This document shows positions 1 through 64,000 of a DNA stretch of 64,000 bases, piece after piece. Where the stretch lies: the NCBI GenBank assembly GCA_030645475.1, contig JAUSMA010000032.1, positions 5,515 to 69,514 of the forward strand, given 5' to 3'. Under the pieces are notes generated by a model. That model did no database searches, was not told where the DNA came from, and was given only the letters and a program-made list of their open reading frames with translations. Both the position numbers and the translations under genes were made by a program. The stretch comes from Nitrospirota bacterium (lineage in GTDB: Bacteria > Nitrospirota > Nitrospiria > Nitrospirales > Nitrospiraceae). Position 1 is the first letter of the stretch, and each line of letters starts with the position of its first letter.

Positions 1-48
1 TGATGACTGACTAGCCGAGACCATCCGTGCGTACGAATGGTCGTTGGA

Positions 49-855
49 TCATTCCACTTGGGGAAGACGCCCGAGATAGAACGTGGCAATGGCTACTGTC
101 GCCGCAACATTTAAGGATTCCACGTCGCGACTGAGCGGGATGGTAAATCGAGTAGTGGCATGCGTGCGGATCTGAGCTGATAAACCACGGCTTTCATTGC
201 CAACGGCAAATACACATTTCCGTGGCACATGCCGAATCTCATCAATTGGAACAGTTCCCTCACCTGCCACTTCTGCAGTGAAAATCTGGCAGCCCTGCTG
301 AATCAGCCCTGACACATCCTTGATGAAAAATATCGGCAGCGCAAGCAACACCCCGCTCGTGGCGCGAACCACCTTGGAATGATACACATCGGCAGAATCC
401 GGCGTGAGCCACAGGGCACTCACGTTGAGACCAGCGGCTGTTCGAATAATCGCTCCAACATTGGCAGGATCTTGTAGCTGCTCTCCGAAAATTCCCAGGA
501 CAGTCCTCTGACTCAGAATCGTTCCTTCATTCCATATCGGCTGTCGTACCAGGGCGAGAATGCCTTGCGGCTCGTCGACATCGGACAGTTTCGAGAATTG
601 GAAGTCAGGACAGGAATACTGCGGCTTCGAGACAGCCAATCGAACCAATCGGTCACCCTGCCCTTCCTTGAGCAGGTAACCGTGAGACGTCACGATTGTC
701 AGGATCTGGCTCGGATACCGGGTGAGGAGATCCCGCACAGCGTGGGCGCCTTCGACCACGAAGGCGCCTTCCTGTGCTCGCACACGTCTATCGAGGAGAA
801 GTTCGCGGATGTGCGCCCCTTGCGAGCGCGTCAGGAGGGGAAGTGAGTCAGCCAC
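49..855 (-). CDS. TrmH/SpoU-family RNA 2'-O-methyltransferase
   Basis: 268-aa ORF with a GTG start. SpoU methylase motifs sit in the C-terminal half (FAVGNESRGLS, SLNVAATVAIA), after an N-terminal substrate-binding-type domain. Confidence 0.8.
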   Translation of the reverse strand: MADSLPLLTRSQGAHIRELLLDRRVRAQEGAFVVEGAHAVRDLLTRYPSQILTIVTSHGYLLKEGQGDRLVRLAVSKPQYSCPDFQFSKLSDVDEPQGILALVRQPIWNEGTILSQRTVLGIFGEQLQDPANVGAIIRTAAGLNVSALWLTPDSADVYHSKVVRATSGVLLALPIFFIKDVSGLIQQGCQIFTAEVAGEGTVPIDEIRHVPRKCVFAVGNESRGLSAQIRTHATTRFTIPLSRDVESLNVAATVAIATFYLGRLPQVE

Positions 856-884
856 GCTTATACGTCACACTGGACACAATCGGT

Positions 885-1226
885 TCAGCGACGTTTCCGC
901 CCAGATGCGGCCTCGGCAGCCCGAATCCGTTGAGCCCGTACTTTCGCCCGCTTGAGCGCAGTCAGCTTCCCGCTGGTCCGATCCTGCTCATGCTGAAGCT
1001 TGTCGAACTGAGACTGGAGGTGGAGCTTCTCTCGCTTGTGTAGCGTGGCGCATTCTTCTTGAGAAAGATGGATCCAATCGCCACAGGTCTTGGCCCGCTT
1101 AATCCGTTGTTCCAACGACTCACGCAACTGCTTGGAACGCATGCTCAAGAGCGATTTCAACGCCTCCTTACGCCGCTGGACTTCTTCTTCCTCTGCGATA
1201 ATTCCGCGAATATCTGTTCCTAACAT
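885..1226 (-). CDS. Hypothetical small charged/coiled-coil protein
   Basis: 113-aa ORF. ATG at 1226 has a GGAGG 6 nt upstream (plus-strand cctcc 1233-1237). The sequence is K/R/E/Q-rich. I recognise no family. Confidence 0.55.
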   Translation of the reverse strand: MLGTDIRGIIAEEEEVQRRKEALKSLLSMRSKQLRESLEQRIKRAKTCGDWIHLSQEECATLHKREKLHLQSQFDKLQHEQDRTSGKLTALKRAKVRAQRIRAAEAASGRKRR

Positions 1227-1399
1227 GACACGCCTCCTCGCTGAATCTGGAATAAACTTGGAGACGCATTATACCTGATTTCACCACGCATCTTCCACTG
1301 GAAGAAAATGCTCATAAGTCTTTGTTATTGAGGGGGTATCAAGCCACAAGTTCTAAGAGCGAGGTTGCAGAGAGAGATGCAATTCAGTATCATCGCACC

Positions 1400-1861
1400 A
1401 TGGCACTCGGACAACAAATTCAAGCTTGGCGGGTCTCAAGAGGCCTCTCAGTAGAGGCTTTGGCAGCGGCATCCCATATCCAGACTTACCAATTAGAGGA
1501 AATTGAAGCAGAGCAAATTGATCCTTCCGCTTCAACCCTCGAAGCACTCGCGGCTGCCCTGAAAATTCCTCCGGCTTGGCTCTTTAGCCATCCGACTTCC
1601 TTTCGCACCTTGTTTGAGGATCCGGAAGAGCACGAGAATCCCATCCCCACAGGCCCCGATCCTGTCACAGAACGAATACTCGCGGGATCGCGCATGGATC
1701 GTTCGCTCTACGTCCTGCTGACGGCGATCATGCAAAGCGGCGAACCGAAATTGCTCCGTGCGGCGGAAGTGAATTTACGAAGCCTCGTCAAGCAAGCCAA
1801 ACAGGCGACGATCCCCTGGCAGAACCGACCGTCTGGCCACTTCGAACCGCCGAGCGATTAG
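1400..1861 (+). CDS. XRE-family helix-turn-helix transcriptional regulator
   Basis: I use the internal ATG at 1400 (MALGQQIQAWRVSRGLSVEALAAAS...). The N-terminus is a typical Cro/C1 HTH. The track ORF from 1322 only adds an alternative-start extension. Confidence 0.75.
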   Translation: MALGQQIQAWRVSRGLSVEALAAASHIQTYQLEEIEAEQIDPSASTLEALAAALKIPPAWLFSHPTSFRTLFEDPEEHENPIPTGPDPVTERILAGSRMDRSLYVLLTAIMQSGEPKLLRAAEVNLRSLVKQAKQATIPWQNRPSGHFEPPSD

Positions 1862-1941
1862 TTATTCGTGCGCGACGCGCGGGAAATGCAGGACGAGCGA
1901 GACAGGTTGACGACTGAAGTGTTGAGAAATTTGAACTCCTA

Positions 1942-1969
1942 CCTTTAGTCTTCGGACTTCGGCCTTCGA
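1942..1969. repeat. Tandem heptamer array (cctttag tcttcgg acttcgg ccttcga)
   Basis: Four consecutive 7-nt units with consensus NCTTYRG. They lie in the spacer between convergent genes (1400..1861 on + and 1995..3188 on -). Confidence 0.6.
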
Positions 1970-1994
1970 GTCGCGCATGTCCCGCTTGTCTCGC

Positions 1995-3188
1995 TCAGAG
2001 TACTTGCAGGATGAAACACTTCAAGTAACGCGTCTCCGGCATCGTAGCGAAAATGGGATGGTCGCTCGCCTGCCCACGCTGTTCAAGCAGACGGACCTGC
2101 CTCTTCGCGTCTCGTGCAGCCAGACGAATGCCCGTCCACAATTCCTGTTCAGTGACATGGTGTGAGCAGGAACTCGTGACCAGAAATCCTTCCGGCTTCG
2201 TGAGCCGCATCCCAAGCAAATTGACATCTTTGTATCCTGCCAAGGCACGAGGCACGGCCTGTTTACTGCGAGCAAAGGCCGGTGGATCGAGCAACACGAG
2301 GTCGTACCGGCGCCCAGCCCGTTCGAGCTGTCGCATCTCCACAAACGCATCCGCCGGTCGATAGACACAACGAGTATCCACCTTGTTCAAGACCGCATGG
2401 TTGCGCGCAAGTGCCAGAGCCTCCTCGCTGACATCCAATCCTTCGACCGACTTCGCTCCTGCGAGCGCGGCATGAATGCCAAAGGCTCCTGTATGGGCAA
2501 ATACCTCCAGCACCTCTGCACCCGACGCGAATTGCGCTGCCACCAATCGGTTTTCCCGTTGATCGCAGAACCAACCGGTTTTCTGCCCTCGTTCGATGTC
2601 GACAAGAAATCGAGCCGGCCCCTCGTGGATATCGACGATCGTGGCGCCACCCCCTCGAAGGAAACCTCGCTCCACCGACAATCCCTCCAACGTACGGCTC
2701 TTGGCATCGTTACGCAGATACACCCGAGTTGCTCCGGACTCCTGGCACAAGAGGTCGGCGAGTAGATCTTTCCGACTGTCCATACCAGAGGACAAGGTCT
2801 GCATGACTAAGACATCGTCATAGCGATCGACAATCAAGCCAGGCAACCGATCCGCCTCTCCATAGATGAGGCGATAGGCATTGGTGCCGGTGACGATCTT
2901 CTGCCGCAACCTGACCGCCTGTGCAATCCGCGCCTTCCAAAACTGTTCGGTGATGGGTTCGTCTTCGAATGTCAGGATCCGCACGCGGATCTTGGACTCT
3001 GGGTTGTAAAGGCCTCTGGCATAGAATCGTCCATTCGGCGAGATGACATCGACCACATCGCCTGAAACCAGCTCACCGCTGACCCCCTCGACATAACCGG
3101 CATAGATCCAAAGATGCCCAGGCTCCTCGACCGCACGTGTGCGAGAGAGCCGAACCTGCCCGCGTGGATTATCATCATGTGTAGTCAT
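1995..3188 (-). CDS. rlmI: Class I SAM-dependent rRNA (cytosine-C5) methyltransferase, RlmI-like (PUA plus methyltransferase domains)
   Basis: ATG at 3188 (MTTHDDNPRGQVRL...). A PUA-like N-terminus (HLWIYAGYVEGV) is followed by SAM-MTase motifs (VLEVFAHTGAFG, DLVLLDPPAF). At 397 aa it fits the RlmI size. The 84 codons upstream in the track ORF look non-coding. Confidence 0.8.
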   Translation of the reverse strand: MTTHDDNPRGQVRLSRTRAVEEPGHLWIYAGYVEGVSGELVSGDVVDVISPNGRFYARGLYNPESKIRVRILTFEDEPITEQFWKARIAQAVRLRQKIVTGTNAYRLIYGEADRLPGLIVDRYDDVLVMQTLSSGMDSRKDLLADLLCQESGATRVYLRNDAKSRTLEGLSVERGFLRGGGATIVDIHEGPARFLVDIERGQKTGWFCDQRENRLVAAQFASGAEVLEVFAHTGAFGIHAALAGAKSVEGLDVSEEALALARNHAVLNKVDTRCVYRPADAFVEMRQLERAGRRYDLVLLDPPAFARSKQAVPRALAGYKDVNLLGMRLTKPEGFLVTSSCSHHVTEQELWTGIRLAARDAKRQVRLLEQRGQASDHPIFATMPETRYLKCFILQVL

Positions 3189-3332
3189 ACTGTACTTATC
3201 CAATGGCGCGAACCGCACGTCAAGTCCTTCCTCACGTATCTGCTTGCTTGACGGCTGCCGCGCGCTGTGGTTTGCTGCAGATGTGTGTAACACAGAGCCT
3301 ATTTCCCCCTCCCTAAACCGGGAAGCCCCACG

Positions 3333-4988
3333 ATGACACGAATACCGACCATCGGTTCCGCCGTGATTGATCGGCTTCATCAACTGGGAGTCCGTCATAT
3401 CTTTGGAATCCCCGGTGATTATGTCCTGAGCCTCTACCAATTGATCGAAGCCTCACCGATCCGCCACGTCGGCACAACCCGCGAAGATAGCGCAGGCTTT
3501 GCAGCCGACGCCTATGCCCGTATCAATGGCATCGGAGCCGTCTGCGTCACCTATTGTGTCGGAGGGCTGAATTGCGTGAATGCGATCGCCTGCGCCTATG
3601 CTGAACGGTCGCCGGTCGTGTTACTCACCGGATCGCCCGGACTTTCAGAGCGAGTTCGCACACCCTACATGCACCACATGGTACGGGATTTCTCGACGCA
3701 ACGGGAGGTGTTCGAGAAAATCACGGTGGCTGCGGTCTCATTGGATGATCCCGCAACCGCCGAACGAGAGATGGATCGAGCCTTTGCCGCCCTGTTGCGC
3801 TATCGCCGCCCCATCTATATCGAAATCCCTCGAGACCTCGTCCATACGCCTCTTGCACATCCCTTGCGGCCCCTCTGCCTCGACGACGAACCAAGCGATG
3901 CCGCCGCACTGGACGAAGCCCTCGCCGAAGTCCGTGCCATGTTGGCCTCGGCCAAGCGCCCTGCGATCTTGGCCGGCGCGGAAATCGGACGATTCGGCCT
4001 GCAAGACGAACTGACGCGTCTGGTTGAGCGGCTCAATGTCCCCATCGCCTCGACCCTGTTGGGAAAATCTGTCATTCGTGAAGACCACCCGCTCTACGTC
4101 GGTGTGTATGGCGGCCTGATCGCGCGTGACGAAGTCCAACAATACATCAATGAATCCGACTGCCTCCTGATCCTGGGATCGATCTTATCCGACGTTGAGG
4201 ATCTCAATGCCGATTCGCCCTTGCTGACAGAAGGCCGCACGATTCATGCGACCGCCGACCGGGTGGCCATCAAACACCATCGCTACGATGCGATCCGGTT
4301 TCAAGACTTCGTGCGAGCCCTGGTCACCAATCCCCTTCCTTCGTTTTCTTCACGCCCCCTGCCCGCACCCCCAGCCGTGCCACAAGGCATCCTTGCACCG
4401 AACGCTCCTGTAACCTTGAACGGCCTCTTTCGCCACCTCGATAGTCTGCTGGATGAAAAGACCCTCGTGATCGCTGACGTCGGGGAATCGCTCTTTGCTG
4501 CAGCCGATCTCCATGTCCATCGACGATTTGAGTTTCTCTCTCCCGCCTATTACACCTCAATGGGATTTGCCGTTCCGGCAGCCGTCGGCGCGTCGTTTGC
4601 CGATCCCACGCTCCGACCGATCGTGCTAGTGGGAGACGGCGCATTTCAAATGACCGGAACAGAGCTCTCGACCGCCGTACGATATGGTCAAACGCCGATC
4701 GTTATTATTCTGAACAATCGAGGCTACTCCACTGAACGGGAAATTCTCGAAGGCCCCTTTAACGATGTCCACGAATGGCACTACGATCGAATCTGCGACA
4801 TGGTCGGAGGCGGAGTCGGCACGAGGATCACAACCCAAGGGGAATTTGAGCGAGAGCTCACCGCCGCCTTAGCAGATTCCCGCCAACTGCACGTCCTGAA
4901 TGTGCTGCTCAATCCAGCCGATCGCTCAGCAGGCATGATCAGACTGGCCCATCGCCTTGCCAAACGACTTTCCACCGATCGCCCATAG
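3333..4988 (+). CDS. Thiamine-diphosphate-dependent alpha-keto-acid decarboxylase (indolepyruvate/pyruvate decarboxylase family)
   Basis: 551 aa. N-terminal TPP pyrimidine-binding domain (IFGIPGDYVLSLY, TTREDSAGFAADAYAR). C-terminal TPP-binding motif GDGAFQMT...NN. Confidence 0.8.
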   Translation: MTRIPTIGSAVIDRLHQLGVRHIFGIPGDYVLSLYQLIEASPIRHVGTTREDSAGFAADAYARINGIGAVCVTYCVGGLNCVNAIACAYAERSPVVLLTGSPGLSERVRTPYMHHMVRDFSTQREVFEKITVAAVSLDDPATAEREMDRAFAALLRYRRPIYIEIPRDLVHTPLAHPLRPLCLDDEPSDAAALDEALAEVRAMLASAKRPAILAGAEIGRFGLQDELTRLVERLNVPIASTLLGKSVIREDHPLYVGVYGGLIARDEVQQYINESDCLLILGSILSDVEDLNADSPLLTEGRTIHATADRVAIKHHRYDAIRFQDFVRALVTNPLPSFSSRPLPAPPAVPQGILAPNAPVTLNGLFRHLDSLLDEKTLVIADVGESLFAAADLHVHRRFEFLSPAYYTSMGFAVPAAVGASFADPTLRPIVLVGDGAFQMTGTELSTAVRYGQTPIVIILNNRGYSTEREILEGPFNDVHEWHYDRICDMVGGGVGTRITTQGEFERELTAALADSRQLHVLNVLLNPADRSAGMIRLAHRLAKRLSTDRP

Positions 4989-5099
4989 CGGGTGACATCC
5001 AGACATTCTCCACCTTGGAGGTGAAGGGTTTTTCCACCATCCTCTTCACTCCCTCGCTCCTTCGTAACATGAACTGCCAGCACTTAGGGCTTTCCCTAG

Positions 5100-5115
5100 T
5101 GGCACGCCCCCTGCA
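5100..5115 (+). promoter_or_regulatory. Candidate sigma-54 (-24/-12) promoter
   Basis: TGGCACGccccCTGCA. GG and GC have the canonical spacing, with one mismatch to TGGCAC-N5-TTGCA. It lies about 125 nt upstream of the ATG at 5241. Confidence 0.5.
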
Positions 5116-5240
5116 CAAGTGTTCTAATACCACGAGCAACGCTGCGGTGAATGCAGTGCGCGGCTTCAACAACCTCTCCTGATTTCTCTGCCTAATCTTT
5201 GCCAAGCCCGTGGCAGGCGACTCACTCATTGGAGGACTAC

Positions 5241-6485
5241 ATGTCTGACTTCTACCAAAACGGTGTCGTCACGGTGCTGCACCGCCTCGGACAACCGAAC
5301 GTCGATCAACTCGAACGGGAGTTAGCGCGGTATGGGCGCGTCAACCCCATCGCCTTAGTTCTCCCATCCCTCTATGCAGAATTGGGGCGCCCCGCATTGA
5401 AAGCCATTGTGGAGACCCTCAAAACGGTGTCGTATCTGAACGAAATCGTCATCTCGTTAGATCGCGCCTCAGCCTTGGAGTTTCGCCTGGCCAAACAATT
5501 CTTTTCCGAACTCCCTCAACGGGTACGTCTCATCTGGAATGACGGCGAGCGCATCCAAGCCATCCTCAAGCTCTTAGTCGATCACAACCTCGATATCGGC
5601 CTGCAGGGCAAAGGTCGAGGCTGCTGGACAGCCTTCGGCTACATATTGGCCCGAAACCAAAGTCAGGTCATCGCCCTGCACGACTGCGATATCACCAGCT
5701 ACAACCGGGAATATCTCGCGCGCCTCTGCTACCCCATCGCCAATCCGAACCTCGGCTATGAATTCTGCAAAGGCTACTACAGCCGCGTCACCGATCGGCT
5801 GCATGGGCGAGTCACACGCTTATTCTTCACCCCCATGATCAGAAGCCTGCAACAGCTCGTAGGGCCCCACGCCCTCCTCACCTTTCTCGACAGCTTTCGC
5901 TACCCGCTGGCCGGTGAGTTCGCCATGGTGCGGGACCTGGCCTGGACGAATAGAATTCCAGGAGACTGGGGTCTCGAAATCGGTGTTCTTTCAGAGGTCT
6001 ATCGGAACTGTGCTTTGCGCCGCATTTGCCAAGCTGATATTGCGGATGCCTATGACCATAAACACCAAGAGCTCTCGAATCACGACCCCGATGCCGGCCT
6101 CCTCAAGATGTGCGTCGATATCACGAAATCGCTCTTTAGAAACCTCGCGAGCGAAGGCGTGATCTTATCCGACGGGGTTCTCAAAACCTTGCGGGCAACC
6201 TATTTGCAAGCGGCCCAGGAAGCGATTAGTCGCTACGAAAACGATGCGGCTATCAACAGCCTCACGTTCGACCGGCACCAGGAGCGGACGGCCGTCGAGG
6301 TGTTCTTGAAAGGCATAAAGCTGGCCACGGAGGGTTTTCTCGACGATCCGCTGGGCGTTCCCATGATTTCAAACTGGAGCCGCGTGACCCATGCTGTACC
6401 AGACATTTTCGATCGCCTGGTCGAGGCCGTCGAAGCGGATCATGCCTGGGATCCCACATCTGAACCGGTAGCCACGCCGTCATGA
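5241..6485 (+). CDS. gpgS: Glucosyl-3-phosphoglycerate synthase-like glycosyltransferase (GT81-type)
   Basis: ATG at 5241 preceded by GGAGG (5231-5235). The GpgS/MpgS-like core is present: GKGRGCW, HDCDI in the DxD position, GRVTRLFFTPM, PLAGEFAM, WGLEIGVL, DHKHQ. Confidence 0.6.
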   Translation: MSDFYQNGVVTVLHRLGQPNVDQLERELARYGRVNPIALVLPSLYAELGRPALKAIVETLKTVSYLNEIVISLDRASALEFRLAKQFFSELPQRVRLIWNDGERIQAILKLLVDHNLDIGLQGKGRGCWTAFGYILARNQSQVIALHDCDITSYNREYLARLCYPIANPNLGYEFCKGYYSRVTDRLHGRVTRLFFTPMIRSLQQLVGPHALLTFLDSFRYPLAGEFAMVRDLAWTNRIPGDWGLEIGVLSEVYRNCALRRICQADIADAYDHKHQELSNHDPDAGLLKMCVDITKSLFRNLASEGVILSDGVLKTLRATYLQAAQEAISRYENDAAINSLTFDRHQERTAVEVFLKGIKLATEGFLDDPLGVPMISNWSRVTHAVPDIFDRLVEAVEADHAWDPTSEPVATPS

Positions 6486-7816
6486 ACACCGAACTCACAC
6501 CACTTACGGCACCGACGGAAGCTCGCATTCACGATATTGGCTCGGCAGAGATTCTCGTCGGGATTCCGAGCTACAACAACGCGGACACGGTCGGCCACGT
6601 CGTGCGGGCCGTGAGCGTGGGGCTCGCCAAACACTTCCCTGGCCGCCGGGCCGTCCTGGTCAATTCAGACGGGGGCTCTTCGGATGACACGACAGCCATC
6701 GTCACCCGCACCGCCGTCGACTTCCAACATCTGTTCATCGGCGAGCAGCAAAGCATCCTGCATCGGATCATTACTCCCTACCATGGCATTCCCGGAAAAG
6801 GCAGTGCCTTCCGAACGATCTTCGAGATTGCACGGCGATTGAAGGCCAGGGCCTGCGCGGTGGTCGACGCAGATCTCCGCAGCATTTCACCGGAATGGAT
6901 CGAACTGTTACTCCGCCCGATCATGGAAGAGGGATACGACTATGTCGCCCCCTACTATCTGCGCCACAAATATGACGGCACGATTACAAATAGTATCGCC
7001 TACCCGCTCACCAGAGCTCTCTACGGGCAACGAATCCGCCAGCCTATCGGCGGGGAGTTCGGCTTTTCCGGTGCACTCGCGGCCCATTACCTCGACCAAC
7101 ATGTCTGGGAATCGGAGGTGGCGCGGTTCGGCATCGATATCTGGATGACGACTGAGGCCATTGCCAGCGGTGCACGGGTCTGCCAAAGCTTCCTCGGCGC
7201 AAAAATCCATAATCCGAAGGATCCTGCTGCCGACCTGTCTGCCATGTTAATGCAAGTAGTGGGAGCACTCTTTGCCGCAATGGAACGGCATGAAGGCCTG
7301 TGGTCACAGCAGGAGGGATCGCAGCCGGTTCCACTCTTTGGGTTCCCCTACGAGGTCGGAGTCGAACCGGTCCATGTCAATGTAGAGCGGATGGTGTCGC
7401 ACTATCGACAGGGCCTCACCGATCTTGAACCCATCTGGCGGCAAATCCTGGCAAACGACACATTCACGCAGTTGCGCGACCTCCAGGGAGCATCCAGCAC
7501 CGACTGTCGAATCACCGATGAGTTGTGGGTCCAGGTCGTCTACGATGCGGCCATCGCCTATCACAAGCAAGTCATGCCGCGCGAGCACCTCCTAAAAGCC
7601 CTCACCCCCCTGTACTTAGGTCGAACCGCTTCGTTCGTCCATGCCACCCAAGGCCTGACGTCTACGGAGGCAGAACAGAAGATCGAAGCCTTGTGCCAGA
7701 CGTTCGAACGTATGAAACCCTATCTGGTTGAGCGTTGGCAACCGCTGGCACTACAACCCGCAGTGCCGGCGCTGTTGCACCACACGACGACCGACGCAGG
7801 AGGTGATCATGAATGA
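6482..7816 (+). CDS. GT-A fold glycosyltransferase (GT2-like), candidate second sugar transferase of the cluster
   Basis: ATGA overlap with the upstream stop. N-terminal GT-A signature ILVGIPSYNNADTVGHVV...NSDGGSSDDT, then VVDADL. Confidence 0.6.
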   Translation: MNTELTPLTAPTEARIHDIGSAEILVGIPSYNNADTVGHVVRAVSVGLAKHFPGRRAVLVNSDGGSSDDTTAIVTRTAVDFQHLFIGEQQSILHRIITPYHGIPGKGSAFRTIFEIARRLKARACAVVDADLRSISPEWIELLLRPIMEEGYDYVAPYYLRHKYDGTITNSIAYPLTRALYGQRIRQPIGGEFGFSGALAAHYLDQHVWESEVARFGIDIWMTTEAIASGARVCQSFLGAKIHNPKDPAADLSAMLMQVVGALFAAMERHEGLWSQQEGSQPVPLFGFPYEVGVEPVHVNVERMVSHYRQGLTDLEPIWRQILANDTFTQLRDLQGASSTDCRITDELWVQVVYDAAIAYHKQVMPREHLLKALTPLYLGRTASFVHATQGLTSTEAEQKIEALCQTFERMKPYLVERWQPLALQPAVPALLHHTTTDAGGDHE

Positions 7817-8516
7817 CTTCATTAACCAGGCGCTTCTAGGGCCGCTGGAACTGCTCGGACGCCAGATGCTGACCGTGCTCCCCAATGTGCTCGCCATGGG
7901 CATTATCCTGCTCGGTGGCTTCTTCACCGCATGGGCGTTCGGTTCCTTCGCTGAACGACTGTTTCGCGTGATCGGATTCGACCATCTCTGTGATCGGTTG
8001 GGGATGAATGCGGCGCTTCTACGGGGAGGAGTCAAAACCGATCCTTCTCGCCTCGTCGGCCGCAGCATCTATTGGATGGTGCTCCTGCTGGCTGCGATTG
8101 GGGCGTTGGGAGCCTTGAACCTGACTCCGATCAACCAGTTCGCCCAGTCACTGCTGGCTTATGTGCCTCATCTGGTAACGGCAGCGGTGATTCTTCTGGC
8201 CGGGTACTTTCTCTCGAACTTTGCCTCTCAGGCTGTTCTCATCGCCGCCGTCAATGCCGGACTGCCTCCCGCGAGACTCATCGCAGCCTGTTCCCGCTGG
8301 GGGCTCCAAATCCTCGCAGGCGCCATGGCACTGGAACAACTTGGCATTGCTGAGCATATCGTGGTCGTAGGATTCGGCATTACCTGGGGAGGAATCGTAC
8401 TGGCCGGCGCGATCGCATTTGGACTCGGCTCCGCCGATCTCGCGAAAGGGTTCTTAGAACGACGGCTGGTGGCCCGATCAAAATCCAGCACAGGCGATGA
8501 TCTCCATCACTTATAA
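7809..8516 (+). CDS. Membrane protein with conserved TM-helix repeats (MscS-N-terminal-like, no recognisable MscS beta domain)
   Basis: ATG at 7809 overlaps the upstream stop (ATGAATGA). About 5-6 hydrophobic helices with repeated LxxxLPNVLAA/IxxLLxGxF-type segments. Confidence 0.55.
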   Translation: MNDFINQALLGPLELLGRQMLTVLPNVLAMGIILLGGFFTAWAFGSFAERLFRVIGFDHLCDRLGMNAALLRGGVKTDPSRLVGRSIYWMVLLLAAIGALGALNLTPINQFAQSLLAYVPHLVTAAVILLAGYFLSNFASQAVLIAAVNAGLPPARLIAACSRWGLQILAGAMALEQLGIAEHIVVVGFGITWGGIVLAGAIAFGLGSADLAKGFLERRLVARSKSSTGDDLHHL

Positions 8517-8528
8517 CAGCACAAGATC

Positions 8529-9362
8529 ATGCCCAATTTGATCGTCTTTACAGACTTGGATGGTTCGCTCCTCGATGGCACAACCTACTCCTACGAGACG
8601 GCCATACCAGCCCTCAGGGCGCTCCGTGAGCACGACATCCCACTTGTACTGGTGTCGAGTAAAACGCGCGCGGAAATGGAGCCGCTTCGCCAACGGCTCG
8701 GCCATCATGATCCCTTCATTGTCGAAAACGGCGGCGCTGTGTTTGTGCCACATGGCCTCTTCGATTTTCCCTTGGAACGGATGCGAACCAGATCTCCATA
8801 CCAAGTCATCGAGTTGGGCCTTCCGTATCACATGCTGCGGGATGTCCTGAAGCAAATCGAAGATGCGATTGAAACGCCGCTACAAGGCTTTGGCGACCTG
8901 TCGATAGAAGCCATTATGCAGGCGACCGGGCTCCCCTATGCCGACGCCGTCCTCGCCAAACAGCGGGAATACGACGAGCCCTACCTCCTACAAGGCCCGC
9001 AGACCCTCATCGAAGAAGTCTGCCGGCAAATTGTGACCAGGGGACTTCGATGGACAAAGGGGGGGCGGCTCTTTCATCTGATGGGAGAGAACGATAAGGG
9101 AGCGGCTGCGTCCGTGCTCCTTCGCTGCTACCAGCGCCAACAACGATTGAACGGAGAGACGGACCGGATTGAAACGATCGGGATCGGGGACAGCATCAAC
9201 GATGCTCCCCTGCTCGCCATGGTGGATTACCCGATTCTTGTCCAAAAACCAGACGGATCCTATGACCCTGACATACACCTGTCTAGGATGATCCGCGCGC
9301 CCGGCATCGGGCCGGTAGGATGGAATGAAGCGGTCCTCGATATCTTGGCTCAGGTCACCTGA
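8529..9362 (+). CDS. HAD-IIB phosphatase of the mannosyl-3-phosphoglycerate phosphatase (MpgP/YedP) family
   Basis: N-terminal FTDLDGSLLD, then LVSSKTRAEM and a C-terminal GDSINDAPLL. These are the typical MPGP-family HAD motifs. Confidence 0.75.
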   Translation: MPNLIVFTDLDGSLLDGTTYSYETAIPALRALREHDIPLVLVSSKTRAEMEPLRQRLGHHDPFIVENGGAVFVPHGLFDFPLERMRTRSPYQVIELGLPYHMLRDVLKQIEDAIETPLQGFGDLSIEAIMQATGLPYADAVLAKQREYDEPYLLQGPQTLIEEVCRQIVTRGLRWTKGGRLFHLMGENDKGAAASVLLRCYQRQQRLNGETDRIETIGIGDSINDAPLLAMVDYPILVQKPDGSYDPDIHLSRMIRAPGIGPVGWNEAVLDILAQVT

Positions 9363-9400
9363 GAGATCGCCTGCCGCCACGCACGAGAATACGATCTCTC
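9361..9400. terminator. Hairpin between convergent genes
   Basis: Perfect 9-bp inverted repeat: GAGAGATCG (9361-9369) and CGATCTCTC (9392-9400), with a 22-nt loop. It overlaps both stop codons. There is no clear U-tract. Confidence 0.4.
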
Positions 9401-9593
9401 AGCCGGGCTTCTTCGTCGCAAACACCGTGGCGTCGCAGGCCAGATACTTGATCTGCTTCATGGGAATGATGAGCACTTCCTTCGCTGAATCGACCTCTAA
9501 CACTTCCATATCGTCACTGATGGTATGACGAATCGCATCCTTCACCAGCAACTCCTGATTGTCGACAAACACAATTTTCACCCAATATTGCAC
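9399..9593 (-). CDS. Small hypothetical protein (64 aa)
   Basis: GTG start at 9593 with AAGGAG 7 nt upstream (plus-strand ctcctt 9601-9606). The amino-acid composition is balanced. I recognise no family. Confidence 0.5.
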   Translation of the reverse strand: MQYWVKIVFVDNQELLVKDAIRHTISDDMEVLEVDSAKEVLIIPMKQIKYLACDATVFATKKPG

Positions 9594-9784
9594 AGTACGG
9601 CTCCTTCGTTACGAGGTCACTCCAATTCTACCGAACGTATCGCTACCGGCTCCACCGAGGAGAGCAATGTTCTTCGAACAGTCCCCGCTCCAGCACAGCT
9701 AACCCTGCGATTGTCGTGAGCCATATATGAAAGTGAGGTCAACGCAGGCAGGACCTGCGCTGATCAACGCGATTCTCTTGGGCG

Positions 9785-9813
9785 ATTATACTGATCGCCT
9801 TGCCAGCGGGCAA
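9785..9813 (-). promoter_or_regulatory. Candidate sigma-70 promoter (TTGCCC-17-TATAAT on the minus strand)
   Basis: The minus strand reads TTGCCC gctggcaaggcgatcag TATAAT. The -10 hexamer is perfect and the spacer is 17 nt. It would produce a leader of about 190 nt before the small ORF at 9593. Confidence 0.45.
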
Positions 9814-9842
9814 CTTGCACGTACCGACAGTCATCACGTGAA

Positions 9843-9864
9843 GAACTGAACTGAACTGAACTGA
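9843..9864. repeat. Pentanucleotide microsatellite (GAACT)x4.4
   Basis: gaactgaactgaactgaactga, read directly. It lies in the 350-bp spacer downstream of modC. Confidence 0.9.
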
Positions 9865-9943
9865 TCGCTCATGCTGAGGATATCCACGCTATGCGAGCGG
9901 GAGGACCATCCAAACCATCTCGCCCATTTCTTCATCATTCTAC

Positions 9944-11026
9944 TCAGGCAAGCGATCGTGGGACAAGATGCACAGCACCAGCCTTGATCGCCGCGATGAC
10001 GGAGGCGCCAGACACCAGGCGCAAGTCCTCTACCGCCCCGCGCGTGATGGTTGCCGTGAGGGGGAAACCACAGTCGATCGTGACCTGCACCATCACGCCT
10101 TGCGGGGCAATATCGGTCACACGCCCCAGGAGATGATTACGGGCACTGGTCATCCCGCTCCCCGCAGGCTCCACCACCACATCTTCGGCACGGATACAGA
10201 CATAGACGGTTGCACCGATGGCATTACTACTCAGACCTTTCAGCCTCGTTCCGTTGACAGCCACCGTGGATAACCCGTCCGCCTGTTCGATCACCTCGCC
10301 TTGTACGACCGTCTCCACACCGACGATGCGCGCCACCTCCGCATTGGCCGGACGACTGAATACCTCATGAGGCTTCCCGACTTGATGGACCAGCCCCTTA
10401 CCCATCACCGCCATCACATCGCCCAACGTGAGCGCCTCCGACCAGTCGTGGGTCACAATGATCGAGGGCAGCGCTAATTGTTTCAGCAAGCTTCTAAGTT
10501 CCCCTCTCAGTTGAAGTCGGGTTGGCGCATCCAATGCCGACAAGGGTTCGTCGAGCAAGAGCAGTTGCGGCCTCGGCGCGACTGCTCTTGCCAACGCGAC
10601 CCGCTGCTGTTGGCCACCGGACAATTCTCGCGGTTTCGCCGCTTCCAACCCCTGCAACTGGAACAATTCCACCACCTCCGCAACTCTCTTGTTCCTCTCA
10701 GGGGAGGAGAAGGCCCCCAACCCATACGCAATATTTCCTGCCACGGAGTAGGTGGGGAAGAGCGCATAGTCTTGCGGCATGTACCCAATCTGTCGATCTT
10801 GCGGCGAGACCCTGATTCCCGATTTTGTATCTAACCAGGTCCGCGACAAAAACTGGATTCTCCCCTCTTCCGGCCATTCGAGTCCCGCAACGGACCGGAG
10901 AATGGTCGTTTTGCCTGACCCCGACGGACCGAACAGGATCAAGACGGTCGAGGCCTCGATCTCGTAGCGGAGATGGGCCTGAATAGGCGCCCGCCCGGAA
11001 AATGTCTTGGTCATGTCGATGGTCAT
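9944..11026 (-). CDS. modC: Molybdate ABC transporter ATP-binding protein with C-terminal TOBE domain
   Basis: Walker A GPSGSGKTT, signature LSGGQQQRV, Walker B LLLDEP, and a C-terminal TOBE-like domain. ATG at 11026 forms an ATGA overlap with the modB stop. Confidence 0.85.
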   Translation of the reverse strand: MTIDMTKTFSGRAPIQAHLRYEIEASTVLILFGPSGSGKTTILRSVAGLEWPEEGRIQFLSRTWLDTKSGIRVSPQDRQIGYMPQDYALFPTYSVAGNIAYGLGAFSSPERNKRVAEVVELFQLQGLEAAKPRELSGGQQQRVALARAVAPRPQLLLLDEPLSALDAPTRLQLRGELRSLLKQLALPSIIVTHDWSEALTLGDVMAVMGKGLVHQVGKPHEVFSRPANAEVARIVGVETVVQGEVIEQADGLSTVAVNGTRLKGLSSNAIGATVYVCIRAEDVVVEPAGSGMTSARNHLLGRVTDIAPQGVMVQVTIDCGFPLTATITRGAVEDLRLVSGASVIAAIKAGAVHLVPRSLA

Positions 11027-11697
11027 TTCTGCGGCCATACTGCCCACACCTTTCGATTCATCGCATAGACCAGGAGCAACACCCCATAGGAAACCGCGAG
11101 CAGCAACAGCGCCGTCTTGGCGGCTCCAGCGTAATTGAGCGCTTGTACTTCATCGTAAATATCGATCGAAACCGTTCGCGTTTCACCCTCAATGTTGCCC
11201 CCCACCATCAACACGACACCGAATTCTCCCAATGTATGAGCGAAACTCAATACCGCGCCGGTGACAAGTCCTGCCATGGAGAGCGGGACAATGAGCTTAA
11301 AGAACGTGGCGACTTTGGACACACCCAACGTCCAGGAGGCTTCGATCAAGCGGCGATCGACTTGCTCAAAGGCAGCAGCAAATGGTTGGACGGCAAACGG
11401 CAAACTGTAGAGGATCGACGCAAGGAGCAGACCTTCGAAGCTAAAGGGAAGCGGGTGCCCGACGAGATCGCTGTAGAATCGACCGACCGGGCTGTGGGGA
11501 CCGATGGCGACCAGAATATAAAAACCCAATACCGTCGGAGGAAGCACGAGCGGCAGCGCGACCACCGACTCGACAATGAATTTCCAGCGCCACTTTGAAA
11601 AGGTAAGCCAATAGGCGATGGGCAATCCGACCACCAGCAAAACGCCGGACGTCAAGCCGGCCAATTTGAATGTGACCCAGATGGCTGTCCAATTCAC
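11023..11697 (-). CDS. modB: Molybdate ABC transporter permease
   Basis: 224-aa polytopic protein with the EAA-type loop (IEASWTLGVSKVATFFKLIVPL) typical of ModB/CysT. Confidence 0.85.
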   Translation of the reverse strand: MNWTAIWVTFKLAGLTSGVLLVVGLPIAYWLTFSKWRWKFIVESVVALPLVLPPTVLGFYILVAIGPHSPVGRFYSDLVGHPLPFSFEGLLLASILYSLPFAVQPFAAAFEQVDRRLIEASWTLGVSKVATFFKLIVPLSMAGLVTGAVLSFAHTLGEFGVVLMVGGNIEGETRTVSIDIYDEVQALNYAGAAKTALLLLAVSYGVLLLVYAMNRKVWAVWPQK

Positions 11698-11730
11698 AAG
11701 ACTGCCTGCAATCCTTTCACGAGCGCCACC

Positions 11731-12036
11731 TCACCCACCTTTGCATCGAAACTGTATTCCCCAACGCCGGCCACTGACTTCCCCTTCTGCGCCTTCGACA
11801 CTGGACATGCTGCCGTATCCCTGCACTTCCCCATCTTTGAGAACGGTATAGCCGGAGGGACATTTCTTTTCGATGAGCTTCAACGCGTCTCTTCGATGCG
11901 GTGATCCCATCGGACCGCCCCGGTCTTCCTTGAACAGGTATGTCACGACTCCGCCGGTATCGGTTTCATGCGTGAGCAACACCGCCTCGGAACAGCCGAA
12001 ACTGGTAACCAGCAGGGCCAACCAGATCACCTTCAT
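11731..12036 (-). CDS. Small lipoprotein of unknown function inserted between modA and modB
   Basis: Start at MKVIWLALLVTSFGC (lipobox SFGC). About 100 aa. I recognise no family. Confidence 0.5.
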   Translation of the reverse strand: MKVIWLALLVTSFGCSEAVLLTHETDTGGVVTYLFKEDRGGPMGSPHRRDALKLIEKKCPSGYTVLKDGEVQGYGSMSSVEGAEGEVSGRRWGIQFRCKGG

Positions 12037-12043
12037 CCATGGC

Positions 12044-12820
12044 TTAACTGGGTAGCGTAAACCCATAGCGCTTCATGACCTCCTGTCCGTGAGGGCCTTT
12101 GATGAATTCAAGAAACTGTTTCGCGCCTTCTGGGTTTTTTGACTGCTTCAAGATCACGGCTCCTTGTTCCAGAGGTGGATGCGCAACCGCCGGAACCTCC
12201 CAGTATGTCCCTCGCGTTTGCATCGTCGGCGCAAGTGCCAGGGACAGCGCGATAATCCCGATGTCGCAGGCGCCGGATTCGATGAACTGCGCCGCTTGCG
12301 AGATGTTCTCTCCAAGAATGAGCCTGTCTTTGACCTGGTCATAAACCTTGAAGTGTTCCATCGCAGCAACCGCGGCACGTCCATAGGGGGCATGTTTGGG
12401 ATTGGCAATGGCGATCTTCTTGATCGTCGGATCACGCAAGACTTCCAGCCCCTTGGAAAGATCCAGGCGCAACCCATTGCCGGACCACAATACGATTCGC
12501 CCAACCGCGTAGGGGTAGAGCGAGCCAGGTAAGGTGAGACCTGCCTCTTCCAGTTTCTTGGGGTAGCCGATGTCGGCTGAAAAGTAGAGGTCGAACGGCG
12601 CGCCATTCTGAATTTGCGCATAGAAATTGCCCGAGGATCCGAGCGTCAGCTTCACATGGTTGCCGGTCGTCTGTTCGAATTCAGTCACGATTTCTTTAAA
12701 GGCAAAACTCAAATCTGACGCCGCGGCAATAATGACCTCCGCTGCAGACACGCTCGGAGCAAGGCAGGCCAACAGTAGACCACAGGCCAGAAACATCGAC
12801 AGGCAATATTTCAATTTCAT
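12044..12820 (-). CDS. modA: Periplasmic molybdate-binding protein
   Basis: ATG at 12820 with GAGGTG upstream. Signal peptide ending in SVSA. ModA-type motifs: AAASDLSFAF, GSSGNFYAQIQNGAPFDLYFSAD, ANPKHAPYG. Confidence 0.85.
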   Translation of the reverse strand: MKLKYCLSMFLACGLLLACLAPSVSAAEVIIAAASDLSFAFKEIVTEFEQTTGNHVKLTLGSSGNFYAQIQNGAPFDLYFSADIGYPKKLEEAGLTLPGSLYPYAVGRIVLWSGNGLRLDLSKGLEVLRDPTIKKIAIANPKHAPYGRAAVAAMEHFKVYDQVKDRLILGENISQAAQFIESGACDIGIIALSLALAPTMQTRGTYWEVPAVAHPPLEQGAVILKQSKNPEGAKQFLEFIKGPHGQEVMKRYGFTLPS

Positions 12821-12851
12821 CACCACCTCATTCCACTGATGCGTTGAACGA

Positions 12852-14648
12852 TTAGAAAAATATTTGATACTGCAACCGGATCGCATTTTCGATCAGCGTC
12901 CCTGCATGCGCATCCAGGGGCACGGAACCGGACGGACAGTTGGCCGGGCAAGCCCCTGTCGCCGGCAACGGGGCGCTCCGCCCGATCGCAAAACCACCCT
13001 GGCCCATGGCGATATTGCTATAGGTCAGCATGATTTGATGGTCATAGGTCCCACTGAGGAACCAATTCAGCGAGAAGTCGACTTCCTTAATCAAATCGCC
13101 TCCCGAATTGGTATCGGGATCCCACCAGGCATAGCGGGCGGCAAATTCCAGTTTTCGTGGAATCAGGTAATAACCGGATTGAACGTACCAGCCTGTCGTG
13201 TTGCCAAACTGCCCAGGAGCATAGGTGGTACAAGGGCCACCGACTCCATTCGTCACCATACAAGGGAGGCCCTTGGTATGCCGTGTCACGTTCCTGAACC
13301 AATATTCCGCTTGCAAGGAAAAGCCACGATACTTGAAGGCATAATCCAGCGTCCAGGTTGAAAAGTCGACCACGCCCTGTCCGAGAATACGTGCGTTCCC
13401 GTTTTGAGCCAGTGCGCGGCGAACGGTTAAATTTGCCAGATCGATCCCCACAAACGCATTACCTGTACTGGTATCGATCGCCGGATTATAGGCATACCCT
13501 CCACCGACAGCCATCTGCGGAGTCTCCGAATAGGCCAAATCGCCTTCACCGTAACCTGCCCGGCCCAGGATATTCGCCTGGAGTCTCGCCACGTACATCA
13601 ACTGATTAACATTGCTTCGAACATTTGCGTTGAGGCTGCGCTGATTGACGGGGCATCCTGCTGGTGACGGAAAGGGATTCCCGCCCGTTTGTCCGCCCGG
13701 GCAGCCGACGGTCGGCTCTTCGCTCGTAAATTGCGCGAAGCGGTTTACCAACGGGCCGGCACCATTAAACACGCCGAAGTAATAATTGACCGGATACACT
13801 TCTTCGTCGTTCATAATCGTGATGCCCACATCTCGACGATTGATGCCGTTCGCCGTAAAGGCATCCATTGCGAGAGCGCGGCTCGCAAACTGCATCGAAG
13901 CCGTCGAATTGATCTGCGACCGATTGAAGTAGACCTTGTACTGGCCGAGTTGCACGTTCAACCAGGGGATATGGGTGCTGGTCACATTCATATCGAACAC
14001 AGAAAGAGCTCCCGGCGCCTGGGCGTTCTCCGAAGTCTCGCCGGCAAGTTGGATGTAATATTTGAAATCCGGGCTAAAGAGGTGCCCCATGAAATAGAGC
14101 CGCGCAGTCCTCAAATTAAATGAGGATGCGTCACCGATAGAGCGATTGGCCCGGTAATCGCCGAACACACCGAGCAGTTCCGGAAAGTTTTTTGAATCGC
14201 CGGACTCGCGGTAGGCCTCATTTCTGGAGCGCTGTGTGAACCGCGTCGCGAACCGTGCCCGTATCTTCAAGAGAAAGGCATTGTCGTTCATGGAAAAGTT
14301 AAAGCCCCGGTCATACCAGGCCTTGAAGCTCGGCTGGAGCAGATAGATTCGCTCCTGCGACTCTCTGACGACCGCGTCATATTCTTCCTGCGTGATGGTG
14401 CCCTGTTTGACGGCTCGCTCCAGGAGCAGTTTGGTCGCCGGATCCATACTCTCGACAAAGACATACTTCCCATCCTTCTCCACCAGTTTTCCCGCATCAG
14501 CCGCGAAGACCGGGAGTGGCCCGAACCACGCAAGGCAAACCAACCACAGAGCGAATCCGACAATCTTGCTCCACCGTGGTACAGCAACTGAGGCAACAGA
14601 TGATCCCCCGATGCCTCTGAATGACTGCCACATGTCACCACTCTTCAT
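12852..14648 (-). CDS. Outer-membrane porin (phosphate-selective porin O/P-like beta-barrel), paralogue 1
   Basis: Long signal peptide ending in VFAADAG, alternating beta-strand pattern, and C-terminal LQYQIFF (terminal Phe). It shows similarity throughout its length to the ORF at 19107..20747. The start is uncertain (ATG 14648, ATG 14633 or GTG 14663). Confidence 0.75.
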   Translation of the reverse strand: MKSGDMWQSFRGIGGSSVASVAVPRWSKIVGFALWLVCLAWFGPLPVFAADAGKLVEKDGKYVFVESMDPATKLLLERAVKQGTITQEEYDAVVRESQERIYLLQPSFKAWYDRGFNFSMNDNAFLLKIRARFATRFTQRSRNEAYRESGDSKNFPELLGVFGDYRANRSIGDASSFNLRTARLYFMGHLFSPDFKYYIQLAGETSENAQAPGALSVFDMNVTSTHIPWLNVQLGQYKVYFNRSQINSTASMQFASRALAMDAFTANGINRRDVGITIMNDEEVYPVNYYFGVFNGAGPLVNRFAQFTSEEPTVGCPGGQTGGNPFPSPAGCPVNQRSLNANVRSNVNQLMYVARLQANILGRAGYGEGDLAYSETPQMAVGGGYAYNPAIDTSTGNAFVGIDLANLTVRRALAQNGNARILGQGVVDFSTWTLDYAFKYRGFSLQAEYWFRNVTRHTKGLPCMVTNGVGGPCTTYAPGQFGNTTGWYVQSGYYLIPRKLEFAARYAWWDPDTNSGGDLIKEVDFSLNWFLSGTYDHQIMLTYSNIAMGQGGFAIGRSAPLPATGACPANCPSGSVPLDAHAGTLIENAIRLQYQIFF

Positions 14649-14723
14649 AAATCCCTCGTCCACAAGTACGTTTAACGCCTAAGAATGAGCGTCACCAAAA
14701 TAGAGGCTCATGCGAATGGGTGA

Positions 14724-15365
14724 TTAAGGCGACGAGGCTGTTTTCAGGAACTCCCGAAAATCCACTCCTCGCCGGTCGGTCGTCTTGGGGTCGTGCACAT
14801 AGAATCGACCAGGCTCGAAATACAGGAGGTAGGTGTTCGCCGGAGTCCAGGGGGTTGGATAGTTGTAATCGTAGGGATCGGACTTCGTGACCGGCTGCTG
14901 AACATGAAAGTAATCAATGGTCAGATGGAGCAGGCGATCCTGTATGGCCACCCATCCGCCCGTGACATCGCGCCGGTACCGGGGGTTCATACCAGGAGCA
15001 AAGAGTTCGAAGTAGACCCGCTCTTCGGGCCCCACCTTCTGCAGGGCAGCGGCAAGTTGCGGGGCCAACAGCTGTAATTCGTCTTCCCTGAATAATTTCT
15101 TTGGTGGATCCTCTTCGGCATACCAGCGAAGCGGCAGACGCTGCTGTTCACGCAGAGAAAACCCGCGGAAAATGGCGACAATCTGTTCAGGGGCAATCTG
15201 GACTGGATGCCGATATCCTGCCGACGTGACTTCCCGCTGCAGCAGCACGGCGACCCGTTGATCCTCATGCACCACCGTCGTGGTGTAGGGAATGCGGGCA
15301 CAACCTGAACCAATCACAACGAGAAGGGCAACCACCATGGCTGCCGACTGCCTCCGGACATACAT
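14724..15365 (-). CDS. Lipoprotein of unknown function, paralogue 1
   Basis: ATG at 15365 with GGAGG 6 nt upstream. Lipobox VIGSGC. It shares FREDELQLLAPQLAAALQKVGPEERVYFEL...TGGW..I...LLHLTI with the ORF at 21598..22332. Confidence 0.7.
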   Translation of the reverse strand: MYVRRQSAAMVVALLVVIGSGCARIPYTTTVVHEDQRVAVLLQREVTSAGYRHPVQIAPEQIVAIFRGFSLREQQRLPLRWYAEEDPPKKLFREDELQLLAPQLAAALQKVGPEERVYFELFAPGMNPRYRRDVTGGWVAIQDRLLHLTIDYFHVQQPVTKSDPYDYNYPTPWTPANTYLLYFEPGRFYVHDPKTTDRRGVDFREFLKTASSP

Positions 15366-15466
15366 GCCGAACCTCCTACCGATTTACGCCACCACGATAC
15401 AAAAATGATTGACTGGTATTCTTGACGTATGGAGCAAAAAAATATTGCGCCCGTTACTTCCCTTAT

Positions 15467-16300
15467 TTATTTGGGCAACCCATAACCCAAGCCTTTCAAG
15501 ATGCTTCGGGCTTCCGGAGACTGGGAAAACGCGAGGAACTCTTCGCACAGTGGACGATTGGGGCAGTACCGCTCCATCGCCAGAGAATGGACGATCGGAC
15601 GGATGGCCTGCTCAGGCGCCACGGCGACGATGCGAACTCGCTCCCTCTTCTCATAGGCATCCGGGCCGAAGACAATGCCGACATCCGCTTGTCCGTTGAG
15701 GACGTGATCCAACACACCCCGCGAATCCGTCGCTACATCCAACCGGCCTTTCATAGGCTCCGCAATTCCCAAGGCATTAAAAAGTTCGTGAGTCTTCTGT
15801 CCAACCACGGTCAGCAACGGATCTGCGACAGCTACTCGTATCCGAGTATCCTGAGCAAGAGCCTCGAACGACGGCGGCGCATCGACAAGCGATTCAGGCA
15901 CGACCATCACGAGCGAGACCGTCGCGTATGGCCGGCGCGTCTGTGGCAGCACATAATATTTCTGCTCCATGCGAGTGATCAGCTCATCGCCACCCGGTGC
16001 AATGATGTGAATGGGGCCGGACCCAATGAAATATCGTCCCGAGGGATGATTCTCCATCGCGGCGATTGTGCGACGCAGATCCAAGCCAGAATCGAAATAG
16101 AGTCGTACCTTCACATTCTGATGAACCGCCTCAAAGGCCCTGGCAAGGGCTTCAAGCGGCGGGGCCAGACTCGGAGAGGCGGCGATGACTAGGGGTTCCA
16201 ACGCCAATGCCCCCTGTGCCAGGGCACCATTGAAAATGATCCAACACAACAAAGGTCGGCACATACGCATCGCGATTATCTTGAGTCGAGGATCAATCAT
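15467..16300 (-). CDS. ModA-like periplasmic oxyanion-binding protein, paralogue 2
   Basis: ATGA overlap with the upstream regulator stop. Signal-like N-terminus, PBP type-2 ModA-like layout (VIAASPSLAPPLEALARAF, VAVADP, ADVGIVF) with an insertion. Confidence 0.65.
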   Translation of the reverse strand: MIDPRLKIIAMRMCRPLLCWIIFNGALAQGALALEPLVIAASPSLAPPLEALARAFEAVHQNVKVRLYFDSGLDLRRTIAAMENHPSGRYFIGSGPIHIIAPGGDELITRMEQKYYVLPQTRRPYATVSLVMVVPESLVDAPPSFEALAQDTRIRVAVADPLLTVVGQKTHELFNALGIAEPMKGRLDVATDSRGVLDHVLNGQADVGIVFGPDAYEKRERVRIVAVAPEQAIRPIVHSLAMERYCPNRPLCEEFLAFSQSPEARSILKGLGYGLPK

Positions 16301-17472
16301 GTTTGCAGTGCGTGAACCTTTCCGGTTTCCCTCGTGTCGTATCCACCCAGCGCTTCGATTTCGTTCCGAAATGGCCGGCTGGCGATGGTCTCAAACAGAT
16401 GGGCCAGCGTTGGATGAGACTTGAGATAGGCTTTGGGAACCACGAGGTCGTAGCGCGCGGCTTGAAGTGGCACAAAATCGAGGCCAAAAAGTTGTGCGGC
16501 AGACCGGATCCCGATCCCGACGTCAGCCTGCTGGCCGGCGATGGCCCGGGCAACTTCAAAGTGAGACGATACCCTGCTCTCGTACCCGCGTATCTGCGTT
16601 GGATCGATCCCCGCCGCGCGTAGCCGTTGATCGAGCATGAGCCTGGCTCCCGCCCCCTCTTCTCGATTCACGAGGGTCACCAGAGGGTCCACCAAGTCAG
16701 CGGCAGCACGGATGGACTTGGGATTGCCAGGACGGACGAGGAAGCCCTCTTCCCAGGTTGCGAAGGTGACGACATCGTAATTTGTACCCTTCAGCGCCTG
16801 TCGGAGGAACGGCAGATTGGATTCCCCGGTCGTCGGATCGAGGAGATGAAGACCGGCTACGTGCACCTCGCCCTCCTGCAAGGCTCGCAGGGCCGCCATA
16901 CTCCCCATGGTCCAACCCACGACGGAGGTAAGATCCTTTCCCCGCCGCAAATGCGCGCCGGCAAGAAAGATCGCAGGATCACAGCCAGCGACAGAAATCT
17001 CCTGTTCGATCGCCTGACGATCGCGTGACAAGTTCACTCGCACCATTGAGCCCGACGTCTGCCCATGCACATCCGCTGCATATCCATCGGCAGGCACACT
17101 ATAGGAAAGAACGTCGCCCAATTCCGTGACAGGGCGCACAACCATGCGAGTTCCTACCCTCGCGACCTTCACGCGAACCGTCGAGACCTTTTCATCGGGC
17201 TGGGGAAAATGACCGATCAGCTTCCCTTCAATAACATCCTGCGCCTCCACAAGACTGAAGAGATCTTCCACTCGACAGCCCAATGCCGCTGCCAGGCGAA
17301 GCGCAACCGCCGTGGTGGGCAGATAAAGATGGGACTCGATGGCAGAAACGGCCTGCCTGGTGATCCCGGATTTTCCGGCAAGTTCACCTTGCGAAAAGCT
17401 CCGTGAGACACGGATATCTTTTAGATGATTCGCGAAATGTTCGATTGATTCGGCTCGATGTGCCTGCGCCAT
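16297..17472 (-). CDS. Transcriptional regulator: XRE-type HTH fused to a PBP-like (COG1910-type molybdate/tungstate-binding) domain
   Basis: ATG at 17472. N-terminal HTH (FSQGELAGKSGITRQAVSAIES), then about 300 aa resembling the soluble oxyanion-binding domains seen in TunR/ModE-type regulators. Confidence 0.65.
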   Translation of the reverse strand: MAQAHRAESIEHFANHLKDIRVSRSFSQGELAGKSGITRQAVSAIESHLYLPTTAVALRLAAALGCRVEDLFSLVEAQDVIEGKLIGHFPQPDEKVSTVRVKVARVGTRMVVRPVTELGDVLSYSVPADGYAADVHGQTSGSMVRVNLSRDRQAIEQEISVAGCDPAIFLAGAHLRRGKDLTSVVGWTMGSMAALRALQEGEVHVAGLHLLDPTTGESNLPFLRQALKGTNYDVVTFATWEEGFLVRPGNPKSIRAAADLVDPLVTLVNREEGAGARLMLDQRLRAAGIDPTQIRGYESRVSSHFEVARAIAGQQADVGIGIRSAAQLFGLDFVPLQAARYDLVVPKAYLKSHPTLAHLFETIASRPFRNEIEALGGYDTRETGKVHALQT

Positions 17473-17624
17473 AGTGGCAGGCTTATAGCAATCATAGATT
17501 ACTAATAGCAAGTATAAAATGTATCATAATTGATATTTATTGATTTTTTTATTCAAAATAACCAATTCGAATCAATAGCCATTGCAGAGTATTCCTCCCG
17601 CATATGCCTATACATAATATATTG

Positions 17625-17654
17625 TTGACAATTTAGATTCATTTAGTTTATACT
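17625..17654 (+). promoter_or_regulatory. Candidate sigma-70 promoter (TTGACA-18-TATACT) with the direct repeat ATTTAG-N4-ATTTAG in the spacer
   Basis: TTGACA at 17625-17630 and TATACT at 17649-17654. The spacer is atttagattc atttagttta. It lies in a strikingly AT-rich 155-bp divergent region (17512-17667). Confidence 0.55.
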
Positions 17655-17691
17655 ATACATATCATTCATGACCGGAATAATAGGAATTGAC

Positions 17692-18741
17692 ATGCGCCTT
17701 ACATTATTTCACCAGCTTCAATACCGGAACATCTTCCTAACATCGCTCGCGTTCCTCTTCTTCACGGCGACCGCCATCCCTTCACAGTCTTCTGCGCTAG
17801 ATTGGGTCCCGACCGATGAGGAGATCAAGAAATATCGCCAGAGCTGGAATCCGCTTTCCCACGGACCAGTTCTCCTCCAGGCTGTCGACACCCAACCGAA
17901 GGGACAACTTTCCATCCGCGAATTTATCTTCTCGCAAATCGGCGAAAGTAGCTTCGGCAATCGCCTGAGCGGTCCGACCGACAGCAAGAACGGACCGGTG
18001 CATCTCTATCAAGTGTCCCCTTCTATCAATACGGCCTATGGACTGACCAATCACATCGAACTAGGCGCCGCCATTTCGATGAATTCATTCTGGGCAAACC
18101 AGAACGGGCAGAGGACGAGCTCGACGGGATTCGGGGACACCTCGCTCATCATGAAATACCGGCCCATCATCCAAGATCCTGGAGGCTGGCGCCCGTCCGT
18201 GACCCATTACACGCAAGTCGTACTCCCCACCAGCCGTTGGGCCGATGCCGAGAAGCCACCAGGGGGGTTCTCGCCGCTCGGCCGACTACCCAGTACGCGG
18301 TTCGGGGAATATGGACTGACCCAAGGCTTGATGACGCGAAAAAACTTCGAACCGATTCGCATCAGCGCAGCCGTGTTCTATACCTATGCCGCACCGGGAG
18401 AGAGCGGCGGCAGGAACGCCTACACCGGGGACGTAGTCAACACACGCTTGATCTTCGAACACATCCTGGATGACAAGAGCGGGTTCGGGTACAACATCGA
18501 AGTCAGCACCCTGCACGGACTCACCTGGCGGGCGGATGGACATGAAGTCAACGCAGGGCAGAAAAACGGATTTACGATCATCGGCGTGGAACCGGCGCTG
18601 CAATGGAACTTTTCGCAAAACTGGCTGGTCGCCGTCGGCTGCCAGTTTACGGTGGCAGGCCAGAACGCCATCAACGCCATCTATCCGAATCTGTCCGTCT
18701 TCTGGTTCTGGGATAAGAGCGGCAAAATCGTCATGCGCTAG
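17692..18741 (+). CDS. Outer-membrane beta-barrel protein (MetA-pathway/transporter-like OMP family)
   Basis: Signal peptide ending in SQSSA. GFGDTSLIMKYR motif and an aromatic-rich C-terminal strand (LSVFWFW). An alternative ATG is at 17668. Confidence 0.6.
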   Translation: MRLTLFHQLQYRNIFLTSLAFLFFTATAIPSQSSALDWVPTDEEIKKYRQSWNPLSHGPVLLQAVDTQPKGQLSIREFIFSQIGESSFGNRLSGPTDSKNGPVHLYQVSPSINTAYGLTNHIELGAAISMNSFWANQNGQRTSSTGFGDTSLIMKYRPIIQDPGGWRPSVTHYTQVVLPTSRWADAEKPPGGFSPLGRLPSTRFGEYGLTQGLMTRKNFEPIRISAAVFYTYAAPGESGGRNAYTGDVVNTRLIFEHILDDKSGFGYNIEVSTLHGLTWRADGHEVNAGQKNGFTIIGVEPALQWNFSQNWLVAVGCQFTVAGQNAINAIYPNLSVFWFWDKSGKIVMR

Positions 18742-18774
18742 CAGTCTCACACAAGATCGATCAGGACCATCATC

Positions 18775-18957
18775 ATGGGAAGCACAGAACGATCAGATCG
18801 GCAGGACCCTCAGGCAATCGAGCAGGCCATTCGCCTCGCCCTGAGAGGCCTTCGCTTTGGGTCCATCGAGATCATCGTGCATGACTCCAAAGTCGTGCAG
18901 ATCGAGCGCAAGGAAAAGATGCGCCTTGAGGGCGAAGGCCCAACCGCCACACGCTGA
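18775..18957 (+). CDS. DUF2292 (YezD-like) small protein
   Basis: The 60-aa ORF contains GSIEIIVHDSKVVQIERKEKMRL, which is the YezD/DUF2292 core. Confidence 0.65.
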   Translation: MGSTERSDRQDPQAIEQAIRLALRGLRFGSIEIIVHDSKVVQIERKEKMRLEGEGPTATR

Positions 18958-19106
18958 GAATACGATGATACGTCAGAACTGTTGTCCCAGTTAAAGGAGA
19001 ATGACCGGCCGTCCAGATGACTGGAGGCCCAAGACCGACTTGTTCAATCGTAAAATTGAGAACTGACCGGACCACCGGAAGTTCACATGTCACGGAGGGT
19101 AGCGAC

Positions 19107-20747
19107 ATGAGAATTTCCGGTGTGTTTTTTATCACGGTTACAGCCTTTGCGCTCTTTGCAGGCCCGACACCACGAGCACAGGCCGTCGAGGAAGGCCAAC
19201 TCGTAAAGAAAGAAGGCAAGTGGGAATACTACTCCGGCGAAGACCCCGGACTGAAGTATCTCTACCTCAAAGGAATCATTACCCAAGAGGAGTACGACAA
19301 GGGCTTGAAGGTGATCGAGACGAAAGAACGTATCTCCAAGCCGAACTTCAATATCGACGTCAACAACGGATTGAACATCCGTGTCGGAGAAAAATTTTTC
19401 TTGAAGCTCCGCCTGCTCACCCAGGTGCGCTACACCCACAGTTCTTACAATTCAATCTGGGGGTCGGTCGGAGACTCAAGAAACCCTGAGATCCTCGGAG
19501 GCCAGGTCGAATATCGAGCGGTGAAAAAACAGAGCGATTCGAATCTCTTTTCGGTCCCTCGCGCTCGCCTTCAATTTCTGGGATACGCCTTTGATCCAGA
19601 CTTCCGCTACAATTTCTCCCTGGCACTCGATCAGACATCCTGGGATCAGGAAGGCGGCAGTGGCAGAGCTAGACTTCTCGATGCCTATGTCGCCTCCTGG
19701 CATATCCCCTGGGCAACGGTCCAACTCGGCCAACAACGGGTCTGGTTCAATCGAGCCCAGATCAGTTCGATCGCCACGTCCACCTTCGCGGACAATATGA
19801 TTGTCCAGCGGGCATTTTCCGCCAACCAGATCGACAGCCGCGATATTGGGATCAGCATCCTCAGCGACGAAGACCAGTACAAATTCAACTATGCGATTGG
19901 TATCTGGGGGGGAGTCGGACCGAATCTGACTCGTGAAGGCACCTCCGTCAGTCAACGAGTGCTGCCCCCCAGCGGGTCACCTGGGGCACAGCCCTCAGGA
20001 ACGACTCGGACCTACAACTATGACACCCGCACCCTGACCGGCGAGATGCTGTACACGTTTCGCGGGCTCTACAAGATTGCAGGCAATCCTGGATACGGAC
20101 AGGGAGACATCCTGAATTCTCGCACCCTGCAATCAGCCATTGCCTTCGGTTATGCCTACAATCCAGCCCAAAACTACCTGAGTGCCATTCGATCAGACAT
20201 TGTAGACCGAGGGTATCGTCAGAGTGTCACCAAAGCCATGAACGGCAGACTCCTCGCCGGGGGCATCTACGACTTCCAGACCTATGAAACGGATTTCATC
20301 GCGAAGTACCAGGGCTGGTCTCTCCAGTCTGAAGGATACTTCCGCCACCAAAGGGTGCGAAGCAGGGACAGTGGATCCACACCATTTGATTTAGCAACAA
20401 TCCCCATCGCATCGATCACCGGCCCCCCCGTTGATCTGGGGCAAGCCTGGGGCTGGTATGCCCAGGTCGGGAAATATGTCATCCCCAGGAAGCTCGAACT
20501 CGCCGTCCGCTACGGGGTAATGGATCCTTCGACCAAGCAGAAGGACGATCTGACAAAGGAGTTCGGCGCCGCCATCAACTACAGCTTCGACGGCACATAC
20601 AATAACCGGCTCGTCATCGACTACTCGAATATCACCATGGGAAGCGGCGGGCGTGCACCGGATCGGTTTCCGTTTGAGAGCACACCGGGATTTGGCCGCG
20701 ATCTCATCGAAAACCGGGTCAACGTGCAGTACCAATTCTATTTCTAG
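19107..20747 (+). CDS. Outer-membrane porin (porin O/P-like), paralogue 2
   Basis: ATG at 19107 with GGAGGG upstream. Signal peptide ending in RAQA. It shares the N-terminal segment (EGKWEYY..ITQEEYDKG) and the barrel with 12852..14648. It ends in VQYQFYF. Confidence 0.75.
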   Translation: MRISGVFFITVTAFALFAGPTPRAQAVEEGQLVKKEGKWEYYSGEDPGLKYLYLKGIITQEEYDKGLKVIETKERISKPNFNIDVNNGLNIRVGEKFFLKLRLLTQVRYTHSSYNSIWGSVGDSRNPEILGGQVEYRAVKKQSDSNLFSVPRARLQFLGYAFDPDFRYNFSLALDQTSWDQEGGSGRARLLDAYVASWHIPWATVQLGQQRVWFNRAQISSIATSTFADNMIVQRAFSANQIDSRDIGISILSDEDQYKFNYAIGIWGGVGPNLTREGTSVSQRVLPPSGSPGAQPSGTTRTYNYDTRTLTGEMLYTFRGLYKIAGNPGYGQGDILNSRTLQSAIAFGYAYNPAQNYLSAIRSDIVDRGYRQSVTKAMNGRLLAGGIYDFQTYETDFIAKYQGWSLQSEGYFRHQRVRSRDSGSTPFDLATIPIASITGPPVDLGQAWGWYAQVGKYVIPRKLELAVRYGVMDPSTKQKDDLTKEFGAAINYSFDGTYNNRLVIDYSNITMGSGGRAPDRFPFESTPGFGRDLIENRVNVQYQFYF

Positions 20748-20782
20748 GACGCACGAATTATTTAACCGTCAGGAGAACAATC

Positions 20783-21598
20783 GTGAAACACCAATGGTTC
20801 AGGTCCTTACTCTTCTTCGGAATCGCGACGGCATCGCTCTGGGTCACCCCACCCGTGCAGGCACAACCGGAGCCCCTCACCGTCGCAGCCGCCAACAGCC
20901 TCAGCGATGTGTTTCGTAAAGTACTGCCGCTTTTCGAGGCCCAGCACAAAGATATCAACGTGCGGGTTATCTACGGCCCCTCGCAAACGCTCCGTAATCA
21001 GATTGAACAGGGCGCACCAGTGGACATCTTCCTGCCGTCGCTGTTTGAGGAAATTGAACAGCTCGAACAGAAAGGGCTGATCATTCAAGGAACTAAACGG
21101 GCCTATGCCGGCACGTCGCTGGTCTTGATCACCAGCACGACCCACCCCGCCCCCATCGGCTCCGTCCAAGATCTGCAGACCGTCCCGATCCGACGGATCG
21201 CCGTCGGGGATCCCAAATCCTCGTCGGTAGGGAAAGTGGCGGCGCAGTTTATCAAATATAACAAGCTCGATGCCCAACTGAAGTCTCATTACGTCTTCGG
21301 CGAGCATTCCCGTGCCGTGCTCGATCTAGTCGCCAACGGCGAAGCTGAGGTCGGCGTCCTCTATCGGACAGACGTCGTCGAGAATGCGAAGGTCCGCATT
21401 CTCGATACAGCCCAGGCCGGTTCCCATACTCCTATCCGCTATGGAGTTGCCGCGACCTGGACCGCCAAGAACCTTTCAGGCGCGGGAGACTTCATCACAT
21501 TTTTACTGACACCGGAAATACAAACCCTCTTGCAAGAGCACGGGTTCGATCGTGCAATACCACAGGCAGGGACCGCTCAAGGAAAGGAAGGACAATAA
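20783..21598 (+). CDS. ModA-like periplasmic oxyanion-binding protein, paralogue 3
   Basis: GTG start with AGGAG 7 nt upstream. Signal peptide. ModA motifs: VAAANSLSDVF, YGPSQTLRNQIEQGAPVDIFLPS, VGDPKSSSVG. Confidence 0.75.
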   Translation: MKHQWFRSLLFFGIATASLWVTPPVQAQPEPLTVAAANSLSDVFRKVLPLFEAQHKDINVRVIYGPSQTLRNQIEQGAPVDIFLPSLFEEIEQLEQKGLIIQGTKRAYAGTSLVLITSTTHPAPIGSVQDLQTVPIRRIAVGDPKSSSVGKVAAQFIKYNKLDAQLKSHYVFGEHSRAVLDLVANGEAEVGVLYRTDVVENAKVRILDTAQAGSHTPIRYGVAATWTAKNLSGAGDFITFLLTPEIQTLLQEHGFDRAIPQAGTAQGKEGQ

Positions 21599-22332
21599 TG
21601 AATCGCCTCCCAAAAACTATGCCGCAACCGTCTGCATGGCCGCTTCGAGCCCTGTTGCTCATCGCCGGAATATCCATCATTACCGGTTGCGCGAACAAGC
21701 CCGTCCCACAATCGAAATCCATCTATGAGTCGGGGCTGAGCACGGTTCGATTGGAACAGGACCCCGACTCGATTTCCAATTCTCACCCCGCCACGCTGAC
21801 CGCCACCGAAGTGGGCACATTGCTTCGAGGAGTTCGCGCATGGGAACGGCGGAACGTCATTCACCGGCTGTTTGCCGGTGAAGCTGATCGAACCAGAGCG
21901 TTCCGGAACGAAGAGATTGCCGTATTGGCGCCGCCTCTAGCAAAGGCGTTGGCCCAGGCCGCTCCGACAGAGCGTGTGTACTTCCACTTGAGTCATGCCA
22001 CCGATCAGGGGGATGAGGAAACCACCACAGGCTGGATCTCCATCCGGGGACCGATTCTGCACCTGACCATCAGCGGCGTGCACGACCGGCACAGCCCTGG
22101 TCCCGATATCAGCAAGTACGACCGGCAACTGCCGAACATTCCTGAAGCCTCGGTATTGCACGATGTCACATACGAGCCGGAGGAATTCCTGGCTAAATCG
22201 GCTTCGAAGGCACGTTTCTGGGCACCGGATCAGCGTGAAGAGTTAGAGATCCGGTATCGAGAGGCGCTTTCGGCCATGCCGATTCAGCCGGGACTGGATC
22301 CTGGACGAACATTCAAGCCGTCCCAACCTTGA
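21598..22332 (+). CDS. Lipoprotein of unknown function, paralogue 2
   Basis: TAATG overlap with the upstream stop. Lipobox ITGC. Homologous to 14724..15365 (FRNEEIAVLAPPLAKALAQAAPTERVYFHL...TTGWISI...ILHLTI). Confidence 0.7.
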   Translation: MNRLPKTMPQPSAWPLRALLLIAGISIITGCANKPVPQSKSIYESGLSTVRLEQDPDSISNSHPATLTATEVGTLLRGVRAWERRNVIHRLFAGEADRTRAFRNEEIAVLAPPLAKALAQAAPTERVYFHLSHATDQGDEETTTGWISIRGPILHLTISGVHDRHSPGPDISKYDRQLPNIPEASVLHDVTYEPEEFLAKSASKARFWAPDQREELEIRYREALSAMPIQPGLDPGRTFKPSQP

Positions 22333-22358
22333 ACGAACCAACTGCAATAAGGATGATC

Positions 22359-23327
22359 ATGAAGATACTCGTTGTGCTGTTTCTAGGAGTCTGGACGCTC
22401 ATTACCCCGCCCTCTCACGCCATCGCAGGGGACACGATCCGCGTCGGGCATTTCCCCAACATGACCCATGTCCAAGGCTTGGTGGCCCATCATCTCTCTC
22501 GCTCCGGCCGGGGATGGTTTGAACAACGGCTGGGAAGCGACGTCAAGATCGAGTGGTATGTCTACAATGCTGGACCAAGCGCCATGGAAGCGATCCTGGC
22601 GGACTCCATTGACCTTACCTACGTGGGCCCTAGTCCTGCATTGAACGCCTACGCCAAATCCAACGGCGAAGAAGTCCGGATTATCGCCGGCGCCGCCGCC
22701 GGGGGCGCAGCCCTCGTCATTCAGCAGGATTCGCCCCTCAAGCAACCAGCCGATTTCCGCGGGAAAACCATCGCCACCCCGCAACTCGGCAACACCCAGG
22801 ACATTGCCTGCCGCGCCTGGCTGGCGTCCGGAGGTTTAACGATCACCCAAACCGGCGGGGATGCGTTCATCGTTCCGACCCCGAACCCTGATCAGCTCTC
22901 GTTATTTCAACAGAAGAAACTGGACGCCGTGTGGACAGCCGAACCATGGGTCTCGCGGCTGGAGCGGGAGGCGGGCGGCAAAGTCCTCGTGGAACAATCG
23001 AAAGAGAGCATCACCGTCCTGGTCTCAAGCGTGAAATTTCTCAAGACCAAGCGTGAGCTGGCGAAGAGGTTCGCTCAAGCTCACCGGGAACTGACCGACT
23101 GGATTCTCTCGCATCCGGAAGAAGCCAAGAAGATGGTTCAGCAAGAACTGGCAGCCGAAACACAGGCCAAAGTCTCAGCCGAGTTGATCGCACACGCTTG
23201 GCCCAGGATTGGGTTGACCACGGAGGCCTCTCCTACGGAGTACCAACAATTTGTCGCACAGGCCCAACGCGCAGGTTTTATGCGAAAAACGCCTGACTTG
23301 TCGCGGCTCATTGAACGGGTGAATTGA
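22359..23327 (+). CDS. ABC transporter periplasmic substrate-binding protein (NitT/TauT, SsuA/NMT1-like)
   Basis: ATG at 22359 after AAGGA. Signal peptide ending in SHA. NMT1/SsuA-like motifs (IRVGHFPNMTH, GPSPAL). The start could also be 22329 or 22353. Confidence 0.7.
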   Translation: MKILVVLFLGVWTLITPPSHAIAGDTIRVGHFPNMTHVQGLVAHHLSRSGRGWFEQRLGSDVKIEWYVYNAGPSAMEAILADSIDLTYVGPSPALNAYAKSNGEEVRIIAGAAAGGAALVIQQDSPLKQPADFRGKTIATPQLGNTQDIACRAWLASGGLTITQTGGDAFIVPTPNPDQLSLFQQKKLDAVWTAEPWVSRLEREAGGKVLVEQSKESITVLVSSVKFLKTKRELAKRFAQAHRELTDWILSHPEEAKKMVQQELAAETQAKVSAELIAHAWPRIGLTTEASPTEYQQFVAQAQRAGFMRKTPDLSRLIERVN

Positions 23328-23328
23328 A

Positions 23329-24135
23329 ATGGGTATGTCCGAAACGGCCCAAACACATACCCTATCCCCCAAACTCGTCCTCGAACATGTCTCGAAGTGG
23401 TTCAAGACCAGTTCGCTGCACGTGCATGCGCTCGATGACGTGACACTCCGCATCACTGAAGGAGAGTTCGTCTGTCTCGTCGGCCCCAGCGGCTGCGGAA
23501 AATCGACCCTGCTCAATATCATCGCCGGCCTCGACCGACCCGATCAGGGGCTGGTTCAAGCCGATGGTCAGAGCATCACAGGGCCGGGGCCCCATCGTCT
23601 CGTGATGTTTCAAGAAGCCGCGCTCTTCCCCTGGCTGACGGTTCTGGGCAATGTGCTGTTCGGGTTACAGCTGAGAAACGGGCTCACCGCCGCCGCGCGA
23701 CGAGAAACCGCCGAGTATTATCTGGAACTCGTAGGCTTGAAGCGGTTCATGCATGCCAATGTGCACGAGCTATCGGGCGGCATGAAACAGCGGGTGGCCT
23801 TGGCCAGAGCGCTGGCTCCGAATCCCAGCATGCTCTTGATGGACGAACCCTTCGGCGCGCTGGATGCCCTGACGCGGGAGCAGTTGTATGGAGACATTCA
23901 ACGTATCTGGAGCCAGCATCGGAAAACGATCGTCTTCGTCACGCACAACGTGCGCGAGGCCGTCTGCTTGGGAGACCGCGTGATATTGTTCTCGCCGAAC
24001 CCTGGACGGATTCGCGAGGAATTCGCCATTCCCCTCCCTCGTCCACGCGACATCAACAGCGTGGATCTAGCCCGCTATGCGACGGAGATCACCCGCGTAT
24101 TGAAAGGCTATGTCCAGACCGAGGTGGCTGGATGA
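23329..24135 (+). CDS. ABC transporter ATP-binding protein (NitT/TauT family)
   Basis: Walker A GPSGCGKST, signature LSGGMKQRV, Walker B LLMDEP. Confidence 0.85.
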   Translation: MGMSETAQTHTLSPKLVLEHVSKWFKTSSLHVHALDDVTLRITEGEFVCLVGPSGCGKSTLLNIIAGLDRPDQGLVQADGQSITGPGPHRLVMFQEAALFPWLTVLGNVLFGLQLRNGLTAAARRETAEYYLELVGLKRFMHANVHELSGGMKQRVALARALAPNPSMLLMDEPFGALDALTREQLYGDIQRIWSQHRKTIVFVTHNVREAVCLGDRVILFSPNPGRIREEFAIPLPRPRDINSVDLARYATEITRVLKGYVQTEVAG

Positions 24136-24902
24136 TCGCACGGTGGCTGACTGCATCCCTGTTCTTCGTGTTCCTCGTGGTGGCATGGCATCTGGTCGTG
24201 GAGGCACACATCTGGTCTCCCGTCTTGCTGCCCTCGCCCCTTAGCGTCTTTGAGTACCTTCGGTCCGCGGTTGAAGACGGCACGCTCCGGGAGGCTACGG
24301 TCGTCACCGTACGGCGGCTCCTCATCGGCTATGGATTGGGAATCCTCGCCGGGCTTCCCTTGGGATTACTCACCGCATCATCTCGCTGGTGCCAGGACAC
24401 GATCGGCATCCTCGCGCTGGGACTCCAAACCCTCCCCAGCGTCTGCTGGGTGCCGCTGGCCCTGCTCTGGTTCGGCCAAACGGAATCCGCCATGCTGTTC
24501 GTCGTGGTAATGGGAACCCTCTGGTCATTGATCATTGCGACCGACAACGGAGTGCGGACCGTTCCCCCCATTTACGCCAGGGCCGCACGCAGCATGGGGT
24601 CGACGGGACTCCATACCTGGACGCATGTGATCCTGCCGGCGGCGCTTCCATTTTTGTTGAGCGGCATGAAGCAGGGCTGGGCCTTCGCCTGGCGTTCCCT
24701 CATGGCCGCCGAGATTTTCGTCACGATTCTGACCGGCTTCGGTCTCGGCCACTTGCTGCATTACGGTCGTGAATTGAGTGCCATGGACCAAGTGATCGGC
24801 GTCATGCTCGTGGTCGTCATCATCGACCTCGCGGTCGATACAACACTCTTTGCCCCCATAGAGCGATTTCTCCATCGCCGTTGGGGCACCGAACGGGCTT
24901 GA
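24132..24902 (+). CDS. ABC transporter permease (NitT/TauT family)
   Basis: ATGA overlap with the ATPase gene. Six-helix BPD-type permease with an EAA-like loop (ARAARSMGSTGLHTWTHVILPAALP). Confidence 0.8.
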   Translation: MIARWLTASLFFVFLVVAWHLVVEAHIWSPVLLPSPLSVFEYLRSAVEDGTLREATVVTVRRLLIGYGLGILAGLPLGLLTASSRWCQDTIGILALGLQTLPSVCWVPLALLWFGQTESAMLFVVVMGTLWSLIIATDNGVRTVPPIYARAARSMGSTGLHTWTHVILPAALPFLLSGMKQGWAFAWRSLMAAEIFVTILTGFGLGHLLHYGRELSAMDQVIGVMLVVVIIDLAVDTTLFAPIERFLHRRWGTERA

Positions 24903-24973
24903 GTCACGCCCCGCATGATTCGACTCCGCCGTGGCAGGCTGACACTTCTCCGGCCGCTGTGCTAGGCTGCGCC

Positions 24974-26533
24974 ATGCCTGCCAGTTGGCTCAGTCGCCTC
25001 TCCATCGGCCAAAAGCTTGCCATCTCGTTTGGCCTGATCGTCATTCTATTGATCGGCAGCTTCTCCGCGACGCTTGTGTATCTCTCACGCGTGAATAGTT
25101 ACGTCGATCGGCATCAACGGATCACGATCCCGGGCGTCGTCACGGCATCGGAGATGCTCCGCAACCTCTTCGACATGCAGACCCATATGCACCATCTCCT
25201 CGAACATCTGGACACCGCGACCCAAGCCATCAGCCTGAAGACCATCGCAGACATCGAGCACCGAACGCTCACCGCACTGGACACCTATCAAGCGACCCAC
25301 GCCGCGCGAACACACCCCGTCTTGTATGGCATGCTCCAACAGCATGGACGGGGCAACCTGGCCGACGAGGAAAATCTCACGATCGTCGCCATTGCCGATG
25401 GTATGAGCGCTCTCCGCGCTCAGCGTGAAGACATCGAGACCGCTGCTAGCCGGCACACGAAAAATCCCGCAGACACAGAATTCCTCTATGAACAGACCGC
25501 GGCCAGGATCGCAGATGCCATCGCCTCGCTCATTGAAGTTCACCGCAAAATCGATGTGGAGATGAAAATCGAGGGGGATCGCCTCGTCGAGCAGGCACGG
25601 CTCATCGTCTTCGGAGTGGTCGGCCTGTTGGGGCTTCTCGTCCTGTCGATCTACCTCATGATGAAACAACTCGTGGCCAACCCTCTCAAACGCTTAGCCG
25701 CCACGGCAGACCGTGTCGCCCACCATGACCTCGCGGCGCAGTTTGAGCCCTGGCCCACGCAGGATGAGGTCGGGATCCTGGCCAACTCCCTGACGGCCAT
25801 GCTGGCGAATCTCCGCGAGCGGGGCACCGCCCTGATGCGCAAGACCAAGGAACTCGAAGCCTTCACCTACTCTATTGCACATGACCTCAAAGGACCTCTT
25901 CGCGAAATCGAAGGGTTCTCCTCGCTCCTGGAAAAGCGATTTCAAGAAGCCGGAGACCCGCAAGTCCAGCACCACATCGACGTGATCCGTCGATCCGCCC
26001 TGCGCCTCACGCACATGATCGATGCCCTGCTCAAGTATTCACGACTGGAACAACAAGATTTCCCACGCACCCGCTTCAATGTGCTGGAGATGATCAACAG
26101 CCTGCTCGTCGACCGGCAGAGCCAGTTCACCGGCATCGCACCTCGGATCACCATCAATCTCCCCTTCGCCGACCTGTATGGCGAACCGGTCAGCATCCGG
26201 CAGGCCCTGGTCAATCTCCTCGACAATGCCATCAAGTTCTCCCGTTTCTCTCCGGCTCCAAGCATCAACATCGGAGGACAGCAGACGCCGACCGAACGTA
26301 GGCTCTGGATACAGGACAATGGTATCGGTTTCGACACCGACCAGGAACAAAAGCTCTTCGGTCTTTTCGAGCGATTACACAATGCCCAGGATTACGAAGG
26401 CACCGGCGTCGGCCTGGCCATTGTGAAAATGGTCATGGAGAAACATGGAGGCCGTGCCTGGGCCGAATCATCCCCTGGCACAGGCAGCACATTTTCTCTG
26501 GCATTTCCGAATAACCAGGAAGCGATCAGTTAG
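24974..26533 (+). CDS. Sensor histidine kinase (N-terminal four-helix-bundle-type sensor, HAMP, HisKA, HATPase_c)
   Basis: ATG at 24974. Two TM segments. H-box FTYSIAHDLKGPL, N-box LLDNAIKF, G-box GTGVGLAIV. Confidence 0.85.
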   Translation: MPASWLSRLSIGQKLAISFGLIVILLIGSFSATLVYLSRVNSYVDRHQRITIPGVVTASEMLRNLFDMQTHMHHLLEHLDTATQAISLKTIADIEHRTLTALDTYQATHAARTHPVLYGMLQQHGRGNLADEENLTIVAIADGMSALRAQREDIETAASRHTKNPADTEFLYEQTAARIADAIASLIEVHRKIDVEMKIEGDRLVEQARLIVFGVVGLLGLLVLSIYLMMKQLVANPLKRLAATADRVAHHDLAAQFEPWPTQDEVGILANSLTAMLANLRERGTALMRKTKELEAFTYSIAHDLKGPLREIEGFSSLLEKRFQEAGDPQVQHHIDVIRRSALRLTHMIDALLKYSRLEQQDFPRTRFNVLEMINSLLVDRQSQFTGIAPRITINLPFADLYGEPVSIRQALVNLLDNAIKFSRFSPAPSINIGGQQTPTERRLWIQDNGIGFDTDQEQKLFGLFERLHNAQDYEGTGVGLAIVKMVMEKHGGRAWAESSPGTGSTFSLAFPNNQEAIS

Positions 26534-26543
26534 GATTAAGACC

Positions 26544-26578
26544 TGACAGCTGAGAGCTGACCGCTGAAGGCTAAAGCA
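26544..26578. repeat. Tandem heptamer array (tgacagc tgagagc tgaccgc tgaaggc taaagca)
   Basis: Five consecutive 7-nt units with consensus TGANNGC. They fill the kinase-regulator spacer and end exactly at the ATG at 26579. Confidence 0.8.
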
Positions 26579-27931
26579 ATGCGCATACTCATCATCGACG
26601 ACGAAGAATACGTTCGCTTAGTACTCGAGCAGGCGCTCCGCGAGGAAGGCTGCGAGGTGACCGCCGTCACGCATGGGACAGCAGGCATCGAGGCGCTTCA
26701 AACCGGCACCTTCGAATGCGTCATCACCGATCTTCGCATGCCTGGCCTCGACGGGCGAGGCGTCTTAAAGTGGGTCCGCGAGCATCAGCCAGACCTGGAC
26801 GTCCTGATGCTGACCGGCCACGGCGACGTCAAAGACGCGGTCGAGGCGATCAAACAGGGGGCCTGGGATTTTTTAGTCAAGGACACGCCCTTCGACGCCG
26901 CAGCGGTCAACGCCGCATTAGCCAGGCTGAAAACCGTACGTGCCCTCCGCAAAGAAAACCTGGCGGCCCGCCATGGAGGCTTCACGCGCGATGTCATCGT
27001 CGAAGGACCCAGCCAAGCCTGGCAAACACTCAAAACCAAGATCGCGCAGGTGGCCCCCTCCAATGCAGCTATCCTCATTCAAGGGGAAACCGGTTCAGGC
27101 AAAGAAATCGCGGCGCGGCTGCTCCACGATTTGAGTCGGCGAGCCAGCGGACCCTTCATCGCCATCAACTGCGGCGCCATAAGCCGTGAACTCCTGGAAA
27201 GCGAACTCTTCGGACACGAAAAGGGCTCGTTTACCGGCGCAACTGCTGCAAAACCAGGGCTCATCGCCGCCGCCGAAGGGGGCACACTCTTTCTGGATGA
27301 ACTGGGGGAAATGCCCGGTCCGATGCAGGTGAGCCTATTGCGGTTCCTGGATCGTGGCGAATACCGCCCCGTCGGCAGCACGCGGACGCTCCAGGCCAAC
27401 GTCCGCGTCGTCGGAGCCACGAACCAGGACATCCAGGAGCTCGTCCACCAAGGCCGCTTCAGGGACGACCTGCTCTACCGCATCAACACCGTCACCCTCC
27501 GCGTGCCTCCACTCCGCGAGAGGAAGGAGGACCTGCCAACACTTGCCGAACATATACTTTCCACGTTACGTATCCCGGGAACCACCAAACGAACCCTCTC
27601 ACCCGAAGCCCTACAAACGCTGGCCGCCCACAGTTGGCCCGGCAACGTGCGTGAACTGCGCAACGTGCTTGAAGGAATCGTGCTGATGAGCAACAGTATA
27701 GGTCCGATCGGCCAAGAAGAAGTCGTCGCCCTGTTGCCGAAAACCCGAACCACGTTGCACCCGGGAGATCAGACGCAGCTCTCACTGGACGAGATCGAAC
27801 GGCTCCACATCCAGCGTGTCCTCGACGCCACCGGTGGAAACAAGACCCAGGCGGCCAAAACGCTCGCCATCGACTACAAGACGTTACTCACAAAGCTCAA
27901 AAAATATCGTCTCGTTTCTGACGAAAGTTAG
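26579..27931 (+). CDS. Sigma-54-dependent response regulator (NtrC family: REC, AAA+, Fis-type HTH)
   Basis: REC domain (ILIIDDE, VITDLRMPG). Walker A GETGSGKE. ESELFGHEKGSFTGA (GAFTGA-type loop). C-terminal GGNKTQAAKTLAIDYKTLLTKLKKY. Confidence 0.9.
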   Translation: MRILIIDDEEYVRLVLEQALREEGCEVTAVTHGTAGIEALQTGTFECVITDLRMPGLDGRGVLKWVREHQPDLDVLMLTGHGDVKDAVEAIKQGAWDFLVKDTPFDAAAVNAALARLKTVRALRKENLAARHGGFTRDVIVEGPSQAWQTLKTKIAQVAPSNAAILIQGETGSGKEIAARLLHDLSRRASGPFIAINCGAISRELLESELFGHEKGSFTGATAAKPGLIAAAEGGTLFLDELGEMPGPMQVSLLRFLDRGEYRPVGSTRTLQANVRVVGATNQDIQELVHQGRFRDDLLYRINTVTLRVPPLRERKEDLPTLAEHILSTLRIPGTTKRTLSPEALQTLAAHSWPGNVRELRNVLEGIVLMSNSIGPIGQEEVVALLPKTRTTLHPGDQTQLSLDEIERLHIQRVLDATGGNKTQAAKTLAIDYKTLLTKLKKYRLVSDES

Positions 27932-28212
27932 AACGTCGGCCTGTCCGTATAACCGCCTATTCCTCATCCTGCACAAACCTCATACAAGGCTCCCTTCAAT
28001 CCGTCGTCAGTCGATGTACCGCTACGATACTCGCACCGCCCCCCTAGCGATTGAAGCTGCCCTGTAGATTCGCAGACCCTGCCTGCAGCATGAGACCTTT
28101 TCAGCGCCTCAGTTCGGCATCCTCTCTAGCGCATTCGACAAACCGGCCTTTCGTGATGGACAATGGGGCCAGACGCTATGCCAATTGACAATCTGTGACC
28201 AGGAGTGTGCCC

Positions 28213-28827
28213 ATGAAACGCCCGGCCTCGCCAGCAGAACAGCAGGCACAGCAACGATTCGGCAGCAATGCCCGCGCGGCAGCGTTTTATGCCAATCAGA
28301 TGCTGGACTATCTGAATCCCCTGATGCAGCAGTTCATCGCGCGGCAGGAAATGATCTTCATCGCCACGGCCGATGCGGCGGGCCATTGCGATTGCTCCTT
28401 TCGCGCCGGCACGCCGGGATTCGTGCAGGTGCTCGATCAGAAGACCGTCGCCTACCCGGAATATCGGGGCAACGGCGTCCTGGCCAGCGTGGGGAATATT
28501 CTAGAAAACCCGCAGATCGGGATGATCTTTCTCGACTATTATCAGAGCACGGTGGGGTTACACGTGAATGGAGCCGCCAGGGTCCTCAGCCCCGATGACC
28601 TCACGACCATCCCCCATCTTCCAGCCAGCATGGTCGAAGCCTCTCGAATGAAGGGAGGCCGCCGTCCGGAAGCCTGGATCATCATCGACGTCGAAGAAGC
28701 GTATATCCACTGCTCCAAACATGTGCCCCTCATGAAGCGACAGGATAAACAGATCGCCTGGGGGACAGACGACGAGTCTGTGAAAGGCGGAGATTTCTTC
28801 AAAACGAAACCGGCTCCCCGACTGTAA
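28213..28827 (+). CDS. Pyridoxamine 5'-phosphate oxidase-family (FMN-binding split-barrel) protein
   Basis: ATG at 28213 after AGGAG. FIATADAAGHCDCSFRAG..GFV, YPEYRGNG and GNILENPQIGMIFLD are typical of PNPOx-like proteins. Confidence 0.7.
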   Translation: MKRPASPAEQQAQQRFGSNARAAAFYANQMLDYLNPLMQQFIARQEMIFIATADAAGHCDCSFRAGTPGFVQVLDQKTVAYPEYRGNGVLASVGNILENPQIGMIFLDYYQSTVGLHVNGAARVLSPDDLTTIPHLPASMVEASRMKGGRRPEAWIIIDVEEAYIHCSKHVPLMKRQDKQIAWGTDDESVKGGDFFKTKPAPRL

Positions 28828-28938
28828 CGCCGAAACATATCCCCCCTTTTATGGGCCTTGCTTTTTTCACCCCTGCTCTTGCATGCTCCCACTTCCTGAC
28901 GGTCACAGCACTACGACGACAATAAACAAGGAGTCTTC

Positions 28939-29541
28939 ATGTCCGATGAATTGCACTCGCGCCGAATCGATGTCTTAGCCATTGGCCTGTTCGGACTGGC
29001 GGTCGGCGCCCTCACCCTGGGCGTTGCACAGTTGGGAGGGATTCCGGCTCGAGATCACGTGGGTACGTTAGTCATCGCCCTGATCTTCGGCGGCATCGTG
29101 CAAATTCTCGCCGGAATTACCGACATCCGTTACCACGAGCAACTCGGCGGGACGGCACTCACGATGTACGGTTTCTTCTGGACCACCGTCTGCACGGCCA
29201 AGCTGGTCAGTGCGAGCACTAATTTTCAGATCGACATGGTGCTCTTCGCCCCGATCAACTTGGTCTATTTCTTCTTTTCAGCCGTCATGGTGTACCTAAC
29301 CGCCTACCGGAATACGACGCTCTGCGCCCTGCACCTCGTCATCACCGCGACGTTCTTGCTCACCTTCCTGGCCCGCCTCGATCAAATCAGCGAATTCCTC
29401 CCTGGCGTCTTCCACATTCTCGTCGGAACCATGGCGTTCTACCACGCGGTCGCCAGCCTCACGACTGCCTTCACCGGCCACCCCCTGCTCCCGCTGGGGC
29501 CACCACTCTTGCACCATCGGCCGGCGCCAGCACGCCGCTAG
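28939..29541 (+). CDS. GPR1/FUN34/YaaH-family (acetate/succinate channel, SatP-like) membrane protein
   Basis: Six TM helices. Family motif IFGGIVQILAGITDIRYHEQLGGTALTMYGFFW. Confidence 0.7.
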   Translation: MSDELHSRRIDVLAIGLFGLAVGALTLGVAQLGGIPARDHVGTLVIALIFGGIVQILAGITDIRYHEQLGGTALTMYGFFWTTVCTAKLVSASTNFQIDMVLFAPINLVYFFFSAVMVYLTAYRNTTLCALHLVITATFLLTFLARLDQISEFLPGVFHILVGTMAFYHAVASLTTAFTGHPLLPLGPPLLHHRPAPARR

Positions 29542-29573
29542 CAGAGAAATTCGTTGTTCGTATCCCGTGGGGA

Positions 29574-29693
29574 GCGGAGCTGACAGCTAATAGCGTATAG
29601 CGAATGGCAAGCGCGCAAGGTAGGGATGGTACCATGTCACAGAAAATAGGATGGTCTCCGTTCGGGCTATCGGCCATCAGCCATATGCTCTTT
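29574..29693. repeat. Inverted pair of heptamer arrays flanking a 57-nt spacer
   Basis: Left array, 29574-29608: gcggagc tgacagc taatagc gtatagc gaatggc. Right array, 29666-29693, opposite orientation: gctatcg gccatca gccatat gctcttt. The pair lies between convergent genes. Confidence 0.8.
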
Positions 29694-29727
29694 TCTTCGA
29701 ACGAGCAACCAACGAAACTGCCGCCTG

Positions 29728-32148
29728 CTACTTCTGCTGCTTGGCACGAGCAAGCGCCAGCGCCATAGCCATCGTCCCGGCCGGCTGCGGCTGGCGTTCC
29801 GAAGCATGCTGAGGTGCGGACGGACGCCGGTCACGTTGGTCGCGTACGGCTCCCGTAGAGGCCTCGGCTGGCACGCGGCTTGAAGCCGAAGCCATACCTG
29901 GCACATCGTCGAGGCGCATAGTCAAGCTGATGCGCTGGCGCTTCACGTCGACTTCCAGCACCTTCACCTTCACAATCTGGCCAGGCTTCACGATCTCATG
30001 GGGGTCTTTGATGAACTTGTTGGCCAGCGCCGATACGTGCACGAGACCGTCCTGATGCACCCCGATGTCGACGAAGGCGCCGAAGGCCGCGACGTTCGTC
30101 ACGACGCCTTCGAGGACCATGCCGGGGTGCAGGTCGGTCAGCGACTCGATGCCCTCCTGGAATGTGGCCGTTTTAAATTCCGGGCGCGGATCGCGGCCCG
30201 GTTTTTCTAACTCGGTCAAAATGTCGCGCACCGTCGGCACCCCGAATTTCTCATCGGTAAAGTCGGCGGGAGATAATCCCTTCAGCACCGCCGGCTGACC
30301 CATCACGTCCATCATGCCTTTGCCGATGCGCGCGAGAATGCGCTCGACCACCGGATAGGCTTCCGGGTGGACCGAGGAGCGATCCAGCGGATTGTCGCCG
30401 TCATTGATGCGCAGAAAACCGGCGGCCTGCTCGAACGTCTTGTCGCCCAGACGCGGTACCTTGCGGATCGTGGTACGGTTCACAAAAGGGCCGTTCGCAT
30501 CGCGGTACTCGACGATATTCTTCGCCAGCACCTTATTCAAACCCGACACCCGCTCAAGCAACGGAGCCGAAGCCGTATTGACGTCCACACCGACAGCGTT
30601 CACGCAATCTTCGACGGTGGCATCCAGTGATCGTGCCAACGCCTTTTGGTTCACATCGTGCTGATATTGACCGACGCCGATGGCCTTGGGATCGATCTTC
30701 ACCAGCTCTGCCAGCGGGTCTTGCAGACGACGGGCAATGGAAACGGCCCCGCGCAGACTGACATCCAATTCGGGAAACTCAGCCGCGGCAAAGGCCGACG
30801 CTGAATAGACCGATGCGCCGGCTTCGCTGACTACGATCTTGGCTACTTTCTGCTCCGGCTTGTGCGCTACAACTAATTTGATGACCTCGATGGCCAGCTT
30901 GTCGGTCTCCCGACTGCCCGTACCATTGCCGATCGAAATCAGTTCGACGCCATGTTGCACAACCAGCCGTGCGAGAGTCGCCAGCGATCCCTGCCAGTCA
31001 TTGCGCGGCTGGAGCGGATACACGGTCGTGGTCTCCAGCAACTTGCCGGTCGCATCCACCACCGCCACTTTGCAACCGGTGCGGATACCGGGATCGAGGC
31101 CGAGCACGGCCTTCGGTCCCGCCGGCGCCGCCAGCAATAACTCGTGCAGATTGCGGCCAAAAATCTTGATCGCCTCGGCTTCCGCCGCTTCGCGTAATTG
31201 CACCAGCAACTCCACCGTGAGATGCAAGAGCACCTTCACACGCCAGGTCCAATCGCAGACACCCATCAGCCACTTATCCGCGCGACGGCCACGGTCTTCG
31301 ATGCCGACATGCGCCGCAATGGTGGCGATGCAGGGATGCGGCACGACCGTTTCCAATGCCTCGCCCAGGCCCAAATCAATCTTCAAGACGCCCAACGCGC
31401 GGCCCCGGAATAGCGCCAGCGCGCGATGCGATGGGATGGTGCGAATGGTCTCGGAATAGGCGTAGTAATCGCGGAACTTTTCTTCCTCCGCCATTTCCTG
31501 GCCCTTCATCACGGTGGACGTGACGACGCCCTGGTCCCAGAGGCGGGTCCGCAACTTGGCGAGCAACTCGGCGGTCTCGGCAAACCGCTCGACCAGAATG
31601 TCCCGCGCACCTTCAAGCGCAGATTTGGCGTCCGGCACGTTGATGGCTTCGACGCCCTCAGCCGCAGGCTTCACATTCAAATACTTCGCGGCCTCCAGCT
31701 CAGGATCGAGCGTCGGATCGGCAAACAGGCCATCGGCCAATGGCTCCAATCCTGCTTCGCGCGCAATCTGCGCCCGCGTGCGGCGCTTAGGCTTGTAGGG
31801 CAAATAGAGGTCTTCCAATGTTTGTTTGGTCGCAGCGGCTTCAATGGTGCCACGAAGCAGATCTGTGAGCTTCCCCTGCTCCTCGATCGAGGCCAGAATC
31901 GCGGTACGGCGCAGCTCCAATTCGCGCAGATACAGGAGCCGTTCCTCCAACGTGCGCAAATGGGTATCGTCCAGGTTGCCGGTCACCTCCTTGCGATAGC
32001 GCGCGATAAACGGCACGGTCGAACCCTCGTCGAGCAGGGCTACCGCGGCCGCCACTTGATGCGGTCCGACACCAAGTTCCTTGGCGATGAGTGGAATAAT
32101 CTTGAGCTGCGCCGCATCTGAAACTGGCTGGGTCGTTAGAGAAACCAT
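29728..32148 (-). CDS. tex: Tex-like transcription accessory protein (YqgF/RuvC-like, HhH and S1 domains)
   Basis: 806 aa. N-terminal Tex motif ([10 protein letters not shown]), central YqgF-like region, and a C-terminal S1 domain ([31 protein letters not shown]). Confidence 0.9.
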
Positions 32149-32536
32149 CTACGTCTGTGACCGATCTTTCCGAACGCGCTACCGCACCAAATGTTGGTCA
32201 CTCGGAGACAGCGCCTTCTGGTTATATATGTGTGTGCGTTGGAGATCTTGATTGGTGGAACTCGACCGCGCCTCCCGACTTCGAGACGCTGACCAAGGTA
32301 GAGGCACCATGGCCGCGGACCACCAGACAGTCACAATCAAACCTGCACGGGCATCAGTCTAGCAGGAGGCACGGCCACTGTAAAACCCATGCACCAGCTC
32401 ACGACGACACCTGCGAGAATCATGCGCATGACGCATCTCGTGGTCACGCCGCTTCGAGTGAATCCTGTCGCATTACGCCAACTCTTCCCGGTATGTTACC
32501 TGTGACAGACCAACGGATTGCACGCAGGAACTCGCC

Positions 32537-34048
32537 ATGGAACGGCTGACCGAATCTACAGACACACCATCAGCCCTGCGACAGCCCGGCACAATCCTCC
32601 TCATCTCTTGTTATGAACTCGGGCACCAACCCATCGGTATCGCTCAGCCGATGGGATTTCTCGAACAGGCCGGATTTGCGCCGACCGGGCTCGACATCGC
32701 GATTGATGACCTGGATGAAGCGGCCCTCCGGCTAGCACACTTTGTCGGCATCTCAGTGCCCATGCATACAGCGCTCCGGCTGGGCGTGCGGGTCGCCGAA
32801 TTGATCCGGACGATGAATCCCACCTGCCACATCTGTTTCTACGGGCTGTATGCCTCAATCAATACGGACTATTTGCTCCAGAAACTGGCCGACTCTGTCG
32901 TGGGGGGAGAATATGAGCTTCCTCTACGGTCACTCATCGAGACACTCGATCGGAATCAGACCATCAGCCTCCTCGAAGGAGTGAGTTCTCGACACCAAGT
33001 GGTCAGCCCCTCGCTGCAGCGTGGATATGCCTCAACGGTTCCGTACCCCATCCCAAGTCGCAGAGGGCTCCCGATGTTGGACCGGTATGCCCGGCTCGAA
33101 GAGCAGGGTGCCGAACGGCTGGTCGGATACGTCGAGGCCAGCCGCGGATGTCTCCATCGCTGTCTTCATTGCCCAATCGTGCCGGTCTATGACGGACGCT
33201 TCGTGCTCGTCCCGGAATCCGTCGTCCTGGAAGACATCAGGCGCCAGGTGCAAGCAGGCGCCACCCATATCACGTTTGGCGATCCGGATTTCTTAAACGG
33301 CCCAGGGCATTCACTGAGTATCGTTCGCGCCATGCACGGAGAGTTCCCACGCCTGACGTTCGATTTCACCGCAAAAATCGAGCATCTTTTGAAGCGCCGT
33401 GCCCTGATGCCGGACTTGCGCGCGCAGGGATGCCTGTTCGTTATCTCTGCCGTGGAATCGTTTAGCGACTCTGTGCTGAATCTCCTACAGAAGGGACATA
33501 CAGGCGCTGACGTGATTGCGGCACTCGGCATGCTGCGTGAAGTCGGCATCGCCCTTCGCCCCTCGCTCGTGGCCTTTACCCCCTGGACCAGCTTGGACGA
33601 TTACCTCTACATGTTAGACATGGTGGAAACAGAGGACCTGATCGATGCGACCGATCCGGTACAACTGAGCATTCGCCTCTTGGTTCCTCCAGGATCGGCG
33701 CTGCTCAACCAATCTGACATTCGACGGTTTCTCGGTGCGCTCGATCAGGCCGGCTTTCAATATCCCTGGACACATCCGGACGAGCGGATGGATCGGCTGC
33801 ATCAGGCGGTAAGTGGGATCGTGGAGGCCAGTGCGAAGGACGAGACAGACGCAATGCTGACCTTTGATCGCATTCGTACGGCGGCCCATGAGATGGCCGG
33901 ACGTCGAGTTGAGCCCTCGACTCGTCCAATGCCTGCCAGGCCCGATCGCCCGAAACCGCCTCGTCTCACGGAGTCCTGGTTCTGCTGCGCTGAACCAACG
34001 ACCCGACAATTCAAGCCGCTCCTGACAAAGGGGCATGGAGAGATCTAG
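32537..34048 (+). CDS. B12-binding-domain-type radical SAM protein with C-terminal CCAEP tail
   Basis: N-terminal Rossmann-like, B12-binding-type region. CX3CX2C at residues 205-212 (GCLHRCLHC, nt 33149-33172). The C-terminal tail WFCCAEPT has its Cys-Cys pair at nt 33983-33988. Confidence 0.75.
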   Translation: MERLTESTDTPSALRQPGTILLISCYELGHQPIGIAQPMGFLEQAGFAPTGLDIAIDDLDEAALRLAHFVGISVPMHTALRLGVRVAELIRTMNPTCHICFYGLYASINTDYLLQKLADSVVGGEYELPLRSLIETLDRNQTISLLEGVSSRHQVVSPSLQRGYASTVPYPIPSRRGLPMLDRYARLEEQGAERLVGYVEASRGCLHRCLHCPIVPVYDGRFVLVPESVVLEDIRRQVQAGATHITFGDPDFLNGPGHSLSIVRAMHGEFPRLTFDFTAKIEHLLKRRALMPDLRAQGCLFVISAVESFSDSVLNLLQKGHTGADVIAALGMLREVGIALRPSLVAFTPWTSLDDYLYMLDMVETEDLIDATDPVQLSIRLLVPPGSALLNQSDIRRFLGALDQAGFQYPWTHPDERMDRLHQAVSGIVEASAKDETDAMLTFDRIRTAAHEMAGRRVEPSTRPMPARPDRPKPPRLTESWFCCAEPTTRQFKPLLTKGHGEI

Positions 34049-34084
34049 AATGTTGGTGGCGTCACATCTATAGGGGGATGAATC

Positions 34085-34807
34085 GTGCAAGCTGAACTGA
34101 TGACACAAGGCACCAAGATCCAGGAACTATTGGGGTTGAAGCAACCGGCAGTGGCAATTGCGTTTCGAGACACAGTCCCGGCGGATATTCCACAGGTCAC
34201 CACCCCGGCGCCGGCAGGATGCGGCTATTGGAAGCTCGCCGCGGAAGGCCAGACCTTCTATACCGAAGCCTCGGATCACTATACCTGCCCGGTCGGTGCC
34301 CATACCCACGGGGTAGAACTCCCGCCGCAGGTCGCGACTGAGCTCAACGGACTCGTCCAGACCATGGTAGGGATGCAGTACCTCACGATGGCCGATATTC
34401 CAATGATCCCACGCCGACAGGGAGCCTTTCGCGTGGCCCTCTACGCGCCGGTGACAAAGGCAACCTTCGCCCCAGACCTGGTACTGATCCGGGGAACCGT
34501 CAGGCAACTGATGCTCCTGGCAGAGGCAGCGCAGTCCGCCGGTATCGCAGGTGGAAACGCCACCATGGGACGGCCGACCTGCGCCGTCATTCCGGAAACA
34601 CTGCAATCGGGACAGACGGCCAGCAGTTTTGGCTGCATCGGCAACCGCGTCTACACTGGGCTCGGGGATGACGAAGGCTATTATACGATCCCAGGCGCAA
34701 AACTGGCCGACGTGGTAGATAAACTGTCGATCATCGCCGAGGCGAATCGGCAGTTGGAAGCCTTTCACCGAAGCCGCGCAGGAACAGCCGCCCCTATCGC
34801 CGGCTAA
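34085..34807 (+). CDS. DUF169 (COG2043) family protein
   Basis: PVAIAF...AGCGYW...FYT...HYTCPVGAHTHG and a later CxG/GC...R motif match my memory of DUF169. GTG start at 34085; an alternative ATG is at 34100. Confidence 0.65.
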   Translation: MQAELMTQGTKIQELLGLKQPAVAIAFRDTVPADIPQVTTPAPAGCGYWKLAAEGQTFYTEASDHYTCPVGAHTHGVELPPQVATELNGLVQTMVGMQYLTMADIPMIPRRQGAFRVALYAPVTKATFAPDLVLIRGTVRQLMLLAEAAQSAGIAGGNATMGRPTCAVIPETLQSGQTASSFGCIGNRVYTGLGDDEGYYTIPGAKLADVVDKLSIIAEANRQLEAFHRSRAGTAAPIAG

Positions 34808-34816
34808 ACAGATATC

Positions 34817-36109
34817 ATGCCGAGACTGCTCTTCCTTCTGCCGGCCACGACCTACCGGGCAGAGGCATTCCTCGAAGCGGCCCGCCTGGTGCCCGTCTCA
34901 GTGACCGTGGGCATGGAGCGGGTTCCCGAAGGCTTTCCGATCGCCTCTGGCGACGTCTTGCTGCTCGACCTGTATCATCCAGAAGCAGCCACACACACCG
35001 TCGTCGAATTCGCCAGACAGCACCCGATCGATGCGGTGATCGGCGTCGACGACAGAACCGCCGTCGTTGCCGCAGTTATCGCAGAAGCCCTGGGGCTCCC
35101 CCACAATTCTATTGCCTCCGTCACTGCCACCAGCAATAAGCGCGAGATGCGGGAGCGACTATCCAGGCAGGGCATTCCCGTGCCCCACCACCGCGTCTAC
35201 CCCCTCAATGGTGATCCACGGGCGCTCGCAAAACAGGTTGACTATCCCTGCGTCCTGAAACCGTTGATCCTCTCCGCCAGTTGTGGGGTCATTCGTGCGA
35301 ACGATGAGGAAGAGTTTTGTATGGCCTTCCACCGTGTCGGCGCACTCCTCACCAACTTGGGGTGGGTTGCGCGCGACGAGCAGGCCCGTTGGATCCTCGC
35401 CGAGGATTTTGTACCTGGATGCGAAGTGGCATTGGAGGGGTTACTCACGAACGGCACATTGCAACCGTTGGCGCTCTTCGACAAACCCGACCCGCTCGAT
35501 GGCCCTTTTTTCGAAGAGACGATCTATGTGACCCCTTCGCGCCTTCCGGCTGAGATCCAGCAACAGATTTTCGACTGTGCGGCGCGAACGGCGCAGGCGT
35601 TGGGACTACGGGAAGGGCCGGTGCATGGAGAGTTTCGTGTGAATACCGACGGCGTGTGGGTTATTGAGATGGCGGCGCGGGCAATCGGTGGCCGCTGTTC
35701 CAGTATGCTGGATTTCGCCTCCGGCATGTCACTCGAAGAACTGATCATCCGTCACGCGCTGCGGATGCCGCTACCGCCTTTGACCAGACAGGAACATGCG
35801 ACGGGAGTTATGATGCTTCCTATTCCATACGGTGGCAAGCTGAGCGACGTGCGGGGACAAACTGAAGCGAGAGCCATACCAGGGATTGTCGAACTGACGA
35901 TCACCGCACAGTCTGGCGATGAACTCGTCCCGCTTCCTGAGGGAACGCGATATCTGGGATTTCTGCTGGCACGAGGCAAGACCCCGGAGGAGGTTGAGCA
36001 GTCGCTACGGAATGCACACCGCCGATTGACGGTCGTCATCTCGGCTTCACCGTTGGCGCAGAACGAGTCGCCGCCACCAACGCCGCAATCCCGAGCTATG
36101 CGTTTCTGA
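34817..36109 (+). CDS. ATP-grasp enzyme (carboxylate-amine/L-amino-acid-ligase-like)
   Basis: 430 aa. The pre-ATP-grasp domain is followed by NKREMRERL...YPCVLKP...AEDFVPGCEVALEG...GPVHGEFRV...VIEMAARAIGG. Confidence 0.75.
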   Translation: MPRLLFLLPATTYRAEAFLEAARLVPVSVTVGMERVPEGFPIASGDVLLLDLYHPEAATHTVVEFARQHPIDAVIGVDDRTAVVAAVIAEALGLPHNSIASVTATSNKREMRERLSRQGIPVPHHRVYPLNGDPRALAKQVDYPCVLKPLILSASCGVIRANDEEEFCMAFHRVGALLTNLGWVARDEQARWILAEDFVPGCEVALEGLLTNGTLQPLALFDKPDPLDGPFFEETIYVTPSRLPAEIQQQIFDCAARTAQALGLREGPVHGEFRVNTDGVWVIEMAARAIGGRCSSMLDFASGMSLEELIIRHALRMPLPPLTRQEHATGVMMLPIPYGGKLSDVRGQTEARAIPGIVELTITAQSGDELVPLPEGTRYLGFLLARGKTPEEVEQSLRNAHRRLTVVISASPLAQNESPPPTPQSRAMRF

Positions 36110-36147
36110 CGACGGCTCCGCCACCCGCCCAGGCAGCCGGTTGGTCG

Positions 36148-36582
36148 CTAGCTCGGCTTCTTCTTGGCCTCCGCGGTCGTGCTCCGCGACCATTCTTCCA
36201 GGCTCTTGCCCTGGGCCGCCACATCCGCCATGCCGGTCATATCATGCACCCATGCGCCCTGCACGAGCTCACCATCGTCAACGATGCTTTTTTTGATGGC
36301 CTCGAACTCTTTGTCAAACCGTTCGGGAGCTTGCTCAAGGATGCGCCGGATCTTCCACTTCGTCACGGGTTTGCCGTCCGCATCCAAATCACACCCGTAA
36401 TGGACGAGATCCACCTTGCCGGTCTCAAGCATCTTGGCCAACATGCGATAGGTCACGCCTGAGCTGGATTGAACCAGCGCGGCCTTATAGAGACGCTCGC
36501 ATTTGGTCGGATCCACTTCTAACGATGTCAGATCTTCGATCACCTTGGCTGCAACATCAGGGGCTGTCTCGACTTCTCCCAT
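36148..36582 (-). CDS. Hypothetical protein (144 aa)
   Basis: ATG at 36582 with a strong GGAGGAG 7 nt upstream. The protein is acidic and globular-looking. I recognise no family. Confidence 0.55.
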   Translation of the reverse strand: MGEVETAPDVAAKVIEDLTSLEVDPTKCERLYKAALVQSSSGVTYRMLAKMLETGKVDLVHYGCDLDADGKPVTKWKIRRILEQAPERFDKEFEAIKKSIVDDGELVQGAWVHDMTGMADVAAQGKSLEEWSRSTTAEAKKKPS

Positions 36583-36729
36583 TGTAGTTCTCCTCCGTAC
36601 AGGGGTTGAGCCTCGTGGCCAATCACACCCGTGACCCTAGCAGACTCCTCTTGAACAGAGCAAGGCAACCGCAGGCGACGGCCTACGATCGGTCAGCAGG
36701 CTAGAACGCATACGCCGTTCAGCAACCAT

Positions 36730-37866
36730 TCATTCCCGGAAGATCGGACAGAGGCTCTGAGACATCCCGCTCCACCGGGTGGAGCACCTCTTGAACGCAA
36801 GCGCCCGCCGCTCAATGAGGTGCCAAGACAGGACCGCGAGTGAGAGGGTGATGCAGGCGGAGATGAGGAACAACAGCAAAACCGAAACTCCAGGAATCAA
36901 GACTACAACCGACTGCTGAACGGGAAAGGCATAGATATAGACGCCATAGGAATAGTCGCCGACACGATTGTAGGTCCTGACAGGTCCGGCAGGAATGTAG
37001 GCCAGATACAACACCGAATAGGCAATGGTCAGCAGATAGACGACAAAGAATAGGCGGGGGCCGACCAAAGCCGATGCCAGCAGTCCAATCGCACAGAAAC
37101 AGAAACACCCATGAGAAAGCGCGATCCGTTCTTTCAGAAGAAAGCAGGCGGCACCGGAGAAAAACATAAAGAACAGTGAGACGAATTGGTCGGCGGGAAG
37201 ACCCTCGATGTGGCGCACGAGCACGAACAGCCCTGCCGCAAGGGTCGCGGACACAATCGCTGTTGAAAATGCTCTGTCGCCGATGTTCTGAATTCGCCGA
37301 CAGACCAGCCAGACCACCAGGACGATGGCATACATGCGGATCTCATAGGGCAGAGACCACAGAGACCCATTGACGGCGCTTTTGAACGGGTTGTCCATAA
37401 AGACTCCCGGCAGGTTGTACCAGACACCGCTGACGAGGGTGGCGCATTTTAACAAGTACCCATAGGTCCCAGCATCCGTGAGATAGGCGGAGAGAGGCCA
37501 TGAGGTCAAGAAGGGACCGAGCCCGAACACGGTCAGGAGCAACATGACCAGCAGAGCCGGAAAGACTCTCAAGAATCTGGCCCAGAGAAATTCGCGCGCA
37601 TTCTGCCTCGTCAATAGGCTGCCCGTGACGAGAAAGCCGCTCGTCACGAAAAACACGTCAACCGCAATCGTGCCCATGGTCATGCCAAGACTGTCTCGGA
37701 ACGGCTCGGCAGCCCCAGTCCCGATCGCCAAGGCAAAACTGTGGGTAACCAGCACGGCAAACGCCGCCACGATACGAAGCAGGTTGAAATTATTGTCACG
37801 GCCTTGCGAATAGTTAGACAATGTCACCGGATAGAGCCTCACACCTGTACGATATCCTGCCAGCAT
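36730..37866 (-). CDS. Acyltransferase family 3 (integral-membrane O-acyltransferase)
   Basis: About 10 TM helices. N-terminal NFNLLRIVAAFAVLVTHSF motif typical of the Acyl_transf_3 family. Confidence 0.8.
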   Translation of the reverse strand: MLAGYRTGVRLYPVTLSNYSQGRDNNFNLLRIVAAFAVLVTHSFALAIGTGAAEPFRDSLGMTMGTIAVDVFFVTSGFLVTGSLLTRQNAREFLWARFLRVFPALLVMLLLTVFGLGPFLTSWPLSAYLTDAGTYGYLLKCATLVSGVWYNLPGVFMDNPFKSAVNGSLWSLPYEIRMYAIVLVVWLVCRRIQNIGDRAFSTAIVSATLAAGLFVLVRHIEGLPADQFVSLFFMFFSGAACFLLKERIALSHGCFCFCAIGLLASALVGPRLFFVVYLLTIAYSVLYLAYIPAGPVRTYNRVGDYSYGVYIYAFPVQQSVVVLIPGVSVLLLFLISACITLSLAVLSWHLIERRALAFKRCSTRWSGMSQSLCPIFRE

Positions 37867-37973
37867 CGCAGCATTCGGCCAAGCGATTTCACCGCAGGCT
37901 CACCTTACTGGGTTCGGGCTAGATCTCAGACTATGACTCCGTTACACTCCGTCACCTTGAACAGGAGCGATCG

Positions 37974-38873
37974 ATGCCGGAAGAGCGACTTGTCAACTAC
38001 TACACATTGCTGGAACTGCTCCCCACCGCAACGGAGACGGAGATCAAGAAGGCATGGCTTGAACAGATCCAGGTCTGGCATCCGGATCGATTTGGCCATG
38101 CGCCGGCCTTACATCGGAAAGCGGAAGCCAGAACCCAACTGATCAACCAGGCCTATCAAACGCTCAGCGATCAGGCCGCACGCGCCAACTACGATGCCAA
38201 GACGCAAGCCTCGGCCTCCCAAAAGCCGGCAACACGCCCCGCTCCAACGGCAAGCTCCTCTTCCGGATCGTACAGCTCTACCCCACCACGCGCGCAACAG
38301 ACCTCACGATCCGACCAAGGTCCACGCGGGCCACAATCACTGATCATGCTGCTGTCTCAGCAAGGTCAACCGAAACTCATGGTGCCGGCCATTCATCTCT
38401 ACGTCGACCCTCGCGAGTTCCAGCCCTACGACTTTCATGGCTTCGTGCGTATCGCCGGAACCATGCGAGAGACCTTACCAGTCAGCGGCTATGCCATTGC
38501 TGAAGTCCCAGAACTGCTCTGCATCAAACGCATCGGCGTCGAAGAACTCTATACCGTCTTCTCCAACCCTTCGCACAACCGCACACCGTTTCTCCGTGAG
38601 CTCGAACAGGTCCTCGCCTTCCCAGCTCGCTTCCTCGTCATCGAAGGCATGCTCCAGCATCGCAAAGCCGGAGGGCGACTCAACCAATACCATAAGATTG
38701 GGTTGATGGATTTTCTGGACGCCCTCACCGCCAGGTATGGCATCCAGGTGATCTACACGGACACACGGGAGGAGGCGGAAGAACGTATTGCCAACCTCGC
38801 AGCCACACACTATGCTTATTATTTTGCCGAGCAGCAGGGATTCGGACGGTGCCTGAAAGAAGAAGAGCTCTAG
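37974..38873 (+). CDS. J-domain protein fused to an ERCC4/restriction-endonuclease-like C-terminal domain with a degenerate catalytic motif
   Basis: AGGAG RBS. J domain with HPD (WHPDRF, nt 38079-38087). S/P/Q/A-rich linker. The C-terminal 150 aa carry, in ERCC4 order, VDPRE...SGYAI...CIKRIGVEEL...RFLVIEG. Confidence 0.6.
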   Translation: MPEERLVNYYTLLELLPTATETEIKKAWLEQIQVWHPDRFGHAPALHRKAEARTQLINQAYQTLSDQAARANYDAKTQASASQKPATRPAPTASSSSGSYSSTPPRAQQTSRSDQGPRGPQSLIMLLSQQGQPKLMVPAIHLYVDPREFQPYDFHGFVRIAGTMRETLPVSGYAIAEVPELLCIKRIGVEELYTVFSNPSHNRTPFLRELEQVLAFPARFLVIEGMLQHRKAGGRLNQYHKIGLMDFLDALTARYGIQVIYTDTREEAEERIANLAATHYAYYFAEQQGFGRCLKEEEL

Positions 38874-38883
38874 GAGCGAGATT

Positions 38884-38992
38884 GAAGAGCACATAGCATA
38901 TGGCGTATGGCCGATAGCCGGGGCAAGACAGGCAGAATTTTCTTTGTTTTGCTATAAGCCATACGCCATTCGCTATCAGCTCTTCGCCTCGA
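38884..38992. repeat. Inverted pair of heptamer arrays forming an imperfect ~35-bp hairpin (possible bidirectional terminator)
   Basis: Left array, 38884-38918: gaagagc acatagc atatggc gtatggc cgatagc. Right array, 38951-38992: gctataa gccatac gccattc gctatca gctcttc gcctcga. 29 of 35 positions are complementary. The right arm overlaps the trmL stop. Confidence 0.8.
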
Positions 38993-39446
38993 TTCCAAAT
39001 CCCACCTGCCGCCAGGCTTCGTACACCACGACCGCCACTGCATTGGAAAGGTTGAGGCTCCGGTTCCCTGGAACCATCGGTACGCGGATACGCTGATCCT
39101 CGACAACCGAACCGAGAATCTCAGCCGGTAGCCCGCGGCTTTCCGGACCGAAGACAAAGGCATCGCCGGCGCGAAAGGCAACCAAGTCATACTGCTGCGT
39201 ACCCTTGGTCGAAACCGCAAATAAGCGGCATGTCTTCAATTGCTCGACACAGTCCGCCCAGTTTTCATGAACCGTAAGCGTGGCAAATTCGTGATAGTCC
39301 AGCCCCGCTCGCAATAATTGCTTATCCTCCAGGGTAAAACCCAGCGGCCTCACGAGATGCAGCCTCGCGCCCGTATTGGCACAGAGCCGGATGATGTTAC
39401 CGGTGTTCGGGGGAATTTCCGGTTGATAGAGAATAACGTCAAACAT
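38976..39446 (-). CDS. trmL: tRNA (cytidine/uridine-2'-O)-methyltransferase TrmL
   Basis: ATG at 39446 (MFDVILYQPEIPPNTGNIIRLCANTGARLHLV). The 156-aa SpoU-only architecture is typical of TrmL/YibK. Confidence 0.85.
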   Translation of the reverse strand: MFDVILYQPEIPPNTGNIIRLCANTGARLHLVRPLGFTLEDKQLLRAGLDYHEFATLTVHENWADCVEQLKTCRLFAVSTKGTQQYDLVAFRAGDAFVFGPESRGLPAEILGSVVEDQRIRVPMVPGNRSLNLSNAVAVVVYEAWRQVGFGIEAKS

Positions 39447-39590
39447 GGGGCCAGAGTGTAGCACGGCCACAGAGATTGTCACGATGCCGGATCACCGAGC
39501 GACGAAAGACAGACTCCAGGGCACAGTCACTTTTACCCTCATATTTTTTCTTGGTATAGTACTGATCGACTAAGAGACCTCTCCACATTC

Positions 39591-41354
39591 ATGGATAGAT
39601 CGTTGCCATCCCACATGCACAAGACTGACATCCAGCCAGGATCTCACCCCGTCGCAACACTCCTTGCAATGCCGCTGGCGCTAGCATTGACGACGAGCTC
39701 ATTGTTGTTTGCTGAGGATTTTCCACCGTCGTCGGAGCAGCAGATCGCCGAACACGCGAGAACGGTGTGGGAAGGTGGCACGACGAGCGCGGCACTCGAG
39801 ATCCTCGACCGGGGCATTCACGAACACCCTGCCGCGCTCACGCTCCGAAAATTACGCGGTGATATCCTCGCCACATCTCGAGGCCCACAGGAAGCGGTTG
39901 AAGCCTATGAGACCGTCCTCGCCAAGACACCGACCGCATTGGATGTCCGATGGGCCAAGTGGAGCATCTTGACGCGGTCAGGGCAGAGTGAGGAGTCCAT
40001 CGCCGAATTAATACGCATTGCAGAAGTCGACGTGCTGAATCCTTTGGTCCATTTGCGGCTCGCACAAGAACTCCGGAAGCTGGATCGCCTTGAGCAATCG
40101 CTCGAATCGTATAAGAAAGCCGTGGCACTCGTTCCCGATATGCTCGGCTGGCGTTTGACGTTGGCCCGCGCGCGGTTTGACGTATTGGACTATGACGGCG
40201 CAGAGGCGGACGTGCAATATGTGCTGCACAAGGTCCCTCCCGGTTCTCCGCTCGAGCTCCCGGCCAGGAATCTGCTCTCACAAATCCGTGGCACCTCCAT
40301 CGATCGAGGCCGCCGTTTCGATCCGGTGCTTACCAAAGACATGACCGGCGCCCAGCGCAAGGAATGGGCTTCTATCCGCGCAGAGGCATGGAGACTCTTT
40401 TCGACAGGCCAATTTCAGGAGGCCGAGCCGATCTACCGAAGGCTGCTCGCCCTGAATCCCAACGATCCCTTAGCCAATCATCAACTCGGCCTGACTCTGA
40501 TGCAGCTTGGCCGGTGCAAGGATGCGCTGACGGTATTTGGAAAGGTCTCCAACCTCGATCCCAGCGAAGAAGACTATGTGGATACGGTCTTTCGAATGGG
40601 TCAATGTCTCGTCGAGCTGGAGCAATGGGAAAATGCATTCGTCCATTTTCAGACTCTTTACGACGCAGCCATCGAGTTTGAACAGGCCAACAAGAACGTG
40701 CAGCTTCCAGCGGACACCCGTGTCCTCGATAAGAAAAAAATTTCCCGGTGGCTCGAGAAGGTGCGGCCCCATGTTCCGGAGTTGGCCAAGCTGGCGGATC
40801 ACGAAGCGGCAGACCGCGCCGTAGCCGTGGAGCCTGCACCTTCCACCGTCTCTCCGGAGGAAGAACTCTATGCGAGAGCCGCCGCACGATTTCAACCGCA
40901 ACAACCGCTGGACACCGGGGGGTCGCTCATGGGGAGAGATGCCGACTTCAGTTGGTTTCGCTTCGTCATCCCGGCCGGGAAAATCGTGCGGGACGATTTT
41001 CCCACCGGCGCTCATGAGTTTATTCCGCTGAGCCCTGGCGATAGCTTTCCCACCACACAACAAGACATCTACCTGGTGTTTGGGCTGGTCTCGGCTTCAT
41101 TCGATGCCGTGCCTCTCACCGCACGCTGTGTGGCGGAAACATCCGAGATGACGGAAACTCAACGCGCCCTCGCACAAGACCGTGTCATGACGACCATGAA
41201 CGACCAATCCGGCTATTTCATGTTGCCCCCGCCAAAAACAGGATGGACCGCGGGCCTCTACCACTGTGGGTTATTCACGGGAGAACGGACGACCGCCGAT
41301 ACCCTGGTGGATGAAGTGCGGTTCCGTATCGTGGCCTTGGCCCCACCATTGTGA
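39591..41354 (+). CDS. Secreted TPR-repeat protein with a C-terminal domain of unknown function
   Basis: Signal-like N-terminus (ALALTTSSLLFA). Several TPR units. The last ~170 aa match no family I recognise. Confidence 0.65.
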   Translation: MDRSLPSHMHKTDIQPGSHPVATLLAMPLALALTTSSLLFAEDFPPSSEQQIAEHARTVWEGGTTSAALEILDRGIHEHPAALTLRKLRGDILATSRGPQEAVEAYETVLAKTPTALDVRWAKWSILTRSGQSEESIAELIRIAEVDVLNPLVHLRLAQELRKLDRLEQSLESYKKAVALVPDMLGWRLTLARARFDVLDYDGAEADVQYVLHKVPPGSPLELPARNLLSQIRGTSIDRGRRFDPVLTKDMTGAQRKEWASIRAEAWRLFSTGQFQEAEPIYRRLLALNPNDPLANHQLGLTLMQLGRCKDALTVFGKVSNLDPSEEDYVDTVFRMGQCLVELEQWENAFVHFQTLYDAAIEFEQANKNVQLPADTRVLDKKKISRWLEKVRPHVPELAKLADHEAADRAVAVEPAPSTVSPEEELYARAAARFQPQQPLDTGGSLMGRDADFSWFRFVIPAGKIVRDDFPTGAHEFIPLSPGDSFPTTQQDIYLVFGLVSASFDAVPLTARCVAETSEMTETQRALAQDRVMTTMNDQSGYFMLPPPKTGWTAGLYHCGLFTGERTTADTLVDEVRFRIVALAPPL

Positions 41355-41423
41355 GACCCACGGCCGCACGGATGCGCAGGCAGAAACCCTACGTCCGGCA
41401 TGCAGGAGCCCCACGACATCGCG

Positions 41424-42359
41424 TTACGGTGTGAGTTGCTGCAGTTGAAGCGTGATTCGGCTGCGGAGGTCTGACTGATCGCGTGTCTGGGGCAAGAGGA
41501 CAAGAGCCTGCTGGTAGGCGGCCGCGGCAGCGGTTGTCTCTCCACCCGCCAAGAGGGTCTCGGCATACTCGATATGCAACGCCGGGTCCGCGGTCTGCAA
41601 ACCGATCGCGGCTCGATACTCGGCAATGGCTCCAGGCAGGTCGCCTTGTTGTTTGAGCGCCACAGCCAGGTTTCGGCGGGCCCGTACATAGCCAGGTTCG
41701 CCGGCCAATGCGGTCCGATACTCCGCGATGGCCTGCGCGATGTCACCACCGGCGTAATAAATATTGCCCAGACTCGTGTGCGCGCCGCTATGGCGAGGGT
41801 TCTGTTTCACGACGAGTTCCAGGTGACGCTTGGCCCATAGGTCATCGCCGGTCTTGCGAAACGCTAATGCGATATTGAAACGGGCAAGCAGATGTTCAGG
41901 ATTGGATCGTAACACCGCACTGAACGCACGAATAGCGCCGTCGTGTTCGCCACGTTGCCCGTACAGAACACCCAACCGAAATTGACCGTTGATATGGTTC
42001 GGAACAAGTTCGGCGACCGTTTCGAATTCTGCGAGGGCCCCATCCACATCGTAGGCCTCTTCGAGAGCCACCCCCAAGAGGTAATGGGCCTCGGCATGAC
42101 GGGGCTGAAGCGCGATGGCCCGGCGAAATGCCTCGATCCCGGCGCGGAGATCGCCACTGGCCCTCAATGCCTGCCCCTTGCGAAGCCACGACAACGTCAT
42201 GTCCTGTGGCGTCTGGTTAGTCAGCGGAGCGGGTGGTTGAGCGACAAGGAGACTCTTCTCATGCGCATCGACGAGGGAGGGGCAGGAGAGTCCCGCTATC
42301 AAATAGGCACCAAGAAAACAGACCCCGGATAAACGCCGCAGCACAGGTCTCTGCCCCAT
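41424..42359 (-). CDS. Secreted TPR-repeat protein
   Basis: Signal peptide ending in LVDA, then about 7 canonical TPR units (AxxxLGxxYxxxGxxxxAIxxY). Confidence 0.75.
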   Translation of the reverse strand: MGQRPVLRRLSGVCFLGAYLIAGLSCPSLVDAHEKSLLVAQPPAPLTNQTPQDMTLSWLRKGQALRASGDLRAGIEAFRRAIALQPRHAEAHYLLGVALEEAYDVDGALAEFETVAELVPNHINGQFRLGVLYGQRGEHDGAIRAFSAVLRSNPEHLLARFNIALAFRKTGDDLWAKRHLELVVKQNPRHSGAHTSLGNIYYAGGDIAQAIAEYRTALAGEPGYVRARRNLAVALKQQGDLPGAIAEYRAAIGLQTADPALHIEYAETLLAGGETTAAAAAYQQALVLLPQTRDQSDLRSRITLQLQQLTP

Positions 42360-42363
42360 ACCG

Positions 42364-43056
42364 TTACTTCGGGGTAATCATGATTTCGACACGCCGGTTT
42401 CGCCGTCGCCCCTCCTCGGAGTCGTTGCTACTGATGGGACGGCTCTCGCCAAACCACTCCAGCCGCAGGCTCTCAGGGGCCACACCGTTGCTCCGGAGTA
42501 TCTGCGAGGCGTTCGCCGCTCTGGCCTGAGACAGCGCCATGTTGTCAGAAAATTTTGAGCGGAGGCGCTCGCGGATAGACGCATTGTCCGTATAACCCTG
42601 GATGACGATTTCAAGCCCCTTTTCCCCAGCTAAAATACGGCCGAGCCTGCTCAGCACATTGACCCCGTCAGCTTTGATCTGATCGTCTCCCGAGTCGAAG
42701 AGCACACGATCGGTCAATCGAATGCGGATAAACTCACGCGATGCCGCGCCTGGTACGGGCGTACCGACGGCTGCGGCAGATGAAGACAACCCCACGCCAT
42801 CGGAGTTGGTGCCCGCCTGGTCGGTCGTGACAGAAGGACTTGCCAGAGTGACCTCACCACGTTCGACGGAAATATTGCCGCTGTCGATTTCCGGTTTGAG
42901 CCGCCCGTAAATTTCCTCCCACATGGTCGTGAACTGCTTGCCATGACTGCCAGACGGGGCGGTTGACGGAGCGGCACAGCCGACAACAAAGAGTACGGAG
43001 CCCATGAGGAGCGCCATACGACCAATGTGAGCATATCGTATCATCATAGAATTCAT
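42364..43056 (-). CDS. OmpA/MotB-domain lipoprotein
   Basis: Lipobox FVVGC. C-terminal OmpA-like domain (GYTDN...LSQARAANA...NRRVEI). The exact start among several Met codons is uncertain. Confidence 0.8.
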   Translation of the reverse strand: MNSMMIRYAHIGRMALLMGSVLFVVGCAAPSTAPSGSHGKQFTTMWEEIYGRLKPEIDSGNISVERGEVTLASPSVTTDQAGTNSDGVGLSSSAAAVGTPVPGAASREFIRIRLTDRVLFDSGDDQIKADGVNVLSRLGRILAGEKGLEIVIQGYTDNASIRERLRSKFSDNMALSQARAANASQILRSNGVAPESLRLEWFGESRPISSNDSEEGRRRNRRVEIMITPK

Positions 43057-43122
43057 CCTCGATCATTAAAGAAAGGACCCCAGGAGACTACCTCAGTTCA
43101 AGGAAGAAGAAAAGGGGATCGG

Positions 43123-43533
43123 TCATGTTTTGACCTTCGATCGGAACAACTGGTCCTCCGATCGTGCCAGCCATTTCAACAAATCGTCATACCCCTGGTC
43201 GGTAATCCCCTCAACCCGCCAGCCAGTAGATGCTCTATGCGAATAAGTATCCGCCGCTCTGACAACGGCTTCCAGAAACCACAGATCCTCCCAGGACACC
43301 TTCATGGTGAACCCAAGATGTTCGTGACATCCTTCAGATTCAAACTCGACCCCTTCGACACACCATTCCAACTCCTTCAACTTTTCGAGTGAAATGCGGT
43401 ACATGTCCGGATCGATACAATGATGGAGGGCCTTGACGTACAGCACGATGTCATGGAGCCGTTGATGCCGTTCAGCACTCACAACCAACTCAGCCGGCTG
43501 AGGAGGGTTCGAGTTGTTCTTGCCCTCGGTCAT
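43123..43533 (-). CDS. Hypothetical protein (136 aa)
   Basis: ATG at 43533 with GGAGGTG upstream. I recognise no family. Confidence 0.5.
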   Translation of the reverse strand: MTEGKNNSNPPQPAELVVSAERHQRLHDIVLYVKALHHCIDPDMYRISLEKLKELEWCVEGVEFESEGCHEHLGFTMKVSWEDLWFLEAVVRAADTYSHRASTGWRVEGITDQGYDDLLKWLARSEDQLFRSKVKT

Positions 43534-43710
43534 CGATTCACCTCCAAACCTCCTCACGGCTACAGCGGCATTACGCAGTTACTTCCCGCGCAATACTATC
43601 CGGCCTCGACATGCAGCCACAACGTCGACTCGCTAGGGCTTACCATGAAATGGTGCGCCGTGAGATTCTAGTGCGGAAACAGGTACGGTCTCGATGAAAG
43701 GCCCCGCATA

Positions 43711-44655
43711 CTAACGGTATCTAACGCTGTAATGCCCTGAGAATATTTCGTCAGGAGCCAGCCGTTTCAAGCCCCATTCGGGGTGATTGAAGGCATCCGT
43801 GGCGCACGTCATCGGTTCGATGGCACAGGCACGCCGCGGAGCCTCGGCAATGGCATCGCCGGTGTAGACCACGACAGCCGAAAACGAGCGATCCATGACG
43901 ATCTCAATGACGCGACCGTTTTCCCCATGGCGCAGGGAGACCGTGGCCATTCCCTCCGCATCGCGTTCGAGATGGACATAACAATGATTGAACCGGCGAT
44001 TGCCGATCGGGCGATAGTTACGATAATCCCATTCTGTTCCCGCCGCAGAAACGATGGTGCCGGTCGGTGCGAGCCGTTCATTAAATTCCAGATACCCTGC
44101 ACCAGGAATCTTCGCTTCGGCCTCATCGATACGCGACGTGCCTACGGTAAAATAGGGGTGAAACCCGACCCCGATAGGCGCCGCCTGACGCCCCACGTTC
44201 TGCACGACAAATGTACAAGACAAACCCTGACAATCCAACGTATAGGTGACACGAATGTTGAGTGAAAATGGGTAGCCTCGACGGCCATACGACTCAGCAT
44301 CAAGGCAGATTTCGAAGGAGGCGCAGCCCAACTCAACCTGGGTCGTCTTCCACGGCAGGGTCCGGACAAACCCGTGGATCGCATTCGGCCCTTCTTTGTC
44401 GTTCCTATCGAGTTGCAACGCCTGTCCGTCGAAGGAATAGCGTCCCTCAGCGACGCGCCCAGGAAATGGGATTAATACATCTCCCTGACCGCCCTTCTTG
44501 TTCCTACCGCCTGAATAGCCCCAGAGAATGTCGGTCTCGCCCCCGTCGGCTTCCACCGTAAAGTACCGCCGCAATGAAGCACCCCAGGGCGACAGCACGG
44601 CTCGCTGATTATCGAAAGACAGGGAGATTTCACTATCAGGCGTGGGGTCGATCAT
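43711..44655 (-). CDS. Aldose 1-epimerase (galactose mutarotase-like) family protein
   Basis: Family motifs IHGFVRTLPW, GFHPYF and a C-terminal E...CATDAFN. Confidence 0.8.
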   Translation of the reverse strand: MIDPTPDSEISLSFDNQRAVLSPWGASLRRYFTVEADGGETDILWGYSGGRNKKGGQGDVLIPFPGRVAEGRYSFDGQALQLDRNDKEGPNAIHGFVRTLPWKTTQVELGCASFEICLDAESYGRRGYPFSLNIRVTYTLDCQGLSCTFVVQNVGRQAAPIGVGFHPYFTVGTSRIDEAEAKIPGAGYLEFNERLAPTGTIVSAAGTEWDYRNYRPIGNRRFNHCYVHLERDAEGMATVSLRHGENGRVIEIVMDRSFSAVVVYTGDAIAEAPRRACAIEPMTCATDAFNHPEWGLKRLAPDEIFSGHYSVRYR

Positions 44656-45032
44656 CGTAAAGCCAAACTACGCATTCTATTCGGCAACTGGCATGGGAAA
44701 TAAGTATACCATCCCAGGAACACGGAACCTCATGACAATCTGAGCGCTCAATGATGAACAAAGAACGGCTCTTCTAGCTCGCGAAATGTTTCACAGGATT
44801 AGAGAAAGACAAACCAAACAGGGTAAATGGCTTGTATGGCTAACATACGGCGTGAGAGGTAGGCTTTCAGTGAGAGAGGCGTGCCGCTTCACAAACCATC
44901 AGGACAGAACACGCCGGCCGGCAAGCGGGGCTACCCTGCTACCCCACAAATGGTCTTTCCTGCCCCGGATGTAACAGCCTCTCGAAAGTGTACAGATGAC
45001 GTACGGGGGGAACATGCTTCCAACCAAGGCGA

Positions 45033-46319
45033 CTACCGTGAGAACTCAGCATCCATCCATGCGATACGATCCCTCAACCAATCTTTCATGTAGGCTACTT
45101 CACCGGCATACGTACCCGGCGCTATGGGACTAGGCCATACAAAAATCCTCAGAATATCCCAGGTCTCAAAATTCCTCTCCTGCACTTTACTCAAATAGAG
45201 TGATTGACGATCGATATAGGTGAACACGTCATTAAGCTGTCCCGTGGCTTTAAGTTGCGCCCATTTCACCTTGACCTGCGCCTCAAAGGCCGGATCTTGA
45301 AACATCCGATCGAACCATGGGGCTCCCCGAATGCGCCAACCATTTGTCTCTGCGCCACGGCCCTCGGCATTTCCAATGGCAATATCAAAATCCCACACCG
45401 GGCCAAAGGTCAACTTACCATCACGCTTTTTATATAAAAATGTACTGCGACGAAGATCTCCGTCAACATTCTTGACCAGTTCATTAATCAAGTAATAGTT
45501 GATCGCCGAGTCCACGTCGAGATAGGCCGCATACCCTACGACAGGATCGGAAAAATCTGCAGAAAAGATTGCGTCCTCAGTCTGTGCAATATACGTCTCA
45601 ATGTAGGCGCGCTTATCTTCCCAGCCAGCCTCGAGAAGCTTCTCCGGATTCTTCAGGCAAAACGTCATCCCAGACCTTGACGAGTCAAAGCAAAACGCTT
45701 CACCCCGCGTTGCATCAACCTCAATCAAATAACCACCTGTAATGAGATTGGCAGCCGTATCCCCGGCTTTCAGTTCCGGAATATTGACCCGATCAGGAGC
45801 GATCCGGACATGTTCAGTCAACTGATACACACCTAGGTAGACCCCATTTACTTCCACATCCACGAATTTCGACCTCGGAGTGTACTCCATCCTCACTGAG
45901 CGGCTGAGTTGAAAGGTGATATCGTTTCGAAACAGTGTCTTATCCACATAGTTAGCCAGCAACACCCAATGCCTGTTCGCAGGCATTCCGAGTAAAGAGC
46001 TGCTCGTGGCTAACTTAATGTGATACGGTTTTTTAGGCAGACCCCAGGTAAAGTTGCCACGACCTTTTATCTCCATGGCTCCCGAAAGCAGTACCTGACC
46101 ATGCTCATCTCTCAAGATATAGCTGCCTGGCAGATACACCTCTTTGGACGTGACATCGGCACCACTGTCTGTCGAGAGTCTCAGCAGAGGAAGCGCCTGA
46201 GCCACTTCACCAGCCGTAGCTTTCTGCGACGTGCTCGCACTTGTCCCATCGCCACCCGAGCCACATCCGGCGAGCAAAGCAACCATCAGCATCGCCCAAT
46301 AGGCACCCATACGACTCAT
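45033..46319 (-). CDS. CotH-family (atypical kinase fold) lipoprotein
   Basis: Lipobox LLAGC. KKPYHIKL, NRHWVLLANYVDKTLFRN, YLGVYQLTEHV, VWDFDIA and a C-terminal YMKDWLRDRIAWMD resemble CotH. The gene is visibly lower in GC than its flanks. Confidence 0.65.
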   Translation of the reverse strand: MSRMGAYWAMLMVALLAGCGSGGDGTSASTSQKATAGEVAQALPLLRLSTDSGADVTSKEVYLPGSYILRDEHGQVLLSGAMEIKGRGNFTWGLPKKPYHIKLATSSSLLGMPANRHWVLLANYVDKTLFRNDITFQLSRSVRMEYTPRSKFVDVEVNGVYLGVYQLTEHVRIAPDRVNIPELKAGDTAANLITGGYLIEVDATRGEAFCFDSSRSGMTFCLKNPEKLLEAGWEDKRAYIETYIAQTEDAIFSADFSDPVVGYAAYLDVDSAINYYLINELVKNVDGDLRRSTFLYKKRDGKLTFGPVWDFDIAIGNAEGRGAETNGWRIRGAPWFDRMFQDPAFEAQVKVKWAQLKATGQLNDVFTYIDRQSLYLSKVQERNFETWDILRIFVWPSPIAPGTYAGEVAYMKDWLRDRIAWMDAEFSR

Positions 46320-46650
46320 TTCTTCGACCTTCTAAGTCCGGCGCTCACATTGTGATGCCGAAACGACAGAAACGTTGCGCTAGTGGATCGATTGACGGAG
46401 ACATACGCCCTCAGACCTGACCAAAACCATTGTCTACGGCGAACCGGCGTCAGGATATAATCACTTTCCAGATTCAGCAATACCGCGAATGAGGGATGCC
46501 TATCGGGCCGCTTCGGCGGAAAGCGATGAGGTTCAGATGGCTTAGAGAATAGCCGTCCTTTGATGGACAGAAGTGGAAGAATGCCATGACTGGATCGAAA
46601 GAGCTGAAATGACACGAGAGACTGAGAATACTTCACGCACGACCTGACAT

Positions 46651-46923
46651 TTAGCTATTCCGACTGAGCAGTTCAGGAAATTCTCTTTTCCCGGAATGGG
46701 TCTTCAAAAATTTGATGAGTTCAGTTCGCAGCATGCTATTCAGCCGTTGCCTTGCTTCCAGGGGCAGACGAAGAAACTCCACCCAGAACTCATGACCCTT
46801 GCCCCATTTAATCTTGCCAAGCTCAACGGACAGATCCTGCGAATGCTTGGGAAGCAGCACATTCACACAGAAATCATTACCGAAGAGGGTCTTTCGATCG
46901 GACATGACGGAACACCCCATCAA
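46651..46923 (-). CDS. Degenerate PilZ-like small protein
   Basis: FCVNVLLP...LSVELGKIKWGKGHEFWVEFLRLPLEARQRL aligns with the C-terminal half of the PilZ protein at 48925..49278. The RxxxR and DxSxxG motifs are absent. Confidence 0.4.
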   Translation of the reverse strand: MMGCSVMSDRKTLFGNDFCVNVLLPKHSQDLSVELGKIKWGKGHEFWVEFLRLPLEARQRLNSMLRTELIKFLKTHSGKREFPELLSRNS

Positions 46924-47167
46924 CGACAGGTTGGCCAGGATATCCCTGGCGACGAATGGGGCTCCTCCGAGAGGAATGAGGTGACGCTATCACACTGATC
47001 TGTCTGGCTGATCTGGTTGTTGTTTGAGCCAAAGGAACAAGATTGAGTACATCGTAGGAGGACGGCCTTCCCCCGCATTCTGCTGGGCACCATCCCTTTG
47101 ACCATTGCCCCGATATTCGTATACCCTCACTGCATCAGACCCTGAGGAACACAGACCCAACCTCATC

Positions 47168-48865
47168 ATGAAACCAGTCAAAGGTCGCCCCCAAGAGACC
47201 CCACAGGCCCATGTCGGTCGAGCGCCGGAGGCCTCAGCCATTCGCGCCTTGCTGAACGAAGGCGCCGCGCATCTGCAAGGAGGCCGACTCCAGGAGGCAG
47301 AAGGCTCCTATCGGCGGGCCCTCGACTTAGCCCCGAACCATCCGGACGCATTACACTATCTCGGCCTCTTGCTCTACCGACTCAATCGATTCGACGAGGC
47401 CATCACCACCATCTCCCGCGCCATCGAACAGGCTCCCGCCTCGCCACTCTATTCATTTAACCTTGGCGTCGTGGCCCAAAAAGCGGCTCGTCCTGACGAA
47501 GCCATCCGCGCCTACCGGCAGGCTGTCACATTGAACCCACGGCATCTTGAAGCCTGGATCAACCTGGGCAATGTGCTCAAAGACCGCGGTGCGCTCCCTG
47601 AATCCATTGAGGCCTACCAACAAGCCCTGACCGTCAATCCGTCCCATGCCGACACCCATAACAATCTCGGCGCCGCCTTCAAGGAACAGGGCGAAATGGA
47701 ACGGGCGCGCACCTCCTATCGTCAGGCTATTCACTTGAAGCCGACCCATGTCGAAGCACTCAACAATCTGGGTCTGGCCTTGATGGAAACCGGATCGCTG
47801 GACGAGGCGATTGCGTCATTCACAAGGGCGCTTACGATCATGCCTGGCTATCTGAAGGCCCTCTACAATCTCGGCATCGCCTGGTCCTGGGCAGGAGAAC
47901 ATGAGAAGGCCGTCGATTGCCTCCAACGAGCGGCGACGGCCAAACATGATCATGCCAAGCCCGTGACCGACTCCTTCGTCTATCGCTCACGCATCACCCA
48001 TGATCTTGAACAAATTCGGTATCTGTTCCAGCGACAACTTCTACATGACGAGCATCGTCCCTACTTTCAGGCGCTCCAACAACTCGACGGCGAATTGCGC
48101 CGCCGCCCCGATCCTGGCAATCGAATTCCCATCGCCCCACACACGCTCGCGCCGGTTGCGGCCTCGTTCAATCGGCTCCTGTATCGCGCTCCGAATCCAT
48201 ATCTCCCGGGTGGCGCACTCCATCCCGACTTGAACGTCGAGGCCGTGGAATCTCGCTATCTGGCTCAGCAACCGGAGGTCACCTATATCGACGGGCTGCT
48301 GAATCACGAAGCATTAGACGCCCTGCGCCGTTTTTGTTGGGAGTCCACCGTCTGGAAGAAGGATTACGAGAATGGCTATATCGGGGCGTTTCTGGGCGAT
48401 GGATTCGCCTCGCCCCTGCTCCTCCAAATTGCCGAAGAGCTGCGGTTGAAGTTTCCCCGCATCTTCAAGCAGCACCGGCTCACCCAGGCCTGGGCCTTCA
48501 AACATGACAGCACCAGACGCGGACTCAACATCCATGCCGACGCCGCAGCGGTCAATGTGAATTTCTGGATTACGCCCGACGAGGCCAACCTCAATCAGGA
48601 GACGGGCGGGTTGGTCGTGTACGACAAGGAAGCGCCACGAGACTGGAATTTTCAGGAATATAACAGCGACAAGAACAAACCGAAGATTCTCGCCTGGCTC
48701 AAGCAGATGGGCGCGCAAACGGTGAAGGTCCCCTATCGCACCAATCGCGCAATCGTCTTCAACTCGGACCTCTTCCACGAAACGGACGAGATCGCCTTCA
48801 AGGACGAGTACCTCTGCCGGCGGATCAACATCACCTTGCTCTATGGGTTTCGTCGAAACGGCTGA
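47168..48865 (+). CDS. TPR-repeat protein fused to a 2OG-Fe(II) oxygenase-like C-terminal domain
   Basis: ATG at 47168. About 7 TPR units. The C-terminus carries HxD (NIHAD, nt 48533-48541), a distal His (LFHET, His codon 48776-48778) and RRINITL. Confidence 0.65.
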   Translation: MKPVKGRPQETPQAHVGRAPEASAIRALLNEGAAHLQGGRLQEAEGSYRRALDLAPNHPDALHYLGLLLYRLNRFDEAITTISRAIEQAPASPLYSFNLGVVAQKAARPDEAIRAYRQAVTLNPRHLEAWINLGNVLKDRGALPESIEAYQQALTVNPSHADTHNNLGAAFKEQGEMERARTSYRQAIHLKPTHVEALNNLGLALMETGSLDEAIASFTRALTIMPGYLKALYNLGIAWSWAGEHEKAVDCLQRAATAKHDHAKPVTDSFVYRSRITHDLEQIRYLFQRQLLHDEHRPYFQALQQLDGELRRRPDPGNRIPIAPHTLAPVAASFNRLLYRAPNPYLPGGALHPDLNVEAVESRYLAQQPEVTYIDGLLNHEALDALRRFCWESTVWKKDYENGYIGAFLGDGFASPLLLQIAEELRLKFPRIFKQHRLTQAWAFKHDSTRRGLNIHADAAAVNVNFWITPDEANLNQETGGLVVYDKEAPRDWNFQEYNSDKNKPKILAWLKQMGAQTVKVPYRTNRAIVFNSDLFHETDEIAFKDEYLCRRINITLLYGFRRNG

Positions 48866-48924
48866 TGCCCTGCGCCGTGAATCGCGAGGGGGCTGACGAT
48901 CGGGCAGCGCATGGCCGAGGGCCC

Positions 48925-49278
48925 TTACGCCACGTCGGATGTCTCGTCAGCCGGTCGCTGGTAGGGGTGTAGTTCCAACTGCGTCACGGCATGCTGCAAA
49001 CGAGTCCATTCTTCAGGGATTAAGGACACGAATTCGACTCCGAATCGACCCTCGCGCGTCCACCGCACGACCGCTTCCTGAATGGTGATCGAAGGCTCAT
49101 CCGGCAGAACATGGACGCGGAGCGTGATCGTGCCTCCCGGATGCACGGCGGTCTTGCAGACCACGCAGCAGCCTCGCTGCGAAAGATCGACCACTTCGCC
49201 CTCTCCGCTGACCACTGCGACAGAAGTAAAGGAACTGTGAAACCTGGCGGGGAACCGGGGATGCTGCCGCTTATCCAT
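48925..49278 (-). CDS. PilZ-domain protein (canonical c-di-GMP-binding motifs)
   Basis: RQHPR (RxxxR) and DLSQRG (DxSxxG) are both present. The gene starts 18 nt after the rtcB stop. Confidence 0.8.
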   Translation of the reverse strand: MDKRQHPRFPARFHSSFTSVAVVSGEGEVVDLSQRGCCVVCKTAVHPGGTITLRVHVLPDEPSITIQEAVVRWTREGRFGVEFVSLIPEEWTRLQHAVTQLELHPYQRPADETSDVA

Positions 49279-49296
49279 GCAAATCTCCTTCTGCCG

Positions 49297-50748
49297 TTAC
49301 CCCTTTATATTGCCAATCGGTCTTAATTCCGCCACCTTTTTTGTGATTCCCGCCCGATCGACCGACTCCACCACTTCAGAGATGTCTTTGTAGGCCAAGC
49401 CTGCCTCCTCCGCGAGGCCCGACATCGACACAGCCTTGACCAGGATGCCGCGCTGTTGCATCTGTTCCTGCAACTCCCTGCCGCGGACCGTTCGCTTCGC
49501 TTGCGCGCGGGACATGGTTCTTCCGGCTCCATGCATCGTCGAGCCGAACGTATCGCGCACCGCATGGTCCGTCCCCACGAGCAGATAGGAACCGGTCTCC
49601 ATCGATCCCCCACAGATGACCGGCTGGCCTGTCTGCCGAAATATATCCGGCAGCTCCGGACTCCCCGGCCCGAATGCTCTGGTTGCGCCTTTTCGATGCA
49701 CCACGAGCTCCCCTTCCGGATACCGTTCGACCTTGGCGATGTTATGCGCCACGTCGTACACCAGCTCCATGCCCAGAGCCTCGGCGGACCGGCCGAAGAC
49801 CGTCGCAAAGGCTTCGCGAATCTGATGCGTGATGACCTGGCGGTTGGCAAACGCCGTATTTGCAGCACAGTTCATCGCGGAAAAATACTCCTGCCCCTCG
49901 GGAGACCGAAACGGCGCGCAGGCCAGCTGTTGATCCTTCACCGTGATGCCATACCGGCGCATGGACTTTTCAAATACCTTCAGATAGTCGCTCGCCACCT
50001 GATGTCCGAACCCGCGTGACCCACAATGCACCATCACCACGATCTGCTCGTGGCCGGTAATCCCAAGCGCCGCAGCCGTGACCGGATCGAATATCCGATC
50101 GTTCGAGACCACCTGAACTTCGAGGTAATGATTGCCCGACCCCAAGGTTCCCAGCTGATTGATGCCTCGTTGAAGGGCATGGTCGGTCACGACCGACGCA
50201 TCGACCCCCTCGATGCAGCCACCTTCTTCCATACGGATGAGATCCCGATGCCACCCATATCCCCGCTCCACACACCACTTGGCCCCATGGGTCATCACGC
50301 GACCGAACTCCTCCCGCGAAAGCCGAACGAATCCACTCGCCCCGACGCCGGCTGGTACTTTCCTGAAGAGTTCGGTCATAAGCCTCTCGAGATGCGGCTG
50401 CACATCCGCCAACGTTAAGTCTGTTCGAATCAGCCGCATGCCGCAGTTGATATCGTAGCCCACACCGCCTGGAGAGATGATGCCCTCTTGCGCATCGAAC
50501 GCCGCAACACCCCCGATCGGGAATCCATAGCCCCAATGCCCATCCGGCATACAGAGCGCATACCGTCTGATGCCGGGCAGACAAGCGACATTGGTCACCT
50601 GATCGAACACCCCGGAATCCATAGATTGCAGAATATTCCTGGTGGCATAAATCCTGGCAGGCACCAACATGCCGGACTTTTCAGACATGGGGATTTCCCA
50701 AATCTCGTCCGTGATCCGATTCACCTTCATCTCGGTGTTCAATTTCAT
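49297..50748 (-). CDS. rtcB: RNA-splicing ligase RtcB
   Basis: ATG at 50748 (MKLNTEMKVNRI...) forms an ATGA overlap with the archease stop. RtcB motifs GYDINCGMRL, GSGNHYLEVQ, HCGSRGFGHQ and DVAHNIA are present. At 483 aa it is the typical size. Confidence 0.9.
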   Translation of the reverse strand: MKLNTEMKVNRITDEIWEIPMSEKSGMLVPARIYATRNILQSMDSGVFDQVTNVACLPGIRRYALCMPDGHWGYGFPIGGVAAFDAQEGIISPGGVGYDINCGMRLIRTDLTLADVQPHLERLMTELFRKVPAGVGASGFVRLSREEFGRVMTHGAKWCVERGYGWHRDLIRMEEGGCIEGVDASVVTDHALQRGINQLGTLGSGNHYLEVQVVSNDRIFDPVTAAALGITGHEQIVVMVHCGSRGFGHQVASDYLKVFEKSMRRYGITVKDQQLACAPFRSPEGQEYFSAMNCAANTAFANRQVITHQIREAFATVFGRSAEALGMELVYDVAHNIAKVERYPEGELVVHRKGATRAFGPGSPELPDIFRQTGQPVICGGSMETGSYLLVGTDHAVRDTFGSTMHGAGRTMSRAQAKRTVRGRELQEQMQQRGILVKAVSMSGLAEEAGLAYKDISEVVESVDRAGITKKVAELRPIGNIKG

Positions 50749-51179
50749 ACGTCCAACACCACCAGAGCCTTCCAATGCCCCGCGTCCTGACTCACATGGT
50801 ACAGATGTTTCGTGATCCCCTTCACATCGGCATGGAGCTCTTGTGTCCGGTAATCCACCGGCGCGCCGATCAACCGTGCTCGCAACAACCAGAGGTCTCC
50901 CGCCTGAGCCAACGTGAGCGGGGCCTCTCGGAAGACCACCCCTGCGGCATCTTTCCAATAGACAATCTCCGACAACCAATCGAACAACAGAGCCGAGAGG
51001 TCCAGATCGGTCCGTTCAATAGACCGCTCCCATCCGCCCGACACGGTAACAGGGTTTGCCAGGCTTTGAAGGAGAGCCTCTGTTGCACCGCGAAAGACCT
51101 CCTCAACCGACGACGCGTCGACTTCGAAGGCGGCATCGGCCAGGGCAATGTTTTCACGCCAGCGAATGGTCCAGGCCAT
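50745..51179 (-). CDS. Archease (RtcB activator)
   Basis: ATG at 51179. 144 aa. The N-terminus (ADAAFEV) and C-terminus (VKGITKHLYHV...VVLDV) are typical of archease. Confidence 0.75.
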   Translation of the reverse strand: MAWTIRWRENIALADAAFEVDASSVEEVFRGATEALLQSLANPVTVSGGWERSIERTDLDLSALLFDWLSEIVYWKDAAGVVFREAPLTLAQAGDLWLLRARLIGAPVDYRTQELHADVKGITKHLYHVSQDAGHWKALVVLDV

Positions 51180-51184
51180 CGAGG

Positions 51185-52159
51185 TCAGGCTGGAGGTGTG
51201 GCGCGTCGCACTCGCCGAATGAGCGCCTGGAGGTGGCTGAGTCCGGGGATCGCATGTCCGAGAGGATTGGGCACTTTCCCTTTGAAGAACATCTTGAGGC
51301 CCAGAGGCAAGATGCGCCATACAGCACGCGGTGCGAACCCGACCACTTTAAGCGGCATGATCGCTTCATTCAAACGCCCTTGCTGTTCGACCAGATCGGC
51401 AAAGCCAAGGATATGACGGGCACCGCCGGTCGTGGTCATGCCTTGTTCAAGCGAAGCCCGCCGCAACCGGATGATCGCCTCCATCGGTTTGACATCTTTC
51501 GGACAGACTTCGACGCAGAAGTTGCAGCGCGTACAGTCCCAAATCCCGTGTTCGCTCTGGAGAGCCGACAGCCTGGCGCGCGTCGCCGACGGGGCCTCGC
51601 GTGGGTCGGAGAGAAAGCGATCGGCCTTCGCCAAGGCTGCGGGACCGGCAAAGCCCTTCGACACTTCATACACTGTACAGGCCGCGACGCAGGCGCCACA
51701 CATGATACAGGCATCGACATTGTGGAACTCCGGATTGGCGTGTCCCCGCGCCTTCATCTGCGCAATCACACCCTCATGAGAATGCCGAGACCCCGGCACC
51801 AGCCAGGGATGCACGTCGTGAATCTTCTCCCAGAACGGAGCCATATCCACGACCAGGTCCTTGATCACCGGCAAGTTGCGAAGCGGCGCCACGATGATGT
51901 CCCCATGTCGGTCGAGTTCTTTGCGAAGAGAAGTCCGGCAGGCAAGTTTCTCGCGCCCGTTGATCGTCATTGAGCAGGAACCACAAATCGCAGAACGGCA
52001 GGAATAACGGAGGGCCAGGCTCCCGTCACATTCGTTCTTGATCCGAATCAATGCATCGAGCACCGTCATCCCACGACCGACATCGAGACGGAACTCTTGA
52101 GGATGGGGAGTGGAATCGACTTCGGGGTTGAATCGTTGGATCGTGAAAGTCAGGCGCAT
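51185..52159 (-). CDS. Succinate dehydrogenase/fumarate reductase iron-sulfur-subunit-like protein with a C-terminal extension
   Basis: 2Fe-2S motif SCRSAICGSCSMTINGREKLAC. 4Fe-4S motif CIMCGACVAAC. The third cluster motif CTRCNFCVEVCP has the extra Cys. About 80 additional C-terminal residues follow. No sdhA lies next to it. Confidence 0.75.
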   Translation of the reverse strand: MRLTFTIQRFNPEVDSTPHPQEFRLDVGRGMTVLDALIRIKNECDGSLALRYSCRSAICGSCSMTINGREKLACRTSLRKELDRHGDIIVAPLRNLPVIKDLVVDMAPFWEKIHDVHPWLVPGSRHSHEGVIAQMKARGHANPEFHNVDACIMCGACVAACTVYEVSKGFAGPAALAKADRFLSDPREAPSATRARLSALQSEHGIWDCTRCNFCVEVCPKDVKPMEAIIRLRRASLEQGMTTTGGARHILGFADLVEQQGRLNEAIMPLKVVGFAPRAVWRILPLGLKMFFKGKVPNPLGHAIPGLSHLQALIRRVRRATPPA

Positions 52160-52164
52160 AGGAA

Positions 52165-52226
52165 GCTTTCAGCCTTCAGCTGTCAGCCATCAGCGAGCTG
52201 AAAGCTAATCGCTGAGAGCTGATCAC
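52165..52226. repeat. Back-to-back heptamer arrays in opposite orientation
   Basis: First array, 52165-52192: gctttca gccttca gctgtca gccatca. Junction gcgagc. Second array, 52199-52226: tgaaagc taatcgc tgagagc tgatcac. AGCTTTCAGC and GCTGAAAGCT form a 10-bp stem. Confidence 0.8.
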
Positions 52227-52231
52227 TTACA

Positions 52232-53377
52232 TTAACCTAATTCGAAAATCTTCGGAAAGTTCGTCAGATTGCGGCAACCGTCTTTCGTGACGAGCACCAT
52301 ATCCTCGATGCGGACGGCGCCGAGGCCTGGATAATAGAGGCCGGGCTCGACGGTCACCACATGACCTTCTTGGAGCAACGAACCGGTTCGGCTGATACGA
52401 GGCGCTTCATGGATATCGAGACCGACCCCATGGCCGGTGCCGTGGAAATAGCCCTGCATCCGGCCATTTACAAGGCCGGTCTGGTATCCGGCTTTTTCAA
52501 ATCTGGTGCAAATCCCTTGATGAATGCGCTTCCCGTCCGCCCCGTCCTTGATTTTGGTGATGGCCTCTTCCTGCGCATCCAAAACCGTCTGGTAGAGTCG
52601 CTTCAGTTCAGCGCTCGGTGTCCCTCGTACGACCGTCCTGGACATGTCGGCGAAATATCGATTGGAGGCCGAACGGGGAAATACGTCGAAAATAATGCTG
52701 CGGTGAGCGGGCAACGGACCACTGCCTTCGTTGTGCGGGTCGCAGGCCTGCTCCCCTCCGGCAACGATGGTATGCTGAGCCACGCAATCGCACTCCATCA
52801 ACGCCACATTGATCAGTTTTTTCACGCGCTCCGACGTCAGCGGCGCACCCTCGTGCCAGAGCTGATCGTTGTTGATCGACGCCTGGCGCAACACATTGTG
52901 GGCTGCTGCAACCGCTTGCTCGGTCGCGCGCTGGGCCGCTTCGATATAGCGCACTTCTTCGGCGGTCTTCACTACGCGTTGTTCGTAAAACGGGTCTCGC
53001 TTTGGATGCAGCTGATAGCCCAACGACTGGAACTTGACGGCATGGCCGAAAGGAAAATTCGCCGGGACCGTGATCTGCGTGATGCCGGCTTCTCGCAAGA
53101 GGATATGCACCACCTCGACCGTACCTGGCTCGGCAATGCCTTGCGTCTTCGCTCGCCCTTCGACCTCCGAATAGGAGACCACTCGATCGACGGACGATTG
53201 GCTTTTTGCCCGATCCATTTCAAGATCGCTCATCACCAGAATCCGTTCACCCTTAATCTCTAAATAGATAAAGGGGTCCGGCGCAATAAACTTCGTCGCG
53301 TAATAGAGATTGGAGTCGCTCTCGCTGGCAGCGATAAAGACTGTCGCACGTTGAGCTGGTGAAGTAGATGACGCCAT
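52232..53377 (-). CDS. M24-family Xaa-Pro peptidase
   Basis: ATG at 53377. Creatinase/prolidase-like N-domain plus the M24 signature HGTGHGVGLDIHE and VEPGLY. Confidence 0.85.
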   Translation of the reverse strand: MASSTSPAQRATVFIAASESDSNLYYATKFIAPDPFIYLEIKGERILVMSDLEMDRAKSQSSVDRVVSYSEVEGRAKTQGIAEPGTVEVVHILLREAGITQITVPANFPFGHAVKFQSLGYQLHPKRDPFYEQRVVKTAEEVRYIEAAQRATEQAVAAAHNVLRQASINNDQLWHEGAPLTSERVKKLINVALMECDCVAQHTIVAGGEQACDPHNEGSGPLPAHRSIIFDVFPRSASNRYFADMSRTVVRGTPSAELKRLYQTVLDAQEEAITKIKDGADGKRIHQGICTRFEKAGYQTGLVNGRMQGYFHGTGHGVGLDIHEAPRISRTGSLLQEGHVVTVEPGLYYPGLGAVRIEDMVLVTKDGCRNLTNFPKIFELG

Positions 53378-53418
53378 AATGAATGCTCCTCGGAATCTAG
53401 CATGGGGGGGGAGGTCGG

Positions 53419-56400
53419 TCAAGGCGCGGATGGAACCGGCTCAGGCGCGGGCATGGTGTCCTTGCCCGCGGCGTTATCCTCTTCGGGTGTCATGAGATCG
53501 ATCGGCAACATCACGGTATTCTTCAGCACATCAAACGCCAGCTGCGCCAAACCCGTCACGCCACTGGCAAACGACTTCATCGGCAGGTAAGTCACCTCCG
53601 GGTCTTCGATCGATCCTTTGACAGAGAACAGCGCCGTGGCCAACCCTTTGCGCTCTCCGGCAAAGAGCCGCCCGAAGAGTGGAATCGTTTTCAAGAATTG
53701 CGAGTACGACCCGAACGGGCTGACCGCCCACACCATATCGACTTGGTCGGTCGGTAAATCAAAATTTCCGGCTGCGGTAATCTTCACGATCGGACTGTCG
53801 ATGATCAGATTTTCGGTCTCGAACAGTCCGTTCCGCGCAAGAATCGTCGCCGTGATCTTGTTGTAGGACAGGCCCTCTTTCTCCAAATCGACTTTCCCCT
53901 GCAGCACGGCAGGCAGATTCAGAATGCTGATGATCTTCCAAATGGCCCGTTCCTGCGATTTGAGGATGCGGCCGTTCTCAAGTAACACATCGACCTTGCC
54001 GTTCAATGTGGGATAGAGCCCGTGCGGATTCTTTCCATGTCCGCGGATCGTCCCCGTCACCCGAGCTTCCCCTGTCATCACGCCCGCCTTGGGGCCGAAA
54101 AATTTCAGCACATCTTCCACCAGCAACCCCGTCGCCCGAACCGAGATCTCGGCATCAGCCGGCTCCTTCCGAGGCAATTGCACCACGATACGTCCAGCCA
54201 CGTCCCCACTGGTCGATCGGCCGGACAAACGGTCCACATCCAGCACACCGTCCTGAATGGTGATACGGGCGGAGAGGCTGCCAAACTTGAGATGTTTGTA
54301 ATGCCCGCGCGCCATCGACGCCATCACCTGGACCTTGCTGGTCTCTGCCAGGATTTCCAGAAATTCTCGAATGGGTGACCTCTCGCCTTTTGGAATGAGC
54401 AGATCCAGATCCATTTGATTGGACTCGATCTTCGCCGTAATCACCGGTTTCGACGCCCAATTCCTGATCGTCCCTTCCAGCGCAAGATCGCTGTCGAGCA
54501 GATGGAACGACAGCCGTTTAATCTCCGCGCCGTTCTTCACGAAATGGACTCGCGCGTACAAATCCTGGATGGGCCCCTCAGCCCCCTTGGCACTCATCAA
54601 CCCATTGGTTAAGGCCAGCCACCCGGTGGTCCGCCATGTTTTCCAATTGAGATCCTTTCCCTTCATATCGAGCGACAACTCGATATTCCCTGCCTCAAAT
54701 CCACCCTTCGCAATCCATTCCGGCACACGAGACAGCGACAGGGTGCCGGTCGAAAGCGCGGCATCGATCGAAAAATGTTCGCCCAATTGAATCTTGCCCT
54801 TCACCGGCAATCGAATCGGCGGCACGATCAGCTCAATCCTGTCGAGTACGACCCCGGAAGCCTGCGGAATCGTCCCCTCGAACTCCACCGTCGCCGGAGC
54901 GCCGATCGGTTTTTCAACCAGATCGGACAACGTCACTTTCGACTCGGTCAAGACGACCTCACCCCGGACATGTGGCGACAGCGTTGGACCGGTCAATACG
55001 AGCGCGCCGTTGACCAGCCCATCGATCGTTCCGGCTGGAATGGCTTTCGAAGGAAGCAACTTGACCATATGGCCCGCATCGCCGTTGACTCGGATCAAGA
55101 AATCCTGAAAGGCGCTGCCACTGCCTCCTGTGATGCCGCCATGGATCCGCACGGCCAGATCGCCCACATGCCCCGTCACCTCATCGAACTGAGTCCCCCC
55201 ATCCGTCAGCACAAACCGGCCCTGCAATCCGGTCAACCGCTCGGGCAACGAGGGATTCGTCAGACCGACATGTTTGACGATAATATCGCCCCCGGCAAAG
55301 GTCACGCCGCCGGCCTGATTGAGTGGACCGACCAAGCGAAACGTGGGACTGGCCATGCCTTCGACGTCACGCGACGCCGCTAATACACGCGACAGTTGCT
55401 CCGACTTGACGGTCTTGGAAAGAAGCTGCAACAGGTCCGCCGCGGCCATCGTTCCGGCAATGTCCATCTCCAGCCAGGGCCCCGCCTCTAAAAACGAGAT
55501 GAGCGCCTTGCTCTCACTCATATGGATCGCGCCATAGAGTCCGCTGAGATTCGACACTTTGAGCCGGCCTGGTTCGACCGAGACGACGGCAGCTAAATCT
55601 TTGGCAGGGACACGACTATCTCCGATCAGCGCTTGCCCCTGGCTCACGCGAAATTCTCCGGTCAACGAGAGCTGCGGTCCGGATACCGACGACCCCGTGA
55701 CGGTGGCGGAGACAATCTCCACCGTCCCGTCGATCTCCCGATCTTGCATGATTGCCGGCAACTGCGGATGCACCCACTGCGCCGGCAGCTGCGTGAGTAG
55801 CTGGCGGAGCTGGATCGGGGATGCCGAAAAGGTCAGGGCAAACGTGGGCTGAACCGTCAATAAACCGGAGAGGCTCGCTTGGCCTGTGAGCGTCAGTTGT
55901 TCGAGGTTCGCAGACAGATCGGATAACAGCACATCATAACCAGCCACGCCAGGCGCGGCTCGAACAAGGCTGTGGACATTCACGACGCCCTGCACCTGTT
56001 CAGGAACCGGACGTGGCCCAAAGAAATCTGCAACCTCTCGAAGGTTGAGACTCGCGGCTTCAACACTGCCATCGAACTGGAGTCGAACCTGTGAGGCCGA
56101 GGGATCGCCGGGTGCCAACAACTGCCGCTGGGCGGAACTAATCGTCCCTGCCAGGGATATGGCAGACAGGCCCTTCTCACCCGCATGACCGGCAGAGACG
56201 TGTAAATCCGCCTGTCCCCGCTCCGCTCTGATCACCAGCGAAGCCTCGACCGACTCCAAGGCCATGGTGCGGGTTCCATCCGGACGTCCGTCGTCGATGA
56301 TGATCAGCTTCCCATTCACCAACGTCGCCTCGCGAATGCGGAAGATTCGGCTCATCGTCTGCACCGCATCCTGATCGGCCTCGCCTCCTTGCGCGACCTG

Positions 56401-56781
56401 ATCCAGGAGGTTCCAGTGCCCGCCACGATCGCGCCGGAGCGTCAAGGTCGGCTCTTCAATCAACAGCCGTTTTCCCACCACCTGCTTGCGCAGTAACGGA
56501 AGCAGCCGCAAGACTAAATCCAACCGCTTGGCCGACAAGACGATATCCTCGGAATTCCGATCATGAATCGCGACCTGCGTCAGTTCCAATCTGATGCGTG
56601 GAAACAGGACCAGCTTGATGCGATGGACGTCGATCTTGCGTCCGATGCTCTGCTCGAGCTGTTGAAGGAAAAAGTCTTTGACGTAATCGTCGCCCGTCAG
56701 ATAGGGCGAATAGGCGAGGAAGAGTCCCCCGGCAATCAGCACGATCACGATGAGTGCGGCAATAAACCGAATTCGAACCAC
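53419..56781 (-). CDS. AsmA-family / YhdP-like giant envelope protein
   Basis: 1120 aa with a GTG start. A single N-terminal TM anchor (FIAALIVIVLIAGGLFLAY) is followed by a long beta-rich region with AsmA-like N- and C-terminal segments. Confidence 0.7.
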   Translation of the reverse strand: MVRIRFIAALIVIVLIAGGLFLAYSPYLTGDDYVKDFFLQQLEQSIGRKIDVHRIKLVLFPRIRLELTQVAIHDRNSEDIVLSAKRLDLVLRLLPLLRKQVVGKRLLIEEPTLTLRRDRGGHWNLLDQVAQGGEADQDAVQTMSRIFRIREATLVNGKLIIIDDGRPDGTRTMALESVEASLVIRAERGQADLHVSAGHAGEKGLSAISLAGTISSAQRQLLAPGDPSASQVRLQFDGSVEAASLNLREVADFFGPRPVPEQVQGVVNVHSLVRAAPGVAGYDVLLSDLSANLEQLTLTGQASLSGLLTVQPTFALTFSASPIQLRQLLTQLPAQWVHPQLPAIMQDREIDGTVEIVSATVTGSSVSGPQLSLTGEFRVSQGQALIGDSRVPAKDLAAVVSVEPGRLKVSNLSGLYGAIHMSESKALISFLEAGPWLEMDIAGTMAAADLLQLLSKTVKSEQLSRVLAASRDVEGMASPTFRLVGPLNQAGGVTFAGGDIIVKHVGLTNPSLPERLTGLQGRFVLTDGGTQFDEVTGHVGDLAVRIHGGITGGSGSAFQDFLIRVNGDAGHMVKLLPSKAIPAGTIDGLVNGALVLTGPTLSPHVRGEVVLTESKVTLSDLVEKPIGAPATVEFEGTIPQASGVVLDRIELIVPPIRLPVKGKIQLGEHFSIDAALSTGTLSLSRVPEWIAKGGFEAGNIELSLDMKGKDLNWKTWRTTGWLALTNGLMSAKGAEGPIQDLYARVHFVKNGAEIKRLSFHLLDSDLALEGTIRNWASKPVITAKIESNQMDLDLLIPKGERSPIREFLEILAETSKVQVMASMARGHYKHLKFGSLSARITIQDGVLDVDRLSGRSTSGDVAGRIVVQLPRKEPADAEISVRATGLLVEDVLKFFGPKAGVMTGEARVTGTIRGHGKNPHGLYPTLNGKVDVLLENGRILKSQERAIWKIISILNLPAVLQGKVDLEKEGLSYNKITATILARNGLFETENLIIDSPIVKITAAGNFDLPTDQVDMVWAVSPFGSYSQFLKTIPLFGRLFAGERKGLATALFSVKGSIEDPEVTYLPMKSFASGVTGLAQLAFDVLKNTVMLPIDLMTPEEDNAAGKDTMPAPEPVPSAP

Positions 56782-56989
56782 TCCTGCTCCCTCGATCGAT
56801 TGTGCTCTGTGCGTGAACCGTCTCGCTGCCGTGAAGAGTTCATCTTACCGAATCACCTGCATGAAATCTACGAAGTCTGCGCCGTGACAGGGTTTTTCAC
56901 TCGCCATCGAGACCGGATGCTGGTGATCCTCCGCGAGACTCGGTATACTCGCTGGCACTCACCTTGGCACTCAAACACGATCATCTCTT

Positions 56990-58267
56990 GTGACAACGCC
57001 ACCATCCCAACCGACCAGAATCCGCTGGCTGATTCTCGCCCTCCTGTTCTCGATCAGCGTCGTGACCTATATCGATCGCGTCAATATTTCCGTCACCGCG
57101 CGGCAGATGATGCCGGCCTATGGAATCACCGATCAACAGATGGGCTGGATCTTCTCGGCCTTCGTCATCGGCTACGCCCTCTTCCAGATTCCCGGTGGAT
57201 GGCTGGCCGATCGCTGGGGTGCCAGAGTCGTGCTCACCATCGCACTTCTCTGGTGGTCGATCTGCACGGCGTTGACCGCCATGGTCGCTGCCTCCTCCCT
57301 CGCGAGCCTCGTCGGGATTGTCGGCGCGTTGATGCTCGTGCGGTTCTGCCTGGGAATGGGAGAAGCCGTCGCCTTGCCCGCTTTTAACCGCGCCGTCACC
57401 AATTGGTTCCCGGCTGAGGCGCGGGGCCTCGGCATCGGCATCGCCATCGGCGGCATCGGCTTGGGGTCCGCCATAACGCCACCCCTTGCCGCCTGGGTGA
57501 TGGTGAACTGGGGCTGGCCAACCGTGTTCTACATCGCAAGTCTGCTCGGCATCGGAATGGGGCTCCTCTGGTGGCTTCTGTCGCGCAACCATCCCCACGA
57601 ACATCCCTGGGTACATGCCGGTAAAGAGGCCCTGATCGAGCGAACGCCGGCCACCGCTGTGCCCTGGCGAACGTTCAGGCAGACTCCCACCATCTGGTGG
57701 CTCGTGATCAGCTACAGTTGCCTCGGCTATGTCGCCTACGTCTATCTGTCCTGGTTTTACCTGTATCTGGTGAGTGTTCGAGGATTCGATGTGCTCCGCG
57801 GCGGCTTCTATGCCTCGGCTCCGTTTGTGGCCATGCTGGTATTTTGCCCCCTAGGCGGATGGGTCACAGATCGACTCGCGGTCCGTTACGGACTCACCAC
57901 CGGACGGGTCGTCACCGGCATAACCGGCATGGTCCTGGCCGGGTCAGCCATTGCCCTGGGGGCTTTCGTCGAATCTCCCACCCTGGCGATCACCAGCCTG
58001 TCGTTCGGCGCGGGCTGGCTCTACTTTTCCGTCGGCGCCTACTGGGCCTCAACGACCGATCTGTCAAAAGCCCATGCCGGCACGTTGTCAGGACTCATGA
58101 ACACCGGCGCCAATATCGGCGGCGCAATCTCCCCAACCCTGACGCCCTGGTTGGCTCACCATTGGGGTTGGCCGGTCTCGTTAGGGTTTGCCGCAGCCGT
58201 CGCCATCCTGGGCGGGCTCTTATGGTTCAAGATTGACCCAGGTAAGGGGCTAGTGGCGAGGGGCTAG
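56990..58267 (+). CDS. MFS transporter (anion:cation symporter-like)
   Basis: GTG start. 12 TM helices. MFS motif A (GWLADRWGARVV). Confidence 0.8.
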   Translation: MTTPPSQPTRIRWLILALLFSISVVTYIDRVNISVTARQMMPAYGITDQQMGWIFSAFVIGYALFQIPGGWLADRWGARVVLTIALLWWSICTALTAMVAASSLASLVGIVGALMLVRFCLGMGEAVALPAFNRAVTNWFPAEARGLGIGIAIGGIGLGSAITPPLAAWVMVNWGWPTVFYIASLLGIGMGLLWWLLSRNHPHEHPWVHAGKEALIERTPATAVPWRTFRQTPTIWWLVISYSCLGYVAYVYLSWFYLYLVSVRGFDVLRGGFYASAPFVAMLVFCPLGGWVTDRLAVRYGLTTGRVVTGITGMVLAGSAIALGAFVESPTLAITSLSFGAGWLYFSVGAYWASTTDLSKAHAGTLSGLMNTGANIGGAISPTLTPWLAHHWGWPVSLGFAAAVAILGGLLWFKIDPGKGLVARG

Positions 58268-58337
58268 AGGTGGCAGGTAAGGACCGTCTTTCAAGCCGCT
58301 CGCCCATCGCCTCAGGCCACTTGCCCCACTGCCTCTC
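58244..58337. repeat. Inverted pair of G-rich heptamer arrays
   Basis: Left array, 58244-58278: aaggggc tagtggc gaggggc tagaggt ggcaggt. It overlaps the MFS stop at 58265-58267. Right array, 58296-58337: gccgctc gcccatc gcctcag gccactt gccccac tgcctct. Confidence 0.7.
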
Positions 58338-58358
58338 GCCTTGTTACATTCATCCCCT

Positions 58359-58880
58359 ATGACCATGCAATTTCAGAAAATCGATCCGCGCGTCACCATT
58401 ACGACGCCCTTCGGCGAGATCAAAGTTCGCTTCTACCCGGATGATGCGCCGCGTCACGTCGAGAACTTTATCAAACTCGTGAAAATGGGGTTCTACAATG
58501 GAACCACCTTCCATCGCGTGGTGCCTGGATTCATCATTCAGGGCGGCGATCCGCTGAGCAAGAATCCAGACCGTTCCCTGCACGGGTCGGGCAGTCCCGG
58601 GTACTGGCTCAACCCGGAAACCAGCGATCGGCCTCATAAACGGGGTGCCATCGCCATGGCCAAGGTGCCACGGGAGAGTAATAGCACCAGAGATTTTAAC
58701 GACAGTGGATCGCAGTTCTACATCAGTGTTGCAGACAACAGCGGACTAGACCGCACCTATACGGTCTTCGGCGAAGTCTTTCGGGGCATGGAGGTGGTAG
58801 ACAAGATCGTCGCCGCGGTCCGGGACGACTGCGACAATCCCCTCGAACCGATCCCCATGACCATGACCGTGAAGGAGTAA
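58359..58880 (+). CDS. Cyclophilin-type peptidyl-prolyl cis-trans isomerase
   Basis: ATG at 58359. FHRVVPGFIIQGGDP and GSQFYI signatures. Confidence 0.85.
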   Translation: MTMQFQKIDPRVTITTPFGEIKVRFYPDDAPRHVENFIKLVKMGFYNGTTFHRVVPGFIIQGGDPLSKNPDRSLHGSGSPGYWLNPETSDRPHKRGAIAMAKVPRESNSTRDFNDSGSQFYISVADNSGLDRTYTVFGEVFRGMEVVDKIVAAVRDDCDNPLEPIPMTMTVKE

Positions 58881-59051
58881 GGAGAGAACGAGCGAGTTTG
58901 TTGGAAGTGAATGGGACTCCGCGAGGTGAGGTGGACGGTGATCCGCTTGAAATGCGATAAGAATCTCTAGGTTCTTGCCCGCTCTTCACGTCTTTCTGTT
59001 CCGTCAATACACGACATAGTCCGTTCTGCATCTGCTGGTTCCCTGAACCGG

Positions 59052-59073
59052 AACATGTCTTCTCTGACATGTT
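59052..59073. promoter_or_regulatory. Perfect palindrome AACATGTC-N6-GACATGTT (candidate enhancer/UAS)
   Basis: 8-bp arms at 59052-59059 and 59066-59073. The centre lies about 110 bp upstream of the -24 element at 59171. Confidence 0.45.
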
Positions 59074-59170
59074 TGGTAGGGGAATTCATACAGGCTAACA
59101 AAACCGCCTCAGCTCATTCGAGCCATCTGGTGTTTCTCCGCAAAACATCAATGATATTGGCATCGACGAG

Positions 59171-59186
59171 TGGCACACCGATTGCG
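59171..59186 (+). promoter_or_regulatory. Candidate sigma-54 (-24/-12) promoter
   Basis: TGGCACaccgaTTGCG matches TGGCAC-N5-TTGC exactly. It lies 30 nt upstream of the ATG at 59216, with AGAGGA in between as the SD. Confidence 0.6.
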
Positions 59187-59215
59187 TAAGGGCCTGGACC
59201 ATCCAGAGGAGTTTC

Positions 59216-62200
59216 ATGACCGCTACACAAGTTCGCTTTGAAGTCAGTCTGACCCGAACCACGATCGTGGCGACAGCCATCGCCGTCACATTGTTTTTCT
59301 GGTCCATTGCCTCGGTGCTCAGCGAAGAACTCGAACAAGGGAATCTCTTCCATGTCGTCGAAGCCATGGTCTTCCTCTTGTTGGTGGGATTTCTGATCTC
59401 CGGGAACTTCGGCTATCAATTGGCCCGGCTGGCCTATCTAAAGCGCTGGCTCGGCCATGTCCCGGCCACCAGAGACGAATTGATGCAGTCGTTCGCCTCG
59501 CCAACACCGCTCCTGACGATTCTGGTGCCTTCGTACAAAGAAGAAACGAACGTCATCCGTCAAACGCTGCTATCGGCGGCCTTGCAGGAATATCCGCACA
59601 AGCGGGTCGTGCTGTTGTTGGACAATCCGCCGAATCCACGCACGGCAGAAGATCGCGAAGCCCTGCTGGCTGCCCGGTCCATGCCGGCTGAACTCCATGC
59701 CCTGCTCGACGACCAGGCTCGTTACTTTGAGAGCCTGCTGGTGCAATTCATGTTGCGCCAGCAGACAGGGGTACGCGAACGTGCACAAGAATATGTCGCG
59801 TTAGCCCAGGCCTATGAGCATGCAGCGCACTGGTTTCAAGAGCAGGCCGACCGGTTGCCCGACAGCACGCACTCCGATGCCTGGTTTGCAGAGCACATTC
59901 TCCGCGGGCCGGCACGTCGATATGAAGAGCGGGCTGCGCATTGGCATCGTCAGGCCCAGGCTATTTCCGAAGAGCAGACGCCACAGGAGCGCCTCCTGCT
60001 CGCCGAGTACCGTTCTCTGGCCGCCGTATTCCAGGCAGACATCGCGGTCTTCGAACGAAAACGCTACCAGAACCTCTCGCATGAACTGAACAAGGCGATG
60101 AATCTGAACAGTTATCTCGGCGTGATGGGCCGGCGTCTGCATGAAGTGCCGCACGCGACCGGACTTATGCTAGAGGAAACGACGGACCTCCAAGGGTCCT
60201 ATGAGATCCCGGACTCGCCCTATGTCATTACCTTAGATGCAGACAGTCTCATTCTGTCGGACTATGCCATCCGCCTCATTCAGATCATGGAGCAGCCAGG
60301 CAATGAACGACTCGCCGTGGCGCAGACTCCCTACAGCGCCATTCCGAACGCACCGGGCCTGCTCGAACGAACCGCCGGAGCGACCACCGACATTCAATAT
60401 CTCCTGCATCAAGGCTTCACCTACTTCGGCGCCACATTTTGGGTTGGCGCGAACGCACTCCTCCGGAAGGCCGCCTTGGAAGACATTTGCGTGGCAGAGA
60501 CGACCGCACATGGAGTGATTCGTCGCTATATCCAGGATCGCACGGTGATTGAAGACACGGAATCGACGGTCGATTTGATGGCGCGAGGATGGCGGCTCTT
60601 TAACTACCCGGAACGGCTGGCCTACAGCGCCACGCCCGGCGATTTCGGCTCCCTCATTATCCAGCGAGGCCGCTGGGCCAACGGAGGGCTCCTCATTCTG
60701 CCCAAGCTGCTCCGGTATCTCAGAAACGTGCCGAAAACCCCGACACTCGTCCCGCAGAGTTTCTACCAGCTACATTACCTCACCTCGATGGCGCTGTCTC
60801 CCATCTGCGTGCTGCTGTTGTTGGCGGTCCCCTTCTCCTCCAAGCTTATGACCGTCTGGCTGTCGATGACCGCCATCCCCTACTTCCTCCTCTATGCTCG
60901 CGATCTCTCGATCCTGCGCTATCGAGGCCTCATCGACTTCATACGAGTCTATGCCCTCAACCTCCTCTTGCTGCCCGTGCACCTTGGCGGTGCCATGAAA
61001 TCGGTCCAGCAACTCGTCACTGGCGAAAAAATTCCCTTCCGCCGCACACCAAAAGTACTTGGGCGAACTGGTGCACCGGCGCTCTACGTGGCCCTTGAAT
61101 ACGGGCTCCTGCTGCTCTGCTGTGTCACGGGACTCTTCTATGCCTCGCAAGGCCGATGGATCTCCGCAGCCTTTGCCCTGGTGAATGGCGCGCTCTATGG
61201 CTATGCCATTTCATCATTCATCGGGTTCGCTGAGAGCCTGGAAGATCTGCAGCCTGTCTGGAAGAGCCTGCGGCCTCAACACCTGGTCCCAGCCCTGGAC
61301 GCCATCGGACAACGGATTGTTGGCAGCACCTCCTATATCTGGCGAATCCCGGCCATGCTCCGAAATCTCCGTGAGCAAAGCTCCCTCTACTTCGCCATTT
61401 CGAGCTGCTGCGCACTGCTGGAAGTCTTCGCCCCAGCGGCTCTGTTAGGCGCAGTCGACGGGGCCCCATCCCCTATTCAACTAGAGAACCGGAAGCCTGG
61501 CACGACCGACTGGGTGCTGACGCGCCCGGCCCTGCACCGTGAAATTGAAGGGTATGCCTCGCTGACCAGCGTGAATCGCGGAGAGAAACTGAACCTCTTC
61601 GTGAATACGGCCGCAAACTTCTATACTGTGAAAATTTACCGGATGGGCTGGTACCAAGGAACCGGTGCGCGTGAGATCGCCGGGCCCATTCGCCGTAAGG
61701 GGCAGGTGCAATCACAACCCACGACAGATCCGCGCACCGGTCTGATCGAGTGCCGCTGGGACAATCCCGTCACACTGGCCGTCCCGCTCAATCCATCGGA
61801 TGCCACAGACTGGGCCAGCGGGGTCTACCTGGCCAAACTGACGGCTGAACCGACGGGCGATCAAAGTTATATCGTATTCGTCGTCCGCGACGATGCGCGC
61901 CCCTCGACCTATCTCATCCAATCGAGCGTCACGACCTTTCAGGCCTACAATAATTGGGGCGGCAAATCGCTCTATGCCTTTAACAGTGCGGGGGGACAAG
62001 CCGCGAAGGTCTCCTTCAACCGTCCCTATGCCATCAGCCCTCTCCCGATTGCATCAGGTGGCGTTGGTGCAGGAGACTTCCTCACATCCAACTCATTCCC
62101 CATCGGCTACCAGTCCTCGGCTGCAGGCTGGGAATATAATATGGTGCGCTGGCTGGAGCGGGAAGGCTATGACGTGACCTATGCCACGAATGTCGATGTC

Positions 62201-62953
62201 CATGCCAACCAAGCTCTCCTGGCATCTCATCAGGCGTTCCTCTCTGTCGGACATGATGAATATTGGAGCTGGGAGATGCGCCACCACGTCGAGCAGGCTC
62301 GCGACCGGGGCACCCATGTGGGATTCTTCTCCGCCAATACCTGCTACTGGCAAATTCGCCTGGAGCCGAGCCGGCTCACTGGTGAATCGAACAGGACGAT
62401 CGTCGCGCATAAAGAAAATGCCCCCTGGCATGATCCCTTGCAGCTCGATCAAGACCCCACGAACGACTACCTCATCACGACGAAATGGCGCAATCCTCCC
62501 GTGAATCGTCCGGAAGCTGCCTTGATCGGAAGCATGTTCATTGAAACCGACGCTCCAGTAGATGGAGACTTCGTGATTGAGGATGCCTCCCATTGGATCC
62601 TCAATGGAACGGGATTACAGCAAGGCGACCGCTTGCCGGGACTCTTGGGCTACGAAGTCGACGGAGGGCGCGATTCGACTCCACCAAGCACCCAGGTGAT
62701 CGCCCGTGCGCGAGTGGCCTCACCAGAAGGCACGGTCACGGTCTACAACGCGGCGAATGGCGCGATCATCTTTTCGACCGGTTCCATACAGTGGAGTTGG
62801 GGCCTGGACGATTACGCTGTTCCGGCCCTCCGCACATCGCGGCTCAGTCCGGCTGCCCAACAGATAACCCGCAATGTTCTGGCTCGTTTCAGTGGAAAGG
62901 ATGTTGCGGCAGACTCCGTCAACCAGACTAGCCAGCCGGCACCACTACGGTAG
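59216..62953 (+). CDS. Processive GT2 beta-glycan synthase (membrane-embedded) fused to a C-terminal N,N-dimethylformamidase-beta-subunit-like domain
   Basis: 1245 aa. N-terminal TM helices. GT2 motifs: LLLDNPPNP, NKAMNLN, TLDADS, EDTEST, QRGRW (nt 60662-60676). More TM helices span roughly residues 520-740. From ENRKPGTTDW (about nt 61478) there is a ~490-aa domain with TTFQAYNNWGGKSLY. Confidence 0.7.
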   Translation: MTATQVRFEVSLTRTTIVATAIAVTLFFWSIASVLSEELEQGNLFHVVEAMVFLLLVGFLISGNFGYQLARLAYLKRWLGHVPATRDELMQSFASPTPLLTILVPSYKEETNVIRQTLLSAALQEYPHKRVVLLLDNPPNPRTAEDREALLAARSMPAELHALLDDQARYFESLLVQFMLRQQTGVRERAQEYVALAQAYEHAAHWFQEQADRLPDSTHSDAWFAEHILRGPARRYEERAAHWHRQAQAISEEQTPQERLLLAEYRSLAAVFQADIAVFERKRYQNLSHELNKAMNLNSYLGVMGRRLHEVPHATGLMLEETTDLQGSYEIPDSPYVITLDADSLILSDYAIRLIQIMEQPGNERLAVAQTPYSAIPNAPGLLERTAGATTDIQYLLHQGFTYFGATFWVGANALLRKAALEDICVAETTAHGVIRRYIQDRTVIEDTESTVDLMARGWRLFNYPERLAYSATPGDFGSLIIQRGRWANGGLLILPKLLRYLRNVPKTPTLVPQSFYQLHYLTSMALSPICVLLLLAVPFSSKLMTVWLSMTAIPYFLLYARDLSILRYRGLIDFIRVYALNLLLLPVHLGGAMKSVQQLVTGEKIPFRRTPKVLGRTGAPALYVALEYGLLLLCCVTGLFYASQGRWISAAFALVNGALYGYAISSFIGFAESLEDLQPVWKSLRPQHLVPALDAIGQRIVGSTSYIWRIPAMLRNLREQSSLYFAISSCCALLEVFAPAALLGAVDGAPSPIQLENRKPGTTDWVLTRPALHREIEGYASLTSVNRGEKLNLFVNTAANFYTVKIYRMGWYQGTGAREIAGPIRRKGQVQSQPTTDPRTGLIECRWDNPVTLAVPLNPSDATDWASGVYLAKLTAEPTGDQSYIVFVVRDDARPSTYLIQSSVTTFQAYNNWGGKSLYAFNSAGGQAAKVSFNRPYAISPLPIASGGVGAGDFLTSNSFPIGYQSSAAGWEYNMVRWLEREGYDVTYATNVDVHANQALLASHQAFLSVGHDEYWSWEMRHHVEQARDRGTHVGFFSANTCYWQIRLEPSRLTGESNRTIVAHKENAPWHDPLQLDQDPTNDYLITTKWRNPPVNRPEAALIGSMFIETDAPVDGDFVIEDASHWILNGTGLQQGDRLPGLLGYEVDGGRDSTPPSTQVIARARVASPEGTVTVYNAANGAIIFSTGSIQWSWGLDDYAVPALRTSRLSPAAQQITRNVLARFSGKDVAADSVNQTSQPAPLR

Positions 62954-63009
62954 AATCGACTGCCTTGCACCCTCCAATCGATACCGCAGCGTCACCTCAG
63001 GCAACAACC

Positions 63010-64000
63010 GTGGCTCAGCGATCCGGCTCATTTGACGTAATACGAGTCTGTGCCTGCCTCGCTGTTGTCCTGCTACACCTCTGCGCCACCATCGTGATGC
63101 AACCGGATCAGCTGGGCACAGTCAGCTGGCATCTGGCCAACCTCTTCGATTCTGCCACGCGGTGGTCAGTGCCGGTCTTTGTGATGTTGAGCGGCGCCTT
63201 ATTACTCGATGCGAACAAACAGACCAGTCCCCGTGATTTCTGGGCCAAACGCATGAACCGGCTGTTGCCGGCACTGCTGTTCTGGTCAGCCATCTATCTG
63301 GCCTGGCGTACGTTTTTCTGGCACCAGCCGCTCACCCTCAATACGATTGCCCTAGACCTGATTGCAGGACGGCCCTACATTCATCTCTACTTTCTCTTCC
63401 TGATCGCGGGGCTCTATCTCGTGACACCTTTTCTGGCAATGGCAGCAACCAGTCTCAGTTCGAAACACCTCGGTCAGGCGATCCTGGTCATGGCGGCCCT
63501 GGCGTTGGGAGCCAACTTGGCCGATTTTCTCGCCACCAGCATTTTCACGATGTTCGTCCCCTACATCGCCTATTACTTCGCGGGACTCTATTGTGTCCTG
63601 GTGCTCGTAAACCGCCCAGGCCCCTATGGCCTCCTCTTGGCCGGTGCCATTGCTACGACCACCCTGCTCACAGCCTTTTTAGTATCAGTGAAAGGTCTTG
63701 ATGACCACTGGTCCTTCTACTTCTATGAAGACTTTAGCCCCACCATCATGATGATGGCGGTCACAGTCTTCATGGTCCTCCTCCGTGCGACATTCTCCCC
63801 TGCTATTCAGTCGATAGCGCAGCGCCTGGCGCCCTGGACGTTGGGAGTCTACGTGGCCCATCCGATCATCGTGGAGCTATTACGAAACCTCTACCACACC
63901 ACAATGCCAGCCATGTTCCGCCCCCTCTACTACATCCCCATCACCTTCGCCGCCACCATTGTCATCACCTTTACGGCTGTCGCGCTGATGCAGAGAATCC
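63010..64000 (+). CDS. Acyltransferase family 3 (O-acyltransferase), 3'-truncated by the window end
   Basis: This open frame is not in the ORF track because no stop lies within the window. It reads FDVIRVCACLAVVLLH...RWSVPVFVMLSGALL with about 9 TM segments. The start is tentative (GTG at 63010 or TTG at 62965). Confidence 0.65.
   Translation, partial: MAQRSGSFDVIRVCACLAVVLLHLCATIVMQPDQLGTVSWHLANLFDSATRWSVPVFVMLSGALLLDANKQTSPRDFWAKRMNRLLPALLFWSAIYLAWRTFFWHQPLTLNTIALDLIAGRPYIHLYFLFLIAGLYLVTPFLAMAATSLSSKHLGQAILVMAALALGANLADFLATSIFTMFVPYIAYYFAGLYCVLVLVNRPGPYGLLLAGAIATTTLLTAFLVSVKGLDDHWSFYFYEDFSPTIMMMAVTVFMVLLRATFSPAIQSIAQRLAPWTLGVYVAHPIIVELLRNLYHTTMPAMFRPLYYIPITFAATIVITFTAVALMQRI

Follow-up and report, generated by a model that had tools for sequence, protein, structure and literature searches.

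The window, a stretch of Nitrospira-like DNA of 64,000 nucleotides, carries two paralogous three-gene cassettes, each encoding a porin, a lipoprotein and a divergent ModA-clade binding protein (SBP), beside a canonical ModA1-ModB-ModC importer. The strict co-travel of this three-gene set suggests an undescribed outer-membrane step in the uptake of trace oxyanions, and in the literature we found no description of a porin-lipoprotein-ModA cassette. The best reading, which we hold with moderate confidence, is that of a molybdate-acquisition locus of a Nitrospira-like nitrite oxidiser, in which a duplicated outer-membrane oxyanion cassette feeds ModABC. In the mechanism that we propose, the porin would act like OprP in phosphate uptake, letting tetrahedral oxyanions that are present only in traces, molybdate first, selectively through the outer membrane. 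The lipoprotein, presumably anchored in the outer membrane and facing the periplasm, would hold the cassette SBP where the porin opens into the periplasm, probably via the porin N-terminal extension, which we would also place in the periplasm. The anion would be caught on emerging from the porin and then handed to ModA1/ModBC.

Two cassettes on the arms of a mod locus

The two porins align end to end (E 3e-110), with GK(Y/W)..ITQEEYD in the N-terminal part and QYQIFF / QYQFYF at the C-terminus included, and the two lipoproteins align over ~208 residues (E 1e-22), with the lipobox ..IGSGC in lipoA and ..IITGC in lipoB. Both paralogies, and a ModA-like protein beside each pair, had been claimed in the initial annotation and hold up here, with all ORFs of the two sets present as annotated (Table 1). 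The gene order is rotated and not mirrored between the arms: the minus arm reads SBP-lipoprotein-porin, the plus arm porin-SBP-lipoprotein, and the SBP-to-lipoprotein adjacency is the element constant to both cassettes. Cassette A belongs to a single compact operon (regulator-ModA2-lipoA-porinA-ModA1-small lipoprotein-modB-modC), in which several start and stop codons overlap, among them the stop of the regulator and the start of ModA2. ModA1 is found on the other side of porinA from the cassette A partners, ahead of modB and modC; its ORF reaches 12886 and the likely start is MKLKY at 12820. The small lipoprotein that follows has no match in Pfam or NCBIfam.

Table 1. Genes of the mod locus and its two cassettes, with positions in the window.
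Feature	Position	Strand	Basis
modC, ABC ATPase with C-terminal TOBE	9944..11047	-	Pfam ABC_tran + TOBE; operon end kept in related loci
modB permease	11023..11697	-	Pfam BPD_transp_1; 71-98% identical across loci
Small conserved lipoprotein between ModA1 and modB, lipobox FGC	11731..12036	-	in at least 48 of 80 loci
ModA1, canonical molybdate-binding protein of ABC importer	12044..12820	-	TIGR01256 207 bits
porinA, Porin_O_P-type outer-membrane porin, putatively anion-selective	12852..14648 (or 14663)	-	PF07396 41.1 bits
lipoA, lipoprotein of uncharacterised Nitrospirota family (cassette A)	14724..15365	-	lipobox Cys22 invariant
ModA2, divergent ModA-clade SBP of cassette A	15467..16300	-	TIGR01256 72 bits; SBP_bac_11 119 bits
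Regulator, HTH_3 + PBP_like (PF12727)	16297..17511	-	PF12727 209 bits; HTH_3 44 bits
357-aa signal-peptide protein, first gene of plus arm	17668..18741	+	found in 29 loci
DUF2292 (YezD-like) small protein upstream of porinB	18775..18957	+	PF10055 59.9 bits; same position in L088
porinB, porinA paralogue (cassette B)	19107..20747, within ORF 19017..20747	+	36% identity to porinA
ModA3, ModA-clade SBP of cassette B	20783..21598	+	TIGR01256 142 bits
lipoB, lipoA paralogue (cassette B)	21598..22332	+	29% identity to lipoA
SsuA-family SBP + ABC ATPase + permease	22329..24902	+	TIGR01728, NMT1_2, ABC_tran, BPD_transp_1
Histidine kinase (HAMP-HisKA-HATPase) + sigma-54-dependent response regulator	24881..27931	+	Pfam

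Wherever a locus extends far enough upstream, the minus-strand operon begins with the regulator, which is probably oxyanion-responsive. PF12727 is the molybdate/tungstate-sensing part of TupR-type regulators. One oxyanion-responsive regulator of this PBP_like kind is Desulfovibrio TupR (Rajeev et al. 2019, cited in PMC10102598). As in these proteins, PF12727 is fused here to a DNA-binding domain; however, the N-terminal DNA-binding domain of the window regulator is HTH_3 (Xre type). Another occurrence of PF12727, as the C-terminal domain of MoeA DVU0951, is the only one mentioned in PMC10102598.

On the plus arm a sigma-70-like promoter (17625-17654, 11/12 matches) precedes the gene for the 357-aa protein, which is possibly an outer-membrane protein and had no match in the Pfam search. 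The start of lipoB overlaps the stop of ModA3 by 1 nt, and in the window the SsuA-family ABC genes are in turn translationally coupled to lipoB. Their SBP (22329..23327) scores 182.9 bits with TIGR01728, above the cut-off of 163.5. Cassette B is here coupled to an SsuA-family ABC transporter and not to ModBC, and in other genomes to a kinase/sigma-54 regulator pair, a point against our best reading. Across genomes these ABC genes follow lipoB in only 8 of 30 loci, and the kinase/sigma-54 regulator pair comes directly after lipoB in 11 of 30.

The three genes travel as a unit

The similarities of the porins, lipoproteins and SBPs are far above chance and recur in 80 other genomes; counts are given for 80 Nitrospiraceae genomes that represent species, Ca. 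N. defluvii among them. PorinA lies directly downstream of lipoA in all 73 testable loci, ModA2 directly upstream of it in 76 of 76, and in all genomes examined cassette A is flanked by the PBP_like regulator and ModA1-ModBC. Cassette B (porinB-ModA3-lipoB) is present in about 40% of loci, with lipoB accompanied by ModA3 in 29 of 30 cases and by porinB in as many. The order SBP-lipoprotein-Porin_O_P-ModABC is kept in L085, L088 and L089, where the lipoprotein is only ~35% identical. The initial annotation had proposed a conserved module, an idea to be dropped if the lipoprotein had no linkage to porin or ModA genes elsewhere; its linkage to a porin of the Porin_O_P type and an SBP of the ModA type proves tight and recurrent in these loci, those of divergent lineages included.

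The three cassette genes also relocate together and are replaced together. In two genomes (L044 and L064) cassette B has moved as an intact set and now lies downstream of modC. In L088 the cassette A genes are all strongly divergent (porin 51%, lipoprotein 34%, SBP 27% identity) and the flanks stay similar (ModA1 80%, the 357-aa protein 83%, porinB 76%); judged by these identities, cassette A has been replaced there as a three-gene block. The divergence of lipoA tracks that of porinA (rho 0.64; partial 0.51) and of ModA2 (0.48; partial 0.44), but not that of ModA1 (0.12) or the regulator (-0.01). Since the linkage evidence all comes from one bacterial family or order, vertical inheritance adds to the synteny.

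A putative anion porin paired with a Nitrospirota lipoprotein

PorinA matches Porin_O_P (PF07396) well above the gathering cut-off of 20.9 bits, and 13 of the 23 members of the porinA/B family match this model (best E 9e-19), with no match at E <= 0.01 for porinB alone. Porins of this type are trimeric 16-stranded barrels in which an Arg/Lys ladder gives anion (phosphate) selectivity. The porinA and porinB families share 14 invariant Arg and 3 invariant Lys, and also a conserved N-terminal extension, with ~55 residues and a SHOCT-like helix in porinA and a weakly SHOCT-like N-terminus in porinB. At ~550 residues the porins far exceed the 370-position Porin_O_P model, and they gave no significant sequence match to solved porins, OprP/OprO among them. 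The only NCBIfam match of porinA is to the ExtI porin (NF040900), an assignment that we rejected at 23 bits against an equivalog cut-off of 150.

The lipoprotein, singled out in the initial annotation as the unknown piece, indeed has neither a Pfam-A or NCBIfam match nor a fold relative in the PDB. In 69 members of the family, known domains (coiled coil, SHOCT, PG_binding_1) match nothing but the C-terminal add-ons of the long forms, and no column is invariant except the lipobox Cys. A search of the AF2 model of lipoA (pLDDT 87, pTM 0.80) against 350,542 PDB chains in Foldseek gave nothing at E <= 0.001 (best E 0.12, TM < 0.25), and the family profile found only coiled-coil noise among PDB sequences. 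LipoB has 705 homologues; all those with an organism name are Nitrospira or Nitrospiraceae, and all named relatives in the family are Nitrospirota. Longer members are found in urease loci, with arsenite oxidase and, together with another Porin_O_P, in a phosphate-starvation locus, so that the link of the family to molybdate is not an exclusive one. Some of them have urease, RND efflux or unrelated genes for neighbours and no porin nearby, and one has a PG_binding_1 domain, implying a location in the periplasm. The phosphate-starvation case (L092), where the long form lies beside the Porin_O_P gene in a PstS/PsiE locus with no adjacent ModA-type SBP, suggests a general partnership of the lipoproteins with anion porins.

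What would the lipoprotein do in such a partnership? In LptD-LptE and other barrel-lipoprotein pairs a beta-barrel gene is likewise paired with a dedicated lipoprotein gene, and the lipoprotein could similarly be an assembly factor, plug or gate of a molybdate/oxyanion-selective channel, with ModA2 and ModA3 being ordinary free periplasmic SBPs of differing affinity or specificity. LipoA divergence does track porinA most strongly, the L092 relative has a porin and no ModA-type SBP for a neighbour, and the porins are unusually long for their family model. However, the adjacency that stays constant is that of SBP and lipoprotein, whose stop and start overlap in cassette B, and in its fold the confident lipoprotein model resembles neither LptE nor any other barrel-partner lipoprotein of known structure; we consider this alternative unlikely. 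An LptE fold in particular was rejected, as neither Foldseek nor sequence comparison against the PDB relates the lipoprotein to LptE.

Returning to the lipoprotein as the holder of the SBP, a bolder form of our proposal, on the doubtful side in our opinion, is that porin, lipoprotein and cassette SBP join in a stable complex at the outer membrane that works as a TonB-independent and affinity-driven uptake device, and that the lipoprotein family is a general Nitrospirota-specific anion-porin adaptor with molybdate-, phosphate- and possibly arsenite-linked versions. If so, an SBP tethered under an anion porin would make the diffusion of a nanomolar oxyanion effectively one-way.

Binding proteins and their pockets

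All three SBPs exceed the equivalog cut-off of TIGR01256 (NCBIfam modA, 62.5 bits). ModA1 scores 175 bits to the solved ModA structures 9wgd and 7t4z, and ModA3 121 bits to PDB 4kd5. The cassette SBPs form a branch separate from canonical ModA1, with ModA2, ModA3 and the SBP of L085 mutually closer than any of them to ModA1. The closest paralogue of ModA2 is ModA3 and vice versa, consistent with the duplication of the whole module that had been proposed at the outset.

The comparison of the three pockets that the initial annotation envisaged gives a divided answer. In E. coli ModA the hydrogen-bonding side chains are Ser12, Ser39 and Tyr170. Their equivalents are invariant in 30 of 30 ModA3 orthologues, and by these residues the ModA3 pocket is of the canonical molybdate/tungstate type. 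ModA2 keeps S12 (51/52 orthologues), has S39G in 48/52 and Y170F in 44/52, and carries a 14-residue insertion; since two of the three E. coli side chains are gone and the insertion is added, ModA2 may not bind molybdate. ModA1 is of the A. vinelandii type, with pocket positions different from those in E. coli. The two cassette copies may serve two different anions, as the initial annotation proposed.

The altered ModA2 pocket (S39G, Y170F and insertion) brings up the alternative that molybdate import is not the main task of the cassettes, which might serve other anions or discrimination and sequestration (exclusion of tungstate, chromate or vanadate; periplasmic Mo buffering; a sulfur oxyanion for cassette B), the mod linkage then reflecting shared regulation. 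The SsuA-family coupling of cassette B in 8 of 30 loci, a chromate transporter adjoining the locus in L089 and the lipoprotein relatives in arsenite-oxidase and phosphate-starvation loci point the same way. This scenario, which we also find unlikely, has to contend with the invariable place of cassette A between the PBP_like regulator and ModA1-ModBC, with the canonical residues of ModA3 and with the modA scores of all three SBPs. Very unlikely, finally, is a neighbourhood kept by descent only within Nitrospiraceae, with the lipoprotein in an unrelated envelope role and not working with porin or SBP: the linked loci do all come from one family or order and long forms occur in unrelated contexts, but the triplet was duplicated and kept as a triplet, relocates intact (L044, L064), is replaced as a block between similar flanks, has translationally coupled genes and stays linked down to ~35% identity.

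Comparison with known systems

A close parallel to molybdate capture by the cassettes as we propose it is the Pho regulon of Pseudomonas, with OprP/OprO porins and PstS-PstCAB, where an anion-specific porin of the Porin_O_P family is likewise genetically coupled to a high-affinity ABC importer that relies on an SBP and serves a tetrahedral oxyanion in short supply. In contrast, the mod locus is not a phosphate locus, its porins are ~550 residues long with a conserved SHOCT-like N-terminal extension, and the cassette, which is duplicated as a whole, has two further components, a dedicated lipoprotein and a second, divergent SBP.

ExtI is the porin of the Geobacter extHIJKL cluster for selenite/tellurite reduction (PMC5877670). 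It resembles the cassette porins as an outer-membrane porin-like protein implicated in oxyanion handling; however, the ext cluster has c-type cytochromes and lacks a ModA-type SBP or ABC importer, and porinA is not a member of the ExtI family. The ext cluster also encodes lipoproteins.

With respect to canonical ModABC of E. coli and A. vinelandii, ModA1-ModB-ModC are ordinary members and ModA3 keeps the E. coli contacts, whereas the locus has two extra ModA-clade SBPs that lack their own permease and come with a lipoprotein and a porin each, and the pocket of one of them, ModA2, is altered.

Organisation of the mod locus and its duplicated cassette

The open reading frames of both arms lie where the initial annotation had placed them. 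In the ORF map the minus-strand operon is tightly packed, with several stop/start overlaps, and runs regulator, ModA2, lipoA, porinA, ModA1, small lipoprotein, modB and modC. ModA1, the third ModA of the locus and a canonical one, sits ahead of modB and modC and scores 207 bits against NCBIfam modA and 175 bits against solved ModA structures. The divergent plus arm consists of a 357-aa protein, a DUF2292 protein, porinB, ModA3 and lipoB. An antisense ORF at 15422..16192(+), almost wholly overlapping ModA2, was assumed to be spurious and set aside.

Features of the mod locus and extra genes of related loci
Feature	Coordinates	Strand	Remarks
Regulator (HTH_3 + PBP_like)		-	First gene of minus-strand operon; PF12727 209 bits
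lipoA	14724-15365	-
porinA	12852-14648/14663	-
porinA N-terminal extension	14483-14648	-	~55 residues; beta-hairpin and weak SHOCT-like helix
Small lipoprotein	11731-12036	-	~101 aa; lipobox FGC and two further Cys; between ModA1 and modB
modC		-	Last gene of minus-strand operon; carries TOBE domain
Sigma-70-like promoter	17625-17654		Strong; ahead of 357-aa protein
357-aa protein	17668-18741	+	Plus arm gene 1; signal peptide; no family match
DUF2292 (YezD-like) ORF	18775-18957	+	60 aa; PF10055 59.9 bits; between 357-aa protein and porinB
porinB	19107-20747	+
porinB N-terminal extension	19107-19290	+	~55 residues; beta-hairpin and weak SHOCT-like helix
lipoB	21598-22332	+
SsuA-family ABC system	22329-24902	+	TIGR01728 183 bits; translationally coupled to lipoB
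Histidine kinase and sigma-54 response regulator		+	Downstream of SsuA-family ABC system
Extra genes, locus L003	12534-13082; 14251-14832
Extra gene(s), locus L085	9802-10221
Extra gene(s), locus L088	10875-11712
ChrA-type transporter gene, locus L089	12073-13401

The proposed paralogy of the two porins holds over their full length (36% identity, E 3e-110), in an alignment that takes in both the aromatic C-termini and, at the N-terminus, GK(Y/W)…ITQEEYD, and that of lipoA and lipoB holds as well (29% identity, E 1e-22, with a lipobox in both). Each porin/lipoprotein pair does adjoin a ModA-family protein, ModA2 and ModA3 scoring 72 and 142 bits against NCBIfam modA (equivalog cut-off 62.5 bits). 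The module is therefore duplicated on both arms as first described, with the refinement that gene order differs: the minus arm runs substrate-binding protein (SBP), lipoprotein, porin, and the plus arm porin, SBP, lipoprotein. Since the order differs, adjacency of SBP and lipoprotein is the constant element.

The small lipoprotein, which has no Pfam or NCBIfam family, is kept by at least 48 of the 80 Nitrospiraceae loci; alongside lipoA it is the second uncharacterised lipoprotein of the mod operon. The 357-aa protein, which may be another outer-membrane protein, was found in 29 related loci, in some at another position in the locus; in L088, a related locus from another genome, the DUF2292 gene occupies the equivalent place. 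After lipoB an SsuA-family ABC system follows in only 8 of 30 loci, and the kinase/sigma-54 regulator pair follows directly in 11 of 30; in the window, a ModA-type cassette is joined to a sulfonate-type importer. A sigma-54 promoter scan gave sites not above chance, none sensibly positioned upstream of the plus arm, and an Rfam search of the window was negative for riboswitches and other RNAs.

Conservation of the linkage

Homologues of lipoA and lipoB fall into 564 and 705 clusters, all unannotated, and those with a named source are assigned to Nitrospira, Nitrospiraceae or Nitrospirae/Nitrospirota. Scanning a single genome for each GTDB species with lipoA-specific patterns, which retrieve directly only lipoA-type loci, gave 131 relatives, the best 80 loci all belonging to Nitrospiraceae or Nitrospirota and including Ca. 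Nitrospira defluvii. When the window's proteins were mapped onto these best 80 of 131 loci, counting those with enough sequence, porinA lay directly downstream of lipoA in 73/73 and ModA2 directly upstream in 76/76, while lipoB occurred together with ModA3, and likewise with porinB, in 29/30, all of this linkage evidence coming from a single bacterial order. The expected co-occurrence of the lipoprotein with a porin and a ModA-type SBP is thus borne out in Nitrospiraceae loci, and from the adjacency counts cassette A (ModA2, lipoA, porinA) is the core, and cassette B (porinB, ModA3, lipoB) an accessory present in ~40% of loci. The order SBP–lipoprotein–Porin_O_P–ModA–ModB–ModC holds at ~35% lipoprotein identity (L085, L088) and at 56% (L089).

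A candidate outer-membrane step for molybdate

Nitrospira relies on abundant nitrite oxidoreductase, a molybdoenzyme, in habitats with nanomolar molybdate. To our knowledge, the crossing of the outer membrane by trace oxyanions is rarely addressed beyond phosphate (OprP) and TonB-dependent systems. The duplicated porin–lipoprotein–SBP cassette is a testable candidate for this step in globally important nitrifiers. From the genetic facts we infer substrate, topology and complex formation as follows. The cassette would act as OprP does with PstS, but for molybdate, an anion-selective porin being co-regulated with a high-affinity importer, probably via the PBP_like regulator. The lipoprotein would most likely tether the cassette SBP, or position it, where the porin opens into the periplasm; there the SBP would capture the incoming anion and then pass it to ModA1/ModBC. 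The likeness to OprP/PstS lies in a porin coupled to an SBP/ABC importer; in contrast to it, the Nitrospira cassette adds a lipoprotein and an extra SBP. We accordingly rate the coupling of a substrate-specific porin to such an importer as known, and the lipoprotein family without known relatives as new. Full-text searches of the literature turned up no account of a porin or lipoprotein linked to mod genes, and the nearest papers deal with phosphate-selective porins and with molybdate transport as separate matters. Among described oxyanion porins the closest is ExtI, a member of a cytochrome cluster (PMC5877670).

Alignment of the cassette SBPs to E. coli ModA split the pocket comparison. ModA3 keeps all three side chains, Ser12, Ser39 and Tyr170, in 30/30 orthologues and so looks like a competent molybdate/tungstate binder, whereas ModA2 keeps Ser12 but carries S39G in 48/52 and Y170F in 44/52, plus a 14-residue insertion. 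A less likely rival explanation is that the cassettes serve a different or discriminating anion function; the substituted ModA2 pocket is on its side, and the intact ModA3 pocket on that of molybdate capture.

PorinA passes Porin_O_P (41 bits against a cut-off of 20.9), 13 of the 23 members of the porinA/porinB families match it (best E 9e-19), and 14 Arg and three Lys are invariant across both families. The N-terminal extension, among the best conserved parts common to the two, should be periplasmic, judging from general outer-membrane protein topology. A real SHOCT domain occurs in two long-form relatives of the lipoproteins (E 2e-7), which hints at an interaction motif shared with the porin extension. 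The porin profile gave no meaningful match among PDB sequences. The only NCBIfam match of porinA, to ExtI, was rejected at 23 bits against a cut-off of 150.

A lipoprotein family without known fold relatives

The lipoprotein had been singled out as the unknown piece, and it is indeed a family without annotation: its core matches no Pfam or NCBIfam family. A profile search of 1.84 billion representatives gave 916 clusters, whose named members are all Nitrospirota. The short forms (~210–250 aa) are the mod-linked lipoproteins; the long forms (270–390 aa) carry a C-terminal coiled coil, SHOCT domain or PG_binding_1, the last of which argues for a periplasmic location. The lipobox Cys is the sole invariant column of the 69-sequence alignment; C22, H53-P54, F92, G137 and P170 are conserved family-wide, and R93, Y118, W138, H154, Y165, D166 and E184 in the mod-linked subfamilies only. 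AF2 on this alignment predicted an alpha/beta fold that includes a long meander of three strands (pLDDT 87, pTM 0.80), for which Foldseek retrieved no related PDB structure (best E 0.12, TM <0.25), nor had it matched an earlier model from 25 sequences (pLDDT 70). Against PDB sequences the profile gave only coiled-coil noise from long-form tails. LptE-like identity was dropped for lack of a fold match.

In a less likely rival reading, the lipoprotein would act in barrel assembly or as a plug; the SBP–lipoprotein adjacency common to both arms speaks against it.

Ten long-form contexts were inspected, non-systematically. One long form adjoins a Porin_O_P gene at a PstS/PsiE/PhoB-like phosphate-starvation locus (L092, 4000-7020), another is the last gene of an ArsR–PHO4–unknown barrel-like protein–AioBA arsenite-oxidase operon (L084, 2246-7782), and in three cases genes for urease or a urea-type ABC system are close by (L081, L090, L091). 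L083 and L087 showed no obvious contextual link, and P0275 had no porin or ModA gene. By hhalign, the neighbouring 487-aa (L084) and 406-aa (L090) proteins have no significant similarity to the porin profile, the former giving only a weak Alginate_exp hint. Because long forms occur in such contexts, the family is not exclusively molybdate-linked; within the inspected sample, links to anion handling and Porin_O_P come up more than once. The cassette also defines a lipoprotein family without known fold relative, repeatedly found beside anion-handling genes in this sample.

The three genes as a unit

Mere inherited synteny would also keep the genes together, but several observations favour a unit over frozen synteny. 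In L044 and L064 cassette B lies intact elsewhere, downstream of modC. ModA2 and ModA3 are nearest paralogues (93 bits, against 43 and 83 bits, respectively, to ModA1), and the SBP of the divergent lineage L085 is nearest to ModA2; duplication apparently took in the whole cassette. In a comparison of 51 loci, the divergence of lipoA, crudely measured as identity to one reference among related sequences, follows that of porinA (Spearman 0.64, partial 0.51 controlling for ModA1, modB and modC) and ModA2 (0.48, partial 0.44) and does not follow that of ModA1 (0.12) or the regulator (−0.01). In L088 (6104-9466) and L085 (6371-9756) a strongly divergent cassette A variant fills the slot between regulator and ModA1. 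Its porin, lipoprotein and SBP in L088 are 51%, 34% and 27% identical to those of the window, with the flanking ModA1 and 357-aa protein at 80% and 83%, and porinB and ModA3 at 76% and 70%, a pattern suggesting that the cassette was replaced or that its genes co-diverged at an accelerated pace.

Other genomes hold extra genes absent from the window, namely TOBE/Mop-like small proteins and unknown ORFs, located in the porin–ModA1 interval or in that separating the small lipoprotein from modB. In L089 a chromate transporter gene of ChrA type stands directly beside modC.

Follow-up and report, generated by a model that had tools for sequence, protein, structure and literature searches.

Three genes lie in tandem on the forward strand of the 64,000-nucleotide stretch of DNA that was analyzed, hereafter called the window. 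They encode a radical SAM (rSAM) protein, a DUF169 protein and an ATP-grasp protein, and are separated by spacers of 36 nt (rSAM/DUF169) and 9 nt (DUF169/ATP-grasp). An earlier sequence-only reading had described this arrangement of three same-strand genes, and all of its coordinates were reproduced (Table 1). The three open reading frames are genuine genes and not chance, as judged from the family-model scores given below and from the hundreds of same-length homologs found for each of the three proteins. The cassette belongs to the conserved core of Nitrospira, as would be expected of a housekeeping function more than of an antibiotic-like one. A DNA element upstream of the first gene, CATT[GA]CGCC..CTCT...GGT.TG.TAC..GTGAC, is common to the window and three loci of the Nitrospira lineage and is a probable promoter or operator. 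An Rfam search of the upstream region gave no match, and the protein encoded by an ORF that overlaps the element (32157-32549, 130 aa) is not conserved.

Table 1 Features of the three-gene cassette, with positions in the window
Feature	Position	Strand	Details
Upstream DNA element	32470..32508	+	About 30-65 nt 5' of the rSAM start codon; conserved
rSAM gene, CCAEP-tail	32537..34048	+	503 aa, ATG start; Cys form of NF040546, ArsL paralog
CX3CX2C [4Fe-4S]/SAM motif CLHRCLHC	33149..33172	+	Residues 205-212; C205, C209, C212
Tail motif PRLTESWFCCAEPT	33959..34000	+	Residues 475-488; 3' of a variable Pro/Arg-rich linker
DUF169 gene	34085..34807	+	240 aa, GTG start, GGGGGA 5' of start
ATP-grasp gene, L-amino-acid-ligase-type	34817..36109	+	430 aa, ATG start

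Families and predicted structures of the three proteins

The rSAM protein scored 672.1 bits against model NF040546 (cutoff 500), with residues 20-493 aligned to model positions 1-467 of 468. This score places the window protein in the CUAEP/CCAEP-tail family that the sequence-only reading had described. That reading had also named a family of known function as the finding that would count against it; for NF040546, a literature search found no paper giving it a function. At least 592 species matches to the family were obtained in one scan, and it formed 491 clusters at 50% identity (E <1e-30). The CX3CX2C motif was verified at the residues first assigned to it, and its three cysteines are invariant in a cross-phylum alignment of 41 sequences. 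The N-terminal domain gave a marginal match to the Pfam B12-binding family PF02310 (31.5 bits, just under the gathering threshold of 32.1), for which the original wording, B12-binding-like, was apt. In the AlphaFold2 model (pLDDT 80) the predicted fold resembles those of class-B radical SAM enzymes; the best matches were TsrM, AprD4, OxsB, MgmA and MiaB, and the cobalamin enzymes TokK and CysS were also matched. None of the B12-rSAM methyltransferase models reached its cutoff, the best being TIGR04014 (45.2 bits against 360).

Only one close relative of the rSAM protein has been characterized, namely ArsL (32% identity over 424 aa, E 8e-82). The two proteins are colinear from the N-terminus to about residue 424, at an identity too low for the regiochemistry of SAM cleavage to be read from it. 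The NF040546 and ArsL models cross-match at 250-345 bits, and all other rSAM models reach at most 45 bits. Against the ArsL model NF040542 the window protein scored 324.3 bits, below the cutoff of 450, and genuine ArsL scored 655.6. The three-Cys arsenite-binding motif RCCLKC is not present in the window rSAM, which has two tail cysteines and no third nearby. ArsL cleaves SAM in a noncanonical manner to give MTA and ACP, and moves the 3-amino-3-carboxypropyl group onto arsenite bound by its Cys-rich tail; upon deletion or mutation of this tail, product or arsenic binding is lost and SAM cleavage is kept (bioRxiv 10.1101/2024.02.01.577332; 10.64898/2026.04.29.721666).

The DUF169 protein matched PF02596 over model positions 1-208 of 209 (93.8 bits against 27) and had no match in an NCBIfam search. 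Residues C46, C68, C166, C184, DH65 and TH75 are conserved across phyla. Its AlphaFold2 model (pLDDT 83) found no match in a fold search of the PDB (best E 0.05, TM 0.2). The third protein contains ATP-grasp_4 (104 bits), LAL_C2 (65.5 bits) and ATPgrasp_N (40.7 bits) domains, in agreement with its first assignment as an L-amino-acid-ligase (LAL)-type ATP-grasp enzyme. Among proteins of solved structure, the L-amino acid ligases BL00235 (PDB 3vot, 118.6 bits) and BacD (62.8 bits) match it best, and all equivalog models scored far under their cutoffs (60.8 of 850 bits for BacD, 35.9 of 840 for DdaF).

The C-terminal tail and the neighborhoods of the family

The segment WFCCAEPT spans residues 481-488 of the rSAM protein, with the Cys-Cys codons TGC TGC at nt 33983-33988; both the motif and the position of the pair had been read correctly from the start. 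The linker and tail were modeled at pLDDT 53-71, which is consistent with the tail being a flexible arm. Conservation of the motif had been proposed as a check: of the 120 closest homologs, 116 carry it unchanged and the remaining four are incomplete sequences (truncated or partial), and it is also kept across phyla. Where the sequence-only reading went wrong was in placing selenocysteine at the first cysteine of the pair; relatives have Sec at the second (C484 in the window, nt 33986-33988). Of 77 readable loci, drawn from many phyla and all with the motif in the same register, 59 have a TGA codon at this position, and a SECIS-like hairpin follows it in relatives, with compensatory changes in six of seven pairs, so that orthologs were found to have both the suggested TGA codon and a SECIS-like hairpin. 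The window has TGC at this codon and no SECIS-like hairpin downstream. The window rSAM is a Cys homolog of a mostly selenoprotein family.

Apart from the three cluster ligands, C483 is the only invariant cysteine in the 41-sequence alignment, and residue 484 is Cys or Sec in every case, having switched repeatedly between the two. This pattern is typical of a functional ligand or nucleophile. By analogy with the ArsL tail, a substrate-holding arm would suit the homology better than a redox-active pair.

Gene neighborhoods were compared across 82 family loci, 43 of which had at least 4 kb on both flanks. An ortholog of the ATP-grasp gene adjoins the rSAM gene in 34 of the 82, across phyla, and lies near it in 21 of the 43 well-flanked loci; such flanking orthologs (350-750 bits) occur in Nitrospirota, Rokubacteria, Acidobacteriota, Planctomycetota and Chloroflexota. 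A DUF169 gene accompanies the rSAM gene in 11 of the 43. The trio as a syntenic unit, which the sequence-only reading had taken as its pathway, stands only for the Nitrospira lineage and a few Planctomycetota/Nitrospirota loci; the pair that is widely conserved is that of rSAM and ATP-grasp. A natural read-through fusion of rSAM and DUF169 exists, which supports a direct link between these two proteins. Genes for Fe-S carriers are the commonest neighbors (43/82 loci), and an Atg22-like MFS transporter adjoins the rSAM gene in six loci. In one Nitrospiraceae locus a SAM methyltransferase gene overlaps the rSAM start. No arsenic, mercury or selenium handling genes were found in the window. Homologs of Acr3, ArsC, ArsD, ArsN1, MIP and CobW occur in none of the 82 loci, an ArsB-like permease occurs in only three to four loci, all from Chloroflexi, with otherwise no arsenic genes nearby, and no mercury or selenium handling genes were found near the rSAM gene in any of the 82.

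Proposed function and alternative explanations

We propose, with a probability of roughly 0.4, that the cassette is a sister system of arsinothricin biosynthesis, in which an ArsL-like alkylation of a soft atom held by the tail would be followed by dipeptide ligation. The product is probably an amino-acid-derived compound; the acceptor would differ from that of ArsL, and arsenic is not favored by the gene context. If the role of the ArsL tail carries over, the vicinal Cys-Cys pair of the WFC-C/U-AEP arm, which in most species is Cys-Sec, would bind a soft acceptor atom, and the arm would carry it to the cluster, where formation of a C-heteroatom bond would yield a 2-amino-4-(X)-butanoate amino acid. 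The LAL-type ATP-grasp enzyme, judged from its family and synteny, would then use ATP to join this new amino acid to another, giving a dipeptide-like product. LAL ligases in known pathways couple an unusual amino acid with a proteinogenic partner. The weakest step is that of DUF169, with its four conserved cysteines and its occasional fusion to the rSAM, which may load the arm or unload a thiol-bound product. Another possibility is a role in serving the Fe-S cluster, because DUF169 takes the slot that Nfu has in other phyla.

In favor of this proposal are the operon-like arrangement of three genuine genes, the colinearity with ArsL together with the chemistry and tail function of that enzyme, the invariant C483 and the Cys/Sec alternation at residue 484, the ATP-grasp orthologs beside the rSAM gene in several phyla, the recurrence of the rSAM-ligase pairing in ArsL-type islands, the Atg22-like transporter and the rSAM-DUF169 fusion. 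Several observations count against a sister system of arsinothricin biosynthesis. About half of the well-flanked loci have no ATP-grasp gene nearby and three quarters have no DUF169, and the prevalence of Fe-S carrier neighbors (43/82) is only loosely explained. The tail offers two soft ligands and not three, in a motif unlike that of ArsL. The conservation of the cassette in the Nitrospira core and the lack of nearby arsenic, mercury or selenium handling genes also belong here.

Other explanations were weighed against the same evidence. The sequence-only reading pointed to a canonical class-B enzyme, in which a 5'-deoxyadenosyl radical and cobalamin in the N-domain would methylate or otherwise modify a small molecule, for example the ATP-grasp product. 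The near-threshold B12-binding match, the presence of TsrM, OxsB, MgmA, TokK and CysS among the best folds and the weak matches to B12-rSAM methyltransferase models agree with such an enzyme. Those model matches, however, amount to at most 45 bits against cutoffs of 250-750, which disfavors a methyl-transfer step; ArsL, with the same domain layout, was reconstituted without added cobalamin and made no 5'-dA; no cobalamin riboswitch was found in the Rfam search; and AprD4, a top fold match, is not known to depend on cobalamin. We regard this explanation as unlikely. The Cys-Cys or Cys-Sec tail could instead be a redox arm, passing electrons or an H atom through a disulfide or selenenylsulfide during turnover, with DUF169 or Nfu-type partners supplying electrons or clusters. 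It is improbable in that the homologous ArsL tail binds substrate and is dispensable for SAM cleavage, and in that no recurrent thioredoxin-like or reductase partner appears in the loci, even though, as in mammalian thioredoxin reductase with its GCUG tail, the vicinal C-U pair sits near the C-terminus after a flexible linker, redox selenoproteins typically show Sec/Cys interchange, and the commonest neighbors are Fe-S proteins.

An arsenic pathway would make the rSAM isofunctional with ArsL, leading to hydroxyarsinothricin/arsinothricin, with methylarsenite perhaps bound by the two-ligand tail and a dipeptide made by the ligase. In its favor, the nearest relative is ArsL, trivalent organoarsenicals classically bind to vicinal Cys pairs (ArsI, MAs(III)-selective ArsR), ArsL-type islands of Bacillaceae carry a LAL-type ATP-grasp gene and ArsN1, and the methyltransferase gene that overlaps one Nitrospiraceae rSAM could be read in the same way. 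Set against this are the missed ArsL cutoff (324 vs 450), the absent RCCLKC motif, a window free of ars genes and family loci in which arsenic genes are confined to the few Chloroflexi permeases, and we consider an arsenic pathway decidedly unlikely. Extremely improbable, in our view, is a RiPP-like system, with a ribosomal peptide or protein precursor as the substrate of the rSAM and ATP-grasp enzymes. Pairs of this kind are known in some RiPP clusters, and RiPP rSAM models gave weak matches (33 and 21 bits); these scores are far under the cutoffs, the operon gaps are too small for a precursor gene, conservation is lacking for the sole upstream ORF, the neighbors include no recurrent small conserved ORF, and the ATP-grasp architecture, LAL_C2 included, is that of a free-amino-acid ligase.

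A bolder form of the proposed ArsL-like alkylation, which we hold to be somewhat doubtful, is that NF040546 constitutes a second, far more widespread noncanonical rSAM family, which would use ACP from SAM to form a carbon-chalcogen or carbon-metalloid bond on its Cys-Sec arm and pass the product to a dedicated ligase. The acceptor would then be S or Se from a carrier (Nfu, IscA, DUF169) or a trace metalloid. Were this so, nitrite oxidizers and many soil and marine phyla would produce a heteroatom-containing amino acid or dipeptide not yet described, perhaps a new thiol or selenol of low molecular weight or else an organometalloid, and DUF169 would acquire its first function, as a partner in loading or unloading the arm.

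To date, ArsL is the sole enzyme of the canonical radical SAM superfamily for which cleavage of SAM at the ACP carbon has been shown. Its sister family NF040546 is at least as large, is mostly selenoprotein, spans environmentally important groups (Nitrospira, Chloroflexota, Acidobacteriota and Rokubacteria) and is tied to a ligase, DUF169 and Fe-S carriers, not to arsenic genes. If ArsL chemistry carries over, it would point to a new carbon-heteroatom bond-forming reaction and a new class of metabolites, and would provide an experimental handle on the widespread DUF169 family. The chemistry is directly testable, because the Cys form in the window can be expressed without Sec machinery.

Comparison with known systems

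The class-B enzymes TsrM, OxsB and MgmA, and AprD4, share with the window rSAM an N-terminal Rossmann-like domain followed by a radical SAM barrel (Foldseek E 1e-17 to 1e-15, TM 0.53-0.66), at a sequence identity of just 15-18%. The window ligase has the same three-domain ATP-grasp/LAL architecture as BL00235 and BacD/YwfE (bacilysin) and does not share the equivalog identity of BacD or DdaF. For the CC/CU tail, the C-terminal arms of MerA and thioredoxin reductase offer a comparison. MerA, HgcB and mammalian thioredoxin reductase each have a flexible C-terminal arm whose CC or CU pair shuttles electrons or delivers a soft metal to a buried active site; their folds are unrelated, there is no homology to the window rSAM, and the likeness is functional only. 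Haft's preprint connects CU motifs with heavy-metal interaction. Dph2, of diphthamide synthesis, is the only other known enzyme to share with ArsL an ACP radical or organometallic species formed from SAM on a [4Fe-4S] cluster, but it has a different fold, lies outside PF04055, has no CX3CX2C motif and uses the carbon of a protein histidine as acceptor.

ArsL itself resembles the window rSAM in domain order, core length, CX3CX2C motif and a C-terminal tail that bears a vicinal pair of cysteines. The ArsL tail is a terminal RCCLKC with three cysteines, whereas that of NF040546 is WFC[C/U]AEP, which offers two soft ligands and lies about 20 residues from the C-terminus, after a longer linker. Unlike ArsL, NF040546 is mostly selenoprotein, and its partners are the LAL ligase, DUF169 and Fe-S carriers, without ArsM, ArsQ or ars neighbors. 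Its phyla are Nitrospirota, Chloroflexota, Acidobacteriota, Rokubacteria, Planctomycetota and Gemmatimonadota, and ArsL occurs in ars islands of Proteobacteria and Bacillaceae. Islands on plasmids of the Bacillus cereus group and of Priestia, known from annotation only, contain an ArsL-clade rSAM with an RCCLKC tail and, as in the window, a LAL-type ATP-grasp gene (ATP-grasp_4 + LAL_C2). They are rich in ars genes (Acr3/ArsB, ArsC, ArsD, ArsA, ArsN1, MIP) and have no DUF169, and their ligase is 24% identical to that of the window and lies about 3 kb from the rSAM gene in a CMD-ATP-grasp-ArsR unit. With LAL-type ATP-grasp genes in these ArsL-type islands, the pairing of rSAM and ligase recurs in the sister clade.

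Cassette and its family assignment

Three co-directional open reading frames, separated by gaps of 36 and 9 nt, encode a radical SAM protein (hereafter rSAM), a DUF169 protein, for which a GTG start follows a GGGGGA Shine-Dalgarno sequence, and an ATP-grasp enzyme. The cluster motif of rSAM reads CLHRCLHC (residues 205-212). Its tail, residues 475-488, reads PRLTESWFCCAEPT, and the two Cys codons of this tail (C483 and C484) occupy nt 33983-33988. Everything that an earlier, sequence-only reading had noted directly was confirmed here. That reading had also invoked a radical SAM family with a CUAEP or CCAEP tail. The family exists in NCBIfam as NF040546, and rSAM belongs to it with 672 bits against a cutoff of 500; it scores 324 bits on the ArsL model (cutoff 450), and all other NCBIfam radical SAM models, including those of cobalamin-dependent methyltransferases, give 45 bits or less. 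The closest characterized relative is ArsL, the radical SAM enzyme of the arsinothricin pathway. Over 424 colinear residues, rSAM is 32% identical (E 8e-82) to a bona fide ArsL, one that scores 655 bits on the ArsL model; divergence is limited to the C-terminal linker and tail. The DUF169 protein matches PF02596 with 93.8 bits and has no NCBIfam match. The third protein combines ATP-grasp_4, LAL_C2 and ATPgrasp_N domains, and its closest matches among solved structures are two L-amino acid ligases, BL00235 and BacD, which bears out its proposed identity as an L-amino-acid ligase (LAL)-type enzyme.

A sequence search of the PDB with rSAM returned MgmA and OxsB alone, both weakly, and no ArsL structure was found there. 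The predicted model of rSAM (pLDDT 80) comprises an N-terminal Rossmann-like domain and a radical SAM barrel and resembles TsrM, AprD4, OxsB, MgmA, CysS, TokK and MiaB (TM 0.5-0.66). Confidence is low to moderate (53-71) in the linker and tail, as would be expected of a mobile arm. DUF169 was predicted well (pLDDT 83); neither a PDB sequence search nor Foldseek with this model gave a significant match (best TM 0.2). Four of its cysteines (C46, C68, C166 and C184) and its DH and TH motifs are conserved across phyla. Literature mentions of DUF169 are incidental and place it beside HgcA-like genes in Nitrospina, beside a TauE-like permease in Desulfovibrio and near SepRS in archaea.

Upstream of the trio lie a divergent Tex gene, PNPOx-like and YaaH-like genes and a two-component system, and downstream the 144-aa ORF, an acyltransferase, a DnaJ-domain protein, TrmL and TPR proteins. 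None is related to the trio, which therefore looks like a self-contained operon. No riboswitch was detected by Rfam in window positions 32000-36800. A DNA element just 5' of the rSAM start is conserved in three other Nitrospira loci (L003, L004 and L063) and is a probable promoter or operator; it matched no Rfam family. An upstream His/Cys-rich ORF of 130 aa, considered as a metal-binding or precursor protein, was rejected since it is not conserved. The 144-aa ORF has no Pfam match and is convergent with the ATP-grasp gene; its position is kept in all seven trio-carrying Nitrospira-lineage loci, which may reflect lineage synteny or mark it as a fourth component. Elsewhere in the window, more than 8 kb from the cassette and with no evident link to it, is a cluster probably devoted to molybdate or tungstate uptake. 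It holds three ModA-like binding proteins, a ModC-like ABC ATPase with a TOBE domain, a PBP_like plus HTH regulator, a phosphate-selective-type porin and an NMT1-like binding protein with a second ABC ATPase.

Coordinates of features in the window and in loci of relatives
Feature	Locus	Position	Strand	Size
rSAM	window	32537-34048	+	503 aa
DUF169 protein	window	34085-34807	+	240 aa
LAL-type ATP-grasp	window	34817-36109	+	430 aa
Conserved DNA element	window	32470-32508
His/Cys-rich ORF (rejected)	window	32157-32549		130 aa
Convergent ORF	window	36148-36582	-	144 aa
Oxyanion-transport cluster	window	9944-24135
CotH kinase-like protein	window	45033-46319
RtcB RNA ligase	window	49297-50979
YhdP/AsmA-like protein	window	53419-56781		1120 aa
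Glycosyltransferase fused to dimethylformamidase-beta-like C-terminal domain	window	59216-62953		1245 aa
Fe-S carrier	L051	9448-9729
Fe-S carrier	L008	9541-10152
Fe-S carrier	L056	7675-8004
Fe-S carrier	L031	9587-10373
Formyltransferase-like (also L037, L041, L056 and other Chloroflexota loci)	L028	6563-7507	-
SAM-dependent methyltransferase	L001	7405-8001		198 aa
Sec-form rSAM, Thermomicrobium roseum megaplasmid NC_011961	L082	8953-10431
Arsenic island, Bacillus cereus pAH820_272	L083	1136-13212
Arsenic island, Priestia filamentosa pBEH3	L084	3427-13729

Selenocysteine in the tail

Of the 120 closest homologues, 116 carry the motif PRLTE.WFCCAEPT unchanged; the remaining four are truncated or partial. 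Many representatives of 50%-identity clusters (491 clusters, E <1e-30) terminate at ...EPWFC, where gene callers evidently halted at TGA. A scan with one genome per species placed relatives in at least 592 species, and its best 80 loci were fetched. These come from Nitrospirota, Rokubacteria/Methylomirabilota, Acidobacteriota, Planctomycetota, Gemmatimonadota, Chloroflexota, Poribacteria, Nitrospinota, SAR324 and others. Of the 77 loci with a readable tail, 59 have TGA as the second codon of the pair, 13 have TGC and 5 have TGT. After the TGA the conserved AEPT.GQ stays in frame, and a hairpin with an AGUUN loop follows 16-34 nt downstream. Across 35 diverse loci, 83% of its cells are paired, against 66% in shuffles (0 of 500 as high); compensatory double changes are seen in six of the seven pairs, and pairing falls to 29-58% when the register is slid. 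The hairpin was not found in the Cys forms, including that of the window.

Based upon the in-frame TGA and the covarying hairpin, NF040546 is mainly a selenoprotein family in which Sec takes the second place in the pair, the reverse of the order given in the sequence-only reading, and the window rSAM is one of several independent Cys replacements. When 41 sequences from across the phyla were aligned, no cysteines proved invariant apart from C483 and the three that ligate the cluster. A Sec form (PRLTESWFC-TGA-AEP) is also carried by Thermomicrobium roseum DSM 5159, between a divergent class I/II aminotransferase and a convergent MFS transporter; its public annotation ends at the TGA. This cultured, aerobic thermophile is a possible experimental organism. 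By analogy with HgcA, the tail Cys/Sec was considered as an axial ligand to cobalt; this idea was dropped, since the CU of HgcA lies in an N-terminal PCUGP extension and not in the cap helix.

Gene neighbourhoods of rSAM and of ArsL

ORFs were called in all loci and searched with the window proteins, and neighbours were clustered. An orthologous ATP-grasp gene (350-750 bits) lies within 6 kb of rSAM in 34 of the 82 NF040546 loci (the window included), from at least five phyla, and in 21 of the 43 loci whose flanks reach 4 kb or more in both directions. DUF169 is found in 16 of the 82 and 11 of the 43, namely in the Nitrospira lineage, several Planctomycetota and, at a distance, Poribacteria. 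Synteny of rSAM with the ATP-grasp gene thus extends across phyla, whereas the exact order rSAM-DUF169-ATP-grasp is mostly a Nitrospira-lineage trait, shared by one Planctomycetota locus with the Sec form (L017). No alternative partner was found in loci lacking ATP-grasp, where the neighbours are unrelated housekeeping genes. Pairwise identities of rSAM and ATP-grasp correlate (r = 0.83), as expected of any co-inherited genes, and carry little weight. In one JGI protein of 757 aa (P0051) the rSAM stop codon has become CAG, and a 17-residue linker leads into DUF169, a natural fusion; such fusions occur in one lineage (153 member sequences).

Fe-S cluster carriers are the commonest neighbours, more frequent than ATP-grasp, and occur within 2.5 kb of rSAM in 43 of the 82 loci, nearly always co-directionally (NifU-C/Nfu in 20 loci, YggX in 18, IscA in 7 and IscU in 1). 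In Rokubacteria the order is rSAM-Nfu-ATP-grasp, so that Nfu takes the slot of DUF169 in Nitrospira; a few loci have both. A divergent formyltransferase-like gene (Formyl_trans_N only) adjoins YggX-rSAM in 15 Chloroflexota loci; its enzyme may act on the product's amino group, or the arrangement may be just local synteny. Six Blastocatellia loci carry an Atg22-like MFS transporter. At one Nitrospiraceae locus a methyltransferase gene overlaps the rSAM start; it recalls the pairing of ArsL with ArsM and was not seen in other Nitrospira loci.

Among the best 120 matches to each window protein, all Nitrospira-like, the closest named homologues are with one exception from Nitrospira or Nitrospiraceae, and the window ATP-grasp matches a protein of an NCBI Nitrospirota MAG at 100% identity, which places the source of the window in Nitrospirota. 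The cassette is strongly conserved throughout Nitrospira (64-98% identity, hundreds of sequences), which suggests a physiological rather than an accessory role. A contig labelled 'uncultured Enterobacteriaceae' (CAZCWX010000254.1), whose trio is 79% identical to that of Nitrospira, is probably mis-binned.

ArsL-type genes with an RCCLKC tail were observed inside arsenic islands on Bacillus cereus-group and Priestia plasmids. These islands carry ArsR, Acr3 or ArsB, ArsC, ArsD, ArsA, a MIP channel, a CobW GTPase and the arsinothricin-resistance acetyltransferase ArsN1; no ArsM was visible within 6-7 kb. About 3 kb from the ArsL-type gene is an operon of a CMD-family gene, a LAL-type ATP-grasp (ATP-grasp_4 plus LAL_C2) and ArsR, suggesting an undescribed arsinothricin-related dipeptide pathway. 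With a mere 24% identity, this ligase is no orthologue of the window ATP-grasp. Even so, both sister families pair an ArsL-clade rSAM with an amino-acid ligase, as would be expected of an rSAM that yields an amino acid.

Proposed chemistry, alternatives and relation to ArsL

ArsL of Burkholderia and Pseudomonas has a canonical CX3CX2C cluster and binds arsenite through the cysteines of its C-terminal RCCLKC; without them SAM cleavage persists and the C-As product is absent, and reconstitutions contained no cobalamin (bioRxiv 10.1101/2024.02.01.577332; 10.64898/2026.04.29.721666). Arsenic also copurified with PaArsL. In the best-supported reading, to which we give a probability of roughly 0.4, rSAM would by homology generate a 3-amino-3-carboxypropyl species from SAM. 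The vicinal Cys-Cys or Cys-Sec arm would hold the acceptor atom, as suggested by the ArsL tail, the invariance of the motif and the interchange of Sec and Cys. The resulting 2-amino-4-X-butanoate would then be joined to another amino acid by the ATP-grasp enzyme, a step suggested by its family, the cross-phylum synteny and the Bacillaceae parallel. The weakest step concerns DUF169, a putative Cys-rich accessory, which may pass substrate or product to or from the arm, given that the ArsL product stays thiol-bound in vitro until oxidation (bioRxiv 10.1101/2024.02.01.577332), or may serve the cluster, given that Nfu occupies the same slot elsewhere.

A plain arsenic pathway was weighed with the Bacillaceae island proteins as queries. 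No homologue of Acr3, ArsC, ArsD, ArsN1, MIP or CobW was found in any of the 82 NF040546 loci, an ArsB-like permease appeared in only three or four Chloroflexi loci, and genes for arsenic, mercury or selenium are likewise absent from the 64-kb window. Gene context thus argues against arsenic, and such a pathway appears improbable. The association with Fe-S carriers may point to chemistry on sulfur or selenium, or may mean no more than that the cluster is fragile in aerobes. Canonical or cobalamin chemistry by rSAM is unlikely in view of the low scores on cobalamin-dependent methyltransferase models and the cobalamin-free activity of ArsL. The tail pair could act as a redox arm in place of holding an acceptor, which we also doubt. 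Modification of a peptide seems very improbable.

The central claim of the sequence-only reading, an uncharacterized cassette around a CCAEP-tail radical SAM protein, is upheld. NF040546 is called uncharacterized in Haft's preprint, where CU motifs are taken to suggest heavy-metal interaction (10.1101/2022.07.06.499078); nothing else relevant was found in the literature on NF040546, CUAEP or CCAEP. NF040546 differs from ArsL in its tail, in being mostly a selenoprotein, in its partners and in its far wider distribution. Since the family is already named in NCBIfam, the cassette is better regarded as a variant of the ArsL type than as a categorically new system.

Follow-up and report, generated by a model that had tools for sequence, protein, structure and literature searches.

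A Nitrospira GT2 synthase fused to a dimethylformamidase-like domain, with an acyltransferase gene downstream of a putative sigma-54 promoter

What could a polysaccharide synthase gain from a C-terminal domain related to N,N-dimethylformamidase (DMFase), and under what control would such a protein be made? The question is raised by a locus at the end of a 64,000-nucleotide stretch of DNA (hereafter the window), which an earlier note had read as encoding an exopolysaccharide synthase with an appended glycan-modifying domain. All the sequence features named there are present after small corrections, and our computational analysis supports that interpretation. We consider it fairly probable that the two genes form a sigma-54-dependent operon of a Nitrospira and make a synthase-dependent exopolysaccharide, in a module similar to the MatB and Ica systems in which an iron-type amidohydrolase replaces CE4 as co-synthetic de-N-acylase. 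The fused domain would then offer a clue to what the large, uncharacterised family of DMFase-like enzymes does in nature.

The fused gene and its synthase core

The coding features of the locus are listed below.

59216-62953, + strand: gene of the synthase fused to a DMFA2_C domain; ATG start, 1245 aa
59206-59211, + strand: Shine-Dalgarno sequence GAGGAG, 4 nt 5' of the ATG, read directly from the sequence
59216-61255, + strand: synthase core, residues 1-680 (AF2 pLDDT mostly 80-95, Foldseek, invariant motifs)
59645-60031, + strand: four-helix insert in the GT domain, residues 144-272 (AF2, pLDDT about 80-95)
61382-61456, + strand: TM7, residues 723-747 (hydropathy; positively charged RIPAMLRNLRE just before it)
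61457-62890, + strand: DMFase-like module, predicted periplasmic (PF20254 match; AF2 pLDDT 90, pTM 0.91; PDB fold matches)
62965-64000, + strand: gene of an Acyl_transf_3 membrane O-acyltransferase, start TTG 62965 or GTG 63010, running about 23 nt beyond the window end

The open reading frame for a 1245-aa product is intact from its ATG, as claimed earlier. An artefact of assembly or frameshift is ruled out, since the same continuous architecture recurs in about 65 independent protein clusters (52-94% identity) from ENA, JGI, Logan and NCBI assemblies; the clusters bearing a name are all Nitrospira. That no characterised synthase carries this fusion holds within the literature searched. The architecture has already been annotated automatically by NCBI and JGI.

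Residues 1-680 are a BcsA-like processive GT2 synthase. The chain runs through TM1-2 (3-66), the GT-A domain (about 95-490), the QRGRW interface helix (477-504), TM3-4 (511-566), interface helix 3 (571-602), a gating loop (F608-RRTP-K613) and TM5-6 (622-669). The GT2 hallmarks described in the earlier note were found at 339-344 (TLDADS), 444-450 (VIEDTES) and 483-487 (QRGRW) and, together with a DD-type motif at 133-139 (LLLDNPP), supply the residues that are invariant in 80 homologous sequences: D136, D341/D343, E446/D447, Q483, R484, R486 and W487. The gating loop F608-R-R-T-P-K613, of the FxVTxK type, is likewise invariant in this alignment. A Foldseek search with the AF2 synthase model returned BcsA (4P00) as the best match (4e-14), followed by plant CesA (CesA8) and hyaluronan synthases, so that both the motifs and the fold, a GT-A domain with a TM channel, are those of processive BcsA/CesA/HAS-type synthases. 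The DD, DxD, TED and QxxRW motifs, the interface helices and the gating loop are shared with BcsA (4P00, 4HG6) and plant CesA. In contrast to BcsA, which has four N-terminal TM helices, the Nitrospira synthase has two, lacks a PilZ domain and adds a further TM helix and a predicted periplasmic enzyme domain at its C-terminus; no BcsB, BcsC or BcsZ genes were found among the neighbours checked.

Assignment to a known product class was tried with equivalog models. The model for cellulose synthase BcsA (CelA, TIGR03030) gave 72.2 bits against a cut-off of 699.1, with no Pfam PilZ match, and that for the PNAG synthase PgaC/IcaA (TIGR03937) 32.9 bits against 422.3; both were rejected. Although the CelA score (72 bits) exceeds the PgaC/IcaA score (33 bits) and the best fold matches are cellulose synthases, both scores lie far under their cut-offs. 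The protein further differs from PgaC/IcaA in its 130-aa helical insert, and from PNAG systems (staphylococcal IcaADBC, E. coli PgaABCD) in that no PgaA, PgaD or IcaD partner was found among the neighbouring genes checked. The insert had been described as about 170 aa long and situated between the first two catalytic motifs. It is present and helical (AF2 helices 144-184, 189-213, 219-248 and 258-272), but measures about 130-150 aa and does not simply separate two catalytic motifs: reading the sequence against the BcsA motifs, we place it between the DD-type motif LLLDNPP and the motif NKAMNLN, roughly where plant CesA has its P-CR region. It is conserved family-wide, members from many phyla aligning without a break over residues 1-678.

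A predicted periplasmic DMFase-like module

The multiple TM helices noticed earlier number seven, with a predicted cytoplasmic N-terminus on the basis of hydropathy, the positive-inside pattern and the BcsA-like helix order in the AF2 model. Because seven helices with the N-terminus inside leave the C-terminus outside the cytoplasm, the C-domain is predicted to be periplasmic. Stand-alone homologues of the domain (57-63% identity) carry Sec or Tat (RRxFLK) signals, and their mature domain begins with NPIQxENxxPGT, the sequence found right after TM7; TM7 thus appears to act as a signal-anchor standing in for their signal peptide. We infer the position of the domain at the channel exit, since the full-length AF2 model (pLDDT <50 over residues 685-770) does not place it confidently.

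The earlier recognition of a DMFase-beta-like domain, which begins SPIQLENRKPGTTDW and contains TTFQAYNNWGGKSLY, was borne out by the match of residues 804-1198 to PF20254 DMFA2_C (E = 8e-115, 384.6 bits, cut-off 27), and its label of DUF6605 type agrees with one NCBI record that calls a relative a DUF6605 domain-containing protein. In the AF2 model an Ig-like beta-sandwich (about 775-893) precedes an alpha/beta catalytic domain, that is, the combination of Ig-like and ThuA-like folds of this family. Its Foldseek matches were the N-acetyl-(R)-beta-phenylalanine acylase (8I5A, 3e-19) and DMFase (6LVB, 3e-18), the next match reaching only 9e-7. These sister enzymes (6LVB; 8HUY and 8I5A) are the only fold relatives in the PDB; they share the Ig-like plus ThuA/GATase1-like alpha/beta fold, and both are N-acyl amidohydrolases, which hydrolyse N-formyl or N-acetyl amide bonds.

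Sequence identity to the two enzymes is only about 13-19%; all five active-site residues of DMFase are nevertheless conserved. The family profile matches DMFase with E = 3e-30 and aligns Y911 with Y399, Y920 with Y440, H1013 with H519, E1015 with E521 and N1041 with N547, and none of the five varies among 86 sequences of 33-86% identity. In DMFase the iron ligands are Y399, Y440 and E521, the mutants Y440A, E521A and H519A are inactive, and N547 holds a buried water (PMC7686228). Hence Y911, Y920, H1013, E1015 and N1041 are the predicted metal and catalytic residues. Of the "amidase/amidotransferase-like" character proposed in the earlier note, the part that stands is an amidohydrolase whose metal site is of the 2-Tyr-1-Glu kind, whereas the amidotransferase reading was rejected, no conserved Cys being found at any active-site position.

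The domain is also distinct from DMFase proper. DMFase is an alpha2-beta2 enzyme. Its large subunit contains a pentraxin domain II (residues 74-337), and activity requires a small subunit (PMC7686228). The profile aligns only DMFase residues 3-41 and 338 onward, so domain II has no counterpart in the C-domain, and no DMFase-type small-subunit gene is evident in the two-gene operon; with the low identity, this led us to reject such an assignment. Moreover, the solved relatives are small-molecule enzymes, which we take to be cytoplasmic, whereas the C-domain is predicted to be exported while tethered to its synthase, and its close homologues are secreted and come with lectin-like or PKD modules. 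Other DMFA2_C family members bear PKD, Malectin, F5/8-C, Laminin_G_3, Ig or SGNH modules.

Exchange with CE4 domains and the probable activity of the module

The downstream gene was confirmed as an acyltransferase-3 by its PF01757 match (E = 2e-32, 113.2 bits against a cut-off of 31, residues 22-336), scored on the complete 352-aa copy from an identical contig. It lies directly 3' of all fusions that have about 100 nt or more sequenced downstream, L004, L008 and L009 excepted. No terminator was found between the synthase and acyltransferase genes, which argues for a two-gene operon. A HigBA-like pair comes after the two genes.

The protein in the window has no Pfam match to the CE4 NodB-homology domain (PF01522). 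In sister Nitrospira synthases, however, a CE4 domain occupies the same C-terminal position, for instance in P0075, and in L013 the same acyltransferase then follows. Five of the six CE4 fusions keep, ahead of the CE4 domain, a decaying stub of the DMFA2 N-terminus of up to about 33 aa; therefore CE4 displaced DMFA2_C in place. In a displacing CE4 domain the catalytic motifs (TVDD, HTFSH, RYPY, LLLHM) are intact by eye. In loci from outside Nitrospira, a separate gene comes after members of this synthase family, coding either for CE4 (convergent in L101, L106-L108 and L160) or, at three loci (L098, L164 and L166), for DMFA2_C; the two genes together were found at none of the synthase loci compared there. 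The separate CE4 genes score highest against de-N-acetylases such as PgdA, NodB, HfsH and PdaA, though far under the cut-off. In locus L012 a synthase of 76% identity lacks the C-domain, which is therefore dispensable for synthesis; the acyltransferase is kept there and likewise in L015, which also has no hydrolase domain.

Among the closest known systems is MatB of Streptomyces, a GT2-TM-CE4 protein with an icaC-like gene (SCO2961) downstream (PMC5972031). As in MatB, one polypeptide joins a cytoplasmic GT2, a TM helix and, by the predicted topology, an extracytoplasmic polymer-modifying hydrolase, as expected of a bifunctional synthase-modifier of that type, and an acyltransferase gene comes directly downstream. 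The sisters P0075 and L013 have GT2, TM helix and CE4, then the acyltransferase. Unlike MatB, IcaADBC and PgaABCD, the present protein has as modifying domain the DMFase-like PF20254 with its 2-Tyr-1-Glu site, unrelated to CE4.

From these data we propose the following route. Residues 1-680 would polymerise a UDP-sugar in the cytoplasm and thread the chain through their own membrane channel, as the in silico evidence suggests, and a short cytoplasmic linker and TM7 would place the C-terminal 500 aa in the periplasm by the channel exit. There the alpha/beta domain, which shares ancestry with the catalytic domains of DMFase and the acylase and retains the full metal site, the essential His and the water-binding Asn, probably hydrolyses N-acyl groups, most likely N-acetyl, on the emerging polymer. 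This would be the job done in PNAG-type systems by the CE4 deacetylases PgaB, IcaB and the CE4 domain of MatB. The resulting polymer would be partly de-N-acylated, cationic and adhesive, and the Acyl_transf_3 protein would add O-acyl groups, like the icaC-type gene after Streptomyces matB.

Other activities of the module have to be weighed against de-N-acylation. Like the CE4 domain that replaces it, the module could be an O-deacylase that edits the pattern laid down by the acyltransferase on a neutral glucan, for instance acetylated cellulose. The affinity of the synthase with cellulose synthases, the acyltransferase accompanying most fusions and the SGNH/GDSL esterase domains fused to some DMFA2_C proteins speak for this, and metal amidohydrolases often cleave esters too. 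Furthermore, CE4 includes O-deacetylases such as acetylxylan esterases (PMC5855634). However, no acyltransferase lies in the sequenced flanks of the synthase and CE4 pairs L101, L106-L108, L160, L030, L032, L033, L043 and L075, nor in those of the three synthase and DMFA2_C pairs; since these non-Nitrospira pairs do without it, the hydrolase would not depend on the groups that it adds. Conversely, the acyltransferase persists in L012 and L015, where the hydrolase domain is missing. As both solved relatives cleave amides and the adjacent CE4 genes resemble N-deacetylases most, we regard an O-deacylase as unlikely. Cleavage of some other bond, by a chain-trimming or chain-releasing glycosidase or lyase (BcsZ- or PslG-like) or by a deformylase or peptide-amidase whose target is a substituent other than acetyl, seems to us less likely again. 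It would suit the removal of a formyl group by DMFase itself and the position of a stand-alone Nostoc homologue in a gene cluster with PMT_2 and GT2-GtrA, which resembles the Arn pathway, where the CE4 enzyme ArnD is a deformylase. On the other hand, neither this fold nor this metal site is known from a glycosidase, the repeated replacement by CE4 and not by a GH family points to de-acylation, and a deformylase or other N-deacylase is a sub-case of the preferred reading instead of a true rival. Finally, a non-catalytic periplasmic module, BcsB-like or lectin-like, that guides, binds or anchors the nascent chain would agree with the Ig-like beta-sandwich and with the dispensability of the domain in L012; BcsB also joins beta-sandwich and flavodoxin-like domains and in some bacteria is fused to BcsA. 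We judge this the least probable of all the alternatives, in view of the catalytic and metal residues invariant in 86 diverse sequences, the absence of any BcsB chain from the Foldseek top 50 and the in-place displacement by a CE4 domain whose catalytic motifs read as intact.

The putative sigma-54 promoter and its upstream sites

Three features lie 5' of the synthase gene.

59171-59186, + strand: sigma-54 -24/-12 element TGGCACACCGATTGCG, sole exact match in the window and conserved
59052-59073, + strand: perfect palindrome AACATGTC-N6-GACATGTT, candidate enhancer (UAS) for a sigma-54 activator
58943-59020, + strand: best-conserved upstream block, 68-78 of 78 positions identical in five relatives

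The motif TGGCAC-N5-TTGC was located 30 nt before the ATG, as the earlier note had it, but spans 59171-59185, one base less than the 59171-59186 given there. It has the -24 GG and -12 GC at canonical spacing and a suitable distance to the ATG, and from the usual geometry transcription would start near 59197. One exact match occurs in the window against about 0.1 expected by chance (a rough estimate that counts 10 fixed bases over the two strands); if one mismatch is tolerated, 5 hits compare with 4.6 expected. The palindrome reported about 110 bp upstream is indeed perfect, its start being 119 nt and its centre about 108 nt 5' of the -24 element, the arrangement of systems with enhancer-binding proteins. 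No second match turned up in the window when as many as 3 mismatches were tolerated (0.23 expected); among relatives the right arm is invariant and the left arm has one change in two of five. The upstream block is conserved even in relatives whose gene is 64-72% identical at 4-fold sites. It contains a dyad, AAGAATCT-N2-AGGTTCTT (58959-58976), has no Rfam match and no sigma-70-like promoter, and is a candidate second regulator-binding site.

Could these elements be non-functional, with the gene read through from the cyclophilin gene or served by an unrecognised sigma-70 promoter? One exact match in 64 kb is a mildly improbable outcome at most, the palindrome's left arm is not invariant and no cognate (adjacent) activator gene or rpoN was found in the window. 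Nevertheless, one sigma-54 activator gene does occur in the window, 32 kb from the synthase, and the -24/-12 element has been kept while its flanks have diverged: identity is 16/16, 16/16 and 15/16 in L085, L086 and L154, against 82%, 49% and 43% over the adjoining 51 nt. It recurs in Nitrospira orthologues with identities as low as about 50%, with equivalents in about 20 orthologous loci whose upstream genes are unrelated, and a strong element lies 38-89 nt 5' of the orthologous gene in most of the more distant Nitrospira loci scanned. Ten of the distant orthologous loci have a sigma-54 activator gene (CHASE2-Sigma54_activat-HTH_8) directly 5', and a search of 58800-59300 found no sigma-70-like promoter. 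A non-functional promoter is thus very unlikely, and strong comparative evidence points to sigma-54 control. Sigma-54 regulators are reported to be in use by Nitrospira (PMC7522533), and sigma-54 is linked in general to exopolysaccharide and envelope genes (PMC3162934).

Under sigma-54 control, the -24/-12 promoter (59171-59186) would start transcription with the help of an enhancer-binding activator, which probably binds the palindrome at 59052-59073, the conserved dyad block or both. The activator genes adjoining orthologous loci resemble other sigma-54 control of EPS genes, from which the present locus differs in that its cognate activator is unlinked. In distant Nitrospira the activator would be the membrane CHASE2-sensor protein encoded next door, its ancestral CHASE2-TM-AAA+-HTH architecture being unusual. 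These distant loci share, at a similar distance, a different conserved palindrome, GCCACAG...CTGTGGC, starting at about -122 to -101; in the present lineage the enhancer sequence has been exchanged and the adjacent activator gene was probably replaced.

The fusion gene and its synthase core

The earlier note had read this locus as a sigma-54-controlled GT2 synthase fused to a DMFase-beta-like domain and followed by an acyltransferase gene, an interpretation that our analysis supported. The fusion is a synthase-modifier of the MatB/Ica type, in which PF20254, the dimethylformamidase (DMFase) beta-subunit-like domain DMFA2_C, would serve as the modifier. Sequence and predicted structure, on which all functional readings rest, also support four refinements: the C-domain would be an amidohydrolase, would lie in the periplasm and would have a role equivalent to that of a polysaccharide deacetylase domain (CE4, PF01522), and the ancestral activator would be of the CHASE2 type.

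Coding features of the operon
59216-62953, + strand: synthase-DMFA2_C fusion gene, ATG start, 1245 aa
4 nt 5' of the fusion ATG: Shine-Dalgarno sequence GAGGAG
59645-60031 (residues 144-272): four-helix insert of the GT-A domain, flanked by the DD-type motif and the conserved NKAMNLN motif
From 62965 (TTG) or 63010 (GTG), + strand: acyltransferase gene (Acyl_transf_3, PF01757)
4226-5004 of contig L087, just past the 3' end of the window: HigB toxin gene and probable antitoxin gene, after the acyltransferase gene

The 1245-aa open reading frame previously described was present, and Pfam placed in it the first half of a GT2 domain (residues 101-149), Glyco_trans_2_3 (residues 336-557, E = 3e-28) and PF20254 (residues 804-1198, E = 8e-115), the last bearing out the DMFase-beta-like assignment. 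The downstream reading frame extends beyond the window; on the 100%-identical metagenome contig L087 it ends ~23 nt outside and is complete, encoding a 352-aa Acyl_transf_3 protein as had been proposed. Since no terminator-like site was found between the synthase and acyltransferase genes, the two form an operon, the end of which is marked by the HigB and antitoxin genes.

The fusion is real and lineage-specific. Among 5.8 billion proteins searched, the GT2 plus PF20254 architecture occurred in ~65 clusters (52-94% identity, 1211-1285 aa) from independent ENA, JGI, Logan and NCBI assemblies, which answers the possibility of an artefact; all named ones are Nitrospira, and NCBI calls the fusions 'N,N-dimethylformamidase beta subunit family domain-containing protein'. 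Full-length matches in GTDB (one genome per species) were confined to Nitrospira (L004-L011, L027), and one of the 150 best C-domain relatives in a library clustered at 50% identity was such a fusion (P0016). Relative to window positions 58881-62953, the intergenic region of the homologous locus L084 was 100% identical and its synthase core 98% identical, whereas identity was 87-93% over the linker and C-domain; L088 was 96% identical upstream and 80% identical in the protein. This mosaic similarity suggests that co-occurring strains of one metagenome (CXWL contigs) have recombined at breakpoints within the gene.

The synthase core (residues 1-680) was modelled by AF2 with pLDDT mostly 80-95, and its best Foldseek match in the PDB was BcsA (4P00, E = 4e-14), followed by plant CesA and hyaluronan synthases. 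Among 80 homologues, no variation was seen in the catalytic motifs or in an FxVTxK-like gating loop (F608-RRTP-K613). The NCBIfam equivalog cut-offs were not reached (CelA, 72 of 699 bits; PgaC/IcaA, 33 of 422 bits), and the enzyme is more like the cellulose synthases than the PNAG synthases. Its helical insert presumably occupies the position of the P-CR region of plant CesA. The 680-aa core, insert included, represents a widespread family with 43-59% identity across phyla (Nitrospira, several Proteobacteria classes, Chloroflexota, Actinomycetota, Chlorobi, Planctomycetota, Rokubacteria and Leptospira interrogans). Insert-bearing synthases (loci L012-L083) include those of Leptospira interrogans, Demequina, Arthrobacter and Leifsonia. 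We found no characterised member of this neglected family, which spans many phyla and many Actinomycetota.

Predicted location and chemistry of the C-domain

Hydropathy, charge and the AF2 model gave the order TM1-2, cytoplasmic GT domain, QRGRW interface helix, TM3-4, amphipathic interface helix (571-602), cytoplasmic gating loop, TM5-6, positively charged linker (672-722) and TM7 (723-747). We take this order to be that of BcsA plus one extra helix, which would put the C-domain outside the cytoplasm. Independent support comes from its closest relatives, stand-alone proteins of 500-600 aa and 57-63% identity from Nitrospira, cyanobacteria and Actinomycetota, as these carry Sec or twin-arginine (RRxFLK) signals and begin in mature form with NPIQxENxxPGT, the sequence found directly after TM7 in the fusion. 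Other DMFA2_C family members contain PKD, Malectin, F5/8 type C, Laminin_G_3, Ig, fn3 or SGNH modules, which are typical of secreted carbohydrate-active proteins. From sequence and model we thus infer a periplasmic C-domain. In the full-length AF2 model the linker and C-domain were poor (pLDDT <50 for 685-770), and the domain placement is not fixed by it. Two stand-alone homologues, P0143 from a cyanobacterium and P0194 from an Actinomycetota MAG, have N-terminal twin-arginine motifs (NRRVFLK and GRREFLK) and would therefore be exported folded, possibly already metal-loaded. Unlike these, the C-domain of the Nitrospira fusion must cross the membrane unfolded after TM7.

A separate AF2 run with a more diverse alignment yielded a C-domain model with pLDDT 90 and pTM 0.91, whose only strong Foldseek matches in the PDB were N-acetyl-(R)-beta-phenylalanine acylase (3e-19) and dimethylformamidase (3e-18), the next match being at 9e-7; the family profile matched both solved enzymes at ~1e-29 to 3e-30. 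In the profile alignment, DMFase residues Y399, Y440, H519, E521 and N547 correspond to Y911, Y920, H1013, E1015 and N1041 of the fusion, all invariant in 86 sequences of 33-86% identity. In DMFase, Y399, Y440 and E521 are the Fe(III) ligands, the H519A, Y440A and E521A mutants lack activity, and a buried water is bound at N547 (PMC7686228).

The C-domain looks like a competent metal amidohydrolase, judging from these residues and the predicted fold, and not like a binding module or an amidotransferase. A guide domain of the BcsB type was ruled out, because the catalytic residues do not vary and the 50 best fold matches include no BcsB chain. The earlier note had called the domain amidase/amidotransferase-like; the amidohydrolase half of that description stands with the DMFase residues, while amidotransferase activity of the GATase1 kind was rejected, as no active-site position carries a conserved Cys and the residues that are conserved match those of DMFase. 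In contrast to DMFase itself, the domain has neither the pentraxin domain nor a small subunit and is therefore not a DMFase.

Exchange with CE4 domains and the PF20254 family

In Nitrospira sister synthases whose core is 51-53% identical, a CE4 domain stands in the C-terminal place of DMFA2_C, behind the same extra TM helix, and in one of these loci (L013) the same acyltransferase follows. In five of the six CE4 fusions, the TM helix is followed by a decaying stub of the DMFA2 N-terminus (QL.N..G.TDWILT....EIEG) of up to ~33 aa before the CE4 domain begins, hence CE4 displaced DMFA2_C in place; linker, TM7 and stub align in one BLASTP match (E = 3e-11). Outside Nitrospira, the hydrolase partner of the synthase family is encoded by a gene of its own. 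This is a CE4 gene in one set of loci (convergent in L101, L106-L108 and L160; close by in L030, L032, L033, L043 and L075), and in another (L098, L164, L166) a DMFA2_C gene that follows the synthase gene and encodes a signal-peptide protein or lipoprotein of a different subfamily (29-32% identity). At no separate-gene synthase locus were CE4 and DMFA2_C genes found together. The adjacent CE4 proteins score best against de-N-acetylases, though well below cut-off. A DMFA2_C gene of the L098/L164/L166 subfamily was also seen in a Gammaproteobacteria MAG (L165, JACQEP010000014.1), convergent to a pga-like cluster encoding a PgaC-like GT2, a PgaB-like CE4 plus GHL13 protein and another product that faintly matches TPR.

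It might be supposed that the hydrolases simply undo the work of the acyltransferase; however, the separate-gene loci with hydrolase partners show no acyltransferase in the sequenced flanks, which argues against this. Streptomyces MatB/SCO2961, which makes PNAG, shares the organisation of the window, a GT2-TM-hydrolase protein with an icaC-like gene (PMC5972031). From the CE4 swap, the stub, the separate pairs, L165, the acyltransferase-free loci, the CE4 scores and the MatB layout, we infer that the C-domain would act on the synthase product as a CE4 equivalent, by co-synthetic de-N-acylation. A close relative (L012) has lost the C-domain, and no polysaccharide context was seen for a stand-alone Nitrospira copy (L003). 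In Nostoc sp. PCC 7524 (L001, CP003552.1 965024-986658), several PMT_2 (GT-C) genes and a GT2-GtrA gene form a cluster with a stand-alone DMFA2_C gene at its end, a layout which we take to recall the Arn lipid-A modification pathway. The CE4 enzyme ArnD acts as a deformylase in that pathway, so the Nostoc cluster, if Arn-like, would be another setting with DMFA2_C where a CE4 amidase might be expected.

PF20254 comprises 9,057 clusters at 50% identity (E ≤ 1e-3); members sampled from it have the domain behind an export signal, often together with lectin-like or PKD modules. Only two relatives of its thousands of secreted members have been characterised, both with small-molecule substrates. The searched literature contained no paper mentioning PF20254, DUF6605, DMFA2_C or 'dimethylformamidase beta subunit', and none on beta-phenylalanine acylase. 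We propose tentatively, and with somewhat less than even confidence, that the members of PF20254/DUF6605 are secreted carbohydrate de-N-acylases of the iron type and form a large family not yet recognised as such, carbohydrate-esterase-like and analogous to CE4. If so, the fusion, the in-place CE4 swap and the separate-gene pairs would be a Rosetta stone for its natural substrate class. The synthase fusion, the CE4 replacement and the recurrent pairing all point to de-acylation of nascent exopolysaccharide, a testable function for the family. Furthermore, PF20254 may be the evolutionary source of DMFase, which would then have been recruited from glycan deacylases; this suggests a source for the fold and for its unusual 2-Tyr-1-Glu iron site, and would explain an evolutionary origin described as unknown in a preprint that also reports DMF to be absent from nature (bioRxiv 10.1101/2019.12.17.879908).

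Probable sigma-54 control and the upstream activator

Candidate regulatory features
59171-59185: TGGCAC-N5-TTGC, -24/-12 element, matched exactly nowhere else in the 64 kb
59052-59073: palindrome AACATGTC-N6-GACATGTT, unique in the window with three mismatches allowed
58943-59020: most conserved upstream block, holding the dyad AAGAATCT-N2-AGGTTCTT at 58959-58976, 5' of the palindrome
24881-27931: NtrC-type pair of histidine kinase and REC-Sigma54_activat-HTH_8 regulator, the only sigma-54 activator in the window

The -24/-12 motif of the earlier note is present, ending at 59185 and not at 59186. With one mismatch allowed, the window holds 5 matches versus 4.6 expected, so the motif alone is modest evidence. 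In three loci with proteins 83-89% identical to that of the window (L085, L086, L154), identity was 16/16, 16/16 and 15/16 over the 16-nt element, versus 82%, 49% and 43% over the 51 nt directly 5' of it; 4-fold sites of the gene were 72% (L085) and 64% (L086) identical. L084 and L088 were discounted as promoter evidence, since upstream identity of 100% and 96% beside diverged 4-fold sites (84% and 58%) indicates recent recombination, not selection. A strong element lies 38-89 nt 5' of the gene in ~20 of 26 distant Nitrospira loci scanned, whatever the C-terminal domain (TGGCACTGGGATTGCA in L004, CGGCACCYGGATTGCA in six loci). Within 58800-59300, neither a sigma-70-like promoter nor an Rfam match, even at E ≤ 1, was found. 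A further -24/-12-like site, TGGCACTCACCTTGG at 56953-56967, 23 nt 5' of the MFS gene start (56990), has GG for GC at -12 and is probably not functional.

The perfect palindrome previously pointed out was found at 59052-59073; its right arm does not vary in relatives, and the left one differs at a single base in two of them. The block at 58943-59020 is better conserved: 68-78 of its 78 positions are shared with relatives in which coding 4-fold sites show 58-84% identity. It may itself be the enhancer or form an additional operator. In ten distant Nitrospira loci (L005, L006, L007, L008, L011, L013, L015, L016, L027, L092), a gene for a ~875-aa CHASE2-TM-Sigma54_activat-HTH_8 activator, a membrane-anchored architecture that struck us as unusual, lies directly 5' on the same strand, ~240-540 nt from the synthase gene (1.7 kb in L015). 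These loci have a common palindromic enhancer, GCCACAG-N-TGAGGC-N-TGTGGC, starting ~122 to 101 nt 5' of the -24 element; the window palindrome starts within this range, at -119, but differs in sequence. The window has MFS and cyclophilin genes where the distant loci have the activator gene, and neither a CHASE2-type activator orthologue nor rpoN was found within it. This would fit an exchange of the regulator in the window lineage with sigma-54 dependence retained. The NtrC-type pair lies 32 kb from the promoter, adjoins ABC-transporter-like genes (23329-24902) and cannot be linked to the promoter as its cognate regulator.

Nitrospira is a key nitrifier and forms dense aggregates in biofilms and flocs. 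For matrix production in this genus, the operon is a compact candidate under predicted sigma-54 control, and the ancestral CHASE2 membrane sensor present in most lineages offers a handle on the trigger of aggregation. In L027, a gene for a 428-aa TPR/Sel1 protein (5759-7045) lies just 5' of that for the CHASE2-type activator, and its product may act as an AlgK/PelB-type scaffold in the periplasm.
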